Positions 1-64,000 of a stretch of DNA of 64,000 nt are shown piece by piece. This DNA is from Schmidtea polychroa (lineage: Eukaryota). The position numbers were made by a program, and so were the translations under genes. Under the pieces are notes generated by a model. The model was given only the letters and a program-made list of their open reading frames with translations. It was not told where the DNA came from and did not search any database. The DNA is taken from assembly GCA_044892525.1 (NCBI GenBank), contig CM097888.1, positions 4,154,001-4,218,000 of the forward strand, written 5' to 3'. How positions within the stretch are numbered: the first letter of the stretch is position 1; the number at the start of each line of letters is the position of its first letter.

Positions 1-627
1 CCCCCCCCCCCAAAGATAATTTTTATGAATGTGTACAAGTATTAAGATTAATCCGATCACTGACACTGACAATTTAATATAATTTAATAATATATATTCT
101 ACTATCACTGCAGCATACAGCTGCTCAGAGTCACCGTTTACAGATTATTATTATTATTGATAGTACCCATTACTCTGCTATGTTGTTGGTTGTTCTTGGT
201 TGAAAAACAGATGGCGCCAGGACTTCCCAATTTGGCAATTCTCTATAAAATATACTTGACTCTTCCTGTTACATCTGCTACTGCTGAAAGAAGTTTCAGT
301 AGACTGAAAATCATCAAAAATTATTTGCGATTAACAATGACAAACGAATGTCTGTCTGGATTAGCATTTATTTCAATAGAACGCTAACTGGCTGAGAACA
401 TTGATTTTGAATCGATTATAAATCGTTTTGCTTCATTGAAGCAATTTAAATAATAAATAAACTTGTATGTTTGTTACATCAATAAATTTACTGAATATAA
501 TGCTTTTTAATAATATTAGTATTCACCCAATACTCGCGAAAATAAGTAGTACCATCTTCATAATTTGTGGAGCCCCATGAAAATTTTCCTCGCCCCCCCC
601 ACCCACCAAAATCTAAATTCGCCACTG
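1..627 (+). mobile_element. hAT DNA transposon 3' relic (C-terminal dimerization domain plus right TIR)
   Basis: 157-387 encodes LTLPVTSATAERSFSRLKIIKNYLRLTM..LSGLAFISIE, the hAT dimerization motif. Ends in AAATTCGCCACTG (615-627), reverse complement of a CAGTGGCG-type hAT terminus. Confidence 0.85.
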
Positions 628-930
628 TTACCAGGATACATTGTCGAACCACTTGACAAGGTTTCATAAATTGCCATAGTGTGTGATATAGGATCACTAG
701 AGTCCATAACGATACCCGAGGAACGACCTGAAACGTACAAAGAAAGAACTGCTTAATTGAAACATACATCATTGTTATTCCCGTAAACATTTTCATTGTC
801 ATAATCATCAACATTTCCCTTATCTCTATCATTAAAACTTTCAGTTGTGCATTAATTGTCTCTAACATAATTTGAGTCATGGATCCTCTGTCAGTTTTGG
901 GAATGTTGAACAGAACTTCTTGATCAGTTA
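628..930 (-). pseudogene. Degenerate actin pseudogene fragment
   Basis: Minus-strand pieces PKTDRGSMTQIMLET, MYVSI(q)[30 protein letters not shown] and [11 protein letters not shown] match actin [51 protein letters not shown] and TVLSGGTTMYPG. One 1-nt frameshift and a large internal deletion. Confidence 0.75.
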
Positions 931-1899
931 TCGAGATTGCATTGCCGGATGCGATAGATTTAAAACGAACAAATATATCCTTAGAGCTATTATGATTTAG
1001 GTTAATAATAGCGATGATCAAAACCGCATTCACAAAATAGCGACCATCAATAAGCAATAATTAAAAGGTGTATACATAGGCGTTAATTACTGAGTACAAA
1101 TCAAATTAATTTGAGCAGCAATAAAAAATTCTATTTAGCAGTAATCTATCGCTCCTATCAATACGTGGATCGGCAGACCGGCAAGAAAAGGTGGGCGAAG
1201 TGCTCCATTATTCGCTCATGTACTTTGTAACTGTTTCGATGCTGTTCAATACTATCTACCTAGAACCAATATTGAATTATCTGCGTGGAATTGGGCATAA
1301 CTTGAGTCTTCAAGTTTAATATTAAACATCTCCGAGCACCTGTTATCTGTATATTTTACATTATAACCTTGGTTATTTTATTCCATGTATACATTTTCAA
1401 TTTATATAATAAATCGCTGTTTTGATGGTCGCTATTTTGTGATCACTGTTATTATCGAATACCGATATTATCATTGTCAACACTTATAAATTCATATCTA
1501 TTCTTTAAGTTACACCATTTCATAATGAAAATTCGCCACAAACCTTTCTTAAAATAAACTTCTATAAACTCCAAAAAAATAAATCGATTAATAAAAATAT
1601 AAAAATCAAACATTTTCCATCGCGTCGGTGTGCGCAACCCAACAGAAAACATACAATCAATACTCAATGCGCACACAGGCTCAGGATTGACCAACAATCA
1701 TACATTGAAAATTATAAATGTACAAATTAAATAATCTGTACAATCTCTTCTCTTTAGTAATTTTAGACTAAAAAACAGATTTTCCTTAAAAACAGCTGTT
1801 TTACTGTTACTACTTCATAATAGTCAGAAACCCTAGTCAGTCTCCTAATTATTTTAAAACATCCCTCATATCATTCAATTTTTATTGCACGAGTCTATT

Positions 1900-4010
1900 C
1901 TAAAGGGTGTCATGTCTCCTATATTAAAATTTCTAATATTTGATTGTTTCGTTTCATCATTATTTAATTTTATTTTTTCTTTTATATCCTTTCTATTCTA
2001 ACTTCATTTTTTAGTATAATTCCATATATTTAATTTTTTCACTTAATGTTGGATACCATATTTTGTTCATTTTTTCTCAATCTTTCTTTGCCCAATTTTT
2101 ATGCTCTCTGCCCTGCATGAATATTATTTCTTATTGTCCAAATTTGTCTTTCTATCAATCCGTTTAAAGAGTGATTATAAATATTAGAGAATATTATATT
2201 TATATTGTGGTTATACAATACCTCAATTCATGTTTATTCATGGCGTGAGAGTCATACGCAATTACTATTGCCATACAGCCTCTATACGTTCAAAACTAGC
2301 ATTGGTATCTAAAATAAACTGCTTAGAAAAATCAGGAAAAGCCAATATAGGAAAATTCATTTTAAAATTGTTCTCCTAAATTTTGAAATAAACTTTGACA
2401 TTTGTCTGTCCATAGAATCTTCTGATTTCTGCGACATGACTTATCTAATTCTTTCAAGTGTTTTGGAAAATAAGGCACAAATTTTCTGAAATAATTTGCC
2501 AATTCTAGGAAACTTCTCACATTTTTACGCAATTAGGTTTTCTATAAATTGTTGTCTTGAATTTTACTATCACAAGTTCTAAGACTATCTGTATTAATAA
2601 TATGGCCTAAAGATTTTATTTTTTCTTAAAATGACATTTATTTAGATCGGATTCCGTATTTTTTCTAATACATTTTTAGTCTTTTATAATGACCTTATGA
2701 TAAGGATGAATATATAAGAATATTATCTAAGTACATGGTTGTTTCAGTTCCATTTAAAAACCTTAAAAACTCTATTCATCAATTTTTGAAAAGTAACAGG
2801 AGCTGCAACTGTACCAAATGGTATTCTATTAAAACAATACTGGTATTGATATAGCATGTATTGCTAAGTCATGCGTTGAGTCATTATGAGTACCAATCAT
2901 TTCCTCTATACTGTGGATTCGGAATATTGCTCGTTCTATCACATTGTTCAATGTCCTACAATCTAAGGATAATCTTATTTCTTCTTTATTTTTCTTTATA
3001 ACGTAGACTAATTCCAGCTAGATTCAATTCTTCTAATTATCCCATTTCTTTAACATTTTCTCCAATATGTGCATCGACCGTCATTTAGTTATAATTTTAT
3101 TAACAAATTTATCACCACATGGTCCACTCTTCTCAACCACGTATCGATCATTTCTAAATTGTTTCGGTTGTTGCACATTATAACATTGATGTTTGAAATG
3201 TCCATTTCTTTTACAGTGTCCACATTTTATATAAGGACATTCAACTCCTATTTAGGCCTTTTCGTGACATACCAAATATTTCTTAAGCATGCTTCCAAGA
3301 TTTCAATTAGTTTCCTCCCGTTTCCTTTAATGTTCATTTTTAATACCACCTTATCTCAATTGCTTTTGATATCTTGGACTTTTATTTGCCATCTTATATG
3401 AATCTTTGTCTGTGACAATGTTGGTTCATGATGGTATTGTCTATCAATTATTCTTTGATTTGTCCATAACTATCCTCTATCATAATTTGCTGCAGTTTTA
3501 TAGCTGTTAGATTCTAAAGCATTTTGCAACAAAAATATTATTAATTCTTCTTTCTTTAAATCATGCCTCAAAATATGTTTGGTCTACTTGTCAATTTTTC
3601 TAAAAGATTTATCTGCTAAGTTGTTCCGTTCGCGGGTTTTTTAAATGAAGATTCTAAGAATTACTGATTTTGATTCTTCATATTTCTTTACTGCTTCTAT
3701 TAATAAAAACGCTTCCACAAACGTTGATTTGAGTTCTTCCAATATATCAGTGTTTCTCAAACTATGGGTCGCGAAAGAATTTTTGGTGGGTCGCGATGAC
3801 TTATGGAAAGATCTACAAATATAAATTTTGGAAGTTTAAGCCTTTTAAATTTATTTAATCTTTGTCATGTGGGTCGCAATAAAATTTTTGGCATGAAATG
3901 TCAAAAATTTGGGTCGTGATCAAAAAAGTTTGAGAACCACTGCAATATATGTGCTTACTCAAAACATCTTTCAACTTCAATAAACTTCATCATTGGTCCT
4001 GGTGCGATCG
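1900..4010 (-). mobile_element. Highly degraded Ty3/gypsy LTR retrotransposon internal relic
   Basis: Minus-strand fragments with many stops and frameshifts: CCHC knuckle CGHCKRNGHFKHQC (~3190-3230), RT motifs EEIRLSLDCRTLN and FNRIPFGTVAAPVTFQKLMNRVF (~2760-3000), and VRSFLELANYFRKF (~2480-2520). Confidence 0.8.
3748..3942. mobile_element. hAT (Charlie/Buster-type) MITE, 195 bp
   Basis: TIRs CAGTGTTTCTCAAACT / AGTTTGAGAACCACTG. Perfect 8-bp TSD CAATATAT at 3740-3747 and 3943-3950. Inserted into the gypsy relic. Confidence 0.95.
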
Positions 4011-4279
4011 CCATGCTAAAATTTGAACGAGTCATTTAAAATTCGAGCCAGAAAAAATATATTATTTAAACAAAATTACAAATCATTGGTGAATTAATGT
4101 TTGCAAATGTTAAGCAATTCATCATAATTTATTCATTCATCACACATTACAATCATATATTGAAAATGATAAATATACAAATTAAATATAATTAATAATG
4201 ATTAATATTGATTAAATATAATTAATAAATATTATTATTGTTTATCATTATTATTAATAATTATATTATTTATAAGATT

Positions 4280-4842
4280 TTAACACACCTCTGATTCCTT
4301 TTTCTCTACAGCGTCTTCTTCATCTTGTGCTTCGGCAGCTGCGGCCGCGGCTTCTGCAGCTTCAGTAGCTGCTAATTCTTCTTCTTCCGCCTATACTGTA
4401 TTAAAATGTTAAATAAATTGTAATTGAACCTTTAATAACGCTGCTGCCTCTAACTCTTCACGTTCTTCTACTATTTTCTGTTGCAATACTGCCTCCGCTT
4501 CTTCTCTTTCTTCTTCTTCGAATTGATCTTTATCTAGTTTTACCAGTTTACGTAAATATGCCAAGATCTCCATTCGATAATCTTCCTCCTCACTAGCTGG
4601 GTTATCTAAATAATTATTTTCATTGATAAATTTAATTGTGGAAAACACTCCAAATATTAAAACATGGTCATTTAGATTTTTAACCTATGTCATGCATTTC
4701 TAGTTTTCTGCAAATGTATGTCGACTTATATATTCTACTTTTTCTATGAAATAAGAATGGATCTTATGGAATTTGTTCTTTCTAGAATTAAATGATTTGC
4801 TTGAGAGTTAACTCCTTTATAATCCAGAGTGTTAGTATAATG

Positions 4843-4923
<81 letters not shown>

Positions 4924-7900
4924 GGGAACCCTTCTTCCTATTCATTTACATAGATGTATCCTAAATATCAAATTAAAGAAATTTTATATCTTCCTTTCTA
5001 AATCAGATATATAATTATATATAAATATCATTATATAAATTATGCAAAAATAAATTAACATGATATGCTATGTGAAAAATATTTAACAATAATCTATTTT
5101 TATTAGAATTTATTGTGTTAATTCTTTTAAAATGACTTTATATAAACCTAAAATTTTATTTTATTTTTCTGCTGTAGGAAAATAAGAGAAATATGTAAAA
5201 TATATTAATCAATATCGGGTTTATCAATCTCTTCATAAGCAAATCGAGTAGATTTCAGCAGCACCGACATTTGTACCAAGTGTATTTGGCGTTTAGGAAA
5301 CTTGCTTCACAATAAATTTAATTGACTCTCCTATTTTCGGGTTGTTTGAATATTCAATTACAATGGAGCAGTCTCCATTATCTGAGCGTAATTTTTGATT
5401 TGTCCTTGACATATACATTTACTGGACGTTCTGTTATCGAGCAGCTTTACAAAATTTATCATTTGTAATATATATTCGATATAGATATGAAACGGTTCGT
5501 TGTTCCACAAGTTGTTATGACTCCAGAGTTTTGATTATTTATTTTTTAAATAAGAAATGCGATCTGATATTTGAACTAGGTGAATGAGTCATTCAAGGTC
5601 ATACGAGTCATTCGGCAAGGTCATATGAATCATTCAAAATTTTGAAGGTCCATTTTTACAATTTGAATTTTGAAAGTTCCTGCCCATGGATTTTATCGAT
5701 CGATGATTCAATTTAAAGGCCTTTCGCCAGTTCATTATATTGGAGTTTGTAGATCCGCAGTTTAGACAAATCTAGAACTGATTGACCGATATAGCTAGGT
5801 CTGTCTAAACATATAGAATTTTTATTCAGATGAGCAGCAATCAAGTCATCATCAATTTAGATTGATTTACTGAAAGTCGGTTTTAAGGCATATACAATCA
5901 TCTTTTCAGCTGTATTATATAGCCTCAAATTCATCCGTTTTCTAAGATTCTCTGTGGACTTACCGTATAAGCTGTTGTTATACAACTTAAACAAATCTCT
6001 GTATATCGGACAGAATTTAAGTGTGACATAAATATTGTTGCCGTCGATACCGACTCCTTTTCTTAGAAATAAAACACTGTAAGCTTGACGTTCTTTTACC
6101 GACAATGATAAGAGACAGCCTTCTAGATACTTTGAATTACGATCCTGCTCACTCTTTGTATTTAAAGAGTTTGGATTCAGCAATAGGAAAATTTAAGGAC
6201 GAAAGTAAAGGACTGGGTTTAATAAATGGTTTTTTTTTACGCCCAAAGTGTTATAATTTGTTGGGTAATAAGGCAACACTGAAGGCTAAGGGAGTTAACT
6301 TAGTAGGGACAGAGATAGGACACCAGACTTATTTAGACTGCTACAACAACAGCGTAGTATATACGGTACCACAGACAAGGATAGGGACCCGTAACCACCA
6401 GCTCTTTACTTAAGATAGCCTTGTCGAGCAACGATGACAAGAGTCTATGGATGGGGCCTAATACCTGTCTTGCATATGGACATTATTTAAGAGTAGATAT
6501 TCCAGATGTTGGCCAATTTTTGGTGGAATGAGCCCGGACTTCGATGATGATGATGATGATAGAGAGATTGACAATAATATTGATTGTGATGACGTCGATA
6601 TCGACGACATATTGTTATCCGATGATTAAACTGTCAGATTGATATATTGTTATTTTAATATAACTTTTTAAAAAACATTTATTTTTGTGTTAATTTTATA
6701 TGTAGAAATTTTTTATTATTGAAAAATCGTTATAGTTTTCATTACCTTTTCCATGATTAAACACTTTTTATAATATAATTTATAATATATTGGTAATAAA
6801 AATTAAACTCCATAAGGTGTTTAAACATGGAAAGAGTATTATCATTAAAAAATTTTATAATGAAAATATGTTATAGTTTTCTTGATTTAATTGAAAATAA
6901 TTTGGTAAAATAAAGTCTTCATATTTTATTTTAAATGTATGTTGCAGTAAGCATGCNNNNNNNNNNNNNNNNNNNNNNNNNNNNNNNNNNNNNNNNNNNN
7001 NNNNNNNNNNNNNNNNNNNNNNNNNNNNNNNNNNNNNNNNNNNNNNNNNNNNNNNNNNNNNNNNNNNNNNNNNNNNNNNNNNNNNNNAATAGTAATATAA
7101 AAAGTAATATAATTTAAATATAAAAAGATATATTAATATACCATTGCGACCAATACCCATAGGGAAACAAAATATCTTGTCGGAAAATATAATAATAATA
7201 TTATTAATAATAGTAATAATATATCCCGCTCGCACAATAGCCCTTTGAAAGACCTTTAAAATGAATCATCGATTGTGGAATACCTTATACAAAATGTTGT
7301 TCACTTCTTAAGAATGTTAAACTCAAAGGATGACGGTTTTAAAAGAATGGTAGTAAGTGATTTAAGTTATTCCCGAGGAAGAGGAATGGTTTATATACCA
7401 GTGTTGGAAATAAGGATTCCTGTCAAAAGGATCAAAGGAAAATTCAGCTTCATAATACACTTAATGATAATAGTTGATGAATTTGTATTAAAGATAGAGC
7501 ATAAAGAAAGATTTAGAATTATAAAAAAAGATAATATGGACGAAACTTGCTCCAAATTTCCTGGCTTAATGAGCATGATATATGCGGAAAGGTGGGAAAT
7601 AATGGTCTGCCAAGGACATATAGCGAAATCAATAGTGAATATGCATCAATCTTTATCCAGTTAGACTGCCTAACTGACGCACAATTTTAATTTTTATTAA
7701 AAGCCCGGAATAATATGCTGCAATTGAAATATACCCGGTTCCGACTTAGGGAAAATCTAGATATTATGTGTAGGCACTGCAAATCACTACCAGTGGCACA
7801 GAAACGCATTTTCAATCAATACTAGGCGAAAAAAACACAAATTTACTAAAAGTTGTCAGCGATTATTTAGTTTCAATAGGCATAGATACAAATATAGAAC

Positions 7901-10900
7901 TGGCTCCAGTAGGAATAGGAATAACGTTTCGATCAGATCTACTCATGAAATCACAAAGGAAAAAAATTATTTCATATTTTGGATTTGAAAGTTATAAATG
8001 AAGATAGTGAAAATTTTGCAAATGCCAGAAGAAATAATTTCGCAAAATTTTCCCAAATTGGTAAAAATAAACAACTGGTAAACCACGATATCAGCATTAG
8101 TGATTGGAACACTACCGTCTCCCCCCCCCCCTCCGAGGAGTATGCACGCGCAATCTTTTGTTTAAAAACATATTGAAATTATGAAAAATAAATTTTCTAT
8201 TTAAATTCTTAATTAGAATGCGCATTAAAATACAGTTCATTATCAACATATTGATCCATAACATTTTAAGATTTTTAAATTTTATAAAGATTTTTAGTGA
8301 AATTAAAAAGCTAAATTTAAAAAAATAGTACAGAATAAATATTTGGATTGATATTCATTTCATGTATCCAAAATTATCCTTAAATTTAACCATTGTTAAA
8401 GTTTCAGTTGAAAAATCACACTGATTGTCTTCGTGCAAATCATTTTTTAAAAGAATTAGATTAATCTTTATGTCGAATAGACTGGCAAATGCAAACAACT
8501 CTATTTTACTTTCAGTTAAGATTTCCTTGTTCAAACAAGTTTCTTCATCTTGATCAAAAAAGAATTTCAAGTAGTAACAAGGCTTGAGTATTTCAACGAG
8601 AACTAATTCAGGAATTCTGCAACTAATGCTGAGAATTTTGAAAAGTACTTTTCTGAATCGAAGAGGACTGAAAATTTAGAACTCACGAAGAAAATTTTAA
8701 TTCTGTCCCTTTTTTCTGAATTTATTTGAAATATTCCTGTACAAAAAATCCAATGCGTTTCGAGTGCCCTGATGTCAAACAAATTTCCGTTAAAATTAAG
8801 AAATGTAAATAAAAACCATTGAATTGTTTTTCGTTCAAAATACTAATTAAGAGATAAAAATAGCTGAAAGTAGATTCAATTGTGAAAAATAAGTGAGACT
8901 CAAAAATAGTCAATAATAATACATGATAATCAGTGTGGTTTTTATCTGACGGAACGCTCCGAAACGGCGTTCCGGCACCTTTTTTCGCTGAAGGATTTTA
9001 AAAAATTGACATATGTTTTGGTTTTTTGTTATACAGGAATACCTCGAACAGTACGGTTAATCGGTTCTGGAATTTACCCGTACTATTTGAAACCGGAGTA
9101 TTCGAGGCATTCTGGCGCTAATAAATTTACGGCTTAGTACCCCTATTAAGAAATTTAAAAATTGTGATTATAATCTAGTAAACAAAAAATATTTTGTTAT
9201 GTATTTTTATTTTTCTGACATTCAAGAGCAAAACAAGCATATTTAACACAGTTTATAATCCGGCAATACCAATTCATTGCAACTAAATCAAAAAAAAAGA
9301 ATTTATTTCATTTTAAAAATAAATTGTTAATAGCTGATGAAAAACAAGTAAATAAAATTAAATAAACACAACAATTTAATTTAAAAAAGATCAACAAAAG
9401 CAATTCACTTAAATTCTAATGTTTAGATTCATTTTTTATTGTTTAAAAATTTCAATAACGATGTCTGAACTTTTTTTGGTCGTTTCTCCTCATACCGTTT
9501 CTTTTAAGCAAAAAAAAACAATCATATTTTGAAAATTTCAAAACCGTACTATAGAGAAATCGTACTGATCGAAATCGTACTATGCGAGGTATTCCTGTAT
9601 TTCTATTTCTGACGTTTCAAATAGTCAATTACAATAAAATTAACTGTAGTCGTATGCCAAAGCGAGTGAATCATAACTCCGTGCTTCCTATGTGTTATTA
9701 CTATTATATAAAACGCCCTCACGGTAAATACACGTCATTAAAATCGTTTCCTGTCGTCGGTAATAAGTGTATATTTTGTGTCCTGCGTAATTATTTTATT
9801 TGTTAGCTAATTTCAACGTCATTTTTTTGCATATAAAGGATAGTACAGATACGTTCCGGCACCTTTTTTCCAGAAAAGAAGCACTGATGATAATTATCAT
9901 TAAAAGATTTTGCGAAAGTTATATTGACGTAAATCATGTATAAATATTAATGTTTGTTATATTAATGAAATTTGTGATGAGAATCTTTTTGAGTGCATAA
10001 GTAATGAGTTATTGTATTCTCTATGGTTCTCCACAACTCTGAATTTCCTAAATGAATTATGAATGAAGAAGTAGTGCTGGTTACGTTATCAAAGAAATCT
10101 GTCATATTAAGGCAGAAACAAAGACAAAGGAAGATAACTCCTTCCAACTAGACTAGAAGAAGGTTTAGAAATAAATGGAGTAGTACATCAATGTTATTAT
10201 ATATATATATATATATATATATTTAAAAATCCAATATATAATTAATAAGAATAAAGCTAAATCAATTTCAATATATATCAATTTATTGAGCATTTATTAT
10301 TTAAAACAATAAAGTGATAATTTAAGCCTTTTGCTGCGAATAATGTATTTAATGAAAATATTTTCGACGAATAAGACATTACTTTCTTGACTTATTAATT
10401 AAACGTAAAGATGAACAATATGAGACAGAAATTTACAGAAAATCAACAGATACCGGGCTCTATACTACCCCAGAGTTTTTGTGAATTTAAATATAAAAGA
10501 AACGTGGTGAAAGGATTGGAGCTTATCTTCCACTTTTAAAAACTCAGTAAAAAGTGGAGATAAATTAGTTGAATTACTGGTGAAGAATGGCTACTCAAAA
10601 CGGTTTTTATTGTTAACGTTGAAAGGGACTGTTGATAAATGTATGAATAATGCTAAGGATCGTAGTATGAATATATGTCGAATGATGTAGTGAATATGGG
10701 TATTGATACTAACAAACAAGATGAGCCAAAATATGCGATGGTATTGCCGTATTCTGAAGGATATAAAGATTTCAAAAGAAAGATTGGTAAACAGCTGGGT
10801 AAATTGAATTATAGAATTGCTTCAAAATCGTATAAAGTACGTAGTATGTTTGTTAGTAAGTTTTAGTAAGTTAATAAGTTTTTATAAGTTTTTGTATGTT

Positions 10901-13900
10901 GATGTATATTGAATAATAGTTATGTTATTAAATAATTAAAAAAATTAATTACAATAATATTTTTTAAATAATTTTAAAGTTTAAATATAATTGATTATTG
11001 AAAATTTTTTTAAAAAATATATAATTGCTTAAAATTTTTATTAATAATTTAAAATTTAAATATTTTATAATTTGTTTATACATTATCAATATAGTATAGT
11101 TATTAATCCGTCGTGAATGTAGGTAACCTGATGATGATGATGATGATGATAGTGATGCTATCGAAATATAATGTGAAAAAGATGTACGAATGGCGATTTT
11201 TATTAATAAAATCTTTACCGTGTCGATCTTATAGTCGAAAATGTTTTCATTAAATATATTATTCGCAGCAAAAAGCTTAAATTATCACTTTATTATTTAA
11301 TAAAATATATTAATTATACAACTTACATTTAGTAATGTTTTACAAATATTTACCTGATAGAATTAATGTTTTCAGATTAGGAATGCACTGCAACTTTCTC
11401 GCTTCCCTGACCTTTGTAATATTGTTTGCCCTGCATAGACATATATTTATCCCATATCACCCTATATCACAAACCTGAAATTGAGATATGACAAAGATAT
11501 CAGATTTGGTGAAAACCCATCGAGGTTCTCGATCTTATTGTCACGAAGATGAAGAGTTGTGAGGGAAACGAGATTTTCCAAACCCTCAATTTTGATAATT
11601 CCATTGCTAGCGAGATATAAAATTTTGAGATTAGGAAGATCGAATCCAGCAGTACTGGTCAGCCTATTACCATGTAGATCAAGGGTATGTAGGTTTTTCA
11701 ATATAGTTTTATCCAGAATGGGCCCATTTAATCCAACAGTCTCCAATATTTGATTAGCTGGAAGCATAATTTAAATAGGTTTAAATTTAAATAGGTTACA
11801 ATAAATTCGATAAATAACCAATAAAGTGAATTCCTATAACTTTATCCCTACCTCCTTCCTTCCCTCCTTCATATAGTGAAGACATTGGCATTTAAGAAAC
11901 AGGGTTTAGGTTTACGCCAGACAAGTAATGGGATAACACAATGTACCCTTATGTGTTCACACTATCCAATCATCAAGGAATAGATATTTCTATAAGATTG
12001 GGTTTGCAAAGGCTCACAAATATAGAATATATATTTACAATTAAATGAAATTGTCTTGTTAATACAATATGACACGCAGAAACCATCACAAACATATCAT
12101 TTTTTATTCCTGAAGTTGTAATTGTATCTAATAGGAAAACGGAGCACTGCGTGTCATTAGCAGATGCTCATAGAGTATAATTTAGTGTATACAAATCAAG
12201 GATAACAAAGTGTGACAAAAAGTGTTGGAAGTTTTATTGGATTATGGCATTATGGCAAGGATGAAGATTCTTCCAGATGGTCTTCTATCATATACCAATT
12301 TATTGAATTTGTGGTATGAAGCAAGGAAGGTTCTTCTTCAAAATCTTCTTCATATAGCTAATGGAGCATTCCTTTCGGGCTTTCCTTCAAATCATAAACA
12401 TTCCGAATTTCTTTAAATTTTGCAAAGATATTTTTTATAGTTTTCTCTATTGGAATTTCATTCTTTTTCCTACCTTTGTAAATATCTTCTAACACAAAGT
12501 TACTAATTCAAACTTCGCGATAAACAAAACTATTTCACACACAATTAGAATATCAACGCTATTGTAATACTAACTCAATAACAGAAATGCACATTATGTA
12601 AGAAAATATTAAATTTCAATTAATAAATGTTGCTGAAGTGCAAAATGATATTTGATATTAAATAATAAACCAATCCATTCATTAAAACAAAAAAATCGAT
12701 ATTATATAATTATGAGGATATATTGCGCAATAATTATGTGGTCAAGCTTGTTATACAAACCCCCGTTGTTATGTAATATACGAAGATTATGTAATACACA
12801 CAGGGCCCCTCCTGGTTCAGACCTGGCGCTGTGTTTAGATTTGATTTTATACGAAAAAAAGTTTAATTTAGCAGTTTATCTAATGACTCTCACCCTACCA
12901 CTCATCTCCTTCGATTCTCGTAATACAGCTCTTATTAACTTTCATTGTTACATTACGTAATACATCATATGATGCATTAAATCCAAATATCGATATTATA
13001 TAATAATATATGCTATATAGATCCACAGTATTGCGTAGTCAAGAATGCTGTAAAAACCCCGATTGTTATGGAATATATGATGTAATTACATCATCAATAA
13101 CCGTCCTAAGATTGTGTAATACCACTCTCTTGGTTCAGAAATGGCGCTGTTTAGATTTGATTTTATATGAGAAAACTTTAATTTAACAGATTATCTAATG
13201 ACTCTCACTCTACCACTCATTTCCTTCGATTCTCGTAATACAACTCTTATTAACTTTCGTTGTTACATTACGTAATACATCATAAAATGCATTAAAACAA
13301 AATATCGATATTATGTAATTATGTAATAATATATGCTATATATTATGGGCAAATGTGATGTATAAATGCCCAATTGTTATGTAATAGTGTATGCGATTAC
13401 ATCATCTCTACTCGACCGAAGTTTATGCAAAGTTTAGACCTGGCGCTGTGTGAAAAAAAGACAGAAATCTTTAGTTTCATTAGATTTGATTTTATACGAG
13501 TAGAAAACTTCAATTGAGCATTTTCTCTATCTGGTTTCATTCACTTTAAATTTGTTCGCTTTTGATCCCAATAAACAAAATTTCAGCCAATGAACTTACA
13601 GCCTATTATAAAACCATCTAAATGTTGGATTCCAATAAACCAAAATCATAAAATATATCATTATATATATATATATATATATATAGAAATTGCTCCCATC
13701 CCTCCCCACCTCTCACTATTCCATGCATTTATTCATTATTGCGCAATAACAATTACATAGATCAATGGTAAATCCTTTATTGCAACGGCATTAACCTCCT
13801 GTAAGTGTCACTACCATTAGCGTTTTATGGAAATCCCGATTGCTCCCCCTCACGGTAATCCTGGCCCTCCTGTCAATCAATTATTATCTCCGCTACTATC

Positions 13901-25585: not shown

Positions 25586-26154
25586 TTAACTATTAGATTT
25601 CCCAAGAGTTTCTTTATCAAAAATGAATTCTCCCAATCCTGGACCAACTCGTTTAAGATTGGTAACGAAATCTCCTAATTCTTTAATGGCTTCGACTTGT
25701 TCTTCTAAATAATTTTCTAAAAAAGAAACAAGTTAGAATAAATTTTAAACATCATTTAGCAACCTTCAAGGAAATCCGTTAAATGGGGATCGGAATGATT
25801 TGAAGCAATTTTATGCAATTCTAATAACGAGTTTTGAACTTGCTTTTCTAATTCCAAAGCAGCTTCCATTGATTGCAATCCATTTCCCCAATCAGTTTTC
25901 GCCGGTTTCTCCACATCTTGTAGAATTATAGTACCACCTCGCTTATTTTGATAATTCATAAGCTTTTGAGCATGATCTCTTTCTTCATTAGACGATTTAC
26001 GAAAAAAATTCGCAAATCCTTTAAGAGCAACATCATCTCTATCAAAGTAATAAGCCATGCTTAAATACGTATAGTGAGCATATAGTTCGAGATTTATTTG
26101 CCTATTGATACCGGCTTCACAGTCTGCATGAAAATTTTGACGAATTTGTGACAT
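25586..26154 (-). CDS. FTH1: Ferritin (soma/H-type), 2 exons, 173 aa
   Basis: Exons complement(25764-26154, 25586-25716), with a 47-nt GT-AG intron. [57 protein letters not shown]. Ferroxidase residues present. Confidence 0.96.
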
Positions 26155-26649
26155 TAGTCTTGACCGAATCTATTTCAAATGATTTCAAATCTAAGTTAAC
26201 TAAACAATAAACATTACTTACATTTAAATTTGTAAAAGCAAATAATTAACTAATTTATTTAAACAAGTAACAAACTTATCGTATTTAACAAAAAGTAAAA
26301 ACTAAATTACGTAATTCTTTTGTAGGTTTCATACAATAACTATTGTAATAATTATAATTATTACATTACATAACAATATTAAATTAATGATATAAGTACA
26401 GTTAAACCTTTTTAACAAGCATAATTCTTTCTAGGATCTTATTCGTAATGAGAAATAATTTTTCCAAATGAATCAATGTAAAATTTGAAAATGCGTTCTA
26501 TGCAGCAAAGAATATTCAAAAAATTTAAAGTTTATTCGAATGAAATTATACATCAAAATTATAATTAAAATTAATTTATTATTCATGTTACTTTTTACAA
26601 AAAGTTCTCTAAACCGATATTTTCAAAATTTGGTGAAATTGTGACACAT

Positions 26650-27650
26650 TATTATCATTAAATAAAGAGATGGCGCATAGAGCCACTGCCTTATTAGATT
26701 GATGACTCTCAATGTATAATGTAACAGTTTGCCATGGTTTTAGAATTTTTATGTTTGTGCAGGAATGAATCCTCTCGGCTAATTCATTCTCTCCTACACA
26801 GCTTTTTTTTCTTTGAAAAACAAAGGAACTTCGTGAGTTCTTCAGCGCTTAGCTCTTTATTATAATTTCTTTGATTATATGATCTACAAGCACCGTCTCA
26901 AATCCTCAACGGGGGTTGAACAAAGTTATCCGATCAAAGCTTCTTCTAATCAATAATAATGGCGTCAGATTCGTCTCAAATAAATATATTTTCACGGAAA
27001 AATCAAACACTCCATTGATCCAAACAGTAGAAAAGTCATATATCCTTCTAGTCTTCTTGTTGGACCCCCATAATATATTTGACGTGCTGTTTTATACTTA
27101 ATAGGTCTTAAAAACACTTAGAGTTTCTAAATGCTAAACTAACTGTGTCGTGAGACGGTCTTTCATTGTTGTGACTGGTCAATATCTTCTCATTTGCTAA
27201 TATTTAACTTCACTTGAGCCTCTTCTCCCAGAAGACACCTCTCTTGTCACAATTAAAAATCTGCTGTGGCAGGTATCTCTCAGAATCCAAGAGATTCTAG
27301 AAGTCACTAATGAATTTCTCTCCAACCTTTGTGTTGAAGCTTGTTGCTGAACCATGCCATACAATACTATTGATGTTGATCCTTCTCTTAAACTGCAAGA
27401 ATCACCAACAGGTTCGCCGGCATATGATTCTGGTGTCAACAAAAATAAATTTCAACATTATACCAAATGGATCAGATCATAAGTATTGTGAATTCCTGAA
27501 TTGGGAAAGTTATGACTGACTTGAATGCCTTTTTTCTTAGATTTAGAAGTAGAATTGGAAATGGTAAGTTTGGAATGGAGATTTCGTAATATGCTCTATC
27601 GATTCGCCGTCAAGTCTTCTTGATATAATTCAAATTATATTCAAAATTTT
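26650..27650 (-). mobile_element. pogo/Tigger transposase relic
   Basis: Frameshifted minus-strand fragment RYLPQQIFNCDKRGVFWEK matches Tigger YLPEQIFNCDETGLFWKK; an upstream AWFSNK piece matches GWFDNF. Confidence 0.7.
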
Positions 27651-27950
27651 AGTAAAATTAAAATTACGCTATTCTAAAAATAAGGAACACTGAAATACTG
27701 GACAGAAAATAAGCAGAAATTCTACGCATATGACTAATAAATAAACATAAAAATAAAGGCGTTTGGCTCATTGATATTACAACGTTAGTTTATATTCGTT
27801 TTTACTTATTAACCTTGCCACATTTTTTTAAAGGTTAGTACTAATCACAACATATTTCATTCAATGTATTGATGTATTTTATAATCTCACATGTAAATTA
27901 CAAACTAAAAATGGGAGGTGAAAGGACCTCATAAGTGGAATAGCCTAGGG

Positions 27951-29849
27951 CAGTGGTTCTTAACCTTTTTGAAGGTAACGAACCCAACCAGTTACATATG
28001 CACATTCACCGAACCCCTCCTAATTTGAAAAATAAAATTAGATTTTTACAAATTCAAAACATGGTATATATTTATATATAGGTGTACAAAATCAAAAAAA
28101 ATAAAAAACAAAGATCAAAATATTAAATTTTAATGGTTAAATCAAAACATGATATTAATTAATATTTACTTCAAATCAATGTGACTTCTGTTGTCGCTTT
28201 TCAGAAACCAATTCAGAAATTCGCGGCTTTACCTTGGCAAGTGCCACTCTTATGTCATTTTCACAACAAAGTCTATTCCTCTTCTTCGTTTTTATATCCA
28301 GCATCTTTGAAAAGAATTGCTTGCAAAGATATGTTGTAACAAACGGTAGAAAAATCTCCAGGGCTTTCTTAGCAATAACAGGGTATGTTTCCATTTGTTG
28401 ACACCAAAACCAACCACCGAACGTTAGAATGGTACAGAAGTACCTCGAATTCTGATCCCATTTCATTACAAAGCTCCTTGAAGATGCGGTGCCTCAGAGC
28501 ACTATTTCGCACATAGTTCACGCATTCTACTACAATTTTTAATACTTTTTCCAGTTTGGGAGGCAAGATTTTTGTTGCCAAAGCATGCCTGTGTAGAATA
28601 CAATGCGTAACAATGATGTGTGGTGCATCGACTTTCACTAACGCACCAAAACCAAACTTTCTTCTCAACATGGCTGGAGCTCCATCCGAACAAACTGCAG
28701 AAACCATATCCCACGAAAGATTGTTGTCTTTGAAGAAGTCATCCACAAGTTTCTTCACATTGGCTGCCTTGGTTGTTGTTGTAAGAGGCTTTCAAAATAA
28801 AAATTCTTCCTTTATCTCGTCGTGTTTCACATAGCGCACGAATACTGCAAGCTGGCTTAGATTGGAAACGTCTGTGCTCTCGTCAAGTTGAAGGCTGAAT
28901 TTTGTCCGGCTTGAAATCAGATCTGCAACTACTTGACCCAAGGTGTCTTTGCTCATGTTCTCTATTCTGTTGCTGATGGTGTCATTTGAAAGAGGAATTG
29001 GGGATAACTTATATTCAGCCGCTTTTCCCAGCATGATATTCACCGTCTTCAACATAGCTGGTTTTATGAGTGTTTCACCAATGGTGTGTGATTTGCCCTG
29101 CTTTGCGATCAGATAAGCAACCTCCTACGATGCTGTGAGGATCGGTTTGTTGACGGGTACAAAGTCGAGTAAAGACAGAGTAGCCTTTTCATCAAATCAG
29201 GCTGTCTTAACCTTGAATTCAGCGAGCGTTGTGTTCTTGTATTTTCCATCTTCATGCAGCTTAAGGAAGTGTTCTCTTAGTTTTGCCGGTGCTAGACTAG
29301 AATTACTCAATTTGACATTGCAAATCATGCAGCAAGGATGCTGACTCCCATCACGTTCCGTTATACATGTGAATCCATATTGCACATATTCATCCGACCA
29401 CTTCCTTTTTTTGCTCGACATAGTTAGTGCGAAGGGATTAAATATTCAAATATTAAGAAAAAAATCACACAACGTAAGATACACAGAACACACCATTAAT
29501 TTGTAAGATAACCGGTACTGTGTAATGTCAAAAAATGGATCGTCAAGATGGCGGCTATATCGTGACCATATAATTTTGCCGTTATGGAGCATAGAGTGTA
29601 AACATGTTCTTTTTATATTTGAAAGTAGGTAGGTACCGACGATACACGTAAAATGTCTATGGTCATTTTCGGGCGGCCATCATGAACGATAATCGCAAGT
29701 TGCCGCTGCGTGATCACCTGCAGCCAATGATGGACAAGCGGGGCGTGCCACCACGAATCATATAAGTCGGGGGTCTTGACCTCCACCGAAACACCGAGAA
29801 TGACTCACCGAACCCTGGGGTTCGATCGAACCCAGGTTAAGAACCACTG
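27951..29849 (-). mobile_element. hAT Buster/Charlie-family transposon, internally deleted, 1899 bp
   Basis: Perfect 16-bp TIR CAGTGGTTCTTAACCT at both ends. Transposase 29421-28176. Flanks GCCTAGGG and TATAATGG do not form a TSD. Confidence 0.95.
28176..29421 (-). pseudogene. Buster/ZBED8-like hAT transposase pseudogene
   Basis: BED finger C..C/H..H, FSLQLDESTD, CSDGAPAM, HCILHRHAL, VRWL, then a deletion that jumps to the C-terminal PFVTTYLC. Three in-frame stops (~29197, ~29126, 28792). Confidence 0.93.
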
Positions 29850-29850
29850 T

Positions 29851-30114
29851 ATAATGGTAAAGGTCAACTTGGAATGACCACGTTATTATCAATCATAATG
29901 ATAAAGGTCAACATGGTATTACCCTGCAATCATCAATCATAATGATAAAGGTCAACATGGTATTATCCTGCAATCATCAATCATAATGATAAAGGTCAGC
30001 ATAGGATTACCCTGCAATCATCAATCATAATGGTAAAGGTCAACATAGAATTACCCTGCCATCATCAATCATAATGATAAAGGTCAACATGGTATTACCC
30101 TGCGATCATCAATC
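29851..30114. repeat. 44-bp minisatellite, 6 copies (same family as 18638-19209)
   Basis: 6 x 44 bp, starting 1 nt after the hAT TIR. Confidence 0.95.
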
Positions 30115-30617
30115 ATAATGGTAAAGAATCATTACCTTATTAACCTTCAGGACCAACTAGGAAATAGTTCAAACATTAACAATCACTCAATTAATTAATT
30201 TATTGATATTGTCAATGCATTGATTAAATACTATTTACAAAATTTTTAATTAATTAATTAATTTTATTTGTTTAATTCTTGACACACACACACACACTTT
30301 GCTTAATCTTTGGTACCTTTCTCTCATTCAAACTCGCCATATTTTGTTTGTTTTAACTAATGTTTATTTGATAATTAATTAATAAATTAATAAATTAATG
30401 ATTAATAAGAAGAACCTAAATTAATCATTTTGATAAATAATCTACTTTATTTGAAATATATAAACAAGTTTCATAATATAAAAATAATAATTGTCACCTA
30501 CACGTGGTTGACTGATTGTAAGTATACTAATGAGATCACCAATGATTATATATAATCTAGTATATAAATTACTTATAAATATTATTATCTATTTCACGTA
30601 GAATATTTATCAAAATT

Positions 30618-30998
30618 ATGAANNNNNNNNNNNNNNNNNNNNNNNNNNNNNNNNNNNNNNNNNNNNNNNNNNNNNNNNNNNNNNNNNNNNNNNNNNNNNN
30701 NNNNNNNNNNNNNNNNNNNNNNNNNNNNNNNNNNNNNNNNNNNNNNNNNNNNNNNNNNNNNNNNNNNNNNNNNNNNNNNNNNNNNNNNNNNATTTTCTTG
30801 ATATTTTTTGTCGCAAGTTTCGAGCTGTTTCCCAAATCAGATGCCATGATTCTATCTGACGGAAAGTCGAACTGCGAATACGAGTGCAACCGGACGAAAG
30901 CAAATTGTCGACGAGATTGTTCGCTTTATGGTCCATGCAGTTATTGTTTTAATAGTTGTTCAAGCGCATTTCTCGAATGTGTAAGGAAATGTCAATGA
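30618..30998 (+). CDS. Small secreted Cys-rich peptide, copy 2 (N-terminus interrupted by an assembly gap)
   Basis: ATG AA[gap]IFLIFFVASFELFPKSDA followed by MILSDGKSNCEYECNRTKANCRRDCSLYGPCSYCFNSCSSAFLECVRKCQ*. Confidence 0.75.
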   Translation: MXXXXXXXXXXXXXXXXXXXXXXXXXXXXXXXXXXXXXXXXXXXXXXXXXXXXXXXXXIFLIFFVASFELFPKSDAMILSDGKSNCEYECNRTKANCRRDCSLYGPCSYCFNSCSSAFLECVRKCQ

Positions 30999-31443
30999 TA
31001 GAATGAAAATAAAAGTTTATATTTAATTCGTGTTTCCTCAGTTATTCTAGGAAGTGTCAATTTCATTTTGTGAAATAGCGGCAAAACTCATGATCGAAAC
31101 CCTCTATTTGACCACCAGTCACACCTTCTGTGTTTTCGCTAATTAGATTCGAGAAAACATGACATCGGGCAAACCAATGAAATTTGAGAGAGGAGGGGGG
31201 GTCAATTGGCTGAGGGCCAATACACACTGAAAATGTAATCTAGCAATATCATTAATAAACGCAAAATATAAAATAGATTCCTGAGGAACTCATAAATCCA
31301 TTTTCACTATTTTGTTCCTTGCAATAGTTATGTTCGTACGTGGGATATACGGATAACACACTCACTCGATGTGACTCCAAGGATATATGTTCAATAAAAC
31401 AAAATCACAACACGACTTATATAAAACTATTTATTTATATGTA

Positions 31444-32467
31444 CAGTAAACCCTCCAACTGCGCGGTTTTTCACTGCGCGGTTTCGCAATTGCGCGACCA
31501 AACCTTTAATACCAAAATTTCGATCTGCGCGCTAAAAATTTCGTAGCTGTGCGGTTTTTTTTGTTTTTGTCTATTTTAACAAGAAAAATCATGTCAATTT
31601 AATTTTTTATGGTGAATCCCGTAAAACTACGAATACATATGGTAGTGAAAATAGTGATTCATCGTATTTCGATGCACTGTATTTTTTATATAAAAATAAT
31701 AAAGGCAGTTTCATTTTTCTAGTGATGTGGTTAGGATTAGGATGTAAAATTACATAGTTTTAATTAATAGATATTTATACAAGTGTTTATTTAATTAAAA
31801 ATATATTAGTATTAAATTCAAAAAAATCTTATTCGTGTGCATTAGATATAACCGTTTACTACCGAAAAAATATCAAGTTTTTTAAAACTTGGTAGTCAAC
31901 TTGAACAGCAAGCTCTTAATATAGACCCTGATATGGAGCGTGCCTTAAAATTTCGGAGAAATCTGACAGCAGCTTTAGCACCATATGCTGAAATTTATAA
32001 AGAAAAACAAAAAGCTGGTAAGCAATCAGTGTTAACAAGCTTTTTTCAAAAAATTATACAATCACAGCCAATAGAATCAAGCTCATCAGCATGTAGCAGT
32101 GATTAATATAACGTTACTTATGTTAATTTTTATTTATGTTTAGTCGTTGAATTGAGACTGTTTTTTAGTTCTTGTATTGTTTTTTATAATTTTTATTTAT
32201 GTTAAATTTTTATTAATTTTTATAATAGTAATATTAATTATGTAAAAGCAATGAATTGAGACTGTTTTTATTAGTTTTTATGTTTATATAAATGTAAATA
32301 TGTATATTAGTCGTTGAATAAAGACTTTTTATTATATTTTTTAATATTTTTGTAATATCTGGAACCTAACCCCATAATTACATATATAATCGGGTTCACA
32401 GTGCGCGGTTTCGGTTTGCGCGTTGTTTTTGTGGAACGTATCTACCGCGCAGTTGGAGGGTTTACTG
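31444..32467 (+). mobile_element. Non-autonomous pogo/Tigger element, 1024 bp
   Basis: 24-bp perfect TIR CAGTAAACCCTCCAACTGCGCGGT and TA TSD. Residual transposase C-terminus DPDMERALKFRRNL..ALAPYAEIYKEKQKAGKQ..LTSFF. The empty site is present in copy 1 at ~20471. Confidence 0.96.
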
Positions 32468-33479
32468 TATAATATATATATATATACAAAATGTGGATTT
32501 AATTACAAAGTTTAAAATAACAATAAACGCGTTGCCCCAAAAAGTTGTTTCAAATAGGCAGCTGATAGATATCGGCTATACAAACTGTCCTAAGATATTT
32601 GCTGAGATATTTCTAAGACAGTGAATGCAGTATCCTAATTGGTCAACAGCACAATTCAACAAAGCCAGGAAATAGACGAGGGTTACCCGAAATTTACCGC
32701 GATCGATTACTACCCAGAAATTGGTACTAACGTTATCCTAAATTGCCTACCATCTGTTATTTTACCAAAAACAACCAAACCATCTTCTCTAGAAACCCGA
32801 TGATGTTTCCAAAGTAATATAAGCCTTGCTAGAACTGTTACAGCTGATCTATCAAATTATATAATGACCAATTTCTGTTTTTCGCAAATGGCTGTCATAA
32901 GGTACTTTAATTTGATCTTCCTTCTCTGTACTGATAAACTGTGCCATTTCATATCAAAATTTATAAATTAAAATAAATCAAAAATTATTATTTTTTAAAT
33001 AATTTCTTTTATTAATTACTAATTATATTATTAATTTTATTAATTACTAATTAGTTTTACCTTATCAAGCTTGTTCCTTACAAATCAGTCAAAATCTCAA
33101 AAATAGGAAAAAACCTTTTTATCATATATGTTAACATGTCAAGGACAGGTAAAAATTACTAGAAACTGTTCAAAATATAGAAGAGTAACAAAATGGATGT
33201 GATTAATATGCAAACCTAGGCTAAGCGAGGGGGGGGGCATAATCTGTGATTCTATGTAATAATTAAAAAAAAATTTGCACTGATAAATGGAATGACTAGT
33301 GAAAATTCCATAAGCAATATTGGCATTATATAAATTATTATTTATTAGTTTGTTTAAATAGTTGACATTTCATTTTAAAAAAATAATGATTAAAATAATA
33401 TTTTTAAAGAATTTTAAAAATATAAAATAATTATTTGTTGAAAATTATTTTTGAAAATACTTATTTAAAATTGTTATTT

Positions 33480-33625
33480 ATAATTTAAAAATTTATAGAT
33501 TTAATAATTTGTTTATAAATGATTAATATAGTAAGTTATTCACCCTTATTGAATGTAGGTAACCTGATGATGATGATAGTGATGCTATCGAAATATATAG
33601 TGAAAAAGATGTACGAATGGCGATT
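33480..33625 (+). mobile_element. PLE 3'/pLTR fragment
   Basis: GAATGTAGGTAACCTGATGATGATGATAGTGATGCTATCGAAATAT..GAATGGCGATT matches 11115-11200 and 52028-52105. Confidence 0.8.
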
Positions 33626-34249
33626 TTCATTTTAAATTTGAATAAAGATTATAATTGATAATAAGTATTCCATTTTAAATAAGTCATATGTAACTGGTGA
33701 CCACACAAAAAAATCAGAATATCAATGCTGTAGGGCCCCTGAGAGTTTGACTGAATGAGTGCCTTGTGTGGAATGACTGGGAAAGAGGTCAGCTCCTCAA
33801 AGCTCATAAATGATTATTGAAATCTTACCCTTTGTGTACTCATGGTGACCGGCCATGTTAGTAATGTAAGCAAGGGCTGAAAAGTCAAGGTGAACAAATG
33901 AATGTGAAACGTAAATTCCGAGATAACATAAATGATTTCAGAACAGAAAATAACTTTATTGAAGATCTATGCAAGACGAAAGAAGAAACGCCAATAACTC
34001 CATGGATTTCATTTCATCAGTGGGGTAGAGAGAATAGACTTTGAAATAAGAAATAAATGGAGAACAGGAAAAGCGAAAGATGGGAGAAGATAGAGTGAGT
34101 TACTATTAAATAATATATAATATATATATTTACTATTAAATAAACTATAATAAACTATAAATAATAAAAAACTATTAAATAATATATGGGACTCAAGCGC
34201 ATCGGTAATAGTAATGAGCTAGAGCTTGTGGGATATTATTATGGAAAGG

Positions 34250-35250
34250 TTTTACTACCAACAGAGAATACTCAATTGGCAATACCAGCCACGTAGAACC
34301 AGAAAACTAGTAAAATAGATCAACAACATAGAAGCCACATTGTTACATAAAATTCATACAAATAAAGAACGAATAAGCAAAGCAATGATAACACTGGCAA
34401 ATCAAAAGAACAAAACCATTGAAAATTTCATCAAATAATACGGAGTATTTTTCATGGGATCGAGGCTTGGTCTTGGTTTCACATAATTAATCCAACATGA
34501 GGTGCGGACTTCGGGAGGGGGCAATAATGCCACTTCCACACCGACAATCAATGCACGATTAAAAAAAAATTCGAAGAACTAATAAAAGATTTAATGAAAG
34601 TGAACGTGATTCGACGGTGTAAAAGTTATTGGGATGCCCTATTGGTAATAATAGAGAAGAAAGATGTTTCCATAATAATCTAAAAATGAATAATTTTCTA
34701 TGTCAAGTACTAAGATTTTAGTACAACATTTAGTACAAGAGGTTTACAATTTGGTTTGAACAGACTGCCGTTTGGTTTGGCAAAAGCTCCTGTTACCTTC
34801 CGGTGATTGATGCATAAATTACTTTAAGGTATGTTATTCAGAGGAGTAGTTGTTTATCTATATGATATTATGATATATGATGAAGACCATTTAAACACAA
34901 TGAACAATTGATAACGATATTCAGAAGAATTCACAAAGCAGGACTCAAAATTAACCCAGAAAGTATGAATTCAACTATGTATTCTTAGACACACAGTGAG
35001 ATCTTTACTCACAGAAACACGAAAAAAGTGGTAAAAATTGAAAAAGAAGAAGTACCAAAATCCTCGAAACATTGAAATCAATTCTTGGAGGTGCAAAATG
35101 CAAAGGAACACAGAAAAAACACAAGAACGGAATGCAATACAAAGCCTTGTACTAGATTATCAAATTTCACTCATCCCATTGAATTAAATTTCAATGCAAA
35201 GATGGAACAAAAGAAAGAAGAACCGCTAAAGAAGTGACAATGATTTTGAG
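34250..35250 (+). mobile_element. Degraded Ty3/gypsy RT relic
   Basis: FEELIKDLMKVNVIRRCKSYWDALLVIIEKKD and LNRLPFGLAKAPVTF..VVVYLYDIMIY (YxDD position). Many stops. Confidence 0.75.
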
Positions 35251-35449
35251 AAAGGGTTAAGTTGATTATTTAAATAATAAGTTTGTTTAAATATTCGATA
35301 TTTCATTGGAGATTTGAATAAAGGTTATAACGAATGATAATTAAATCATTTATTTCACCGGCAACATATCAATAAAATAAATATTTCATTATTCAATAAT
35401 AATTTTATTGCGGAATAATTCCACAAAGATCGCTATAAAATTGTATTTA

Positions 35450-35550
35450 TTAAAAAGCTATGAATCAGTCAATATATCGATGTTTTCTTTATATTCACGA
35501 ATTTTCCGCACTGCCTTTTTCAAGTGATTTTTATATAAATGAATCTATTG
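35450..35550 (-). repeat. Dispersed ~100-bp motif (copy B, inverted relative to copies A and C)
   Basis: GAATCAGTCAATATATCGATG..CACGAATTTTCCGCACTGCCTTTTTCAAGTGA is the reverse complement of 39400-39466 with a few mismatches. Confidence 0.8.
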
Positions 35551-36012
35551 AGAGATTTGATAGGACGTTTTGACTGAATTTTTCTGTTGGAATTTTCTGA
35601 TTGCCCGGAAGGGACAGATTAGGATGTAATGAAACGCATTAAAAGGTAAAATGTATCCTAATATTATATAAATAAACACAATATTTCCCATTTTCCCAGT
35701 GAAATCAGACTCACTAGACGAGAGATGGGAAATGTTTATCCTAAATTCGAGTTTTAGGTCTCAAATTTTATCAGTTGTTTAGACAATATTTTGCCTTGAT
35801 AATTTCTTCAACATTTCCTTCTTAATGGAAAGCTCTGAAAACAATCTGGGAATTATCTGATAATAAAAAATGACAAATAGATTTGTTTGGCTGTTGACTG
35901 GGCAAACATTCACAAATAAATACAAATATTTCATTTCAATTTGGACATCCAATTAAATTGTTTTTGTAAACAACATAAATAATTCGTTTCAGCAAATGCT
36001 AATCCAGTTCCC

Positions 36013-39000
36013 ATGAAGTTCATCAATCGTTATTCAACTTTGAAACCTTACCAAAGGACCTTTGAAAATGAAGAATCTTTGGTGGTCAAGATCAATGTCC
36101 GAGGAATAAAGTTTAAGGTGTTTTGGAATACGATAAAGAAGATGCCCGGGTTGAGTAAAACGATACTTGAAAAAGGTTTGTATAACAAAACGAAAAACGA
36201 ATATTTTTTTGATCGAGATCCTGAGGTCTTCAAATGTCTTTTGAATCTTTGTCGGTTGGGAGAGATGCACATTCCGAGTACTATTTGTGGGCCGCTGTTT
36301 AATAGGGAAATTAAAGAATGGGGAATTCGGATTGAAAACAAGGTCGAGTTCTGTTGTTTGATGAATTTGACCAATTCTATGATGAGAATAAAAAATCTGA
36401 GAAATTTTGAGAAATTCTTTTATAAAAAATCCGATAAGGCAACAAATTCGATAAAATGCGTTTCTCATTTCCGGCAAATGATTTGGAAGGTACTCGAACA
36501 TCCTACCTCAAGCGCACTTGCTCTGGTAAGCTATGACCATTTCTTGTATTATTTATAAGAGGATGATAATATTTGGTACCGTTCTTTTTTTATTCAAAGG
36601 GAGATTTAGCACTTTGTGATTATTCTTCTCCATCCTTGGACAAAGGATTTCAACTGAAAGACTCTTCTATCAAAATTATCTTCTGAAACTGACTTTACAG
36701 TAAAACTTTATTTACATTGGTATTGCCAGTTGTAACTGATAAAAATATAATAACATTTCCAGGGGAAGCCGTGGACTCTTATCTATCCTGATCTGAAAGG
36801 TTTATGGTTCAGAATAATTTGAGTAACCATTCCATAAAATAAACGACAATATTAAAAAATAATAATATATAAATAGCATGTGGTGAGCTTCAGAAAACTT
36901 CATGAAGGGTGTTTATAAATACATCTTGCCCTATTTATAAATAATAAGTATATTGATATAAAAAGTTCTTATAAAAAATTAAAAATTATGACGTAACCAT
37001 TGGTTAAAACGTAATCACCGAGTAAAACAAAATTCAGAATATTATACAATCATTGATTAAAACAAAATATTATGTAATCAACGACAAAAACATTTTTTGG
37101 GAGAGTTGAGAATTCCTATCGGATCTCGATATATCCATAGGACCTATCTACTCCAGAAGGGGTCGCAAAAATTTGGTTTTATCATTTTGAAAAAAAAACT
37201 TTTACTTTTTTGATTTTTTCAATAAATTTTTCTAGGTGAGGCCCAATTATTTTTTTTGAAAGAAGCACTGAAGGATTAACTACAACACTTTAACCAGATC
37301 TCTTTATCAAATCCAGTAAAAATCCCATAACACACTTACTAGATATAAATGTCCAATAAGGACCTAAGGAAAACTTCAGCACCTGCCATTCAGAGCAACT
37401 ACCATATATACCGCGAGCATGCATATAAAAGGCATATGAAGGGTATGTGCCTCTGATGGATATTTGACGGGATGCTGGGCTACGCTGTGTTAATTGTGCT
37501 GTCGTCCTTTGGTCCGATTTTGCTATTATTTATTGTTAGGAATTTAGAAGTATAAAGCCAGTAGTATAGAATTATGTATTTAGATAATCATAATTAAAAT
37601 ACAATTTCTAACTAGTATAATCCCCGTCAAGCATGACGGCAAAAGTTGAAATGATAATAAAGTTAATTTTTCGTACATTTTATTTTTAAAATTTTTCAAG
37701 TAACTTAAAGTTAAATTTTAATCTGTGGGACGAATAGACAAACACAGAAAATATTTTACTGGCAAATTATAAGTAGATAATCGGTGAAACTGACACACAT
37801 AAAAGCAAACAAAGAAATTAATGACGGTTATTATATTATTAATAGATATTCAATGATGTTTCTAGTGGTAAATGTTTCAAGCTTATTTGGCTCTCACTGG
37901 TGCATTGTAAGAAACCCGATTTTACCCGGAATCTATTACATAACTTTATTATGTGCCCTTAGAATGTGATTACTAATCTGTCGGGTAAATAAACTTTATT
38001 TGTCACCAAATTAGCGTAAAAACAACCAGTTTGTAATGAAATCAGATGGCGGTAAGTTGTATCAAATATTTGGATATTTCTCAATATTTTTAAAATGCGA
38101 TTGCTACCTTAATTGCGCTTAGTTAGTCATCCGAAAGCCAAAACACTTCTATAATTTCAAATAAGCTACGAACACAATTTAGGACCAGAAAGGCTATCTA
38201 TTGTGCCATTTGTAGAATTGTTTACTAGTCGTCAATATTATTTATAGCTAATTATTAAAACAAATTTTCAAAATAAAAATACTTATTTAGATATATTCGG
38301 CAATTCTCTATTTGGCGGTGATGGGATTCCTATTCGTATTCGTAGTGTCCACGGTCAATTCAGACTCATTTGTACTTCAAAAGCTGGAAATTAAACAAAA
38401 CGTAACGATTCAAACTCCCGAGAAGGCGTATTACCTCAAAATTCTTAATTACATAACCGTGTTAATTCTCACATTCGATTTGATTACTCGCACAATTTTC
38501 TGTGACAATTTACGATCCCACGTATGCAGCTGTTATACGATAATTGACGTACTTTCCTTGATACCGGTTTATTACAACAATATCTACCTTCTATTTTGGA
38601 AACCAGATTTGCCTGATACCACAACCACAGAAGCAGGTCGTGTAATCCGAGTGTTGGGAATCACCAGTGTTTTGAGGTTTTTCAGAATCCTAAGGCAATA
38701 TCGAGGGTTTCAAGTTCTCCTTTACACTATGAAAGTTAGTGCTTATGACTTGATATTAATGATGGTCTTTGTGATGGTTGCAATCTTGGTTTTCTCTTCA
38801 GTAATATTCTACGTAGAAGAAAACGCACAAGAGACTCACTTCACAAACATTCCAAAATCGTTCTGGTGGTGTATCGTGACGATAACGACAACAGGATACG
38901 GAGATATGGTTCCAAAAACACCGTTAGGATTTTTAGTAGCTGGAATTTGTTCTTTATGCGGCGTACTTTTAATAGCGTTTACAGTTCCTATTTTGGTAAA

Positions 39001-39289
39001 CAACTTTGTTCTCTTTTATACACATACAGCTATGAGTAGCGAGCAGAGGATAACCAATTATGCATATAACCAGTTGGAAAGCCACATTAAAAAAGCTCTT
39101 GGTAAAGTTAAACATATCAGAAAAAAATCTAAAAAGTCAAAATGTTCTAACCACAAACACTGCATATCAAGTTCGGAGAACGTTACAGTCTTTACAATCA
39201 TGGAAGAAAATGATGCTGTTAAAGAAAACCAAAACTACGGAACGAATGGGCAGGATTGTACACTGATTGATAGCTTAAAGTATTTTTAA
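36013..39289 (+). CDS. Voltage-gated K+ channel, Kv3/Shaw-like, 2 coding exons, ~503 aa
   Basis: Exons 36013-36525 and 38291-39289, GTAAG..TTTAG intron, phase 0. T1 domain (EYFFDRDPEVF, CGPLFNREIKEWG, EFCC), S4, pore FWWCIVTITTTGYGDMVP and S6. An upstream exon cannot be excluded. Confidence 0.92.
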
Positions 39290-39369
39290 AAAGGAACTTT
39301 ATCAAAACTTTGCAACTTATTCATTTGAATTTTTCTGTAATAATAAAGTTATTGTCAAGTATTTTCAGT

Positions 39370-39485
39370 CTGTGATGGAAAGATTTTCATATGAATAAAT
39401 CACTTGAAAAAAGGCAGTGCCGAAAATTCGTGTACATCAAAAATATCGATAAAGTTGACTGACTCATAGTCAAGCTTTATACAAT
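39370..39485 (+). repeat. Dispersed ~100-bp motif (copy C)
   Basis: TCACTTGAAAAAAGGCAGTGCCGAAAATTCGTG..ATCGATA..TTGACTGA. Confidence 0.8.
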
Positions 39486-40636
39486 GTCAATGGAAACGAA
39501 ATCAGTGGTGAAAATTGAAAAATATTCTTATATTAAATTAATAACTGATTATATAACAGTTTTAACTGTTTTTATTTGACCTCCCCCCTCAAATTTCGAA
39601 ACCAGATGTAAAAAACATTAAAGCGATTCACACGAAATGTGAAAATCAGAATAAGAATTTGATTTGGATTCATATTTCTGAAGGAATACATTCTGGTGAG
39701 TGAGAATACGACTACAGTTTAGTGGTCGTTGCGAATCCTTGCCATACGCCATGTTTTATAAGTGTCATTTTAATGTTATCTAAAATAGCGAGATGTTGAA
39801 AACTAAACATAGATTTCCTATCACAAAAATGAATAAAAAGTTTTCCAATCTTTCTTATTCGTTATAATATGATTATATAAAACTGACGCAATAACTGTGT
39901 CTCCTTCATGTATCTGATTACTCTCGTTTTGTCCTTGAACTAACTTATATAAGCCATGAAATTAGAATTCAAGATGTCGTTCCTATTTCTTCATATCGGA
40001 ACATAAATGCTGCATCCTATATGATAAAGGAAGTTGAATCGCCTCCCCTACGTAACTATCAACTGTGACACAGCTGGTGCTGTTATCATAGAATCTATAG
40101 GAAAATAGAGATGATATAGAATTTGTGACACAAAACACCAGAGAAAGGTTTAGCCAAACATTCGTATTACATATTAAACAAAGTATTCATGTATAATCGA
40201 AAAAGAAATGACATTAAAGGAAATTGTATATAAAAAGGAAAACAGACCAAGAGGGAGAAAGACAAAAAAAGGAAAAGTTAGTAAAATATATTTTCGAATA
40301 TTTCAGAATAATAAAAATGAGTGCTTGTATTCTTAGAATAATACAAGAAAACGTTTGACTTAGCCAAAATATAAATTGACGTGAGGAAGAAATAATTATG
40401 GGAAAAGATGATGAAAAGAAATTGATAAATATTTCCCTGAAAATTGAAATACTTTTATCCCTTCACTATTGATCTATTATTTTATTTTCAATTGCTTATC
40501 AGCATTTCAGTTTATAAATCAATATTTATATTTGCTGAATTTGCTGAATTTGTTTAACATTCAATTTATGCTGCTACCAAAAAACATTCATGTAATAAAG
40601 TGTAACAATAAATGTAAATATTAAACTATTGATTAA

Positions 40637-40910
40637 AGTGGCGTAGCTAAGGGGGCGCCACAATAATGAGATTCAGTGTGCATCAGAAACTATTGAATAT
40701 TCTTCCCACAGATGCTCTGATATAGGACATTTTTATGACAATGATGTTGATGGCTAAGAATTGTTCAATGAAATTTGTGACTGTAAAATGCTACTTATTA
40801 CGAGAGGTGATGATCAATCTATCAATCTTATTTCTTTCATTGTATCTTATGGTGATGATTTCTTTCCATGTTTACGTTTGTTCTCTGCAAATTCTTTTAA
40901 CAATTGCCCG
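40637..40910 (+). mobile_element. hAT relic (TIR-like start plus transposase C-terminal fragment)
   Basis: AGTGGCGTAGCTAAGGGGG start. ELFNEICDCKMLL and FIVSYGDDFFPCLR / SLQILLTIA fragments resemble ZMYM1-like hAT transposases. Confidence 0.65.
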
Positions 40911-42697
40911 TTATAAGTTTCCGTTTAGCAAAATACCAGTAAACAGCATAATACCGAAAGTTATCAGGAACAAAAAGTGTTCCTCGAGGTGGGTTTGAAT
41001 AACAAAATGTTCATGATTTTTTGACAGCCCTTTACCCGAACCAATTAGGTTAAGGGTCAAGATAGAGCACAGAGTTTAAAGCAAAAGCTGTTTATCGGGG
41101 TTAGAGGTCTTCATAACAAAATTTTAATTTCAGGGAGGTAGGATTGGTCCATGAATTACTCCAGATGTGGTTCAGCCAAAAACATAGCCGTTCTTTCTAA
41201 ATTGAAATCTAACTAATAATAATAATAATAATAATTGTTCGAATTTATTATTTTTTAACAAGAATTCTTACTATTTTGATTGGTTGATTATTTTTTAAAA
41301 TATCAAAATTTAAAATAATTATACCAAATATTTAGAAAATTCTTTTAAACTATAAAATATAATTTTTCATAATTTTTCCTTTAAAATTTTTTATTTTATT
41401 CAAACATTTTTGTCAATTTGTCAAATTGAAACTTGTAAATCTTTTGTATTGTTTTTATTATTATTAAATGTCTCTTGTTACTATTTGCTGTCATCTCGCA
41501 GCGGAGTGTGAACGGAAATTTTCTTATCAATTCAAACAAAAAGTATGGAAGAAATTTAATTGAAAAAGAAATTAAAATAAATTCGACTGTCGAGAATAAA
41601 CAAAAGTGTTTTGATGATTCTCGATGGATGCATTTCAGAATTGTCTCGGGTTGAAATGTGTGAGGAAAAGGCAACATTTCAACTCCTTTTGTTTACGTAT
41701 GACAATGAGGTGCAGCCCAATAAATTGAGTTGAATTATATATTTTAAATATATTATTTCTTATTGGTGACAAACAATTCTAAACCTTATAAAGGATTCTG
41801 TGGGACTTTGATTATTTCCATGTGAATGAGCTCACAAATTGTTGGGGTTTACAGTTACATCAGCTTCGTACTACATATGAGCGCTTTGATCTCCATTAAA
41901 ATAATCATGATTCTATGATACTTACTCATATAAATGTAGAAGGGTAACGATTATGAGGATATATATAATTATGGGCATGAAAGGAAATGGGATATCACAG
42001 GAATTGGTTCATTGATAAGGTTTTCTGATAATGAGGTTTGAATTATCACAAGATATGCAAACTTTCAATATTTTACTCGTCTACATATTTTCTAGAATTT
42101 AATTTATTTTATGCTCCTGATAACTCAATATATATATTGTCAACTAACTATTACAAACAAAATCTTTATTAACACTGATGCAGTTACACATTTACACTTT
42201 TTATTAGTTTACTCACACTTGATACAATCAGGTTTTGTCTGCACTTTTCAATTTGCCAACAAATCTCACGCAGGGGTAGATCTTCAAACGGGAGATGTCC
42301 CTTTCTGGTACGTTCGATTTTTAAATTGTTTATTTTCTACTAACTTTAATGTTTCCTTTTTCGCTCTCGTCAAACTTCTATTTTCTTTTCTTCGACCAAC
42401 TGTCAATTTTGATTTCTTGCCAGTTGCTTTTATATTCACTTGGTAATTAACTTTATTTTGGTAAATTAGTTTGGGTCTAACTTCCCCCGGGCTTCCTCTT
42501 GTAGGTCTAATTCAATTTAAGGAATTGCCCCTTCTTCTTTGACGCTCGCGTCACTTTTATTTTATTCGGCTAATTTTATTGCCTTACCAAAATTGGATTG
42601 CTAATTCAGGTTTTCTCAAATCACTCGGGTTTTCTATTGTCTCGGGTTCTCCATTAGTCAATTAATTTTTGTTTTTTGTATTTCATTCCTTTTTGGG

Positions 42698-44288
42698 GGT
42701 TACATGACAAAATTACACAAGACGAAATTACACAAGACGAAATTACACAAGACGAAATTACACGGGATGAAATTACACTGAGACGAAATTACACAGGATG
42801 AAATTACACTGAGACGAAATTACACGGGATGAAATTACACAAGACGAAATTACACTAAAAAATAGTAAGAAACAAAATTAAAAAAAATAGTTTAAATTTT
42901 AATAAAAAGTTTTAATATAAAAATTAGTAAAAAGTTTTAAAAAATTAGTAAAAGTTAAGTATTAAATTTAGCAATGAATATATTAACAATTTTAAATAAT
43001 AAAATAATAAAAATTTAAGTAAAAAAATAATTATAATATTTAATAATTAATAAATATATATATTCAAATTACTAGTTTTTCTCTTTAATAATAACATAAT
43101 TTTTTATTTTATGAATAGTGAGAGATAAAGTAAAAAAATAAAATCAAACATTTAATGTTAAGTAAAAAAATAAAATCAAACATTTAATGTTAAGTAATAT
43201 GAGCTATTCACCACAAAAACTCTAATCGTCTATTAGGGTTATAATTAAGTACGATTCTCGAAATTCGTTGTTTAAAATTAGTGTAACGAATACGTCCTGG
43301 ATTTATTTGACCAGTTAAATGCTGTAAATAATTTGTATGCTGCAATGATAACTCTTTGATCATATTATTAAGAAATTTCCAAATTGTTGGATGGGAACAT
43401 TGGAAAAGAGATTGTATCCCATAATGCCATCCTTCTATACAATTTGTAGTTCTTGCTACGCAGTTTGCTGCTGATTCCCTATGGTTCCAAGATACTATAG
43501 TAAATAATGGATACTATAGTAAATAGCCTTGTCAATGAGCTTTTCTTTGGTAGTCCAATTTTTAATCCATCCGCTGCAGTCATTATATTGTCTGCTATGA
43601 CTGATCGAGCAGTTGCACCTGGGTGAGACATTTTATCTTTCATCGCATTAGTCAGTTTGTGTGATTTTGCTTCAAACACTTTATTTTCATGAGAATGCTC
43701 CGAGGGCTCACGAATAATCTTGTCGTCTTTAGTGTGGAGCAAAGATCGACATTTTAAAGTTCTAAATTTTGAACATCGCCAGTGTCTAGTCCCTTTTATA
43801 GTTTGACGATGTTGAATAAACTCAAATCCTTTATAAATAATGATTTTTCCACCTTTGTTGCTGATACTATACTCAAAGTTATCCATGGTGCGCAATGAAG
43901 AAAATTTGATGAATAAAATATCAATATAAGCAATAGACTAATAGAATTTAGTTTTATAGATTTTGTATATATAATTGTAAAAATAATATTAAAAGAGAGA
44001 AATAAGCTTTTATAATGATATTAATTTATTTAATAAGTTTCTAAAAATTTAATACTTAACTTTTACTAATTTTTTTAAAACTTTTTATAAAAAATTTTCT
44101 ACTAATTTTTTTTCTACTTTTTTCGTCTTGTGTAATTTCGTCTTGTGTAATTTCATCCCGTGTCATTTCGTCTCAGTGTAATTTCATCCTGTGTAATTTC
44201 GTCTCAGTGTAATTTCATCCCGTGTAATTTCGTCTCAGTGTAATTTCATCCCGTGTAATTTCGTCTTGTGTAATTTCGTCCTGACACC
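42698..44288 (-). mobile_element. Mutator-like element (MULE), deletion derivative, 1591 bp
   Basis: 9-bp TSD CTTTTTGGG (42689-42697, 44289-44297). Long TIRs built of 15/16-bp tandem units (GACGAAATTACACAA). Contains an FLYWCH ORF and the MULE C-terminus RTTNCIEGWHYGIQSLFQCSHPTIWKFL (~43330-43460). Confidence 0.92.
43479..43895 (-). pseudogene. FLYWCH zinc-finger N-terminus of a MULE transposase (DDE core deleted)
   Basis: SNKGGKIIIYKGFEF..RHWRCSKFRTLKCRSLLHT..EHSH, then LPKKSSLTR. The catalytic domain is absent. Confidence 0.85.
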
Positions 44289-45811
44289 CTTTTTGGGACC
44301 CCCCCCGCCCCCATTGATTTTATTTTATTATAGTTGAACTCGTCTCATTATTCAGCATCCGCTCATACCAGTTTCTCACGGAAATTATTCACTTTCAAAT
44401 TTATTTTTGCTTTTTAATTAAAATTTTATACTTTAAATTTTATTTTGAATTTGGTGTTTTAATCGATTTTCACCTCATTTTTGTGCCTCTCCTGTTGAAT
44501 CCCAACAATTATCAAATTGCTGTGTAACCAGTAGAAACAGTAGAATATTTGTGGTTATATCCAGTCATTCTGGAGGTGAATAAACCTATTATGTCAACAC
44601 TCCAATTCATAATTTAGGAGGAGAAGTTTGGATTGGTATTTGTGTTTCCCTCTTAAACATGCTTTTGATGTTTTCCTAGAAGGGATTTATATTTCAGAAA
44701 ATTCGATGTTTTTAGACCAGCCCTCAAAGATCCAGTGAAAAGGCAGTTGGTCTGTTTGTCTGAAGAATAAAAGGTTGCGTAGCAGCGTAACCAGTAATCC
44801 TTGCCAAAATATTTATATAAATAAATAAATAAATAAATAAATATATATATATATATAATTTGAAGTTTGGATTTCTATTTTTTTATTTTTTGTTTGTAAT
44901 GTGCAATTGTTACCTTTCTCATCCTTACAGACGATGAAGTTATAAAAATTGACACAAAATGCATAAACTATGTAAAATCAATTTTCTCGGAAGTAAAAAG
45001 TTTGTGCAAATGTCAAATGAAAAGTTTCATCAACAAATCCAATTCTAATAAAGCATCACTTTTCGAAATTCTTTTGGGGTAATCAAAATATTTAATTTTA
45101 TTTCTTTACCAAAGACTTCAATTATTACAAATTGTTCTCGACTTACTGTTTCAAACTAAAGGCACTTCTCACTGGACAGGGTAACATGTGAATGGATGAT
45201 TGATTATAAAATAAATGATCTCGAAGTTAAACACAAAATGCTTAGACCAATGGAACAAAATTATCAGAGGATCCAATCAAATGTCTGTTATTAAATAATT
45301 AAATAGAGAAACTGCTATAAATCCTAGTGTAAATAATCAGATATTAAAATAAAAAACTCTGAAATTGTAAGAAATTATAAAGAGCGAAACGAAAGTAAAA
45401 ACTGAAGACTCACTCACCAGAATGCGTGGGAAACACNNNNNNNNNNNNNNNNNNNNNNNNNNNNNNNNNNNNNNNNNNNNNNNNNNNNNNNNNNNNNNNN
45501 NNNNNNNNNNNNNNNNNNNNNNNNNNNNNNNNNNNNNNNNNNNNNNNNNNNNNNNNNNNNNNNNNTGAACCGGGAGAACAATGATAATATATGAATAAAT
45601 AAACAAATTGATATAGCAAATCATCACATACAACAACAACAGCAACAAACGAGCCCATCATTCATATTTATTCAAATACATAAGCAATGAAATTGATCAC
45701 GCCCCTCCAATGGGAGAATTGATGCGATATACAATTACAATCAAGGAATTTACCACCACACATCAAATGTAAGGCGGAAACCGGCAAAAGAAAACAAGAG
45801 ATAAATTGCAA

Positions 45812-47528
45812 TTATATTTCATCCAAATCATCCAATCCCAATTCAGGGAAATCGCCCACCATGACATGTTGAGGCTTGATAAATGCACCATATCTCTCTG
45901 GGCAATCGAAATACAAAGTGCCGTCCACACTAGAAAGATTAACATAGACAGATGGAATCAGATATCTAATTGAAAACAAACGTTCCATTGTTCTTGCCTG
46001 ACGGCTCATCGTAATGAACACCAATCCAATAGCCAGGCTTGAAATGGGTGGTACCTATAATCGCTCTGGGTTACCATTATTATTATTATTACCACCAATT
46101 TATACCGATGTATTTCACTTGGCCCCGTTTTGCTGACTGATTAGGAACCCTCACCTCGCACCTGATGAATACGAGGAGAAACTTACAAATTTATTATTAT
46201 TAATTGTAATAATACTAATAAATATATAAATATTAATAAAAAATAATAAATAGTAATAATAATTAATTAATAATAATTATAAATAAATAAATATTAATAT
46301 TTAATATTATAAAATATTAATAAAAATAATAATATATAATAAATAAATATCAATAATAAATTTGAAAAAAGTTTTTATAATAATAAATATTAATAATAAT
46401 AATAATAACCAAATATTAATTAAAATAATAATATATAATAAATAAATATTTTTTCCATCCGAAAATATTGCATAAATCAAAAAAACCGGAATAATAAAAG
46501 AAATATAATCTTGGTGCACTTTTTGTTTTTATTTCAAAATAGCCGGTTGCTAGGCAACTGATAAATAAATGGCGCGCCACCAGATTGATATGCCAGGAAT
46601 ATTTCATAAATAAAATCATTCTAGTTAATTACAATTAATTACAACAAATTATATTATTGTCAACTATTATTATTATTCCTCGATGCGGAAATTTGATATA
46701 GATTTACACAATTAGCAATGACAATAAATAAAATATCATAAAAAACAAATCAAAGGCAACCAAAGAAAAAAGGATTCTTTATTAAAATAAATAATCTTTC
46801 ACATTTGATAATAATAATAATAAATTATAATCAAATTATAATAAAGTATAAATAATATTTTAAAAATCTAAAATACAAAATTTAAAGAAAAATTAGAAAT
46901 AGTTCCAAAGAGGAAATAAATTAAAATGAATTAAACAATTACCTGTCTCCGATTTTCATACTTTCCGCTTTCGTTATTTCCTCCTGAAGTTTTTTCTCAG
47001 CAGCTTCTTTTTTCATTCTTTCTTCTTCCGGATCTACCTCTCTGAATTGGCCCAATTTCATGCGGCGTTTAAATGCTAACACCGTGTCTAAGCAAGATTG
47101 AAAATTAAATCAAATTTCAAATAAAAATTCACCTTCCCGTTTGGCATATTCTTCAAAAGAAATCTCATAAAGTGGCTGAGATTCATCCATCGTTTCAAAT
47201 TCACCCCCTTTCAAGTTTGGATCAGTTGCATGAACACGCATCCTATCCTTTATTGGATAATCGCCCAAACATTTCATGTTGTCATCTAGCCATAGTAATG
47301 GCTCGTCATCTTCACCGAACACTTGTAGTTTCACGTGCCTGTGATCGCATCCAGTAACCAATTCCAATTTTGCCTATTTAGTAATATATGTTAGATGATT
47401 ACAACTTTGTAAATCACCTTAAACTCGCCTATTGTCAAATTATACGGATAGCGCTTCTCACATTGAACAGAAGTTGCATTATTAGTAATAAATAAACTGA
47501 TGTAACCACCTTGATAAATCGATGTCAT
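45812..47528 (-). CDS. TBCB: Tubulin-folding cofactor B, 6 exons, 247 aa
   Basis: Exons complement(47418-47528, 47133-47373, 46943-47087, 46106-46161, 45982-46054, 45812-45929). GT-AG introns, phases consistent. UBL N-terminus (EKRY..KLELVTG), CAP-Gly [20 protein letters not shown], and C-terminal GDFPE..DEI. Confidence 0.96.
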
Positions 47529-47840
47529 AATTTCAAATTGCAACAATAATTTATTGATCAATATAAACAATTGTGATACAAACGGAAACTATTATTTAAT
47601 TTCCTGATTTCAAATCATTTTTATCAAATTTAAAGTTCAATATAAAGATTTTCATTTTAGTTTTTTAAATCTTAATTTTATTTTATTTTATTATTTTAAC
47701 TTTGTGCTATAAAATAACAGTAACTACAAATTTAAATAATTTTACTAATACCAAAATAAAAAATTATTAAAGGCATAATTAATAACTATTTTTTAAGTCA
47801 TAGCATATTTTAATAAGTTCAAATATATATATATATATAT

Positions 47841-48400
47841 AGGGTTTTCCGACCTATTTAGACACTTTAACGATCAAATTAGACATTTCAAAAAAGTGAT
47901 ATATATTTCACAAACAATTTAGACAATTTTCCAATCAATTTAGACAATAAAATTAAGAATAAGTTTGGCAAATCCACAACATTTTTATTCATATATCAAT
48001 TCCATATTTCTACTTCTTTCGATATAAGTTAACATTCTCCTGAAATACCCTCCACAATCTTCGCTTGTTAGGATGTCAAATCCTGCCATAATCAAATCAT
48101 TTAATTCATTTTCGTTGTTTGCATTACCTCTGAGCACATGATTCTTCCATTTACTGAAACAATTCTCAATAATGTTAAGAAATGGAGAGTAGGGTGGTAG
48201 ATATACAACTTTGATGTTTTCAGCTTCACATATGGAAATAAAACGAGCACAATGATGTATACGAGCGTTGTCGATGATAAAAATTGGATCTGTAATTCCT
48301 TTATTTATCGATAAATTGTTTAACTCTACCATATAACTCAAAAATTTACAAATACATAATATTTTTGAGAGTAATGTCCGTTCCTTTTATCAATTATATT
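47841..48400 (-). mobile_element. IS630-Tc1-mariner (DDE_3) transposase C-terminal fragment
   Basis: IFIIDNARIHH..YLPPYSPFLNIIENCFSKWK in ORF 47985-48341. Confidence 0.88.
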
Positions 48401-48483
48401 TTTGTTGTCTTTTTTCTTGTTTATGGTGAAATGTTTTTTGCGATTGGAAAGAAAAATAACTATCAATTTATTTTATTAAGCTA

Positions 48484-48960
48484 GTGGCAAAAATTCAAAA
48501 AATCATGGAGTCGGAATCAAAATTTCCTTTATATCTAGATAGACCGGCTTTTGCAGTATATCAGCATTTGAGCGCGGAAGACAAAGGCAACGCATTGAAG
48601 ATTGAACATGCTTTAATCGATGCCTATTCGATAGATATGTTCCAAGCATATGACCGATTCCGTGAATGAAAGTGGTGCAATGAGCCAGAAGTTGCGTTTT
48701 TGAATGATCTCAAAAACTGATCAAGATAGATATCAAGATCATAATAAAAAGCGCATTCATCATGGGTTTGCTAGCAGTGTCGTCACAACAGTTACGATCC
48801 AATGCCAATATTCAGCAAATGTCTCTTGTTGAGTTAGTGGTTAAGTGTTAGTTGCTGGATGGTTAAGAGTATCAAGTAGCTATATAAAACGACACAGTGC
48901 TGGAAGTAAGTGGGATGATACGATTGGAAAAATTGCGTTAAAAATGGTTAACGAAATGAT
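48484..48960 (+). mobile_element. Gypsy-type gag relic
   Basis: FPLYLDRPAFAVYQHLSAEDKGNALKIEHAL..FQAYDRF resembles the gag N-terminus of invertebrate gypsy elements. Stops follow. Confidence 0.55.
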
Positions 48961-48996
48961 GTATCGTGTGAAAAAGAACGATCCCGTGTCTGCTGA

Positions 48997-49443
48997 TTAG
49001 CATGTAAAGAAGGACGGATCTACGATTTTCTGGTGAGATGCAAGCAATCTGGCATTAGGAGTTGTGTTAGAAATAACAGGATTGTCTACGTCTGTTAATC
49101 CTTCATCATCGTTGTTCTCCACTGATGCTTTGTTGAAAACCGGTCCTATGTCGGAATAGTGGCGCGGCTTCCCGTTGATTTCGAAGTTGGTCGATGAATT
49201 TACCTTCGTTACAATTCCCTCACCCCATGTCGATGTGCCCTTCGCGTTTGGTGGTTTACAATGAACTGCATCGCCAACTTGGAAAAACGTCTCTTGCGTC
49301 TTCTCTCCTGTATAACGAGCGCCAACTCCTTTCCACCAATATGAAAACACGGATGAAGACGGCGGCATTCCGTACTTGTCATTGGGTGCTAAGTTATACC
49401 AATATACCATTTCTAATATTCCCTTGTTCGTTCTTGCTGCCAT
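48997..49443 (-). mobile_element. Gypsy integrase C-terminal relic
   Basis: VYWYNLAP..VFSYWW..FQVGDAVHCKPPNAKGTSTWGEGIVTKVNS..NGKPRH, a post-core / SH3-like integrase tail. Confidence 0.65.
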
Positions 49444-49936
49444 AATTAAATTTGTTTTAATATGCTCAAATTGTGATTAAAATAAAATTTTCTTCTTGTC
49501 AATAAAACTACAGAAATAGAGATCAGTCAAGATTAATTTAATGCATTTATCGCGATTATGAACTAAATCCGTGTTTATGTTGTCATTCTGAGATTCCATT
49601 GATTTTAGTGCCAGTCAATTTCTCCATTACTAATACTCAATAGTGTGGGCAATCACTCCAATTATCTATAGCGGATGATTAGATGACGCTTCATTTGCCG
49701 TATCTTCTAGACTTCTACTGGATTCCTTTCTTACCACAATTTCTCTGCTAGACAAAATCTGTGTATCAACACATGTTCACTAAATGTTGCAAATCTAATG
49801 CGTGATCGATCGGCTCTCACTAATGACTCAATCCAGTTGCAAATGTAGAGGAAGTGTAAATCCAAAACCTCGAAACTAGTTTACTATTGGGATTTGCACT
49901 GGGTATCACAAAGCTTGTAATATTTATGTTATGAAA

Positions 49937-50130
49937 TCTTATATCTAAAGATGAAAGTTTGTTTGTTTGTTTTCTGTAGAATTCCACACCGTTGAACTTA
50001 GGGCGCTGAAACTTTGCATGTGGCCCTCATTTGACTTACGATAGGTCATAGGCTGTTTCAACCCCAGGTGACCACCCCTAGGGTATCCTTAGTCGGTTTT
50101 TTGTCTGTCCCTTCAGCAATTTACCATATA
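49937..50130 (+). mobile_element. Possible Helitron-like non-autonomous 5' end
   Basis: A|TCTTATATCTAAAG followed by (GTTT)n and GCTGAAACTTTG, a pattern common at Helitron/DINE-like 5' ends. No 3' CTRR end was identified. Confidence 0.4.
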
Positions 50131-50699
50131 AATAATAATTTATTATATGCTTGCTACTTACAATTTAAATTAATATAATTTAGTCAAAAGTTTTCAAAGC
50201 AGAATTCAAACATGTGGTGGGTTACAGGTAATCCAAAGTTTCTACCTACTCGTGCTGTTTCCAGTGTAACTCAGAATACAATTGACAGCTGAGCAATCAA
50301 CGTTGGTACTGTACCAAGGGTTTGAGTACTAGCAAAAAGTGAGCATGCTTAACATACTGTAATTGTCTAGCACTCACTTAGCTTCACGGACTGCCGATAG
50401 AAGGCTTATGTCCGATTTTTCTCGGTCCCCTGAGTGTGAATTGGTATTCTCGAATAATCAGAATATATACAGACACATGAGTCATCAAGATAACGAACAC
50501 TTTTATTTAAATCTCATAACCCATGGTGGGAGTTCATAATACCCCAGTGGACTCTCCCGAGGTAGATATTGGTAGGGTCAAGTGGGTTGGTCTTTGGCCT
50601 AAGCTGGCTTGTCGTAATCTGGCGTGGGCAGCCTTACTCAGCCGGATTTTCTTCTGAGGGAGAATAAGAGATGCGAGTACTTTAGGATTGTTGAGTACT

Positions 50700-52130
50700 T
50701 CCGACAAAATTAAACCCTTAACAAAATCTGAGTTTGTATGTAAGGATAGTCTCGAATTTGCATCATAAAAAGGATAATAAAATAAAAATAATGATAATGA
50801 GTATATGGTTTCGCTTGATGTATCTAGTTTATTTACTAATGTCCCGTTGAAAGAAACAAATGATTTATGTTGTGAATTATGGAATGAAAATATTAATGGG
50901 CATAATATGTGTGATGGAAATGCATTTAGGAAGCTTTTAGAGTTATTTAACTTCTAAAGTTAATTTTCTTTTTAATAATGAATGGTATGAATAAATTGAT
51001 GGAGTGGATATGGGTTCGCCCTTAGCACAAACAATGGCGTCAATATTTTTGGCATGTTTAGAAAAGAAAATTGCTACTTTTCAATATGAGAAACCAATTG
51101 TGTATAAAAGGTATGTTGATGATATTTTTCTGATATTTAAAAATAAGGAATACGTGAAACTTTTTTTGTATTACATGAATGGATTGCACAAGAACATTAA
51201 ATTCACATGTGCAACTGAGAAGGATTCATCCATAGCATTTCTAATTAAACGTAAAGATGAACAATATGAGACAGAAATTTACAGAAAACCAACAGATTCT
51301 GGCCTCTATACTACCCCAGAGAGTTTTTGAGAATTTAAATATAAAAGAAACATGGTGAAAGGATTGGTTTATCGATCATGGAGCTTATCTTCAACTTTTA
51401 AAAATTCAGTAAAAAGTGTAGATAAATAAGTTGAATTACTGGTAAAGAATGGCTACTCAAAACGGCTTTTATTGTTAACATTGAATTATAGAATTGTTTC
51501 AAAATCGTGCAAAGTACGTAGTATGTTTGTTAGTAAATCTCAAACGCTGGTTGGATTGTGTTCGGATCTCGTTTATCAATTCACATGTAATGGGTGTAAT
51601 GCCACATACATTGGAGAGACTTCCCGTTATCTCTGTACTCGAGTTCAAGAACACTGTTGACCGAAGGGAGTGTCCAATATTAAGAATCACAATAAAGTCT
51701 GTTTGAGAGAATTAGAAATGTCTGATTTTAGAATCTTATCCAAAAATTTTGATAATTGTTTTGAGCGTGTGATATTTGAAGCATTATTGAGAGGAACTTT
51801 TAATCCTAAAATTAATGTGCAGAATGCAGTGAATACGTGTGTTGAATGTTTTTAATTAAGTTTTTGTATATCGATGTATATTGAATAATAGTTATGTTAA
51901 ATAATTTTAAAGTTTTAAATATAATTGATTATTGGAAATTATTGTTAATGAAATAAATTGTTTAAAATTTATAGATTTTATAATTTGTTTATATATTATC
52001 AATATAGTATAATTATTCATCCGTCGTGAATGTAGTTAACCTGATGATGATGATAGTGATGCTATCGAAATATAGAGTGAGAAAGGTGTATGAATGGCGA
52101 TTATTATTAATAAAATCTTCACCTTGTTTA
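50700..52130 (+). mobile_element. Penelope-like element (RT plus GIY-YIG endonuclease), 5'-truncated and decayed
   Basis: MVSLDVSSLFTNVPL, MGSPLA, KRYVDDIF, IKFT, IYRKPTDSG, and GIY-YIG LVYQFTCNGCNATYIGETSR..RVQEH..FEALL..NPKIN. Several stops and deletions. Confidence 0.93.
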
Positions 52131-52348
52131 TTTGAGTATAAATTATAATATAGTCAAAATAATTCAGCAGGTAAGTTAAGATTATACAAATAATCATCCA
52201 TTCAAAATAACTAGGTTGAGTCAAACACAACTAAAAAAACAGAAATAAAGCATAATCACGAGGTGCTAATATTTGGCCCAGCGTTTTGATTGTCTATGCA
52301 GGGCGATTTTGTCAAGGACGTCCCGTTTTCATGGCATGTCTGTTTCTG

Positions 52349-52759
52349 TTAAGCGCTGGCCCCTGGTGGGCTTCTTTGGCGTTCCACGCTGCGGTGAATG
52401 GCGGCTGTTCGTTCTGGGTAGCACTGCAACCGGTGATACCCACTTATGTCCTCCAGCTCGCCGGCCAGAGTTTTGTTTTCGAGCCTTTGTAATCGATTTA
52501 AGGCCGTCTTGATGTCCTCGCACGCTTCTGTCAGGGCTAGGCAGGTGGTGATGAGGAAAGGTTCTACCTTCGGGGTCACAAGAACCACATTCTGGTAGGT
52601 CCAGTCGTGGATTCGATACTATATCCACCGGGACCTCAGTCGGGTGACTTCATCTCGGCCCAATCTGGTGGATTCTTCTGCCTCCTCTTGTGTTGTTCTG
52701 AGCCCCGATGCAGATGCCAAGGGGCCCGCTTGTCCGTCTCCTTGTCTGGTGTTAGGCAT
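52349..52759 (-). other. GC-rich ORF relic, probably the 5' ORF of an unrelated TE
   Basis: Markedly GC-richer than its flanks. MPNTRQ..RWI*YRIHDW..ERQRSPPGASA* has one in-frame stop. Family not recognised. Confidence 0.35.
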
Positions 52760-53100
52760 GGCTGTGATGATAAGAGAAATATTAAATCGAATCTTTGTTT
52801 ATCCATCTGGGTTCGCTTACCCCAGGACGTTTAAACGCACAGTTACATTTTAAATTCAAGCATGATACGCATTCATCCAACATGCAATGATTTTTTGTAT
52901 TTAAGGTGGATTTAAATTACTAATTAATTTCCGTATTTGATTTTTCGATTTAACTTAAGAGATTAGTTTGGGGATTACTAAATTAAGGATTAATAAATTT
53001 AGGTTTAACGAATTAAGAATGGAAAAATTAAAATTTCGTAAATTGAATTTGAGATCGCATATTCAAATGACTCTTGTTTAACTAATTCAAAAGTTTAACT

Positions 53101-53417
53101 TGTTACTTTAAAGTATAAACATTATGTTGAGGATACCTAAATAAAATTACCTGGGGGAAGATCGCAGTTTAGAAACCAATCAGTGATTGTGATCTTTTAA
53201 TCCGGTGTTATACACAAGTGCTATTCCTCACCGAGTGTTGTAATAAGCATTGTATAGTCACCAAGTAGAGTGTTGAATTTATCGTCCGTGTCAAGTGAAA
53301 GTTTGTTTGTGATTATCAATAAAGATTTCTGTTGTCAAGTGTTATTTGTGAATTATATAAAGACACACTTGGAGTCAGAGTAACATTAAATTTTATCACC
53401 AACTCAATAACACAACA
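53101..53417 (+). repeat. Candidate 5' LTR (left boundary uncertain)
   Basis: Ends ..CACAACA five nt before the PBS. AATAAA at ~53318. The TG start at 53101 is a guess because the 3' LTR is not in the window. Confidence 0.45.
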
Positions 53418-53422
53418 TATTT

Positions 53423-53440
53423 TGGTGAGCCCAGCGTGAT
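53423..53440 (+). promoter_or_regulatory. Primer binding site, tRNA-Trp type
   Basis: TGGTGAGCCCAGCGTGAT. Its reverse complement ATCACGCTGGGCTCACCA fits the tRNA-Trp 3' end pattern (ATCACGTCGGGGTCACCA) with 3 differences. Confidence 0.7.
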
Positions 53441-53625
53441 CAAAAGTTGGTGAAGAGATTGTGAAAATAAAGTGTGGTAAATTGAAATTATTAAAGTGAT
53501 TTTGGAAAGGTAAATTGTTTATTGTAATAATAATTTGAGATTTAGATTTTGTGTAATTTGAAAAGAAATAATTTATTAAAGTGAAACGATATTATTTACG
53601 AAGCCAGAGTAAAAAGGAAGCCATA

Positions 53626-55574
53626 ATGAGCAGTGAAGATTTACCAGTTTCAGTTATTAAAGAAAATAATGATTTTGCCAGTTGTCAAAGATTGCCACTA
53701 GAGCAATATGGAGGAGATCCAATTATATTTGTTGATTTTATGAGCGATTACTATATGTATGCAACGGCTTATGGATGGTCTCACGCAATCATGAGGTTTG
53801 GCAACAAATCGACAGGAAAACAATCGGCAATGATTGGGCCAAATTAAAAGATGCATTGGCTGCTAAACTTATTGGAGGAGATATAAAGAGATTAATGCGT
53901 CAGAAATTTTATAATAGAGTTCAAAATCCAAATGAAACAGTGAGCGAATTTGCTTATCATTTATCGACTCTTGTCAGCAAATTCTTTGAAGAAGATTCGA
54001 AACAACCAGGATTAGCCCAACAGATGCAGGAACTGATTCAAGATCAATTTTTGTCCGGAGTAAATAAAGAAATAAAAACGGCATTATGTTTTGTAGAGTA
54101 TGACAATTTCGATGAACTAGTTAAAAAAGCAATGAAAATCGAATTGAACCTAAAGAGCTCTAAAAATAAATCTGAGGTATTTGCAATAATTCCAGTACAA
54201 AGAGAGAGATCAGTAACCCCAACCCAAGGCAATTTGGAATCAGGAAATAGATTTCAACGATCAAAGAGTCCATCACCTAAATGGAGAAACGATAATAATA
54301 TGAACAGAGCAAGCCAAAATTCACCCGGCACTGAGAGAGCTAAAGTTATTCCACTTGATATTTGTAAGAAAATTAGCCATTATACAAATCAGTGTTGGTT
54401 TAAAAATAATTCTGAAAGAGTACCCAGGAGATTGAGTCCAGATTGGCAAAGAGATAATAGAGGAACGAATTTTCGGAGAGCAATTCCTAATGTGAAGTCA
54501 AATTTTAATGAAGTACAATGTTATCGCTGTGGTGAAAAAGGACATGTTTCTAGAAATTGTTTTTCAAGATCAAGATCACCATCAATGTCACCATCACCAC
54601 AAAGAGATAATGTGAATTTAAATGGACAAATTCAATGTCATTTATGCAGAAATTATGGGCATATTGCAAGATCTTGTCCCAGGAATTCCGATAAATTTCA
54701 AAGACCAATTTTGAAACGAACGATTAGATTTCAGGAAGAAAGCCACTCAAAGAATAATGTTGCTTATGTTCAGAAAGATAAATTTAGAGAAAAAATTGAG
54801 AACGATGTCAAACAATTGAATCAAAAATTGAATAAATTGATGGCGAAATTTGAATCAGATGAAGAAACAGATTCTCATATGATGACAAGACGAAAATTGA
54901 AGACAGATGAATCCAAACTTGATGATGTTACAAGAAACCGAGTTAAAACGGATATGCAAAGTGAAAAGAGTACAATACTTATTGCTAAGGTCAGAAAATT
55001 AGTAACAGAACCTGATGCGAATTCTCAGAAATTGACGGAAGTATTGATGAAGCTAACGGAAATACCGTTGAGTTTAACCAAAATTAAAACTGTTATTAAA
55101 CTGTGTACCGAATGTTATGCAGCAAGTGTGGAAAAGCGAGATGTATTTGAAAAGTATATGAAAGAATTTGGCCAAACTCCACGAAAAATCAAATGGTTAG
55201 ACCCGATATTTATTAAAACAAATACATTAGATGACACCAAATCCGAGTATCAAGTTGAAGCATACGGAAAAATACGCGAGTTGAAAAGAGAAATAATGCA
55301 CAAATGTGAAGTTTGGGCAGTAGAACTTAGATTTATGAATCGAGTGTTGGAAGACGACGAATTTTTGATAGATTGTGGATTGATCTCCGGCGTTGAAAAT
55401 GAGATACAAATAGTGAGCATGATTGCCAATGTAAAACCAGTCAAATATGATGTCAATAAAATTAAATTTGAATTAAATGAAGCATTGATCAATGGAGATA
55501 CAGGTGATATTATTGATAAATTAAATAATATTTTGAATTTAGAATATGAAGTGCAAGATAAATTAAAAATTTAG
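53626..55574 (+). pseudogene. Gag (capsid-like, RS/SP-rich, CCHC knuckles) extended by a helical region and ubiquitin-like domain 1
   Basis: EQYGGDP..F..Y..YATAYGWS, frameshift ~53790, W..LKDAL..F..RVQNPNETVSEFA..L..DQFLSGV. Knuckles CYRCGEKGHVSRNC and CHLCRNYGHIARSC. C-terminal IFIKT..LRFMNRVLEDDEFLIDCG. Confidence 0.85.
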
Positions 55575-55618
55575 ATTGTGTCAGACCCTATGTAAATTAT
55601 GATAATAAATATAGTGAA

Positions 55619-55960
55619 ATGATAAAAAAGCTTATTCGTAAATTTGGACAAGAATTTAGAGAAAAAGGAGTTTATATTGAGCCATTCGTAATAATGTTAA
55701 AAATAAATGATCCAGAAGTGGAATGTACCAACGAGCATTGGTGTACGAAAGTGAGTAAAATACGACGGAGAGCAGCAGAAATTATGGGCAGTGATGGAAT
55801 AATTGTATTGACATACAAAGGTTTTGAGTTAGATGATGATGAGTACTTATTTGATTGTGGCTGTGTACCACGAAAATTTGATGAAAATGGATCTTTGGCG
55901 AATCAGGAAACGTTTATTAATGATTTATTAATGAAATTTAGTTGCGATGAAACAATTTGA
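55619..55960 (+). CDS. Ubiquitin-like domain 2 ORF of the retroelement
   Basis: KVSKIRRRAAEIMG..LTYKGFELDDDEYLFDCG resembles ubiquitin LIFAGKQLEDGRTLSDYN and UBL1. The frame is open back to 55562. Confidence 0.6.
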   Translation: MIKKLIRKFGQEFREKGVYIEPFVIMLKINDPEVECTNEHWCTKVSKIRRRAAEIMGSDGIIVLTYKGFELDDDEYLFDCGCVPRKFDENGSLANQETFINDLLMKFSCDETI

Positions 55961-56804
55961 ATCAAAGGAAGTAGAAAGCTTTAAAATGGAATTACCAAAC
56001 TGGGAAAATGAGATAATGAGTAATGATGATGAGATGCACGATGAACAAGAAATGAAAAGAGATGTAATATTAAATGAAACTGGAGAGATTATTGTTAAAA
56101 ATGAGATGAAGACTGAAGAAGATGAAATAGAAAATGAAGCGGAGCAGATTATTGTTGAGAATGAAATGAGAACTGAAGTTAAAAATGAGGCATATATGAC
56201 CAAGATGACGATTGATAATGATATTAAAGAAAAACAATGCAGAAATTTGTATGAAATAAGATGTCAAATAATACAGATATTTCAAGAGGAGAAAGATCAG
56301 AAAGACTCAAAGGAAACTGAGAAAATTGTACTTGCTCTAGTAAACGAATTATATGGTGAATCAACAGAGAGAATACAAGTTGAGAAATATGTGAGAAAAA
56401 TCGCAGAGAAAGTTAAAAAGAGATTTTGTGTAGTGTTAAAACAAGCAAAAGAAAGTATGGAATTTTGCGATGATAATGTGATAACTGAGATGATGACAAG
56501 GAAAATAGATAGAGATATGGTATTAACAATTATGAGTTATATTTTGTTAGAAATCGGAACCTATGATTGCTCAGATATGGAAAATCAAGAGGAAATAATT
56601 AAAACGGCGAGTAAAGTTTTACATAAACATGTTGGCGAATGGATAAAAGAGAATGGCGGTTGGGAAAAGCTGATTAAACAAAAAATAAAACCAGTTGTGG
56701 AATTGAGAGAAAATTATGAAGAGGTCTTGCAACGAAACACCATGAAATTTCCATTTTTAATGTTTATGATTATGATATTATTACAACTCAAACGACGTCT
56801 TTAA
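55947..56804 (+). CDS. Acidic N-terminus plus Bcl-2-like domain with C-terminal hydrophobic segment
   Basis: BH2 WIKENGGWEKL (56640-56672), BH3-like VRKIAEKVKKRF, divergent BH1 position EMMTRKIDRDMVLTIMSY, then FPFLMFMIMILL. Confidence 0.7.
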   Translation: MKQFESKEVESFKMELPNWENEIMSNDDEMHDEQEMKRDVILNETGEIIVKNEMKTEEDEIENEAEQIIVENEMRTEVKNEAYMTKMTIDNDIKEKQCRNLYEIRCQIIQIFQEEKDQKDSKETEKIVLALVNELYGESTERIQVEKYVRKIAEKVKKRFCVVLKQAKESMEFCDDNVITEMMTRKIDRDMVLTIMSYILLEIGTYDCSDMENQEEIIKTASKVLHKHVGEWIKENGGWEKLIKQKIKPVVELRENYEEVLQRNTMKFPFLMFMIMILLQLKRRL

Positions 56805-58839
56805 TCGCTTACGACTGTTCTCAAACAAAAATGGGAAAGGTATATTCGATGGTAGATATGACAGAATGTCCAGATGCACATCCACTGAGTTTAACAGTGG
56901 AAAAGGATGTAAAATATTATGTATATCAAGAGTCTGGATTTAGACATGCCACGGTGAGAGAGTGTATTGTGAAGAGAACAAGTTTTGTATTCTATTGTGG
57001 CAAATGGAGTCACACATCATTAATAAAAATGTATGCAATACCAAGGCCAGTTGATGTAAATCCAGAAAATTGCATGGCTGCATTCCAGAACGGAGAACTG
57101 AAAATAAGTCCCGAAATTAAATTGAAGGCGAATTGAATCATGCAATACGAGAAACGATTATTGAAAAAGTGGTGATAAAGGCCAATGGTGATTGTGAAGG
57201 CGAACCATACAAAATGAATGGGCAAATTATTGACAAAGTTGTTGTGATGGAGGAATATTTAACAGAATTGAGAGAATTTAAAGGAGCTTTTGACGATGAT
57301 ACAGGCAAATTACAAACTCATCCATTCTGTAATATGAAACAGACCAGTTGTCAAACAGGAAAATCGATTTTGGTATATGAAGTAAAGACAAATTTGTGTA
57401 ACTTGATACATTTGAAATCAATGAGTTTCAATGAAATGAGTGGCGAACAATTGAGAGATAGACCGGAAAGTTTGAATGTGGAAGCAAAGCCGGATATGAC
57501 AGTTAAAATTACGCGATTGAGAAAGAGAAAAACTCCAGTAGTTCTGATGTCAACTTTATTGGACGATGGGATGAGATTCATACGAAAACGAGTAGTGGAT
57601 AAGTGCGGCCAAACGGTGTATGAGACAAATTATAAAGGGATTTATGTGTCCAAGAAAAGAGTCGAGGAAGCTCAAATGAAAATACATAGTACAGATATTA
57701 AATTGACAAATTATTTCAATAACAAAATAGATTATCTATTCCATTACAGCCAAAGCATTGTGGAAAATATTTATCGAGAAATGATATTAAACGATTGTAA
57801 ATTAAACAAAGAAATATTACGAAATAGAATGGCGATGGCGGTCACAAATCCGAATTTAGTAGCACCTATGTTAATATCGGAAAACGGTGTATTTGCAAGG
57901 ATATTTGGTGAAGCGTTGTATAGCTATAAATGCAATAAGATTTCCGTACAAATTATAAAACACGAACAATGCACAAATGAATTACCAGTGAGTGTCAATG
58001 GTAAACTCAGATTTATGGAACCAATAACTCGGATATTGTTAGAGGAAGACGTAAAACCAAAGGTTTTAAAATGCAACAGATTACTCGCACCATTATATCG
58101 ATTAACACCAGATTCATGGATATCGTTACCAGATCACAAAGGAGTAAAAACTCCAGAAAAGCTCGAATTAACAAAGCTTGAGTATTTAATAAATTTCACA
58201 TCATTGGATAAATTAGCACAAACCGGATTGTATTCTCAAGAAGATGTTGAGGAAGCTAGAATGAATTTGTTATTTCCATCGAAAAAGGAACGAGTAATAA
58301 CTGAAATGATTGATACTATACTACCAGGAGGTGAAGGAAAAGTAAACTATGATTATCTATTAACACCAGATTATTATAAAAAGGCAACGTATAATACGAT
58401 GAAAAAGATATGGGGAAAATTTATGTTTTTAGGACAAGCGTGTGCGGGATTGATTGGAATTTATGTTATGATAGTGATGACAAAGGTAATAATATCTCAA
58501 ATATTAACTACACACCAATTATATGTTATATCTGGTTGGTCATGGAAATTGATTATTGGATGCATACCGTTCTTGGCCAGATTTCTGATTACCAAGCATC
58601 AATACAAAGAAATGGGGAAAGTAAAATCACGATTAACTAACAATAAAAGAAATATTGATTCAAGTTCGAGTAATGAAAGTGGAGATGGGGATAATGATAA
58701 TGATAAACCAAGAGTACCCCCTATGTATTATTATAAAAATAATAAAACAAAAATAAATGATATAAAGGAAAAATCTAAATCTATGAGTTTATTACATACA
58801 GTACCACAGGCAAGTGGAACAGACACTTTCAGTCGATAA
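56742..58839 (+). pseudogene. Chuvirus-like / herpes gB-like (class III) envelope glycoprotein with two 1-nt frameshifts
   Basis: Signal MKFPFLMFMIMIL, then (frameshift) TSLIAYDC, CGKWSH, GDCEG, YFNNKIDY, DCKLNKEIL, GEALYSYKC, CTNELPV, FMEPITRIL, GLYS.EDVE, C-terminal TM and GWS. Frameshifts at ~56782 and ~57132. Confidence 0.8.
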
Positions 58840-58881
58840 TGTATTCCAAAAACTTTTATTCCAACAGCAGCAATATATCCA

Positions 58882-59901
58882 ATGGAAAAACTAAAGGAAA
58901 TGAGGCCAATTGAGAATATTGAATTAACAAATGAGCAAATTATACCGACAAGTGCAGAAATTGAAAGGAGAAATATGCTGGGATTACCAGGAAATTATGC
59001 GCTAATGACAGTCGGAAACAGAGGCAGACAACCAAGAATATGGGTACAAGTAAATAAACATAGAGTTGAAGCATTTTTAGATTCAGGTTCGAGTAATACG
59101 ATATTATCAGACGAAGTGTTGAATTCAGCTGAGAAAGCACAAATGAAAAGTACAGAAGAAGTGGTACGATCAATGACGAAAAACAAACTAAATATTATTG
59201 GGCAGATTAGAGTCAAGTTCAATATTGGAAATCAGGAAATTGCTCATGATATTCTAATAATGCAAAATTGTCCAGTGGAATGCTTAGTGGGTATGGATGT
59301 TTTAGCACAGCTAGAAGGAGTTTGTCTTGATTTGAAAACGGGAAATTTGATTATGGGAGAAACGGGGAAAGCCATTCATGAAACAGGAGACGTGTTTCTA
59401 AACCAAACATTAAGAGTTCCACCTCAAAGTAAAGTTATTTGTTATGTGAATACAATGGGAGTTCCAGATGATGAATTTATATTTCAACCAAGTGAAACAT
59501 TAATCGAAAAGTATGATATCCCCATGTGCGACGAACTAGTAAAAGTCCAAGAGCAATTAATTCCCGTTTATATTACCAACAATAATGATAAAGAAATAGC
59601 ATTAGGACCAAAAACGAAATTGGGAAAGTTGACAAAAATCTTAAAAATGGACAATAAAAGATTACCGAAAAATATAAAAATATACAAAGAACCTCAAGTA
59701 AACAGTAAAGATTTGACCCAAGAACAAATACAAACATTTATGAAATTATTGAGAAAATATCAAGACGTCTTTGCAAATCATGAATATGATCTAGGAGTTA
59801 CTCATGTAATTGAGCACGAAATTCCATTAATGGATGAAACTCCAATTAAACTACGACCATACAGAATTCCTTATGCACATCAAGAGGAAAGTGATAGATA
59901 A
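58882..59901 (+). CDS. Retropepsin protease, linker and RT N-terminus (pol part 1)
   Basis: VEAFLDSGSSNTIL, CLVGMDVL, LLRKYQDVF..DLG..IEHEI..PIKLRPYRIP. Same frame as the G ORF and as 59911. Confidence 0.92.
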   Translation: MEKLKEMRPIENIELTNEQIIPTSAEIERRNMLGLPGNYALMTVGNRGRQPRIWVQVNKHRVEAFLDSGSSNTILSDEVLNSAEKAQMKSTEEVVRSMTKNKLNIIGQIRVKFNIGNQEIAHDILIMQNCPVECLVGMDVLAQLEGVCLDLKTGNLIMGETGKAIHETGDVFLNQTLRVPPQSKVICYVNTMGVPDDEFIFQPSETLIEKYDIPMCDELVKVQEQLIPVYITNNNDKEIALGPKTKLGKLTKILKMDNKRLPKNIKIYKEPQVNSKDLTQEQIQTFMKLLRKYQDVFANHEYDLGVTHVIEHEIPLMDETPIKLRPYRIPYAHQEESDR

Positions 59902-59910
59902 ATAAAGGAT

Positions 59911-61150
59911 ATGAAGGATTTCAATATCATCAGAGACAGTTTTTCACCATTTTCTTCATCCATTGTTGTTGTTAAGAAAAAAGACGGTGAAATAAGATTT
60001 TGTATCGATTATCGAAAACTGAACCAAGTTACAAGAAAGGATACATATCCAATCCCAGTTACTCAGGAAATGTTCGACAAAATGGGAGAAGCTCAATATT
60101 TTACTGTTATTGATTTAAATAAAGGGTATAATCAATTCAAATATCATGATGGAGCATTGGGTGGACATTTATCAGCAAGAAAAACAATGTCACGATTAAA
60201 ACTAAAGTATTTTTGGAATACAATGGACCAAGATGTAAAGCATTGGTGTAATACGTGCAAAATTTGTCTAACTCGAAAGAATACAGGAAAGAAAATAAAA
60301 GTCCCACTAAAACCAATGCCAATACCAGCAGCGCCAATGGAATTTTCAGCAATGGATATTATCGGGCCCTTACCCGAAACTACAAATGGAAATAAATATA
60401 TTATTGTATTTTGTGATTATTTAACAAAATGGCCAGAGGCGTACGCAATACCAAATCAAAAAGCGGAAACAGTTGCTCAAATATTTGTCGAAAAGATTAT
60501 ATTCAGATATGGTGCTCCAAAGAAATTGTTAACAGATCAAGGAACAAATTTTGAAAGTGATTTATTTAAATCTATTACCGAATTATTTGGTATTTATAAA
60601 TTAAATACATCACCATATCACCCGCAAACTGACGGGCTAGTAGAAAGATTTAATGGTACTTTAATCAATATGATTGGGACTTATTTATCAAACCATGTCT
60701 GTTTGCCTATCGAAATGCAGTTAACGAGAGTACGGGTGAAACACCTTTTTATTTAATGTATTTGAGACGAAACAATATGCCAATTGACCTGAAATTTCAA
60801 CCCCCAACGTCTCAATATATGGACGTTCCAAATTATAAAGTAATAATGCAAGAACGATTACAATCTGCATGGACTCGTGCGGGGTTAAAAATTAAGTATC
60901 GTCAGGAACAATATAAAGAAAACTATGACAAAAAGGCGCATGAGCACGGAATAAAAGTCGGAGATTCAGTATATTTAAATAGGCCAGAGCCAGTAAAGGG
61001 CCTATCAACAAAATTACAAAGACCATTCAAGGGTCCATACACAGTGTGTGATGTTACAGCAACTAATTTGAAGTTACGTCCAATGAATAACAAAAGAGCA
61101 GAAACAATTATAGTTCATGCCAATCGATGTAAGAAAGTATCCGAAATAGA
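59911..61150 (+). pseudogene. Truncated RT fused in-frame to integrase (most of RT and all of RNase H deleted)
   Basis: SPFSSSIVVVKKKDGEIRFCIDYRKLN..IDLNKGYNQ joined directly to HDGALGGH..C..C (HHCC). Core MDIIGPL / TDQGTNF / GLVERFNGTL. Frameshift ~60700, then GPY/F motif RPFKGPY. Confidence 0.93.
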
Positions 61151-61238
61151 GTATCAATTACGATCAAAACAAAAGAAACTTAATGATGAAAAAATTATTC
61201 AACAAAAATTTCATAAAAACCCTACGCCATTGGGATAT

Positions 61239-62408
61239 ATGAACAGAGTTTTATTTATAACTACAGTCTTAATAAATATCATAGCAAATGCAAGTGGAAT
61301 AACAATGAATCTACCATATGCAGTAGAAAGAGTACCCTTATTGGATAAAATTTATATATATTCAACATTTACTAGTATTGAGTGTGAAATATCAGAACAA
61401 ATAGAAGTTAGTAATTTATTGAACCCTTTCGAACCATCTGTTACGTTGAATTATGAGAAAAGCATATATGTAGCTCGTCGATTGACAGCAAATTACAAAT
61501 ATCCTTGGACCATTAAACGATATACGCATTAAACAAATACTACTCAAAATATTTATAACCTTATACAAATTAACATTTGGACAAATGAATGGAGAAATTT
61601 AGTTGAAATTGAACCAATGATAAATGAAATTCACGTATATTGGAAAGCGGAAGAGCAACAGAAACTCAGAATTGTTTTTCAAAACATTACGATTGAAACA
61701 TTAAATAAAAGAAAATCTTTTGTTAAATACAAAAATTTACAAGAAAATCTCACTTACAGTCTTTCAATACATTATTACGAGAAACTCATTCATGACAATG
61801 GGACGTATATGAATAATCAATGGATAGAAGTGCAGAGTCAATATGAAGCAGTACACTTGGTTAACGAAACTAATCGAGTTCAAATAAAAATTGAGAACAA
61901 TGAAATAATTGTGTTACCCCAACCAGGCCTCAGACAAAGGGTAAATATTTTTGTAAATAATAAAATTCAGGTGGTGTTAGACGAATACCAACAAAGAGCA
62001 AAGTTGAGTACCTTGAACTCAGTATCTAATCCGAAACCAAGAAATTTCATGATCAAAATTCAATATTGCAAGCGAAAAGCGAACTCAGATCAATGGCAAG
62101 TCACTTTCATTGAAAATAGACATATTCATCTTCCTCATACTCAAACCATTGGAGAAATAATAAGTGATCATAATCTAACATTAACCGTAAAACCCTCATG
62201 GTCAAAAAACGAAAGCTTTTCACTAAACTGTAAAGAAAAATCATCTCATAACAATTGTGTCGAATTGCTATTCATATGTATCATTGTGGCAATACCAAGC
62301 GGTATCTTACTCATCTACATTGTTCTAATCTTGAGAAGTAATGACAATGACAATTCTATCTGCGACTATCAATATTCTGAGCCGCAGCAGTTAGAGACAT
62401 GGGTGTAG
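61239..62408 (+). pseudogene. Type I membrane glycoprotein with FN3-like segment (one in-frame stop at 61530-61532)
   Basis: Signal-like MNRVLFITTVLINIIANASG, multiple N-x-S/T sites, HVYW..KNLQENLTYSLSIH (FN3-like), TM LLFICIIVAIPSGILLIYIVLIL, and tail ending ETWV*. Confidence 0.6.
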
Positions 62409-62595
62409 TAAGATATGATTTCATTGCATGCTATTGATATCGTAGAGTATTTCTTTCTTTCATACCTTTTATAATTACATAAAAATGACTAATAGTGATC
62501 TTGTATTGTGATTATTCGTGATCTAAAATTAAATTAACCAAGGAATTAACCAATCAAATTACTGTAATTTGATTGGTTAAACGATTGCACTACTG

Positions 62596-64000: not shown

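Follow-up and report, generated by a model that had tools for sequence, protein, structure and literature searches.

A retroelement in the planarian Schmidtea polychroa carries, between the zinc knuckles of its Gag and a Bcl-2-like domain, a module of ~150 amino acids that is present twice and that consists each time of a four-helix bundle followed by a ubiquitin-like domain (UBL). Both UBL segments are confidently modeled as beta-grasp domains, and the doubled module is under purifying selection in sister families, with UBL dN/dS values of about 0.2-0.35. We think the chances are about even that the predicted UBLs are non-conjugated docking domains, rather than ubiquitin tags, within a block of host-manipulating cargo. 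The element lies in a 64,000-nucleotide stretch of contig CM097888.1 (the window). A previous sequence-only reading of the window had noticed two ubiquitin-like domains here; it had missed that each is part of a duplicated helix-plus-UBL unit, that the local copy has frame breaks, and that a Ubi/SUMO-like motif is already published for Burro elements (PMC6431247).

Results and Discussion

The element and its copies

Judged from its sequence, the element is a compact Burro-like Ty3/gypsy retroelement with a Gag-Env-Pol polyprotein (Table 1). Its LTRs are about 15 kb apart, with the partner ~4.1-4.3 kb past the right window end, giving an element of ~15.2 kb. The Pfam matches are arranged in the order Gag (CCHC), ubiquitin, Bcl-2, Monjiviricetes fusion protein, protease, RT fragment, integrase, extra ORFs and exonuclease. 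LTRs, a CCHC-knuckle Gag and the PR-RT-RH-IN order are thus present as in the planarian GAG-ENV-POL Ty3/gypsy errantiviruses, with RT/RH partly deleted in the window copy: compared with another copy, ~1.2 kb of RT/RNase H is lacking at ~60140. A gB/mononegavirus-type env lies in frame between gag and pol, downstream of the Bcl-2-like motif (PF24664 matches; single-frame copies). The BH2-like end of the Bcl-2-like domain is at 56619-56672, and the signal-peptide-like stretch that follows it starts, by eye, at 56742.

Table 1. Features of the window copy of the element, in window coordinates.
Feature	Position	Strand	Evidence
5' LTR (matched part)	53158..53423	+	direct repeat, 268 bp, 97.4% identity
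Gag capsid and nucleocapsid	53572..54700	+	Retrotrans_gag E 4.9e-5, zf-CCHC E 5.3e-9
CCHC knuckles of Gag	54519-54560, 54636-54677	+	zf-CCHC
Helical bundle 1, four helices in two hairpins	54969..55187	+	AF2 pLDDT 80.7
UBL1, predicted beta-grasp, no Gly-Gly, Ile44-equivalent Arg	55197..55427	+	Pfam, AF2, VIA, alignment
Helical bundle 2, homologous to bundle 1, frame break near 55562-55574	55452..55666	+	bundle 1 versus bundle 2 profile probability 93.9%
UBL2, predicted beta-grasp, no Gly-Gly, non-polar sheet face, last strand cut	55679..55955	+	AF2, profile, alignment
Acidic linker, then Bcl-2-like domain	55960..56680	+	Pfam Bcl-2 E 2.5e-4, below cut-off
Signal-peptide-like internal hydrophobic stretch and Monjiviricetes/gB-type fusion glycoprotein	56720..58640	+	PF24664 E 2.4e-14, 2.1e-70
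Aspartic protease	59038..59313	+	Asp_protease E 2.8e-9
RT fragment fused to integrase	59902..60624	+	Pfam; comparison with another copy

Two further groups of features were observed in and around the pol region. Candidate late-domain motifs lie between the Env transmembrane region and the protease (58717-58728 and 58855-58881; also in loci L097, L051, L053 and L054); PPxY occurs in the window family, and PTAP occurs in families 1 and 2, is altered in the window copy and is absent in family 3. After the integrase, still within the LTRs, the ORFs at 61230-63690 (+) include a probable membrane protein (no Pfam match), a 173-aa ORF and an RNase_T-type exonuclease (E 2.9e-6).

Of 481 candidates from a genome search, 40 were scored and every one matched; 39 of these are other copies, 92-96% identical. 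A sequencing-run search listed no RNA holder, which carries no information on expression. The doubled helix-plus-UBL region is also present in sister families (34-41% identity), whose long ORFs extend from Gag across Env as far as integrase. The window copy itself is broken as follows: the 5' end of Gag is in its own short frame; the main Gag frame (612 aa, 53736-55574, stop at 55572-55574) has UBL1 at its end; UBL2 is in a different frame (55562-55960); a second break near 55925-55938 severs the last strand of UBL2; a third frame (55935-56804) holds the acidic stretch and the Bcl-2-like domain; and the fusion glycoprotein is split over several frames. Because other copies keep intact frames, these breaks represent decay of the window copy: among 20 copies (the window copy included), both UBL cores share one stop-free frame in 15, and the Gag knuckle, both UBL motifs, BH2 and the Env start are all in one frame in 7. 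From its reading frames, the window copy could make at most a Gag-bundle1-UBL1 product.

Fold of the ubiquitin-like domains

Are these segments in fact folded like ubiquitin? An AF2 model was built on the natural unbroken stretch of a sister copy with a 17-row alignment (pLDDT 84.6, pTM 0.49), and its DSSP assignment gives four helices, a beta-grasp domain, four more helices and a second beta-grasp domain. UBL1 from this model superimposes on ubiquitin in VIA with Z 12.0 and an rmsd of 1.2 Å over 72 residues, so that its resemblance to ubiquitin, which had been proposed from the letters alone, is borne out. In all 50 of 50 VIA rows a ubiquitin-like domain is aligned, none with a higher Z than this; ubiquitin, Rad23, Hub1, SUMO, BAG1 and ubiquilin-type domains are tied within ~1 Z unit, and this near-tie of many UBL types means that the fold singles out no pathway. 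The top Foldseek matches are ISG15 and linear poly-ubiquitin (probability 1.0), and a PDB profile search returned nearly all ubiquitin-family chains, spanning both halves of the module, with a best E of 1.4e-4 for ISG15, which ranks first because the two UBLs score jointly. The fold of UBL2 was assigned from its profile match to UBL1 and its co-alignment with poly-ubiquitin chains (model range 76-327). With DSSP of the AF2 model, the superposition for UBL1, and the profile and co-alignment for UBL2, the beta-beta-alpha-beta-beta-(alpha)-beta topology of ubiquitin is found in the predicted domains. A fold other than beta-grasp had been named in advance as the outcome that would overturn the assignment, and AF2, Foldseek and VIA all give beta-grasp.

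The sequence scores are low. Pfam ubiquitin matches window UBL1 with E 2.6e-4, below the curated cut-off, and does not match window UBL2 alone; the best sequence matches of UBL1 are ubiquilin and Rad23 at E 0.07-0.2, which are not significant. These scores, together with the broken state of the window copy, are what could be said for a chance resemblance or decayed junk, but the confident beta-grasp model, the Z of 12, the shuffle controls that were passed, the conservation across families and the purifying selection leave that explanation with next to no probability.

The predicted domains are similar to the integral UBLs of Rad23, ubiquilin, BAG1 and HOIL-1L in having a beta-grasp fold (Z 10.4-11.9) and no Gly-Gly, and a Cys-Gly motif is common to UBL1, Rad23 and ubiquilin-3. 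They differ from integral UBLs in that the Ile44-equivalent of UBL1 is Arg, Lys or Gly, in that each UBL is fused behind a four-helix bundle, and in that no family stands out.

A duplicated two-domain unit

The two UBLs had been described as tandem. There are indeed two, and the UBL2 repeat of the UBL1 signature is confirmed (signature core at 55805-55861; UBL1 versus UBL2 alone gives a profile match of 97.9%, with real scores of 23-47 bits against a shuffled maximum of 9.5), but they do not abut, since ~85 amino acids with a four-helix bundle lie between them, and in the window copy they are in different frames. A homologous bundle lies upstream of UBL1, and when helix and UBL are compared together, unit 1 matches unit 2 in hhalign at 98.7%, versus 0.08% for an unrelated-pair control. 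In a tree of 19 units the first and second units are split by one branch, with weak support (74/72); for the four local families, the second units form a supported group of their own (97/97), deep nodes being weak. This pattern fits a duplication of the unit that preceded the divergence of the compact families.

Where else is the unit found? A HMMER scan of cluster representatives found eight metagenome proteins, without name or taxon, that match it; two of them are Gag proteins with a single unit, two have two units (one partial), and one metagenome Gag protein has, by eye, a BH2-like end. ESM Atlas matches all scored under 0.8 and are leads at best, and word-based homologue searches gave no match at E<=0.001, a weak negative. 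Of at least 150 genome matches, 15 places were examined for a host gene that could have donated the unit; all 15 are element copies.

Folded alone, the bundle gives the AF2 confidence listed in Table 1. Foldseek found no significant match to it, Pfam and PDB sequence searches found nothing significant, and VIA gave generic helical-hairpin matches only (best Z 9.7), HEAT/TPR-like and designed proteins included. A TFIIS N-terminal domain was considered for the bundle and is not supported: hhalign against 10 host TFIIS-N domains gives 0.7%, which is at the level of the reversed control, and the VIA Z of 8.1-8.7 is also reached by unrelated HEAT/TPR-like and designed proteins. The host TFIIS-N (PF08711) genes themselves include many near-identical members clustered on C2 at 164-172 Mb and on C31 of this genome assembly (G000), with 24 matches among 36 candidates genome-wide, which suggests a local expansion.

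Tails of the UBLs and polyprotein processing

Gly-Gly follows the last strand in none of 19 UBL1 tails and none of 19 UBL2 tails, so the statement that neither UBL ends in Gly-Gly holds for the other copies as well as for the window. An (L/I/R)xxGG motif is likewise absent from the Gag side of the long ORFs at eight loci and in four metagenome proteins. The description of these domains as non-conjugatable UBLs in a retroelement stands, given the beta-grasp prediction, the lack of Gly-Gly and a position internal to the polyprotein. The accompanying analogy to baculovirus v-ubi and pestivirus inserts does not, as those rely on genuine ubiquitin with a cleavable C-terminus (PMC8310069, in the part covered here). 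In fold, the planarian UBLs are similar to ISG15, FAT10, di-ubiquitin, v-ubi and the pestivirus inserts; they differ from all of these in having no Gly-Gly and only ~20% identity to ubiquitin, and the UBLs of ISG15 and di-ubiquitin are head-to-tail whereas the planarian ones are split by a helical bundle. A pestivirus-type processing signal, to be cut by host deubiquitinases, would suit the internal polyprotein position, and the structural matches include BVDV polyprotein ubiquitin inserts. We nevertheless judge it very improbable, both because of the tails and Gag-side sequences just described and because the element encodes its own protease.

Surfaces of the UBLs

Positions equivalent to Ile44 and Lys48 of ubiquitin were assigned by sequence alignment to ubiquilin, Rad23 and ISG15. 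In 19 copies, the Ile44 position of UBL1 is R in six, K in six and G in seven; that of UBL2 is T in 14 and V in four, with one copy scored as K, and it has a non-polar neighbor. At the Lys48 position UBL1 has R and UBL2 has F, and neither Lys48 nor the Leu8/Ile44 pair is conserved. Considering positions 42 and 44 together (alignment, by eye), second or single units have V/I/L/M and T/V/M/I in nine of nine cases, and first units have E/Q and R/K in four of four. On the alignment, then, UBL2 has a non-polar sheet face and UBL1 has no Ile44-type patch, the ubiquitin surface used by proteasome receptors. The likeness to ubiquitin thus holds for the fold and fails at the Ile44 position of UBL1, and the proteasome/DUB/ESCRT adaptor or decoy role that had been suggested appears unlikely for UBL1 because that position is Arg, Lys or Gly, and possible for UBL2.

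A related proposal is a built-in ubiquitin late domain, in which UBL2 and the PTAP motif would recruit ESCRT ubiquitin-binding proteins for budding. The UBLs do lie downstream of the zinc knuckles, PTAP is found between Env and protease in all four family-1/2 copies scanned there, and ubiquitin without Gly-Gly fused to Gag can substitute for a late domain, in synergy with PSAP (PMC2958808, in the part covered here). That rescue, however, required Leu8 and Ile44 (same source), which neither UBL keeps; moreover, PTAP is missing from both third-family copies scanned and would be on a different cleavage product from the UBLs. We therefore consider this proposal improbable.

Selection, and a possible spacer or turnover element

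Pairwise Nei-Gojobori comparisons of two sister subfamilies give dN/dS values of 0.10/0.45 (0.22) for UBL1 and 0.04/0.23 (0.17) for UBL2. The window family compared with a sister gives 0.50/1.67 (~0.30) and 0.36/1.01 (~0.36), respectively, and one within-family pair gives 0.04/0.07; several third-family comparisons are saturated. Among the cargo domains UBL2 is conserved best (53-59% identity, versus 29-35% for the Bcl-2-like domain), and it is less conserved than Gag and Env. The invariant columns of the unit are G, D/E, L and G.

Such columns could be purely structural, and part of the UBL conservation may reflect mere folding needs within a polyprotein. This bears on another explanation, that the module serves as a stable spacer, assists folding or directs to the proteasome, and in this way sets the amount of Gag-side product from a one-ORF polyprotein, without any signaling partner. 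All genes are in one frame in several copies, an arrangement that removes the usual excess of Gag, and the closest (not significant) sequence relatives of UBL1 noted above, ubiquilin and Rad23, are proteasome-shuttle UBLs. On the other hand, UBL1 does not have the Ile44-type patch for proteasome receptors, and two joined domains, duplicated and held at dN/dS ~0.2, are more than a plain spacer calls for; on balance we think this explanation unlikely, while giving it serious weight.

Relationship to Burro and other planarian elements

Burro elements are described as having a "Ubi2/SUMO-like (PF11976)" motif between MATH and BCL-2, with env in frame between gag and pol (Arkhipova & Yushenova 2019, PMC6431247). 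The covered part of that paper mentions a single motif, in a single line, and describes neither a helical partner nor a duplication nor a function. The window family is similar to these Burro/GYPSM1 giants (same source) in its CCHC-knuckle Gag, its Ubi2/SUMO-like motif before a BCL-2-like domain and its mononegavirus-type env between gag and pol, and differs from them in its length (~15 kb versus >30 kb) and in having two adjacent units. It is also not Burro1/GYPSM1 itself, which at >30 kb has a ~4,900-aa ORF with MATH, ankyrin and BIR cargo; MATH, ankyrin and BIR gave no match in the scanned ORFs of the window family.

Among BIR-bearing elements of the same genome whose flanks were examined, one is a Burro1-type giant with Gag-CCHC, MATH, Env, PR, RT, RH, IN and ankyrin, followed by TRAF and BIR-RING ORFs. 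The unit profile matches a homologous unit in this giant between MATH and the Bcl-2-like end (HMM iE 8.5e-6; hhalign 88%, control 0.1%), so the published Burro motif is very likely the helix-plus-UBL unit. A weaker match lies upstream of MATH (iE 0.029; 28%). A possible third UBL-like segment was seen by eye in the Burro1-type giant (L110:5042-9901 (+), ~aa 555-630), in which Pfam finds no ubiquitin match.

Six GAG-ENV-POL elements are listed for Schmidtea mediterranea (Chary & Hayashi 2026, PMC13524379, in the part covered here). The window element has the gene order and Env type of two of them, the HSV/gB-type Smed_errantivirus_1 and _2. By eye, a sister family (L064) agrees with Smed_errantivirus_2 at 96 of 97 Env residues and a window-family copy agrees with Smed_1 at ~74 of 97, as would be expected in a Schmidtea host; over that Env stretch the window family is identical to none of the six (published rows from PMC13524379). 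The covered portion of that paper's main text does not mention "ubiquitin", "Ubl" or "Bcl", and our literature search for a ubiquitin-like domain in a gag or polyprotein of gypsy LTR retrotransposons found no paper. The motif is already published in outline for Burro elements; to the literature found, the present analysis adds the boundaries of the two domains, their duplication, their selection and their differing surfaces.

Possible functions of the module

What might a doubled, non-conjugatable UBL module do? If the UBLs are non-conjugated docking domains, as proposed at the outset, the following steps are inferred. Signal peptidase would cut before Env (a topology predicted from sequence), leaving a cytosolic, membrane-anchored Gag-[helix-UBL]x2-Bcl-2-like product. 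The non-polar sheet face of UBL2 would bind a host ubiquitin- or apoptosis-signaling protein, and UBL1 would have diverged into a scaffold. This would place the module in one block of host-survival cargo together with the Bcl-2-like domain and, for the giants, with MATH/TRAF and BIR-RING.

A more specific form of the docking reading is that the helix-plus-UBL unit is a retroelement-specific fused ubiquitin mimic that would recruit ESCRT or ubiquitin signaling to membrane-anchored Gag, with UBL2 binding and UBL1 scaffolding. By analogy, such a unit would be a natural counterpart of engineered Gag-ubiquitin fusions. We regard the mimic as doubtful, and the parallel with the engineered fusions as equally so. 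If the module does recruit ESCRT or apoptosis-signaling proteins, a retroelement would have hard-wired a ubiquitin mimic into its Gag. Burro-type elements, which are both large and abundant, reportedly influence the survival of planarian stem cells; the IAP cargo of Burro1 is reported, second-hand, to protect stem cells from apoptosis (PMC13465017, in the part covered here). The ubiquitin-like cargo of these elements, which had a one-line mention in the literature found, can now be described as two domains with clear limits that together form a module of ~150 aa.

Other ubiquitin-related and neighboring loci

A different multi-copy family, with DUF1759 (which we take to be a BEL/Pao-type Gag), carries near-authentic ubiquitin upstream of DUF1759 at L103:1967-6013 (-), L105:2674-6858 (+), L108:2977-6981 (+) and L106:1550-5008 (-). 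L103, L105 and L108 each have a di-ubiquitin in which both units are followed by Gly-Gly, and L106 has a single unit. Captured host pieces lie farther upstream in two of these loci, a dual-specificity phosphatase in L105 and EAP30 plus a proteasome subunit in L106. Pestivirus-like processing would fit the ubiquitins of this family, by analogy.

Within the window, an unrelated host exon at 47110-47373 (-) also encodes a ubiquitin-like domain (PF14560, E 3.1e-11) and presumably belongs to tubulin cofactor B. To the right of the window, a cluster at L062:8198-10000 and L063:1-9487 (-) contains polymerase, capsid and integrase-like ORFs, and its motifs resemble those of a Polinton/Maverick element.

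Follow-up and report, generated by a model that had tools for sequence, protein, structure and literature searches.

The closest described relatives of the element analysed here are Burro and GYPSM1, giant Gypsy-like elements of planarians in which a single polyprotein holds Gag, CCHC zinc knuckles, ubiquitin/SUMO-like and BCL2-like domains, and an envelope that precedes the protease (PMC6431247; Grohme et al. 2018 as cited there). According to section 7 of that work, Burro-2, -3 and -4 carry a BCL2-like motif with a ubiquitin/SUMO-like domain before it, and the Burro envelope, which matches mononegaviral fusion proteins, lies in frame between BCL2 and the protease (Arkhipova and Yushenova, 2019, PMC6431247). 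Thus, the combination of a Bcl-2-like domain with an in-frame envelope is already published for planarian Burro elements, and the statement in a preliminary description of our locus that no such domain was known from LTR retroelements has to be withdrawn. Section 7 of the same paper contains nothing on the fold of the domain, the loss of its NWGR motif or a signal segment.

A second set of relatives consists of six Schmidtea GAG-ENV-POL elements with a gB-type envelope (PMC13524379), which share with ours this gene order, a class III envelope and a size of 14.5-18 kb. The printed envelope of one of them, Smed_errantivirus_1, equals that of our element at 61 of 77 positions, as counted by eye, and neither the main text nor the seven supplements searched, figures excluded, contain the string 'Bcl'. 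In addition, B-IAP of Burro1 (Dev Cell 2026, as cited in PMC13465017) is an anti-death cargo of a planarian LTR element, with reported protection of stem cells and support of regeneration; unlike the domain studied here, it is a RING/BIR IAP that acts on caspases and has no Bcl-2 fold, and no BIR was found in our element. The passages covered of PMC8532177 and PMC12440569 contain nothing on Bcl-2. Outside the texts of Grohme et al. 2018 and Dev Cell 2026, the literature covered contains no test of the present domain and no proposal that links its anchor to an envelope signal.

To this background we add a model-based confirmation of the Bcl-2 fold, the loss of the BH3-binding motif in every element-borne copy, and a membrane segment that likely predates the capture of Bcl-2. 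Our overall reading, which we hold to be somewhat more probable than its negation, is that a Burro-like Gypsy element has a Bcl-2-fold domain built into its one Gag-Env-Pol polyprotein, that the segment after this domain is likely the envelope's own signal peptide and would tether the Gag-ubiquitin-Bcl-2 precursor to the endoplasmic reticulum (ER), and that the domain likely dampens cell death in a non-canonical way.

Organisation of the element and its sister families

The window, namely the whole stretch of 64,000 nucleotides of Schmidtea polychroa DNA that was analysed (contig CM097888.1, positions 4,154,001 to 4,218,000), holds from position 53125 onwards, and up to about 4.3 kb beyond its end, a Gypsy-type LTR element of 15.2 kb in total, whose features within the window all lie on the forward strand. 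The 5' LTR (TG...CA, 53125..53417) is internally deleted relative to the 3' LTR of about 950 bp, which lies outside the window (L021:5385-6334). Across their common 268 bp the two LTRs are 97.4% identical, and the target duplication of the element is 4 bp, ATTA. Judged by its sequence, a stretch that begins TGG directly after the LTR (53423..53438) resembles a primer-binding site.

The coding part opens with Gag, CCHC zinc knuckles and a first ubiquitin-like domain (53626..55574), a region that is broken in the window copy and matches PF03732 (E 4.9e-5), PF00098 (E 5.3e-9) and PF00240 (E 0.01) of Pfam. A second ubiquitin-like domain (55562..55960), which shares 31% identity with the first across 61 aa (pairwise E 1.7e-6), leads into a poorly conserved acidic linker (55961..56288), the Bcl-2-fold domain (56289..56693), a variable linker (56694..56741) and an internal segment that resembles a signal sequence, in which the frame of the window copy is broken near 56781 (56742..56800). 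This is followed by a Monjiviricetes-type (class III) fusion glycoprotein (56801..58590), whose mature part is predicted to start at LIAYDC, whose frames match PF24664 at E 2.4e-14 and 2.1e-70, and whose hydrophobic segments lie at 58447-58506 and 58537-58590; a second break of the envelope frame occurs near 57130. Downstream lie a retropepsin protease (59026..59319; PF00077, E 2.8e-7), a remnant of reverse transcriptase (RT) joined to integrase, recognised from Pfam matches and the complete Pol of other copies (59902..61200), and an accessory reading frame with a DEDD exonuclease match (62581..63690; PF00929, E 2.9e-6). The window copy is dead, with several stops and frameshifts and with RT and RNase H mostly gone.

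Between integrase and accessory frame, the window has a second internal signal-like segment, an ectodomain without a Pfam match and, last, a membrane helix (61248..62408, helix at 62265-62333), and the same arrangement, with an ectodomain of 200-330 aa, is seen in all four families described below (L135, L137, L139). A single-sequence fold model of this ectodomain has a pLDDT of 33.6, too low for use. At a place like that of the accessory frame, families B and C have frames of 496 aa and 722 aa, respectively (L135:2493-3980; L137:1677-3842).

The LTR pair, the target duplication, the order protease, RT, RNase H and integrase, and a class III envelope between Gag and Pol are those of Ty3/Gypsy GAG-ENV-POL elements. 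With Burro our element also shares the ubiquitin-like and BCL2-like domains and an envelope that lies in frame ahead of the protease. When compared with Burro, which exceeds 30 kb with its LTRs and encodes 4,873 aa (PMC6431247), our element is much shorter at 15.2 kb, and so are the longest open frames of its sister families. MATH, BIR, ankyrin and dUTPase domains gave no Pfam match at E 0.05 in the four families, whereas PMC6431247 used profile-profile search. The element is best called a smaller, Burro-like member of the Burro lineage, below the size of a Burro in the strict sense.

A search for the junction of Bcl-2 and envelope in the genome of origin (781 Mb) gave 40 scored matches among 775 candidates. 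Besides the family of the window (A), this genome has three sister families (B, C and D), whose open frames reach some 3,050-3,440 aa. Inspection of one copy per family showed Gag, zinc knuckles, a Bcl-2-like domain, the hydrophobic segment, envelope, protease, RT, RNase H and integrase, in this order, in each, and a ubiquitin match in families A and D. The preliminary description had read the envelope as following the hydrophobic run with a shift of 1 nt. The run quoted there starts at 56748, and the neighbouring frame encodes TTQTTS-LIAYDC at 56783-56818; the final letter of the quoted run, however, was read from beyond the frame break, and the shift itself is a lesion private to this copy. 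From BH2 to the start of the envelope, the frame is open in 17 of the 19 best-scoring other family-A copies, the exceptions being one in-frame stop and one shift at another site; one of the 17 has a stop immediately before GGW. Of four additional family-A loci, one is open, another has a stop, and the remaining two lack the motif pair. The frame is likewise open in 10 of 12 copies of family B, 16 of 20 of family C (leaving aside L096, which shows no motif pair) and 29 of 30 of family D, so that within this genome intact copies do not keep a stop between the two parts. A relative from a metagenome, L142, has a stop between Bcl-2 linker and signal segment, on a single contig, and this may be decay.

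Since sibling and sister-family copies mostly read through, we interpret the break near 56781 as private decay and reject a programmed 1-nt frameshift at this place. A separate envelope start at a Met ahead of the hydrophobic core was also considered, and is not general, as this Met is absent from family D and subfamily C2. Matches of many family-A copies end near query base 555-565, and a subgroup (L016, L018-L020) retains the stretch from Bcl-2 through the signal segment to the first residues of the envelope, beyond which it no longer follows the envelope sequence; this subgroup is likely a non-autonomous deletion derivative.

Elsewhere in the window, stretches that we take by eye to be host genes encode a Wee1-like kinase (16674-17957), a ferritin (25756-26169) and a voltage-gated potassium channel (35983-39289). 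A segment of several kb is duplicated some 11-12 kb apart (18550-21030 and 29763-33052), each duplicate having a 44-bp tandem array and a small cysteine-rich reading frame, and a DNA transposon-like unit with long inverted ends of 15-16-bp tandem repeats lies at 42690-44290. About 7-23 kb past the window end (L021-L023), just beyond the 3' LTR, a polymerase-sized frame, an ATPase-like frame and a long inverted repeat make up what is presumably a Polinton-like element.

The Bcl-2 fold, its BH motifs and selection

The assignment of the domain, residues 26-160 of our model, rests on Pfam, profile search, structural modelling and structure comparison. First, the window copy matches PF00452 at E 8.4e-5 to 2.5e-4, with 22-23.5 bits against a curated cut-off of 31.4; 17 of 19 element-borne rows match at E <=0.01, and the sister-family copy L045 reaches 33.3 bits. 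Second, a profile search of PDB sequences gave 93 matches at E <=0.01, and the 60 of them that were listed are all Bcl-xL or Bcl-2. Third, an AlphaFold2 model, built from an alignment of 19 element-only rows that are 22-94% identical to the window domain, is helical and of moderate confidence (pLDDT 64.8, pTM 0.57). Among 48,161 PDB representatives its best match is Bfl-1 (VIA Z 13.2, rmsd 2.9, 133 aligned), and ranks 1-35 are all Bcl-2-fold chains, with Z falling to 4.8 at rank 36. The Foldseek matches listed for the PDB are all Mcl-1, A1/Bfl-1, Bak or Bcl-xL, the best with E 1.3e-3 and none reaching 0.001, and in a library of viral structures ten of the first 11 rows are either named Bcl-2 homologues or unnamed. 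A word-based search with the single domain returned 0 of 287 candidates, and a search of viral contigs confirmed 0 of 224 stretches. As modelled, the element-borne domain has a Bcl-2 fold, in line with the suggestion of the preliminary description.

The BH2 motif proposed there is also borne out. WIKENGGW lies at 56640-56663 and conforms to the WIxxxGGW motif of multidomain pro-survival Bcl-2 proteins; the six frames of the window contain a motif of this type once, 200 codon shuffles of 53100-64000 never yielded one, and GGW is invariant in 19 of 19 element-borne rows. The BH1 region is degenerate, as had been noted, with DRDM at the place of NWGR (56508-56519), and the four families have DRDM, NKEV, NRDK and DRDV at this position. 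In a set of 14 element-borne rows, eight of which come from sources beyond the genome of origin, the Trp of NWGR is found in none and the Gly in one. The Arg position is basic in 10 of these rows, none of them from families A, B or D, and is Met or Val in the family of the window and in two sister families. The putative BH3, VRKIAE, is present at 56391-56408 within the helix at the BH3 position; as its acidic residue is mostly not kept (three of seven rows of the window's family, 0 of 12 sister-family rows), the sequence comparison indicates that it is not a conserved BH3 motif.

What do these changes imply for ligand binding? The Gly and Arg of NWGR matter for the binding of BH3 ligands (PMC9027176), and human Bfk, a protein without NWGR in which Arg takes the place of the Trp, did not bind a Bid BH3 peptide (PMC8814693). 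Ordinary BH3 capture by the element-borne domain appears doubtful, because the Trp is missing from 14 of 14 rows. ORFV125, which has SPGR, binds Puma about 250-fold more weakly (PMC9027176), so that the element-borne domain may still bind BH3 ligands weakly.

The same pattern bears on the idea that the domain is a non-apoptotic scaffold with a Bcl-2 fold, which would bind immune or autophagy signalling proteins or help to keep Gag at the budding membrane. Poxvirus A46, A52 and B14 are Bcl-2-fold binders of immune signalling proteins. A fold and BH2 that are retained while the BH3-binding motif is lost from all rows would be expected of such a scaffold, as would the neighbouring ubiquitin-like domains and a rapid divergence between families, which fits changing partners; the replacement of the Trp by R or K in 10 of 14 rows, a feature also described for Bfk and Bid (PMC8814693), points the same way. 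However, the nearest folds are cellular pro-survival proteins (Bfl-1) and not A52, B14 or A46 (Z 6-7.6), and the Arg position is still basic in most rows. Weighing both sides, we judge a scaffold to be a rather unlikely alternative to a role in cell death.

The origin of the domain was addressed with host and other mobile homologues. The 14 element-borne rows group together at 93/91, which is under starred support and concerns rows chosen by a profile built from themselves. Neither a sister relationship with host Bcl-xL-like genes (p-AU 0.16) nor one with Bcl-2 genes of Polinton-like elements (p-AU 0.30) is rejected. In the host, seven near-identical Bcl-xL-like gene copies with intact NWGR occupy one region (L024-L030, G000:C4:89.95-90.83 Mb), either through tandem expansion or as an assembly artefact, and a Bak-like BH3 segment lies at L148:9523-9699. 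The same genome has multi-copy elements with stand-alone Bcl-2 genes (L046-L051, L145:206-661; L039-L044, L052-L053, L146), which we take to be Polinton-like from their neighbour genes and general knowledge. One such Bcl-2 gene is intronless, with a hydrophobic tail and 32.5 bits to PF00452; another is apparently split by an intron and lies near an A32-type ATPase and a chromodomain. Bcl2 is mentioned for adintoviruses in PMC8502044.

Selection was measured as codon-pair dN/dS between natural copies, in pairs that are not independent of each other. The Bcl-2 domain gave 0.11-0.34 in all five within-family pairs, namely 0.11 and 0.11 in subfamilies C1 and C2 (intervals 0.05-0.21), 0.24 and 0.34 in family A, and 0.32 in family D, with an interval reaching 0.96. 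For the envelope, four pairs lie at 0.04-0.17 and the pair of family D at 0.33; the acidic linker, at 0.16-0.46, is also under purifying selection. Between families, identity is 26-35% for the domain, 21-29% for the linker and 39-82% for the start of the envelope, the domain thus diverging nearly as quickly as the linker. By these comparisons, the Bcl-2 domain is under purifying selection yet fast-evolving. It also appears to be dispensable, because it is absent from three relatives that nest among Bcl-2 bearers.

These values could be taken to mean that the domain is a near-inert passenger, folded and in frame merely because it sits inside an essential polyprotein. In the best-resolved pairs its dN/dS is not clearly below that of the acidic linker (0.11 vs 0.16-0.18), and Bcl-2 has been lost or swapped out at least two times. 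Against this, GGW is kept in every row although the families share 22-34% identity, and the domain persists across lineages that share about 40% identity in their envelopes. GGW would not survive for so long in a pure spacer, and we therefore consider the passenger reading very improbable.

Ownership and predicted cleavage of the hydrophobic segment

The preliminary description had proposed that the hydrophobic run is the tail anchor of the Bcl-2 protein, doubling as the envelope signal peptide. In its fullest form, this would mean that a host Bcl-2 was captured together with its tail anchor, that the anchor became the signal peptide of the envelope, and that cleavage gives rise to a viral Bcl-2 of the canonical kind, anchored in the membrane and able to sequester BH3 proteins. 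The position of the segment, C-terminal to BH2 and in the orientation of a tail anchor, agrees with such an origin, and family D has just 42 aa between BH2 and the mature envelope, a length close to that of the tails of three stand-alone homologues (32-36 aa). Hydropathy, tried as a means to tell tail anchor from signal peptide, gave no separation (19-residue maxima 1.0-2.05 vs 1.12-2.27), and so leaves room for a captured anchor. A tail anchor should also terminate its protein, whereas here an envelope of about 600 aa follows in frame.

The distribution of the segment speaks for another owner. A search of representative proteins gave 11 matches, of which five have GGW, linker, segment and envelope start, one is the product of L142 and one is a false match to a repeat protein. 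An envelope search among longer proteins gave five matches, including four polyproteins that contain the whole envelope region (P0012-P0015, 36-43% identical), and a metagenome scan added L143 (29% identical). In P0012-P0015 and L143 the segment is present and profile search found no Bcl-2; a Bcl-2 fold too diverged for the profile may hide in these five relatives. In a 13-row envelope tree rooted on L143, which is a long branch, P0015 falls outside a starred clade of all Bcl-2 bearers and three non-bearers. Monophyly of the Bcl-2-bearing envelopes is rejected (p-AU 0.0004), and three changes of Bcl-2 are required, for which one gain and two losses would be the simplest reading, and recombination between modules an alternative.

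Because five relatives without detectable Bcl-2 keep the segment, the two most distant included, we take the envelope to be its most likely owner, and the segment very probably is older than the capture of Bcl-2. Further, the PF24664 match starts at profile positions 4-7, inside the segment, so that the envelope family profile itself covers it, and the second signal-like segment, which follows integrase in the window and in the three sister families, has no Bcl-2 ahead of it. The spacer between the end of BH2 and the mature envelope varies from 42 to 70 aa across relatives, and NWGR is lost from every element-borne row, which likewise do not suit a canonical captured protein. The double role of a Bcl-2 tail anchor is thus not supported, and we regard the capture scenario as a whole as quite unlikely.

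Regardless of origin, the segment has the anatomy of a signal sequence, namely a basic n-region, a hydrophobic core and a polar c-region. Small residues at both -3 and -1 are found in 14 of 16 related rows, which are kin, against a background of 0.11, and by eye the junctions of L142 and L143 also fit this pattern. It is highly likely, from these features, that the segment inserts with its N-terminus in the cytosol and its C-terminus in the lumen, and that signal peptidase cuts before L/I-x-A-Y-D-C. The earlier reading of a signal-peptidase cut stands in so far as a likely site lies just before LIAYDC and the upstream product would be membrane-bound; it has to be amended in that the anchored product would be the whole Gag precursor.

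Possible roles and comparison with known systems

With the segment assigned to the envelope, our preferred reading of an ER-tethered Gag-ubiquitin-Bcl-2 precursor can be laid out as follows. During translation, the segment would direct the ribosome to the ER, where signal peptidase would release the envelope into the lumen. For Pol, the membrane helix of the envelope would bring the chain back to the cytosol, and after integrase the second signal segment would act as the first had done. The product from Gag through Bcl-2 would then stay on the ER via the cleaved signal. The tether may be regarded as a by-product of the layout of the envelope signal that acts on the whole Gag precursor, by analogy with hepatitis C virus (HCV) core and E1, and it may later be removed by signal peptide peptidase or by the element's protease. 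Release of the domain in the manner of ubiquitin was considered and set aside, as Gly-Gly is absent from both ubiquitin-like stretches of the window copy. Contigs from three runs presumed to be RNA contain no joint into the envelope, which is uninformative either way.

As to what the tethered domain does, its fold, the selection on it and the reported IAP function of Burro1 led us to propose a pro-survival role, and that it favours survival of the producing cell is in our view almost an even chance. Apoptosis suppression is unproven, because NWGR is lost and the domain is part of a Gag precursor and not a separate protein. Moreover, the ER, to which the precursor would be tethered, is not the site of action of mitochondrial Bak. 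It is tempting to speculate further that this NWGR-less retroelement Bcl-2 exploits a single signal-peptidase cut, which would free the fusion protein and fix Bcl-2 to the ER, such that each envelope made brings along an inhibitor of death or autophagy; we consider this specific coupling possible, though improbable. If it were true, then together with the IAP of Burro1 and the Bcl-2 genes of Polinton-like elements it would mean that several mobile anti-death genes, each captured independently, keep planarian stem cells alive. Should the domain prove active, a Bcl-2 protein would be at work within the polyprotein of a retroelement, and planarian RNAi makes this testable.

The proposed tether has a parallel in HCV core, which is held on the ER by the E1 signal until signal peptide peptidase removes it, and in pestivirus core (PMC7601889). 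In these systems, as would be the case here, the signal peptide of the glycoprotein that follows forms the end of a cytosolic protein, which is ER-bound after signal-peptidase cleavage. The differences are that HCV and pestiviruses are unrelated RNA viruses and that signal peptide peptidase then cuts their anchor (PMC7601889). With regard to the domain itself, human Bfk shares the fold (Z 7.8) and, like the element-borne domain, is missing NWGR (PMC8814693). The viral Bcl-2 homologues KsBcl-2, A179L and BHRF1 also have the same fold (Z 11.4-12.2). Of these, KsBcl-2 keeps NWGR (PMC9027176), in contrast to the element-borne domain, and whereas the viral homologues are stand-alone proteins, the element-borne domain sits inside a polyprotein.

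Follow-up and report, generated by a model that had tools for sequence, protein, structure and literature searches.

A span of 699 codons (56742–58839) in the window, by which we mean the whole 64,000-nucleotide stretch of Schmidtea polychroa DNA analysed here (contig CM097888.1, positions 4,154,001 to 4,218,000), encodes a predicted envelope glycoprotein region, hereafter G. G sits inside one 15.2-kb Ty3/gypsy element with a pair of long terminal repeats (LTRs), a 4-bp target duplication and a tRNA-Trp primer site (Table 1), and a purine tract precedes the 3′ LTR. The related copies that we examined were all bordered by 4-bp target duplications (6/6), and the two LTRs of a copy were 99.5–99.9% identical in five of six pairs. 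As for the tRNA itself, tRNA-Trp(CCA) genes form a tandem array with a 284-bp period from 55.02 Mb of C4 onward (L122), and the tRNA 3′ pattern has 821 matches genome-wide.

Table 1 Features of the G-bearing element, in window coordinates.
Feature	Position	Strand	Evidence and remarks
5′ LTR (TG...CA), internally deleted	53125..53417	+	293 bp vs ~950 bp for the 3′ LTR; preceded by ATTA; 97.4% identity over 268 shared bp
Primer-binding site, complement of host tRNA-Trp(CCA) 3′ end	53423..53440	+	Two mismatches in this copy
gag (Retrotrans_gag, two CCHC knuckles), then ubiquitin-like domain	53572..55571	+	zf-CCHC E 5e-9, Retrotrans_gag E 5e-5, ubiquitin E 0.01; broken near 53794 and 55564
Polyprotein continuation in another frame; putative second ubiquitin-like unit, judged by eye	55562..55957	+	No Pfam match
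Acidic linker and Bcl-2-like domain	55935..56741	+	PF00452 E 2.5e-4, below cut-off; Bcl-2-related protein A1 E 0.0016
Predicted class III fusion glycoprotein region (signal-like segment, ectodomain, anchor ~58420-58510, tail/linker)	56742..58839	+	PF24664, fold model; frameshifts ~56780/~57130; premature stop 58837-58839
Aspartic protease and PR-RT linker	58840..59898	+	E 3e-9; stop at 59899-59901
RT stub	59902..60140	+	Pfam; sister comparison
Integrase (H2C2, core, C-terminal part)	60141..61220	+	Integrase_H2C2 E 4e-16, rve E 4e-11; frameshift near 60670
Second membrane protein (signal-like segment, predicted tandem FN3 ectodomain, anchor, short tail), in frame after integrase	61221..62408	+	Stop 61530-61532 in this copy
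Separate downstream ORF with ISG20/REX-like exonuclease domain, ~510 aa in sister copies	62581..64000, past window end	+	RNase_T E 3e-6, ISG20L2 E 2.6e-7, ISG20 E 3.3e-6; stops in this copy
3′ LTR	contig 4221385-4222334 (window-equivalent 67385-68334, ~3.4-4.3 kb beyond window end)	+	Followed by ATTA

The remainder of the window holds several other repeats and remnants. Just upstream of the 5′ LTR lies a GC-richer patch (52250–52850; 41% in the 52–53 kb bin) with several short open frames, and further upstream, at 50500–52130, we found a reverse transcriptase fragment (RVT_1, E 3.5e-4), probably a Penelope-like remnant, followed by what we take to be a GIY-YIG-like motif; pieces related to this remnant recur at 10.4–11.2 kb and 33.5 kb. 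A DDE_3 transposase fragment occupies 47985–48383 on the minus strand (E 6e-16), and long inverted repeats of 15–16-bp units, about 1.2–1.4 kb apart, at 42690–44290 resemble a non-autonomous DNA transposon. Tandem arrays of 44 bp at 18550–21030 and 29760–33050 belong to a segment duplicated at a spacing of 11–12 kb, with 93–99% identity.

The pol of the element is, by similarity search rather than by a tree, assigned to the Ty3/gypsy type: the closest PDB match was the Ty3 Gag-Pol (E 3e-113), with Ty3-type reverse transcriptase (RT) at E 9e-86 and the best retroviral RT at E 2e-26. The window copy is dead, interrupted by several frameshifts and stops and by a deletion in RT and RNase H. Sister copies carry about 1.24 kb more at 60140/60141, which holds the greater part of RT and the whole of RNase H; in the window copy the frame continues from the RT stub into the integrase. 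Contigs from sequencing runs whose RNA origin is a guess cover bins of the element (X1, 30/30; X2, 20; X7, 10), and constitute no evidence either way on expression.

In related copies, gag, a ubiquitin-like (Ubl) part, a Bcl-2-like part, G, protease (PR), RT, RNase H (RH) and integrase (IN) form one frame of up to ~3,440 aa. The order of Pfam matches in single frames was zf-CCHC, ubiquitin-like, Bcl-2-like, G, PR, RT, RNase H and integrase, the weak domains not being matched in every copy. Within the window, the frame at 56720–57133 matched the Pfam family Monjiviricetes_fusion (PF24664; E 2.4e-14, score 52.7) and the frame at 57121–58836 matched it more strongly (E 2.1e-70, score 237.9), both above the family cut-off of 27 bits; a search with the same family gave matches in 0 of 14 control genomes. 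Relative to one sister copy, frameshifting gaps separate the parts of the window G near 56780 and 57130. The stop at 58837–58839 belongs to the window copy and is absent from the compared sister, whose frame continues into the protease, and the methionine at 56742 is likewise absent from that sister; the ends of 56742–58839 are therefore not gene ends, and the hydrophobic stretch at 56742 is an internal signal-like segment. G proper comprises approximately 626 aa, namely the signal, a 540-aa ectodomain with 14 cysteines, a membrane anchor and a short tail. The ectodomain of the sister copy carries one N-glycosylation sequon only, and a weakly hydrophobic second stretch 3′ of the anchor could complicate the topology.

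To describe the fold, we took the 540-aa ectodomain from a sister copy, left it unaltered and modelled it as a monomer on an 18-row alignment. The model reached a pLDDT of 70 and a pTM of 0.52, with a central helix of 48 residues. Among viral models, the best matches listed were chu-like virus G proteins (E 6e-35, TMq 0.63, 17–21% identity), and among solved structures every PDB match listed was a herpesvirus gB (best E 5e-13). Superposition on gB aligned 402 residues (Z 9.2, rmsd 8.4), the fit to solved gB being loose overall (TMq at most 0.38, rmsd 8–15 Å). A PDB sequence search with the ectodomain yielded no fusogen, only three unrelated matches (E 0.055–0.79). On the Pfam match and the predicted fold taken together, G is assigned as a homologue of the class III glycoproteins represented by chuvirus G and herpesvirus gB. 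These results agree with much of the preliminary description, which had been made from the letters of the window alone. Its class III homology is borne out by PF24664 above cut-off and by a model that matches both chuvirus G and gB; its chuvirus-G-like glycoprotein of ~690 aa upstream of a protease corresponds to the PF24664 matches across 699 codons, with the protease next at 58840–59898; its placement of G between gag and pol stands, with zinc knuckles upstream and protease, RT stub and integrase downstream; and its gypsy host element was recovered in the best match of pol to Ty3 Gag-Pol and the PR-RT-RH-IN order of related copies.

A protein search of the genome with G yielded 2,875 candidates, 76 of which were scored. 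Eleven of these 76, the window included, belonged to the family of the window at 93–100% identity, and the rest were 67–69% identical. The open frame holding the scored G match measured at least 2,000 aa in 46 of the 76 cases and at least 3,400 aa in 16. Between three families of the genome, G retained 72–76% identity with a dN of 0.16–0.18 and a pS of 0.74–0.79, at which synonymous sites are saturated, and comparison with a diverged copy (L008) gave a dN/dS of 0.028/0.349. Across families, then, G evolves under purifying selection. Identity between families decreased from RT (86–91%) through G to PR (53–61%) and the Bcl-2-like part (29–38%). Database relatives of G were mostly long polyproteins with G before the protease, at 39–42% identity.

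A simple hydropathy scan of the polyprotein provided the basis for its topology. In all three families examined, hydrophobic segments followed the pattern signal, anchor, signal, anchor, located before G, after G, after the integrase and at the end, respectively, and from this pattern we infer a membrane-threaded polyprotein. The region is most probably the envelope domain, now broken, of a 15.2-kb Ty3/gypsy element in decay. In related copies a single frame codes for capsid, a predicted class III glycoprotein and enzymes, and the resulting polyprotein would be threaded through a membrane. In working members of the family, this single chain would span the membrane of the endoplasmic reticulum (ER). 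The Gag-Ubl-Bcl2 part would remain cytosolic, and the first hydrophobic segment would serve as an internal signal, at which signal peptidase would free the N-terminus of G. The G ectodomain would then enter the lumen and trimerise, while its anchor would bring the chain back to the cytosol for PR-RT-RH-IN, and the ectodomain of the protein behind the integrase would be exported by means of another internal signal. Gag and the enzymes would stay attached to the membrane carrying G until the element protease set them free; such tethering would link the assembly of the capsid and the packaging of the enzymes to budding with an envelope. Finally, G would fuse the particle with its target cell. The window copy, being dead, is incapable of this mechanism alone, and the cell-to-cell infectivity proposed in the preliminary description is something we infer for the family and does not apply to this copy.

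A less probable reading, which we nevertheless take seriously, is that G has been kept for a role other than infection, such as an intracellular budding scaffold or receptor interference, and that the family spreads mainly by intracellular retrotransposition. The high copy number and the near-identity of LTRs in five of six pairs (99.5–99.9%) require no extracellular step. Moreover, because the synthesis of pol needs an open G frame, G is shielded from stops. An open frame alone, however, would not preserve 72–76% amino acid identity at saturated synonymous sites, nor would it hold G above PR and the Bcl-2-like part in conservation; furthermore, the entire class III fold appears to be kept in the model. 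Purifying selection and the gB-like model together support the idea that these flatworm elements have an envelope or had one until recently, and the value of the present locus is in this respect confirmatory.

Regarding the origin of G, the preliminary description had proposed an independent capture of a class III fusogen by a gypsy lineage in a novel position, and had regarded the capture of chuvirus-like G as a feature mainly of BEL/Pao elements. We consider it highly improbable that a gypsy lineage acquired a chuvirus G in a recent capture of its own, at a site new to science. The nearest viral structures are those of chu-like virus G, and elements of GAG-ENV-POL order are not monophyletic in a published POL tree (Chary and Hayashi, eLife 2026, PMC13524379), so that several captures or rearrangements are possible. 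Against such a capture, G is 17–21% identical to the viral G proteins among the best matches listed, compared with 39–42% to gag-G-protease polyproteins and 72–76% between sister families. The G and RT trees contained copies from the S. polychroa genome and two further relatives; in the G tree, the element sequences formed one group with support of 100/97 apart from two stand-alone G proteins, although these two outgroup proteins are the only ones and have long branches, which makes the tree a weak test, and the three genome families were not separated. An independent capture is not supported, since other gag-G-protease polyproteins have a G with which that of the window shares ~40% identity and groups. 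Nor does the position prove novel, as an env between gag and pol has been described in planarian and other elements (PMC6431247, PMC13524379), and gypsy elements of GAG-ENV-POL order with such an env (PMC13524379) contradict the restriction mainly to BEL/Pao. The layout is real but already published.

That G is a separate insertion into a gypsy copy, whether of a fragment left by an endogenous chuvirus or of some small element, is scarcely credible: G in the window alone looks self-contained, as an ORF with a methionine and a stop, but from gag to RT, G and both of its borders included, the window is colinear with sister copies at ~97%, G is in frame in related copies, one LTR pair and one ATTA target duplication enclose the whole element with none of G's own, as we checked, and at the DNA level 10 of 43 matches, one of them the window itself, are at least 98% identical along nearly all of the 1.5-kb query. 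Two further assignments were rejected. Peptidase_A17 and DUF1758/1759 are markers of BEL-type protease and gag; none was matched in three polyproteins at E ≤ 0.05, and pol is of the gypsy type, which led us to reject a BEL/Pao reading. An endogenous chuvirus fragment was rejected as well, G having been found neither apart from the retroelement frame nor with viral N or L genes.

Two parts of the element lie beyond the published gag-G-pol layout. Each of the three families examined has the membrane protein behind the integrase, at 36–45% identity, and in a sister copy this protein carries seven sequons. Pfam gave no match on this protein. Atlas features of the fn3 type (0.90–0.92) were assigned to it with low recognition, and its structural model was of low confidence (pLDDT 58, the middle domain being poorly modelled). 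Foldseek matched the model to fibronectin and to receptor FN3 arrays (E 8e-7), and VIA gave Z values of 7–8 for the first and third domains. Both methods, the Atlas features and the model, point to tandem FN3 domains. Relatives of the protein numbered four among 1.84 billion representatives. More distant G-bearing polyproteins (P0007, P0008 and P0021) likewise terminate in hydrophobic segments after the integrase and have extra protease domains, but no similarity could be detected between their C-terminal membrane proteins and the FN3 protein. The exonuclease-like ORF could be recognised by eye after the polyprotein in a second family as well (L035:334-1821), and the downstream stretches scanned in the third family contained no ORF of at least 100 aa. 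Our literature search, outside of which lay most subscription journals and Repbase, found no description of either the FN3 protein behind the integrase or the ISG20-like ORF; the conserved FN3 membrane protein after the integrase may be new.

In herpesviruses, attachment and fusion are carried out by separate proteins. A comparable but tentative proposal, which we consider rather unlikely, is that these elements are two-glycoprotein retroviruses built from one polyprotein. In them a class III fusogen between Gag and protease would be paired with a captured FN3-repeat type I membrane protein behind the integrase, which would act in attachment or as the trigger of fusion. A covalent tether to the envelope would bring Gag and Pol into the particle, and the ISG20-like nuclease would be an accessory protein. 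In the literature that we found, no reverse-transcribing virus has been described with an entry design of this kind. If the FN3 protein is a particle protein, the family would offer a retroelement with separate attachment and fusion proteins, and the movement of transposons from cell to cell in planarians would become testable.

Among the closest known systems are the giant gypsy elements of planarians named Burro or GYPSM1 (Arkhipova and Yushenova 2019, PMC6431247, citing Grohme 2018 and Jurka 2007). Their env lies in frame between BCL2 and PR, has matches to mononegavirus glycoproteins and was called the first such case. As in Burro, the element described here has one polyprotein in which Gag, ubiquitin-like and BCL2-like parts and an env precede PR, followed by RT-RH-IN, the Ubl and Bcl-2 matches here being below Pfam cut-offs. 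The differences are in size and cargo: Burro exceeds 30 kb and encodes 4,873 aa, compared with 15.2 kb and ~3,400 aa here; and its BIR, ankyrin and MATH cargo had no Pfam match at E ≤ 0.05 in our related copies. Between PR and RT, where Burro carries a dUTPase-like domain, our element has a linker of matching size, in which Pfam gave no match. The Burro section of that paper does not mention an FN3 membrane protein or an exonuclease ORF.

Also among the closest systems are the errantiviruses of Nematoda, Bryozoa and Platyhelminthes, which were reported to have only HSV/gB-type env proteins, in GAG-ENV-POL order and linked to Chuviridae glycoproteins, and whose extent of infectivity by means of such proteins was called unclear by the authors (PMC13524379). 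Six Schmidtea members are listed there, and two of them, Smed_errantivirus_1 and _2 of Schmidtea mediterranea (45 and 215 copies in the supplement), share with our element a gypsy pol, the gag-env-pol order, a gB/Chuviridae-like env, a length of ~15 kb and multiple copies. Over the first 60 env residues, compared by eye, the G of the window family matches Smed_errantivirus_1 at 48 positions and Smed_errantivirus_2 at 41. A related family of our genome, L079, differs by eye from Smed_errantivirus_2 at 3 of 88 residues, and is 72% identical to the window family in G and 86% in RT. The window family itself is absent from the six listed Schmidtea rows, as far as a comparison by eye can tell, and the tRNA type of Smed_errantivirus_1 and _2 is given as 'none', in contrast to the tRNA-Trp primer-binding site here. 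The words 'polyprotein', 'in-frame', 'fibronectin', 'accessory' and 'Burro' do not appear in the main text of that survey.

Other systems share single features with the element. BEL/Pao elements with Chuviridae-like G (Dezordi et al. 2020, as cited in PMC13524379) carry the same glycoprotein family in an LTR element, whereas pol here is gypsy-type. Rotifer LTR elements (Rodriguez et al. 2017, PMC5408684) have a DEDDy exonuclease as ORF3 and so also place a separate 3′ exonuclease ORF after pol; unlike the RNase D-like DEDDy enzyme of rotifers, however, the ORF here has its best matches in ISG20 and ISG20L2, and an envelope is present in addition. With chuvirus G and herpesvirus gB, the G of the element has in common PF24664 above cut-off and the predicted fold, but it is 9–21% identical to them, is made internally within a retroelement polyprotein, and is here a predicted fusogen. 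Judged by the similarity of its G to that of Smed_errantivirus_1 and _2, compared by eye, the element is a further family of the catalogued GAG-ENV-POL clade and a sister of those two, a compact relative of Burro rather than Burro itself.

Follow-up and report, generated by a model that had tools for sequence, protein, structure and literature searches.

The closest described relatives of the element analyzed here are the giant Burro/GYPSM1 retrotransposons of planarians. In these elements env is inserted between gag and pol in the same frame, accessory ORFs can be subdomains of the polyprotein, and the cargo varies between families (PMC6431247). Paired LTRs and a total length over 25 kb are among the features of the Burro type. 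Two further elements, Smed_errantivirus_1 and _2, are listed in the supplement of PMC13524379; their Env is of the HSV/gB type and their 14.8-kb spans would fit an ORF1 of Burro size, the name Burro not being used in that source. Whether and how env-bearing invertebrate retroelements outside Drosophila move between cells is presented there as an open question. Extra ORFs placed after pol are known from the LTR elements of bdelloid rotifers, in which they encode small transmembrane (TM) proteins and DEDD exonucleases (PMC5408684). Furthermore, a retroviral surface protein that uses a PDZ ligand has been described: in HTLV-1, it is the PDZ motif of Env that mediates binding to hDlg where cells touch (PMC3185783).

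We analyzed a stretch of 64,000 nucleotides of planarian DNA (Schmidtea polychroa), hereafter the window. It contains a decayed, retrovirus-like Ty3/gypsy element of the GAG-ENV-POL type, closest to the Burro elements, and a gene for a membrane protein with FN3-type repeats and a C-terminal PDZ ligand. This gene is a new cargo, found in a known element family and in a dead copy. It shares with Burro/GYPSM1 (PMC6431247) a Gag that bears CCHC knuckles, regions like ubiquitin and like Bcl-2 in that order, an Env of mononegavirus type between gag and pol, the order PR-RT-IN, host-derived cargo and accessory ORFs that may be polyprotein subdomains. In contrast, Gag to integrase takes up about 7.6 kb in the window element, compared with an ORF1 of 4,873 aa in Burro (PMC6431247), RT and RNase H are largely deleted and there are many breaks. 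No BIR, MATH/TRAF or ankyrin Pfam rows were obtained with the scanned ORFs. The region has about half the length of that in Burro, in a copy that is deleted and broken, and the cargo differs from one Burro family to another; we filed the element as Burro-related and not as Burro1. A gene with FN3 repeats, TM helix and PDZ ligand behind the integrase is not mentioned in the account of Burro/GYPSM1 in section 7 of PMC6431247.

The element also resembles Smed_errantivirus_1 and _2 in Env, where 61 and 52, respectively, of the 77 residues of an N-terminal stretch are identical (counted by eye), in keeping with a planarian host, and the gene order is the same; the four other Smed sequences compared are visibly more distant in Env (supplement of PMC13524379). 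Unlike the window element, which is identical to neither, these two elements are intact and multi-copy (45 and 215 copies), and only GAG, ENV and POL are annotated in them (PMC13524379). The features of the window element are collected in Table 1.

Table 1. Features of the element and of the gene behind its integrase, with positions in the window.
Feature	Position	Strand	Basis or remark
Primer-binding-site-like sequence, just upstream of gag	53423..53440	+	sequence
Gag, frameshifted near its start, CCHC knuckles, then ubiquitin-like region	53626..55574	+	Pfam
Bcl-2-like region running into Env signal-like segment	55947..56804	+	Pfam/structure-database sequence match
Class III (mononegavirus/gB-type) fusion glycoprotein, frameshift-split near 57130	56720..58839	+	PF24664
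Pol: protease, truncated RT joined straight to integrase, integrase C-terminus	58840..61238	+	Pfam
Interrupted type I membrane protein gene	61239..62408	+	389 codons + TAG, intronless, in frame with integrase C-terminus
Signal-peptide-like segment, residues 1-18	61239..61292	+	hydropathy only
Repeat 1, putative FN3-like, about residues 30-117, contains TAA	61326..61589	+	L-x-Y-x-W-x-I-x-Y motif
Repeat 2, putative FN3-like, about residues 119-205, W135/L167/Y173	61593..61853	+	motif, repeat similarity, language-model neighbours
Repeat 3 (about residues 208-300), Ig/FN3-type beta-sandwich of seven strands	61860..62138	+	low-confidence AlphaFold model and structure match
Membrane-proximal stalk, two sequons	62139..62264	+	sequence
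Transmembrane helix, 23 residues, L343-L365	62265..62333	+	KD19 2.95
Cytoplasmic tail, 24 residues, ends ETWV (62394-62405)	62334..62405	+	sequence
Downstream ORF, 168 aa	62596..63102	+	no significant Pfam match
ISG20-like DEDD 3'-5' exonuclease ORF, intronless	63103..63690	+	RNase_T E 2.9e-6; ISG20 1wlj E 7e-7

The primer-binding-site-like sequence in the 5' part of the element resembles a tRNA-Trp site. Gag was recognized by Pfam (Retrotrans_gag, E 5e-5; zf-CCHC, E 5e-9), and the region behind it matched the Pfam ubiquitin family at E 0.0012, below the cut-off. A 113-aa ORF (55619-55960, plus strand) lies between the ubiquitin-like and the Bcl-2-like regions; by eye it resembles a second ubiquitin-like unit, and it gave no Pfam row. 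The Bcl-2-like region matched Pfam Bcl-2 (E 2.5e-4, below the cut-off) and Bcl-2 A1 (E 0.006). Judging from its sequence, the relative P0002 confirms a polyprotein layout in which this region leads into Env: its residues 1-80 comprise a Bcl-2-like tail (W-I-x-x-x-G-G-W) that continues in frame, via a basic patch and a signal segment, into Env. The Env itself sits between zf-CCHC and protease, gave PF24664 matches at E 2.4e-14 and 2.1e-70 and is of the Monjiviricetes/bornavirus G type. The presence of this class III fusogen in the same element and on the same strand as the FN3-type gene agrees with the original prediction. A database protein, P0005, contains a 71-aa piece that is 73% identical to this Env and is joined to a helicase; gene calling has probably merged it with sequence of an element closely related to the one in the window.

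Within Pol, the RT ends after its first motifs at about 60140-60150, where the frame continues into the zinc finger of the integrase; an internal deletion has removed the greater part of RT and RNase H. The spacer between PR and RT (59365-59661) is of a size suitable for a dUTPase and gave no Pfam row (the dUTPase of Burro was found by HHpred). Downstream of the FN3-type gene, a palindrome of 35 nt (62546-62580) that is almost perfect and has a CCAAT box in each arm closely precedes the ORF at 62596; it is a possible internal promoter for the downstream ORFs. That ORF is in the same frame as the exonuclease, with one stop between them, and the two may form one gene. Compared with the rotifer elements, in which the exonucleases of ORF3 are DEDDy and ORF3 mostly replaces env (PMC5408684), the exonuclease of the window element is closest to ISG20 and comes in addition to env. 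No repeat of the 5' region that could represent a second LTR was found between 52 kb and 64 kb, the window ending at 64000.

Other features of the window include a single-ORF kinase of 419 aa (16674-17933, minus strand; closest to Wee1/Wee2, E 8e-20), which is a host gene or a retrocopy, and a gene for a Kv channel of the Shaker superfamily (36013-39289, plus strand), made of two ORFs (BTB_2 and Ion_trans), which shows that the host is an animal. Dispersed, near-identical repeat copies (93-99%) with a 44-nt tandem array occupy 18550-21030 and 29763-33052, both interrupted by an N gap. A 1.6-kb foldback or MITE-like element with long inverted ends of 15-16-nt tandem units is present at 42690-44290, and a GC-richer stretch with several open frames (52256-52850, plus strand) lies upstream of the putative 5' LTR end.

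When its internal stop is read as X, the sequence from 61239 to 62408 encodes a type I membrane protein of 389 residues that terminates with the TAG at 62406-62408. This gene had been taken for one uninterrupted frame. Yet, translation places an in-frame TAA at codon 98 (61530-61532), which had been overlooked, and the copy is a pseudogene; ORF finding accordingly yields two pieces, 60756-61532 and 61617-62408. We considered the possibility that these belong to two separate genes. This was ruled out by the relative P0007, residues 42-337 of which align collinearly and in one frame to 61335-62210 across the TAA (tblastn against the window, E 2.5e-13). The part after the stop aligned with P0007 better than 1000 of 1000 shuffles and the part before it better than 989 of 1000. 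Since P0007 is uninterrupted and collinear across it, the TAA is a lesion within a single gene, or possibly an assembly error. Between 53626 and 61238 the surrounding element has been damaged nine or more further times by stops, frameshifts or deletions. Because of these lesions the plain reading is that the copy in the window would be dead, and programmed read-through of the TAA was rejected on the same ground. There is no second copy of the gene in the 64-kb window.

No stop precedes the ATG at 61239, a point that had been overlooked: the frame runs on from the integrase C-terminus with zero stops between, and an in-frame basic, charged linker coming from the integrase lies upstream of the signal-like segment. 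A pyrimidine-tract scan of 60900-61340 disclosed no splice acceptor ahead of the gene. The gene directly abuts the integrase, and no LTR-like repeat separates it from pol. The open in-frame path from the integrase would arise with a chance of 0.02-0.045 under a neutral spacer. The A-rich strand bias of the gene (A 0.39-0.41) is that of gag-pol (0.39-0.45), as compared with 0.32-0.34 in the neighbouring kinase and channel genes. Because of the absence of an intervening LTR, the A-rich bias, the lack of introns and the open path from integrase, the best reading is that the gene is an accessory gene of the Burro-type element, a predicted cargo carried behind the integrase. That P0007 starts with a Met and a signal of its own speaks for a separate ORF and against a fusion to the polyprotein.

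The architecture of the protein was largely as originally predicted. The hydrophobic N-terminus peaks at KD19 1.82 over residues 4-22 and offers, with A-N-A at residues 16-18, a plausible signal cleavage site; the TM helix has exactly the 23 residues proposed, the W..L...Y pattern is present in the second repeat, and E-T-W-V stands directly before the terminal TAG. From the single signal-like segment and the single TM helix, based on hydropathy, the C-terminus would lie in the cytosol. The short tail contains no catalytic or signalling domain. One proposed feature, a richness in sequons, did not hold. The protein has eight sequons, one of them at the signal cleavage site, compared with 5.3 ± 2.0 expected from 5000 shuffles (P = 0.14); as this is the chance level in an Asn-rich sequence, we gave the sequons no weight and rejected their enrichment in the window protein. 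Among the relatives, the partial P0006 was enriched (9 versus 3.9 expected, P = 0.008), whereas P0007 was not (6 versus 5.0).

Relatives of the protein are few. When the X read-through was compared exhaustively with 1.84 billion representative proteins, only two matches emerged at E ≤ 0.001. One, P0006, is N-terminally partial (257 aa, 32% identity, E 1.3e-8); the other, P0007, has 410 aa and 23% identity (E 2e-7) and covers residues 28-362 of the query. The ORF of P0007, which was called on a contig of 2778 nt, is full-length and uninterrupted, as expected of an intronless element gene, and its product has an N-terminal hydrophobic segment after its own Met, one TM helix and a short tail. The layout is common to the window protein and to both of these distant relatives, within the limits of the truncated P0006. 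Word-indexed searches, which covered only near-length proteins, retained 0 of 1225 candidates with the read-through query and 1 of 2833, P0007 itself, with the family alignment. No match of P0007 was found in phage genomes, no Pfam family was assigned to the window protein, its halves, its single repeats, P0006 or P0007, and comparison with the PDB by sequence or profile returned only unrelated rows at E > 0.1. The idea of a captured receptor or adhesion mimic remains plausible from the architecture, but neither the word-indexed searches nor that of the 1.84 billion representatives (P0006 and P0007 being the two matches) led to a recognizable host donor gene.

As to the fold, several approaches were combined. 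The Leu of the E-F loop and the tyrosine corner of strand F give FN3 domains a characteristic L...Y pattern, and a Trp in strand B is another element of the FN3 motif. A corresponding pattern (L...Y/F-x-hydrophobic-x-hydrophobic-x-Y) occurs three times in the window protein, three times in P0007 and twice in the partial P0006, and L167 and Y173 are invariant in all three sequences. The window protein has the B-strand Trp in its second repeat (W135) and P0007 in its first (W58); it is missing at the other aligned positions. With hhalign, all three pairs of internal repeats scored above 60 of 60 column-shuffled controls, at Probab values of only 10-38; those of repeat 1 with repeats 2 and 3 were only 10-14, and repeat 1 is identical to P0007 at 15 of 88 positions.

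AlphaFold was uninformative with the single sequence (pLDDT 34). With a three-row alignment of residues 113-300 the mean pLDDT was 47.5; repeat 2 was poorly modelled (24-46), and repeat 3 formed an all-beta domain of seven strands (55-71 per block). Foldseek against the PDB gave nothing at E ≤ 0.001, and the top rows were mostly FN3 tandems (GH84C FN3 at 1.6e-3, CD45 d3-d4, SleM, HCF-1, EpoR, fibronectin, IFNAR1). Repeat 3 aligned with fibronectin FN3-6 in VIA-align over 78 of 86 residues (rmsd 2.5) with a Z of 7.9, values of Z below 8 being possibly due to a common arrangement. When VIA was run without bias over 48,161 chains, Z remained below 8 throughout, and FN3 domains tied with teneurin and bacterial Ig-like domains. 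A viral fold library gave the ASFV CD2 homolog as its best match (E 5e-3), and no specific viral relative. In the language-model Atlas, repeats 2-3 of the window protein adjoin Pfam fn3 clusters (0.93) and P0007 adjoins FNDC5/FNDC4 (0.90), with FNDC9 and cytokine and interferon receptor chains also as neighbours; for both queries the 10 best family rows all belong to one clan. The Atlas recognition values (1688 and 1875 against a mark of 2300) and shared features (162 and 168 against 170) were all below their marks. The Pfam fn3 cut-off (PF00041) was not reached by the whole protein, its halves, its single repeats, P0006 or P0007.

These findings suggest that the ectodomain is very probably an Ig-like sandwich and, from the motifs, the low-confidence model of repeat 3 and the language-model neighbours, quite likely one of the FN3 type; it probably has three such domains. 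It is probably FN3-like in structure, yet outside the Pfam fn3 family. The original proposal of an FN3-like ectodomain is thus retained with moderate confidence, on three weak but concordant lines and no family HMM match; the structural check that it had called for disclosed, at low-to-moderate confidence, an FN3-type sandwich for repeat 3, but no Foldseek match at E ≤ 0.001. Class I cytokine receptors carry a WSxWS motif and conserved N-terminal cysteines. As WSxWS is found in none of the three sequences and no Cys is invariant, membership of that class was ruled out; RGD is also absent. FNDC4, FNDC5, FNDC9, cytokine receptor chains and the CD45 ectodomain share with the window protein a signal, FN3-type sandwiches and one TM helix, with a short tail. 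In contrast to animal FN3 proteins, to which no sequence similarity was detected, the window family has no more than one repeat per protein with the B-strand Trp, and no catalytic domain.

The predicted PDZ ligand is the firmest functional clue. The window protein ends with ETWV and its relatives with STLV and VTQV, the residues L(-4), T(-2) and V(0) being invariant in the three sequences. The tail positions that remain are shared with the relatives in 3 of 19 and 0 of 19 cases and those of the TM helix in 3 of 21 and 4 of 23. T-x-V is expected from composition with a chance of 0.003-0.004 per protein, and it terminates 2 of the 323 stop-to-stop frames of the window, one of which is the gene under study. 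Because relatives at 23% and 32% identity also end with T-x-V, we consider the motif of a class I PDZ ligand (x-S/T-x-hydrophobic at a free C-terminus) to be conserved, in line with what had been proposed for the window protein. ETWV is also the core of the optimal Erbin ligand WETWV (PMC2553845) and of the Scribble super-peptide RSWFETWV (PMC10952772); a preference for these scaffolds would come from one sequence, as W(-1) is not found in the relatives.

Taken together, the reading that we favor, with a probability of about 0.4, is that the gene encodes an accessory protein of captured origin, similar to an adhesion receptor, which links the producing cell's membrane with polarity scaffolds of the PDZ type and thus aids contact-dependent spread. 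Its source would be an animal FN3 receptor or an adhesion molecule; the capture would be old and the divergence since then large. In working elements it would be a single-pass surface protein, with a signal peptide, three FN3-type domains, a stalk, a TM helix and a short tail in which the class I PDZ ligand would be the sole conserved feature. The protein could be made as the last domain of the polyprotein, freed by an internal signal peptide as P0002 illustrates for Env, or from a message of its own. Displayed on the plasma membrane of the cell that makes it, it might bind polarity scaffolds of the Scribble, Erbin or Dlg type through its tail, while its ectodomain would make or stabilize cell contacts. 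Assembly and Env-driven fusion would thereby be focused at a chosen face of the membrane, leading to cell-to-cell spread. The ligand would be placed on the last protein because an Env in the middle of a polyprotein has no encoded free C-terminus, which a PDZ ligand needs. The likeness to HTLV-1 is that a surface protein of a retroelement offers a free C-terminus to a PDZ polarity scaffold, on the basis, in our case, of a motif read from the sequence; unlike in HTLV-1, where the fusogen itself bears the motif, this would be a separate, non-fusogenic, FN3-type protein, which makes the comparison an analogy and not a homology (PMC3185783). A division of labor between two surface proteins in Burro-type elements, with the class III fusogen inside the polyprotein and, at the end of it, a captured FN3 adhesion protein that an internal signal peptide frees and whose PDZ tail anchors the site of assembly to polarity scaffolds, seems unlikely.

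We considered the possibility that the protein is a decoy without a role in spread, that is, a signalling-dead mimic of an FN3 receptor that acts as a ligand sink outside the cell or as a competitor for PDZ scaffolds inside it, so that the host cell is kept alive or tolerant. This is conceivable, though on the whole somewhat improbable. The short tail devoid of signalling domains fits with it, as do the cytokine and interferon receptor chains among the fold and Atlas neighbours and the rest of the cargo of the element (Bcl-2-like, ubiquitin-like, exonuclease). Apoptosis and ubiquitin regulators dominate the cargo of Burro (PMC6431247), a protective effect of Burro1 on stem cells is reported (PMC13465017), and viral PDZ ligands often work by competition. 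Yet, none of the three sequences has the WSxWS motif or conserved cysteines, the fold matches single out no receptor class, and a pure ligand sink would need no membrane anchor. Attachment proteins that assist a separate fusogen, such as H/G of paramyxoviruses and gD or gH-gL of herpesviruses, provide another model, in which the protein would be packaged in the virion beside the class III fusogen and bind a receptor on the target cell in a two-component entry. Its location on the same element and strand as Env, possibly in the same polyprotein, and an elongated three-domain ectodomain on a stalk would suit this role. However, the Env belongs to the Monjiviricetes/bornavirus G type, and Envs of mononegavirus type generally bind and fuse alone, with no partner required, which makes the role of a fusogen partner less likely. 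In addition, the conserved feature is a cytoplasmic ligand for host scaffolds, which would act in the producing cell. The main text of PMC13524379, a survey of 1512 env-bearing elements that did not seek such a gene, has 0 mentions of fibronectin, PDZ or exonuclease. We regard this role as very doubtful.

The gene may also be a mere passenger, that is, a retrocopied or adjacent host gene for an FN3 membrane protein, or an old capture of no use to the element, with P0006 and P0007 as host genes. Proteins that combine FN3 repeats, a TM helix and a PDZ tail are ordinary in animals, as illustrated by the Atlas neighbours FNDC4/5/9; the copy in the window is broken, and the 3' LTR lies outside the window. 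Against this stand the intronless gene that abuts the integrase in frame with no LTR between and has the strand bias of the element, the further cargo-like ORFs downstream on the same strand, the lack of a recognizable cellular orthologue among the 1.84 billion representatives and the full-length, uninterrupted P0007. These observations make the passenger explanation decidedly unlikely, and we retain that of an accessory protein for contact-dependent spread as the best reading.

PMC5408684 has 0 mentions of fibronectin, and no such gene is described in the titles and abstract openings of published work on Burro and gypsy elements; the primary figures and supplements on Burro, or Repbase, may already show the ORF. 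The weight of the observation is lowered by the fact that the copy is dead and the element family known. Still, Burro elements occur in large numbers in an animal that is a tractable model, are naturally de-repressed there under smedwi-2 RNAi (PMC8532177) and have been recognized as carriers of host-derived survival genes, and the present gene extends the list of LTR-element cargo from cytosolic regulators to an architecture like that of adhesion receptors. If a surface protein that bears a PDZ ligand is conserved in them, it would offer a way to learn where in the cell they assemble and whether they spread by contact. Should the unlikely division of labor between two surface proteins be true, this would be an LTR retrotransposon with its own synapse-like, contact-forming spreading protein, a device known from complex vertebrate viruses and not from gypsy elements.
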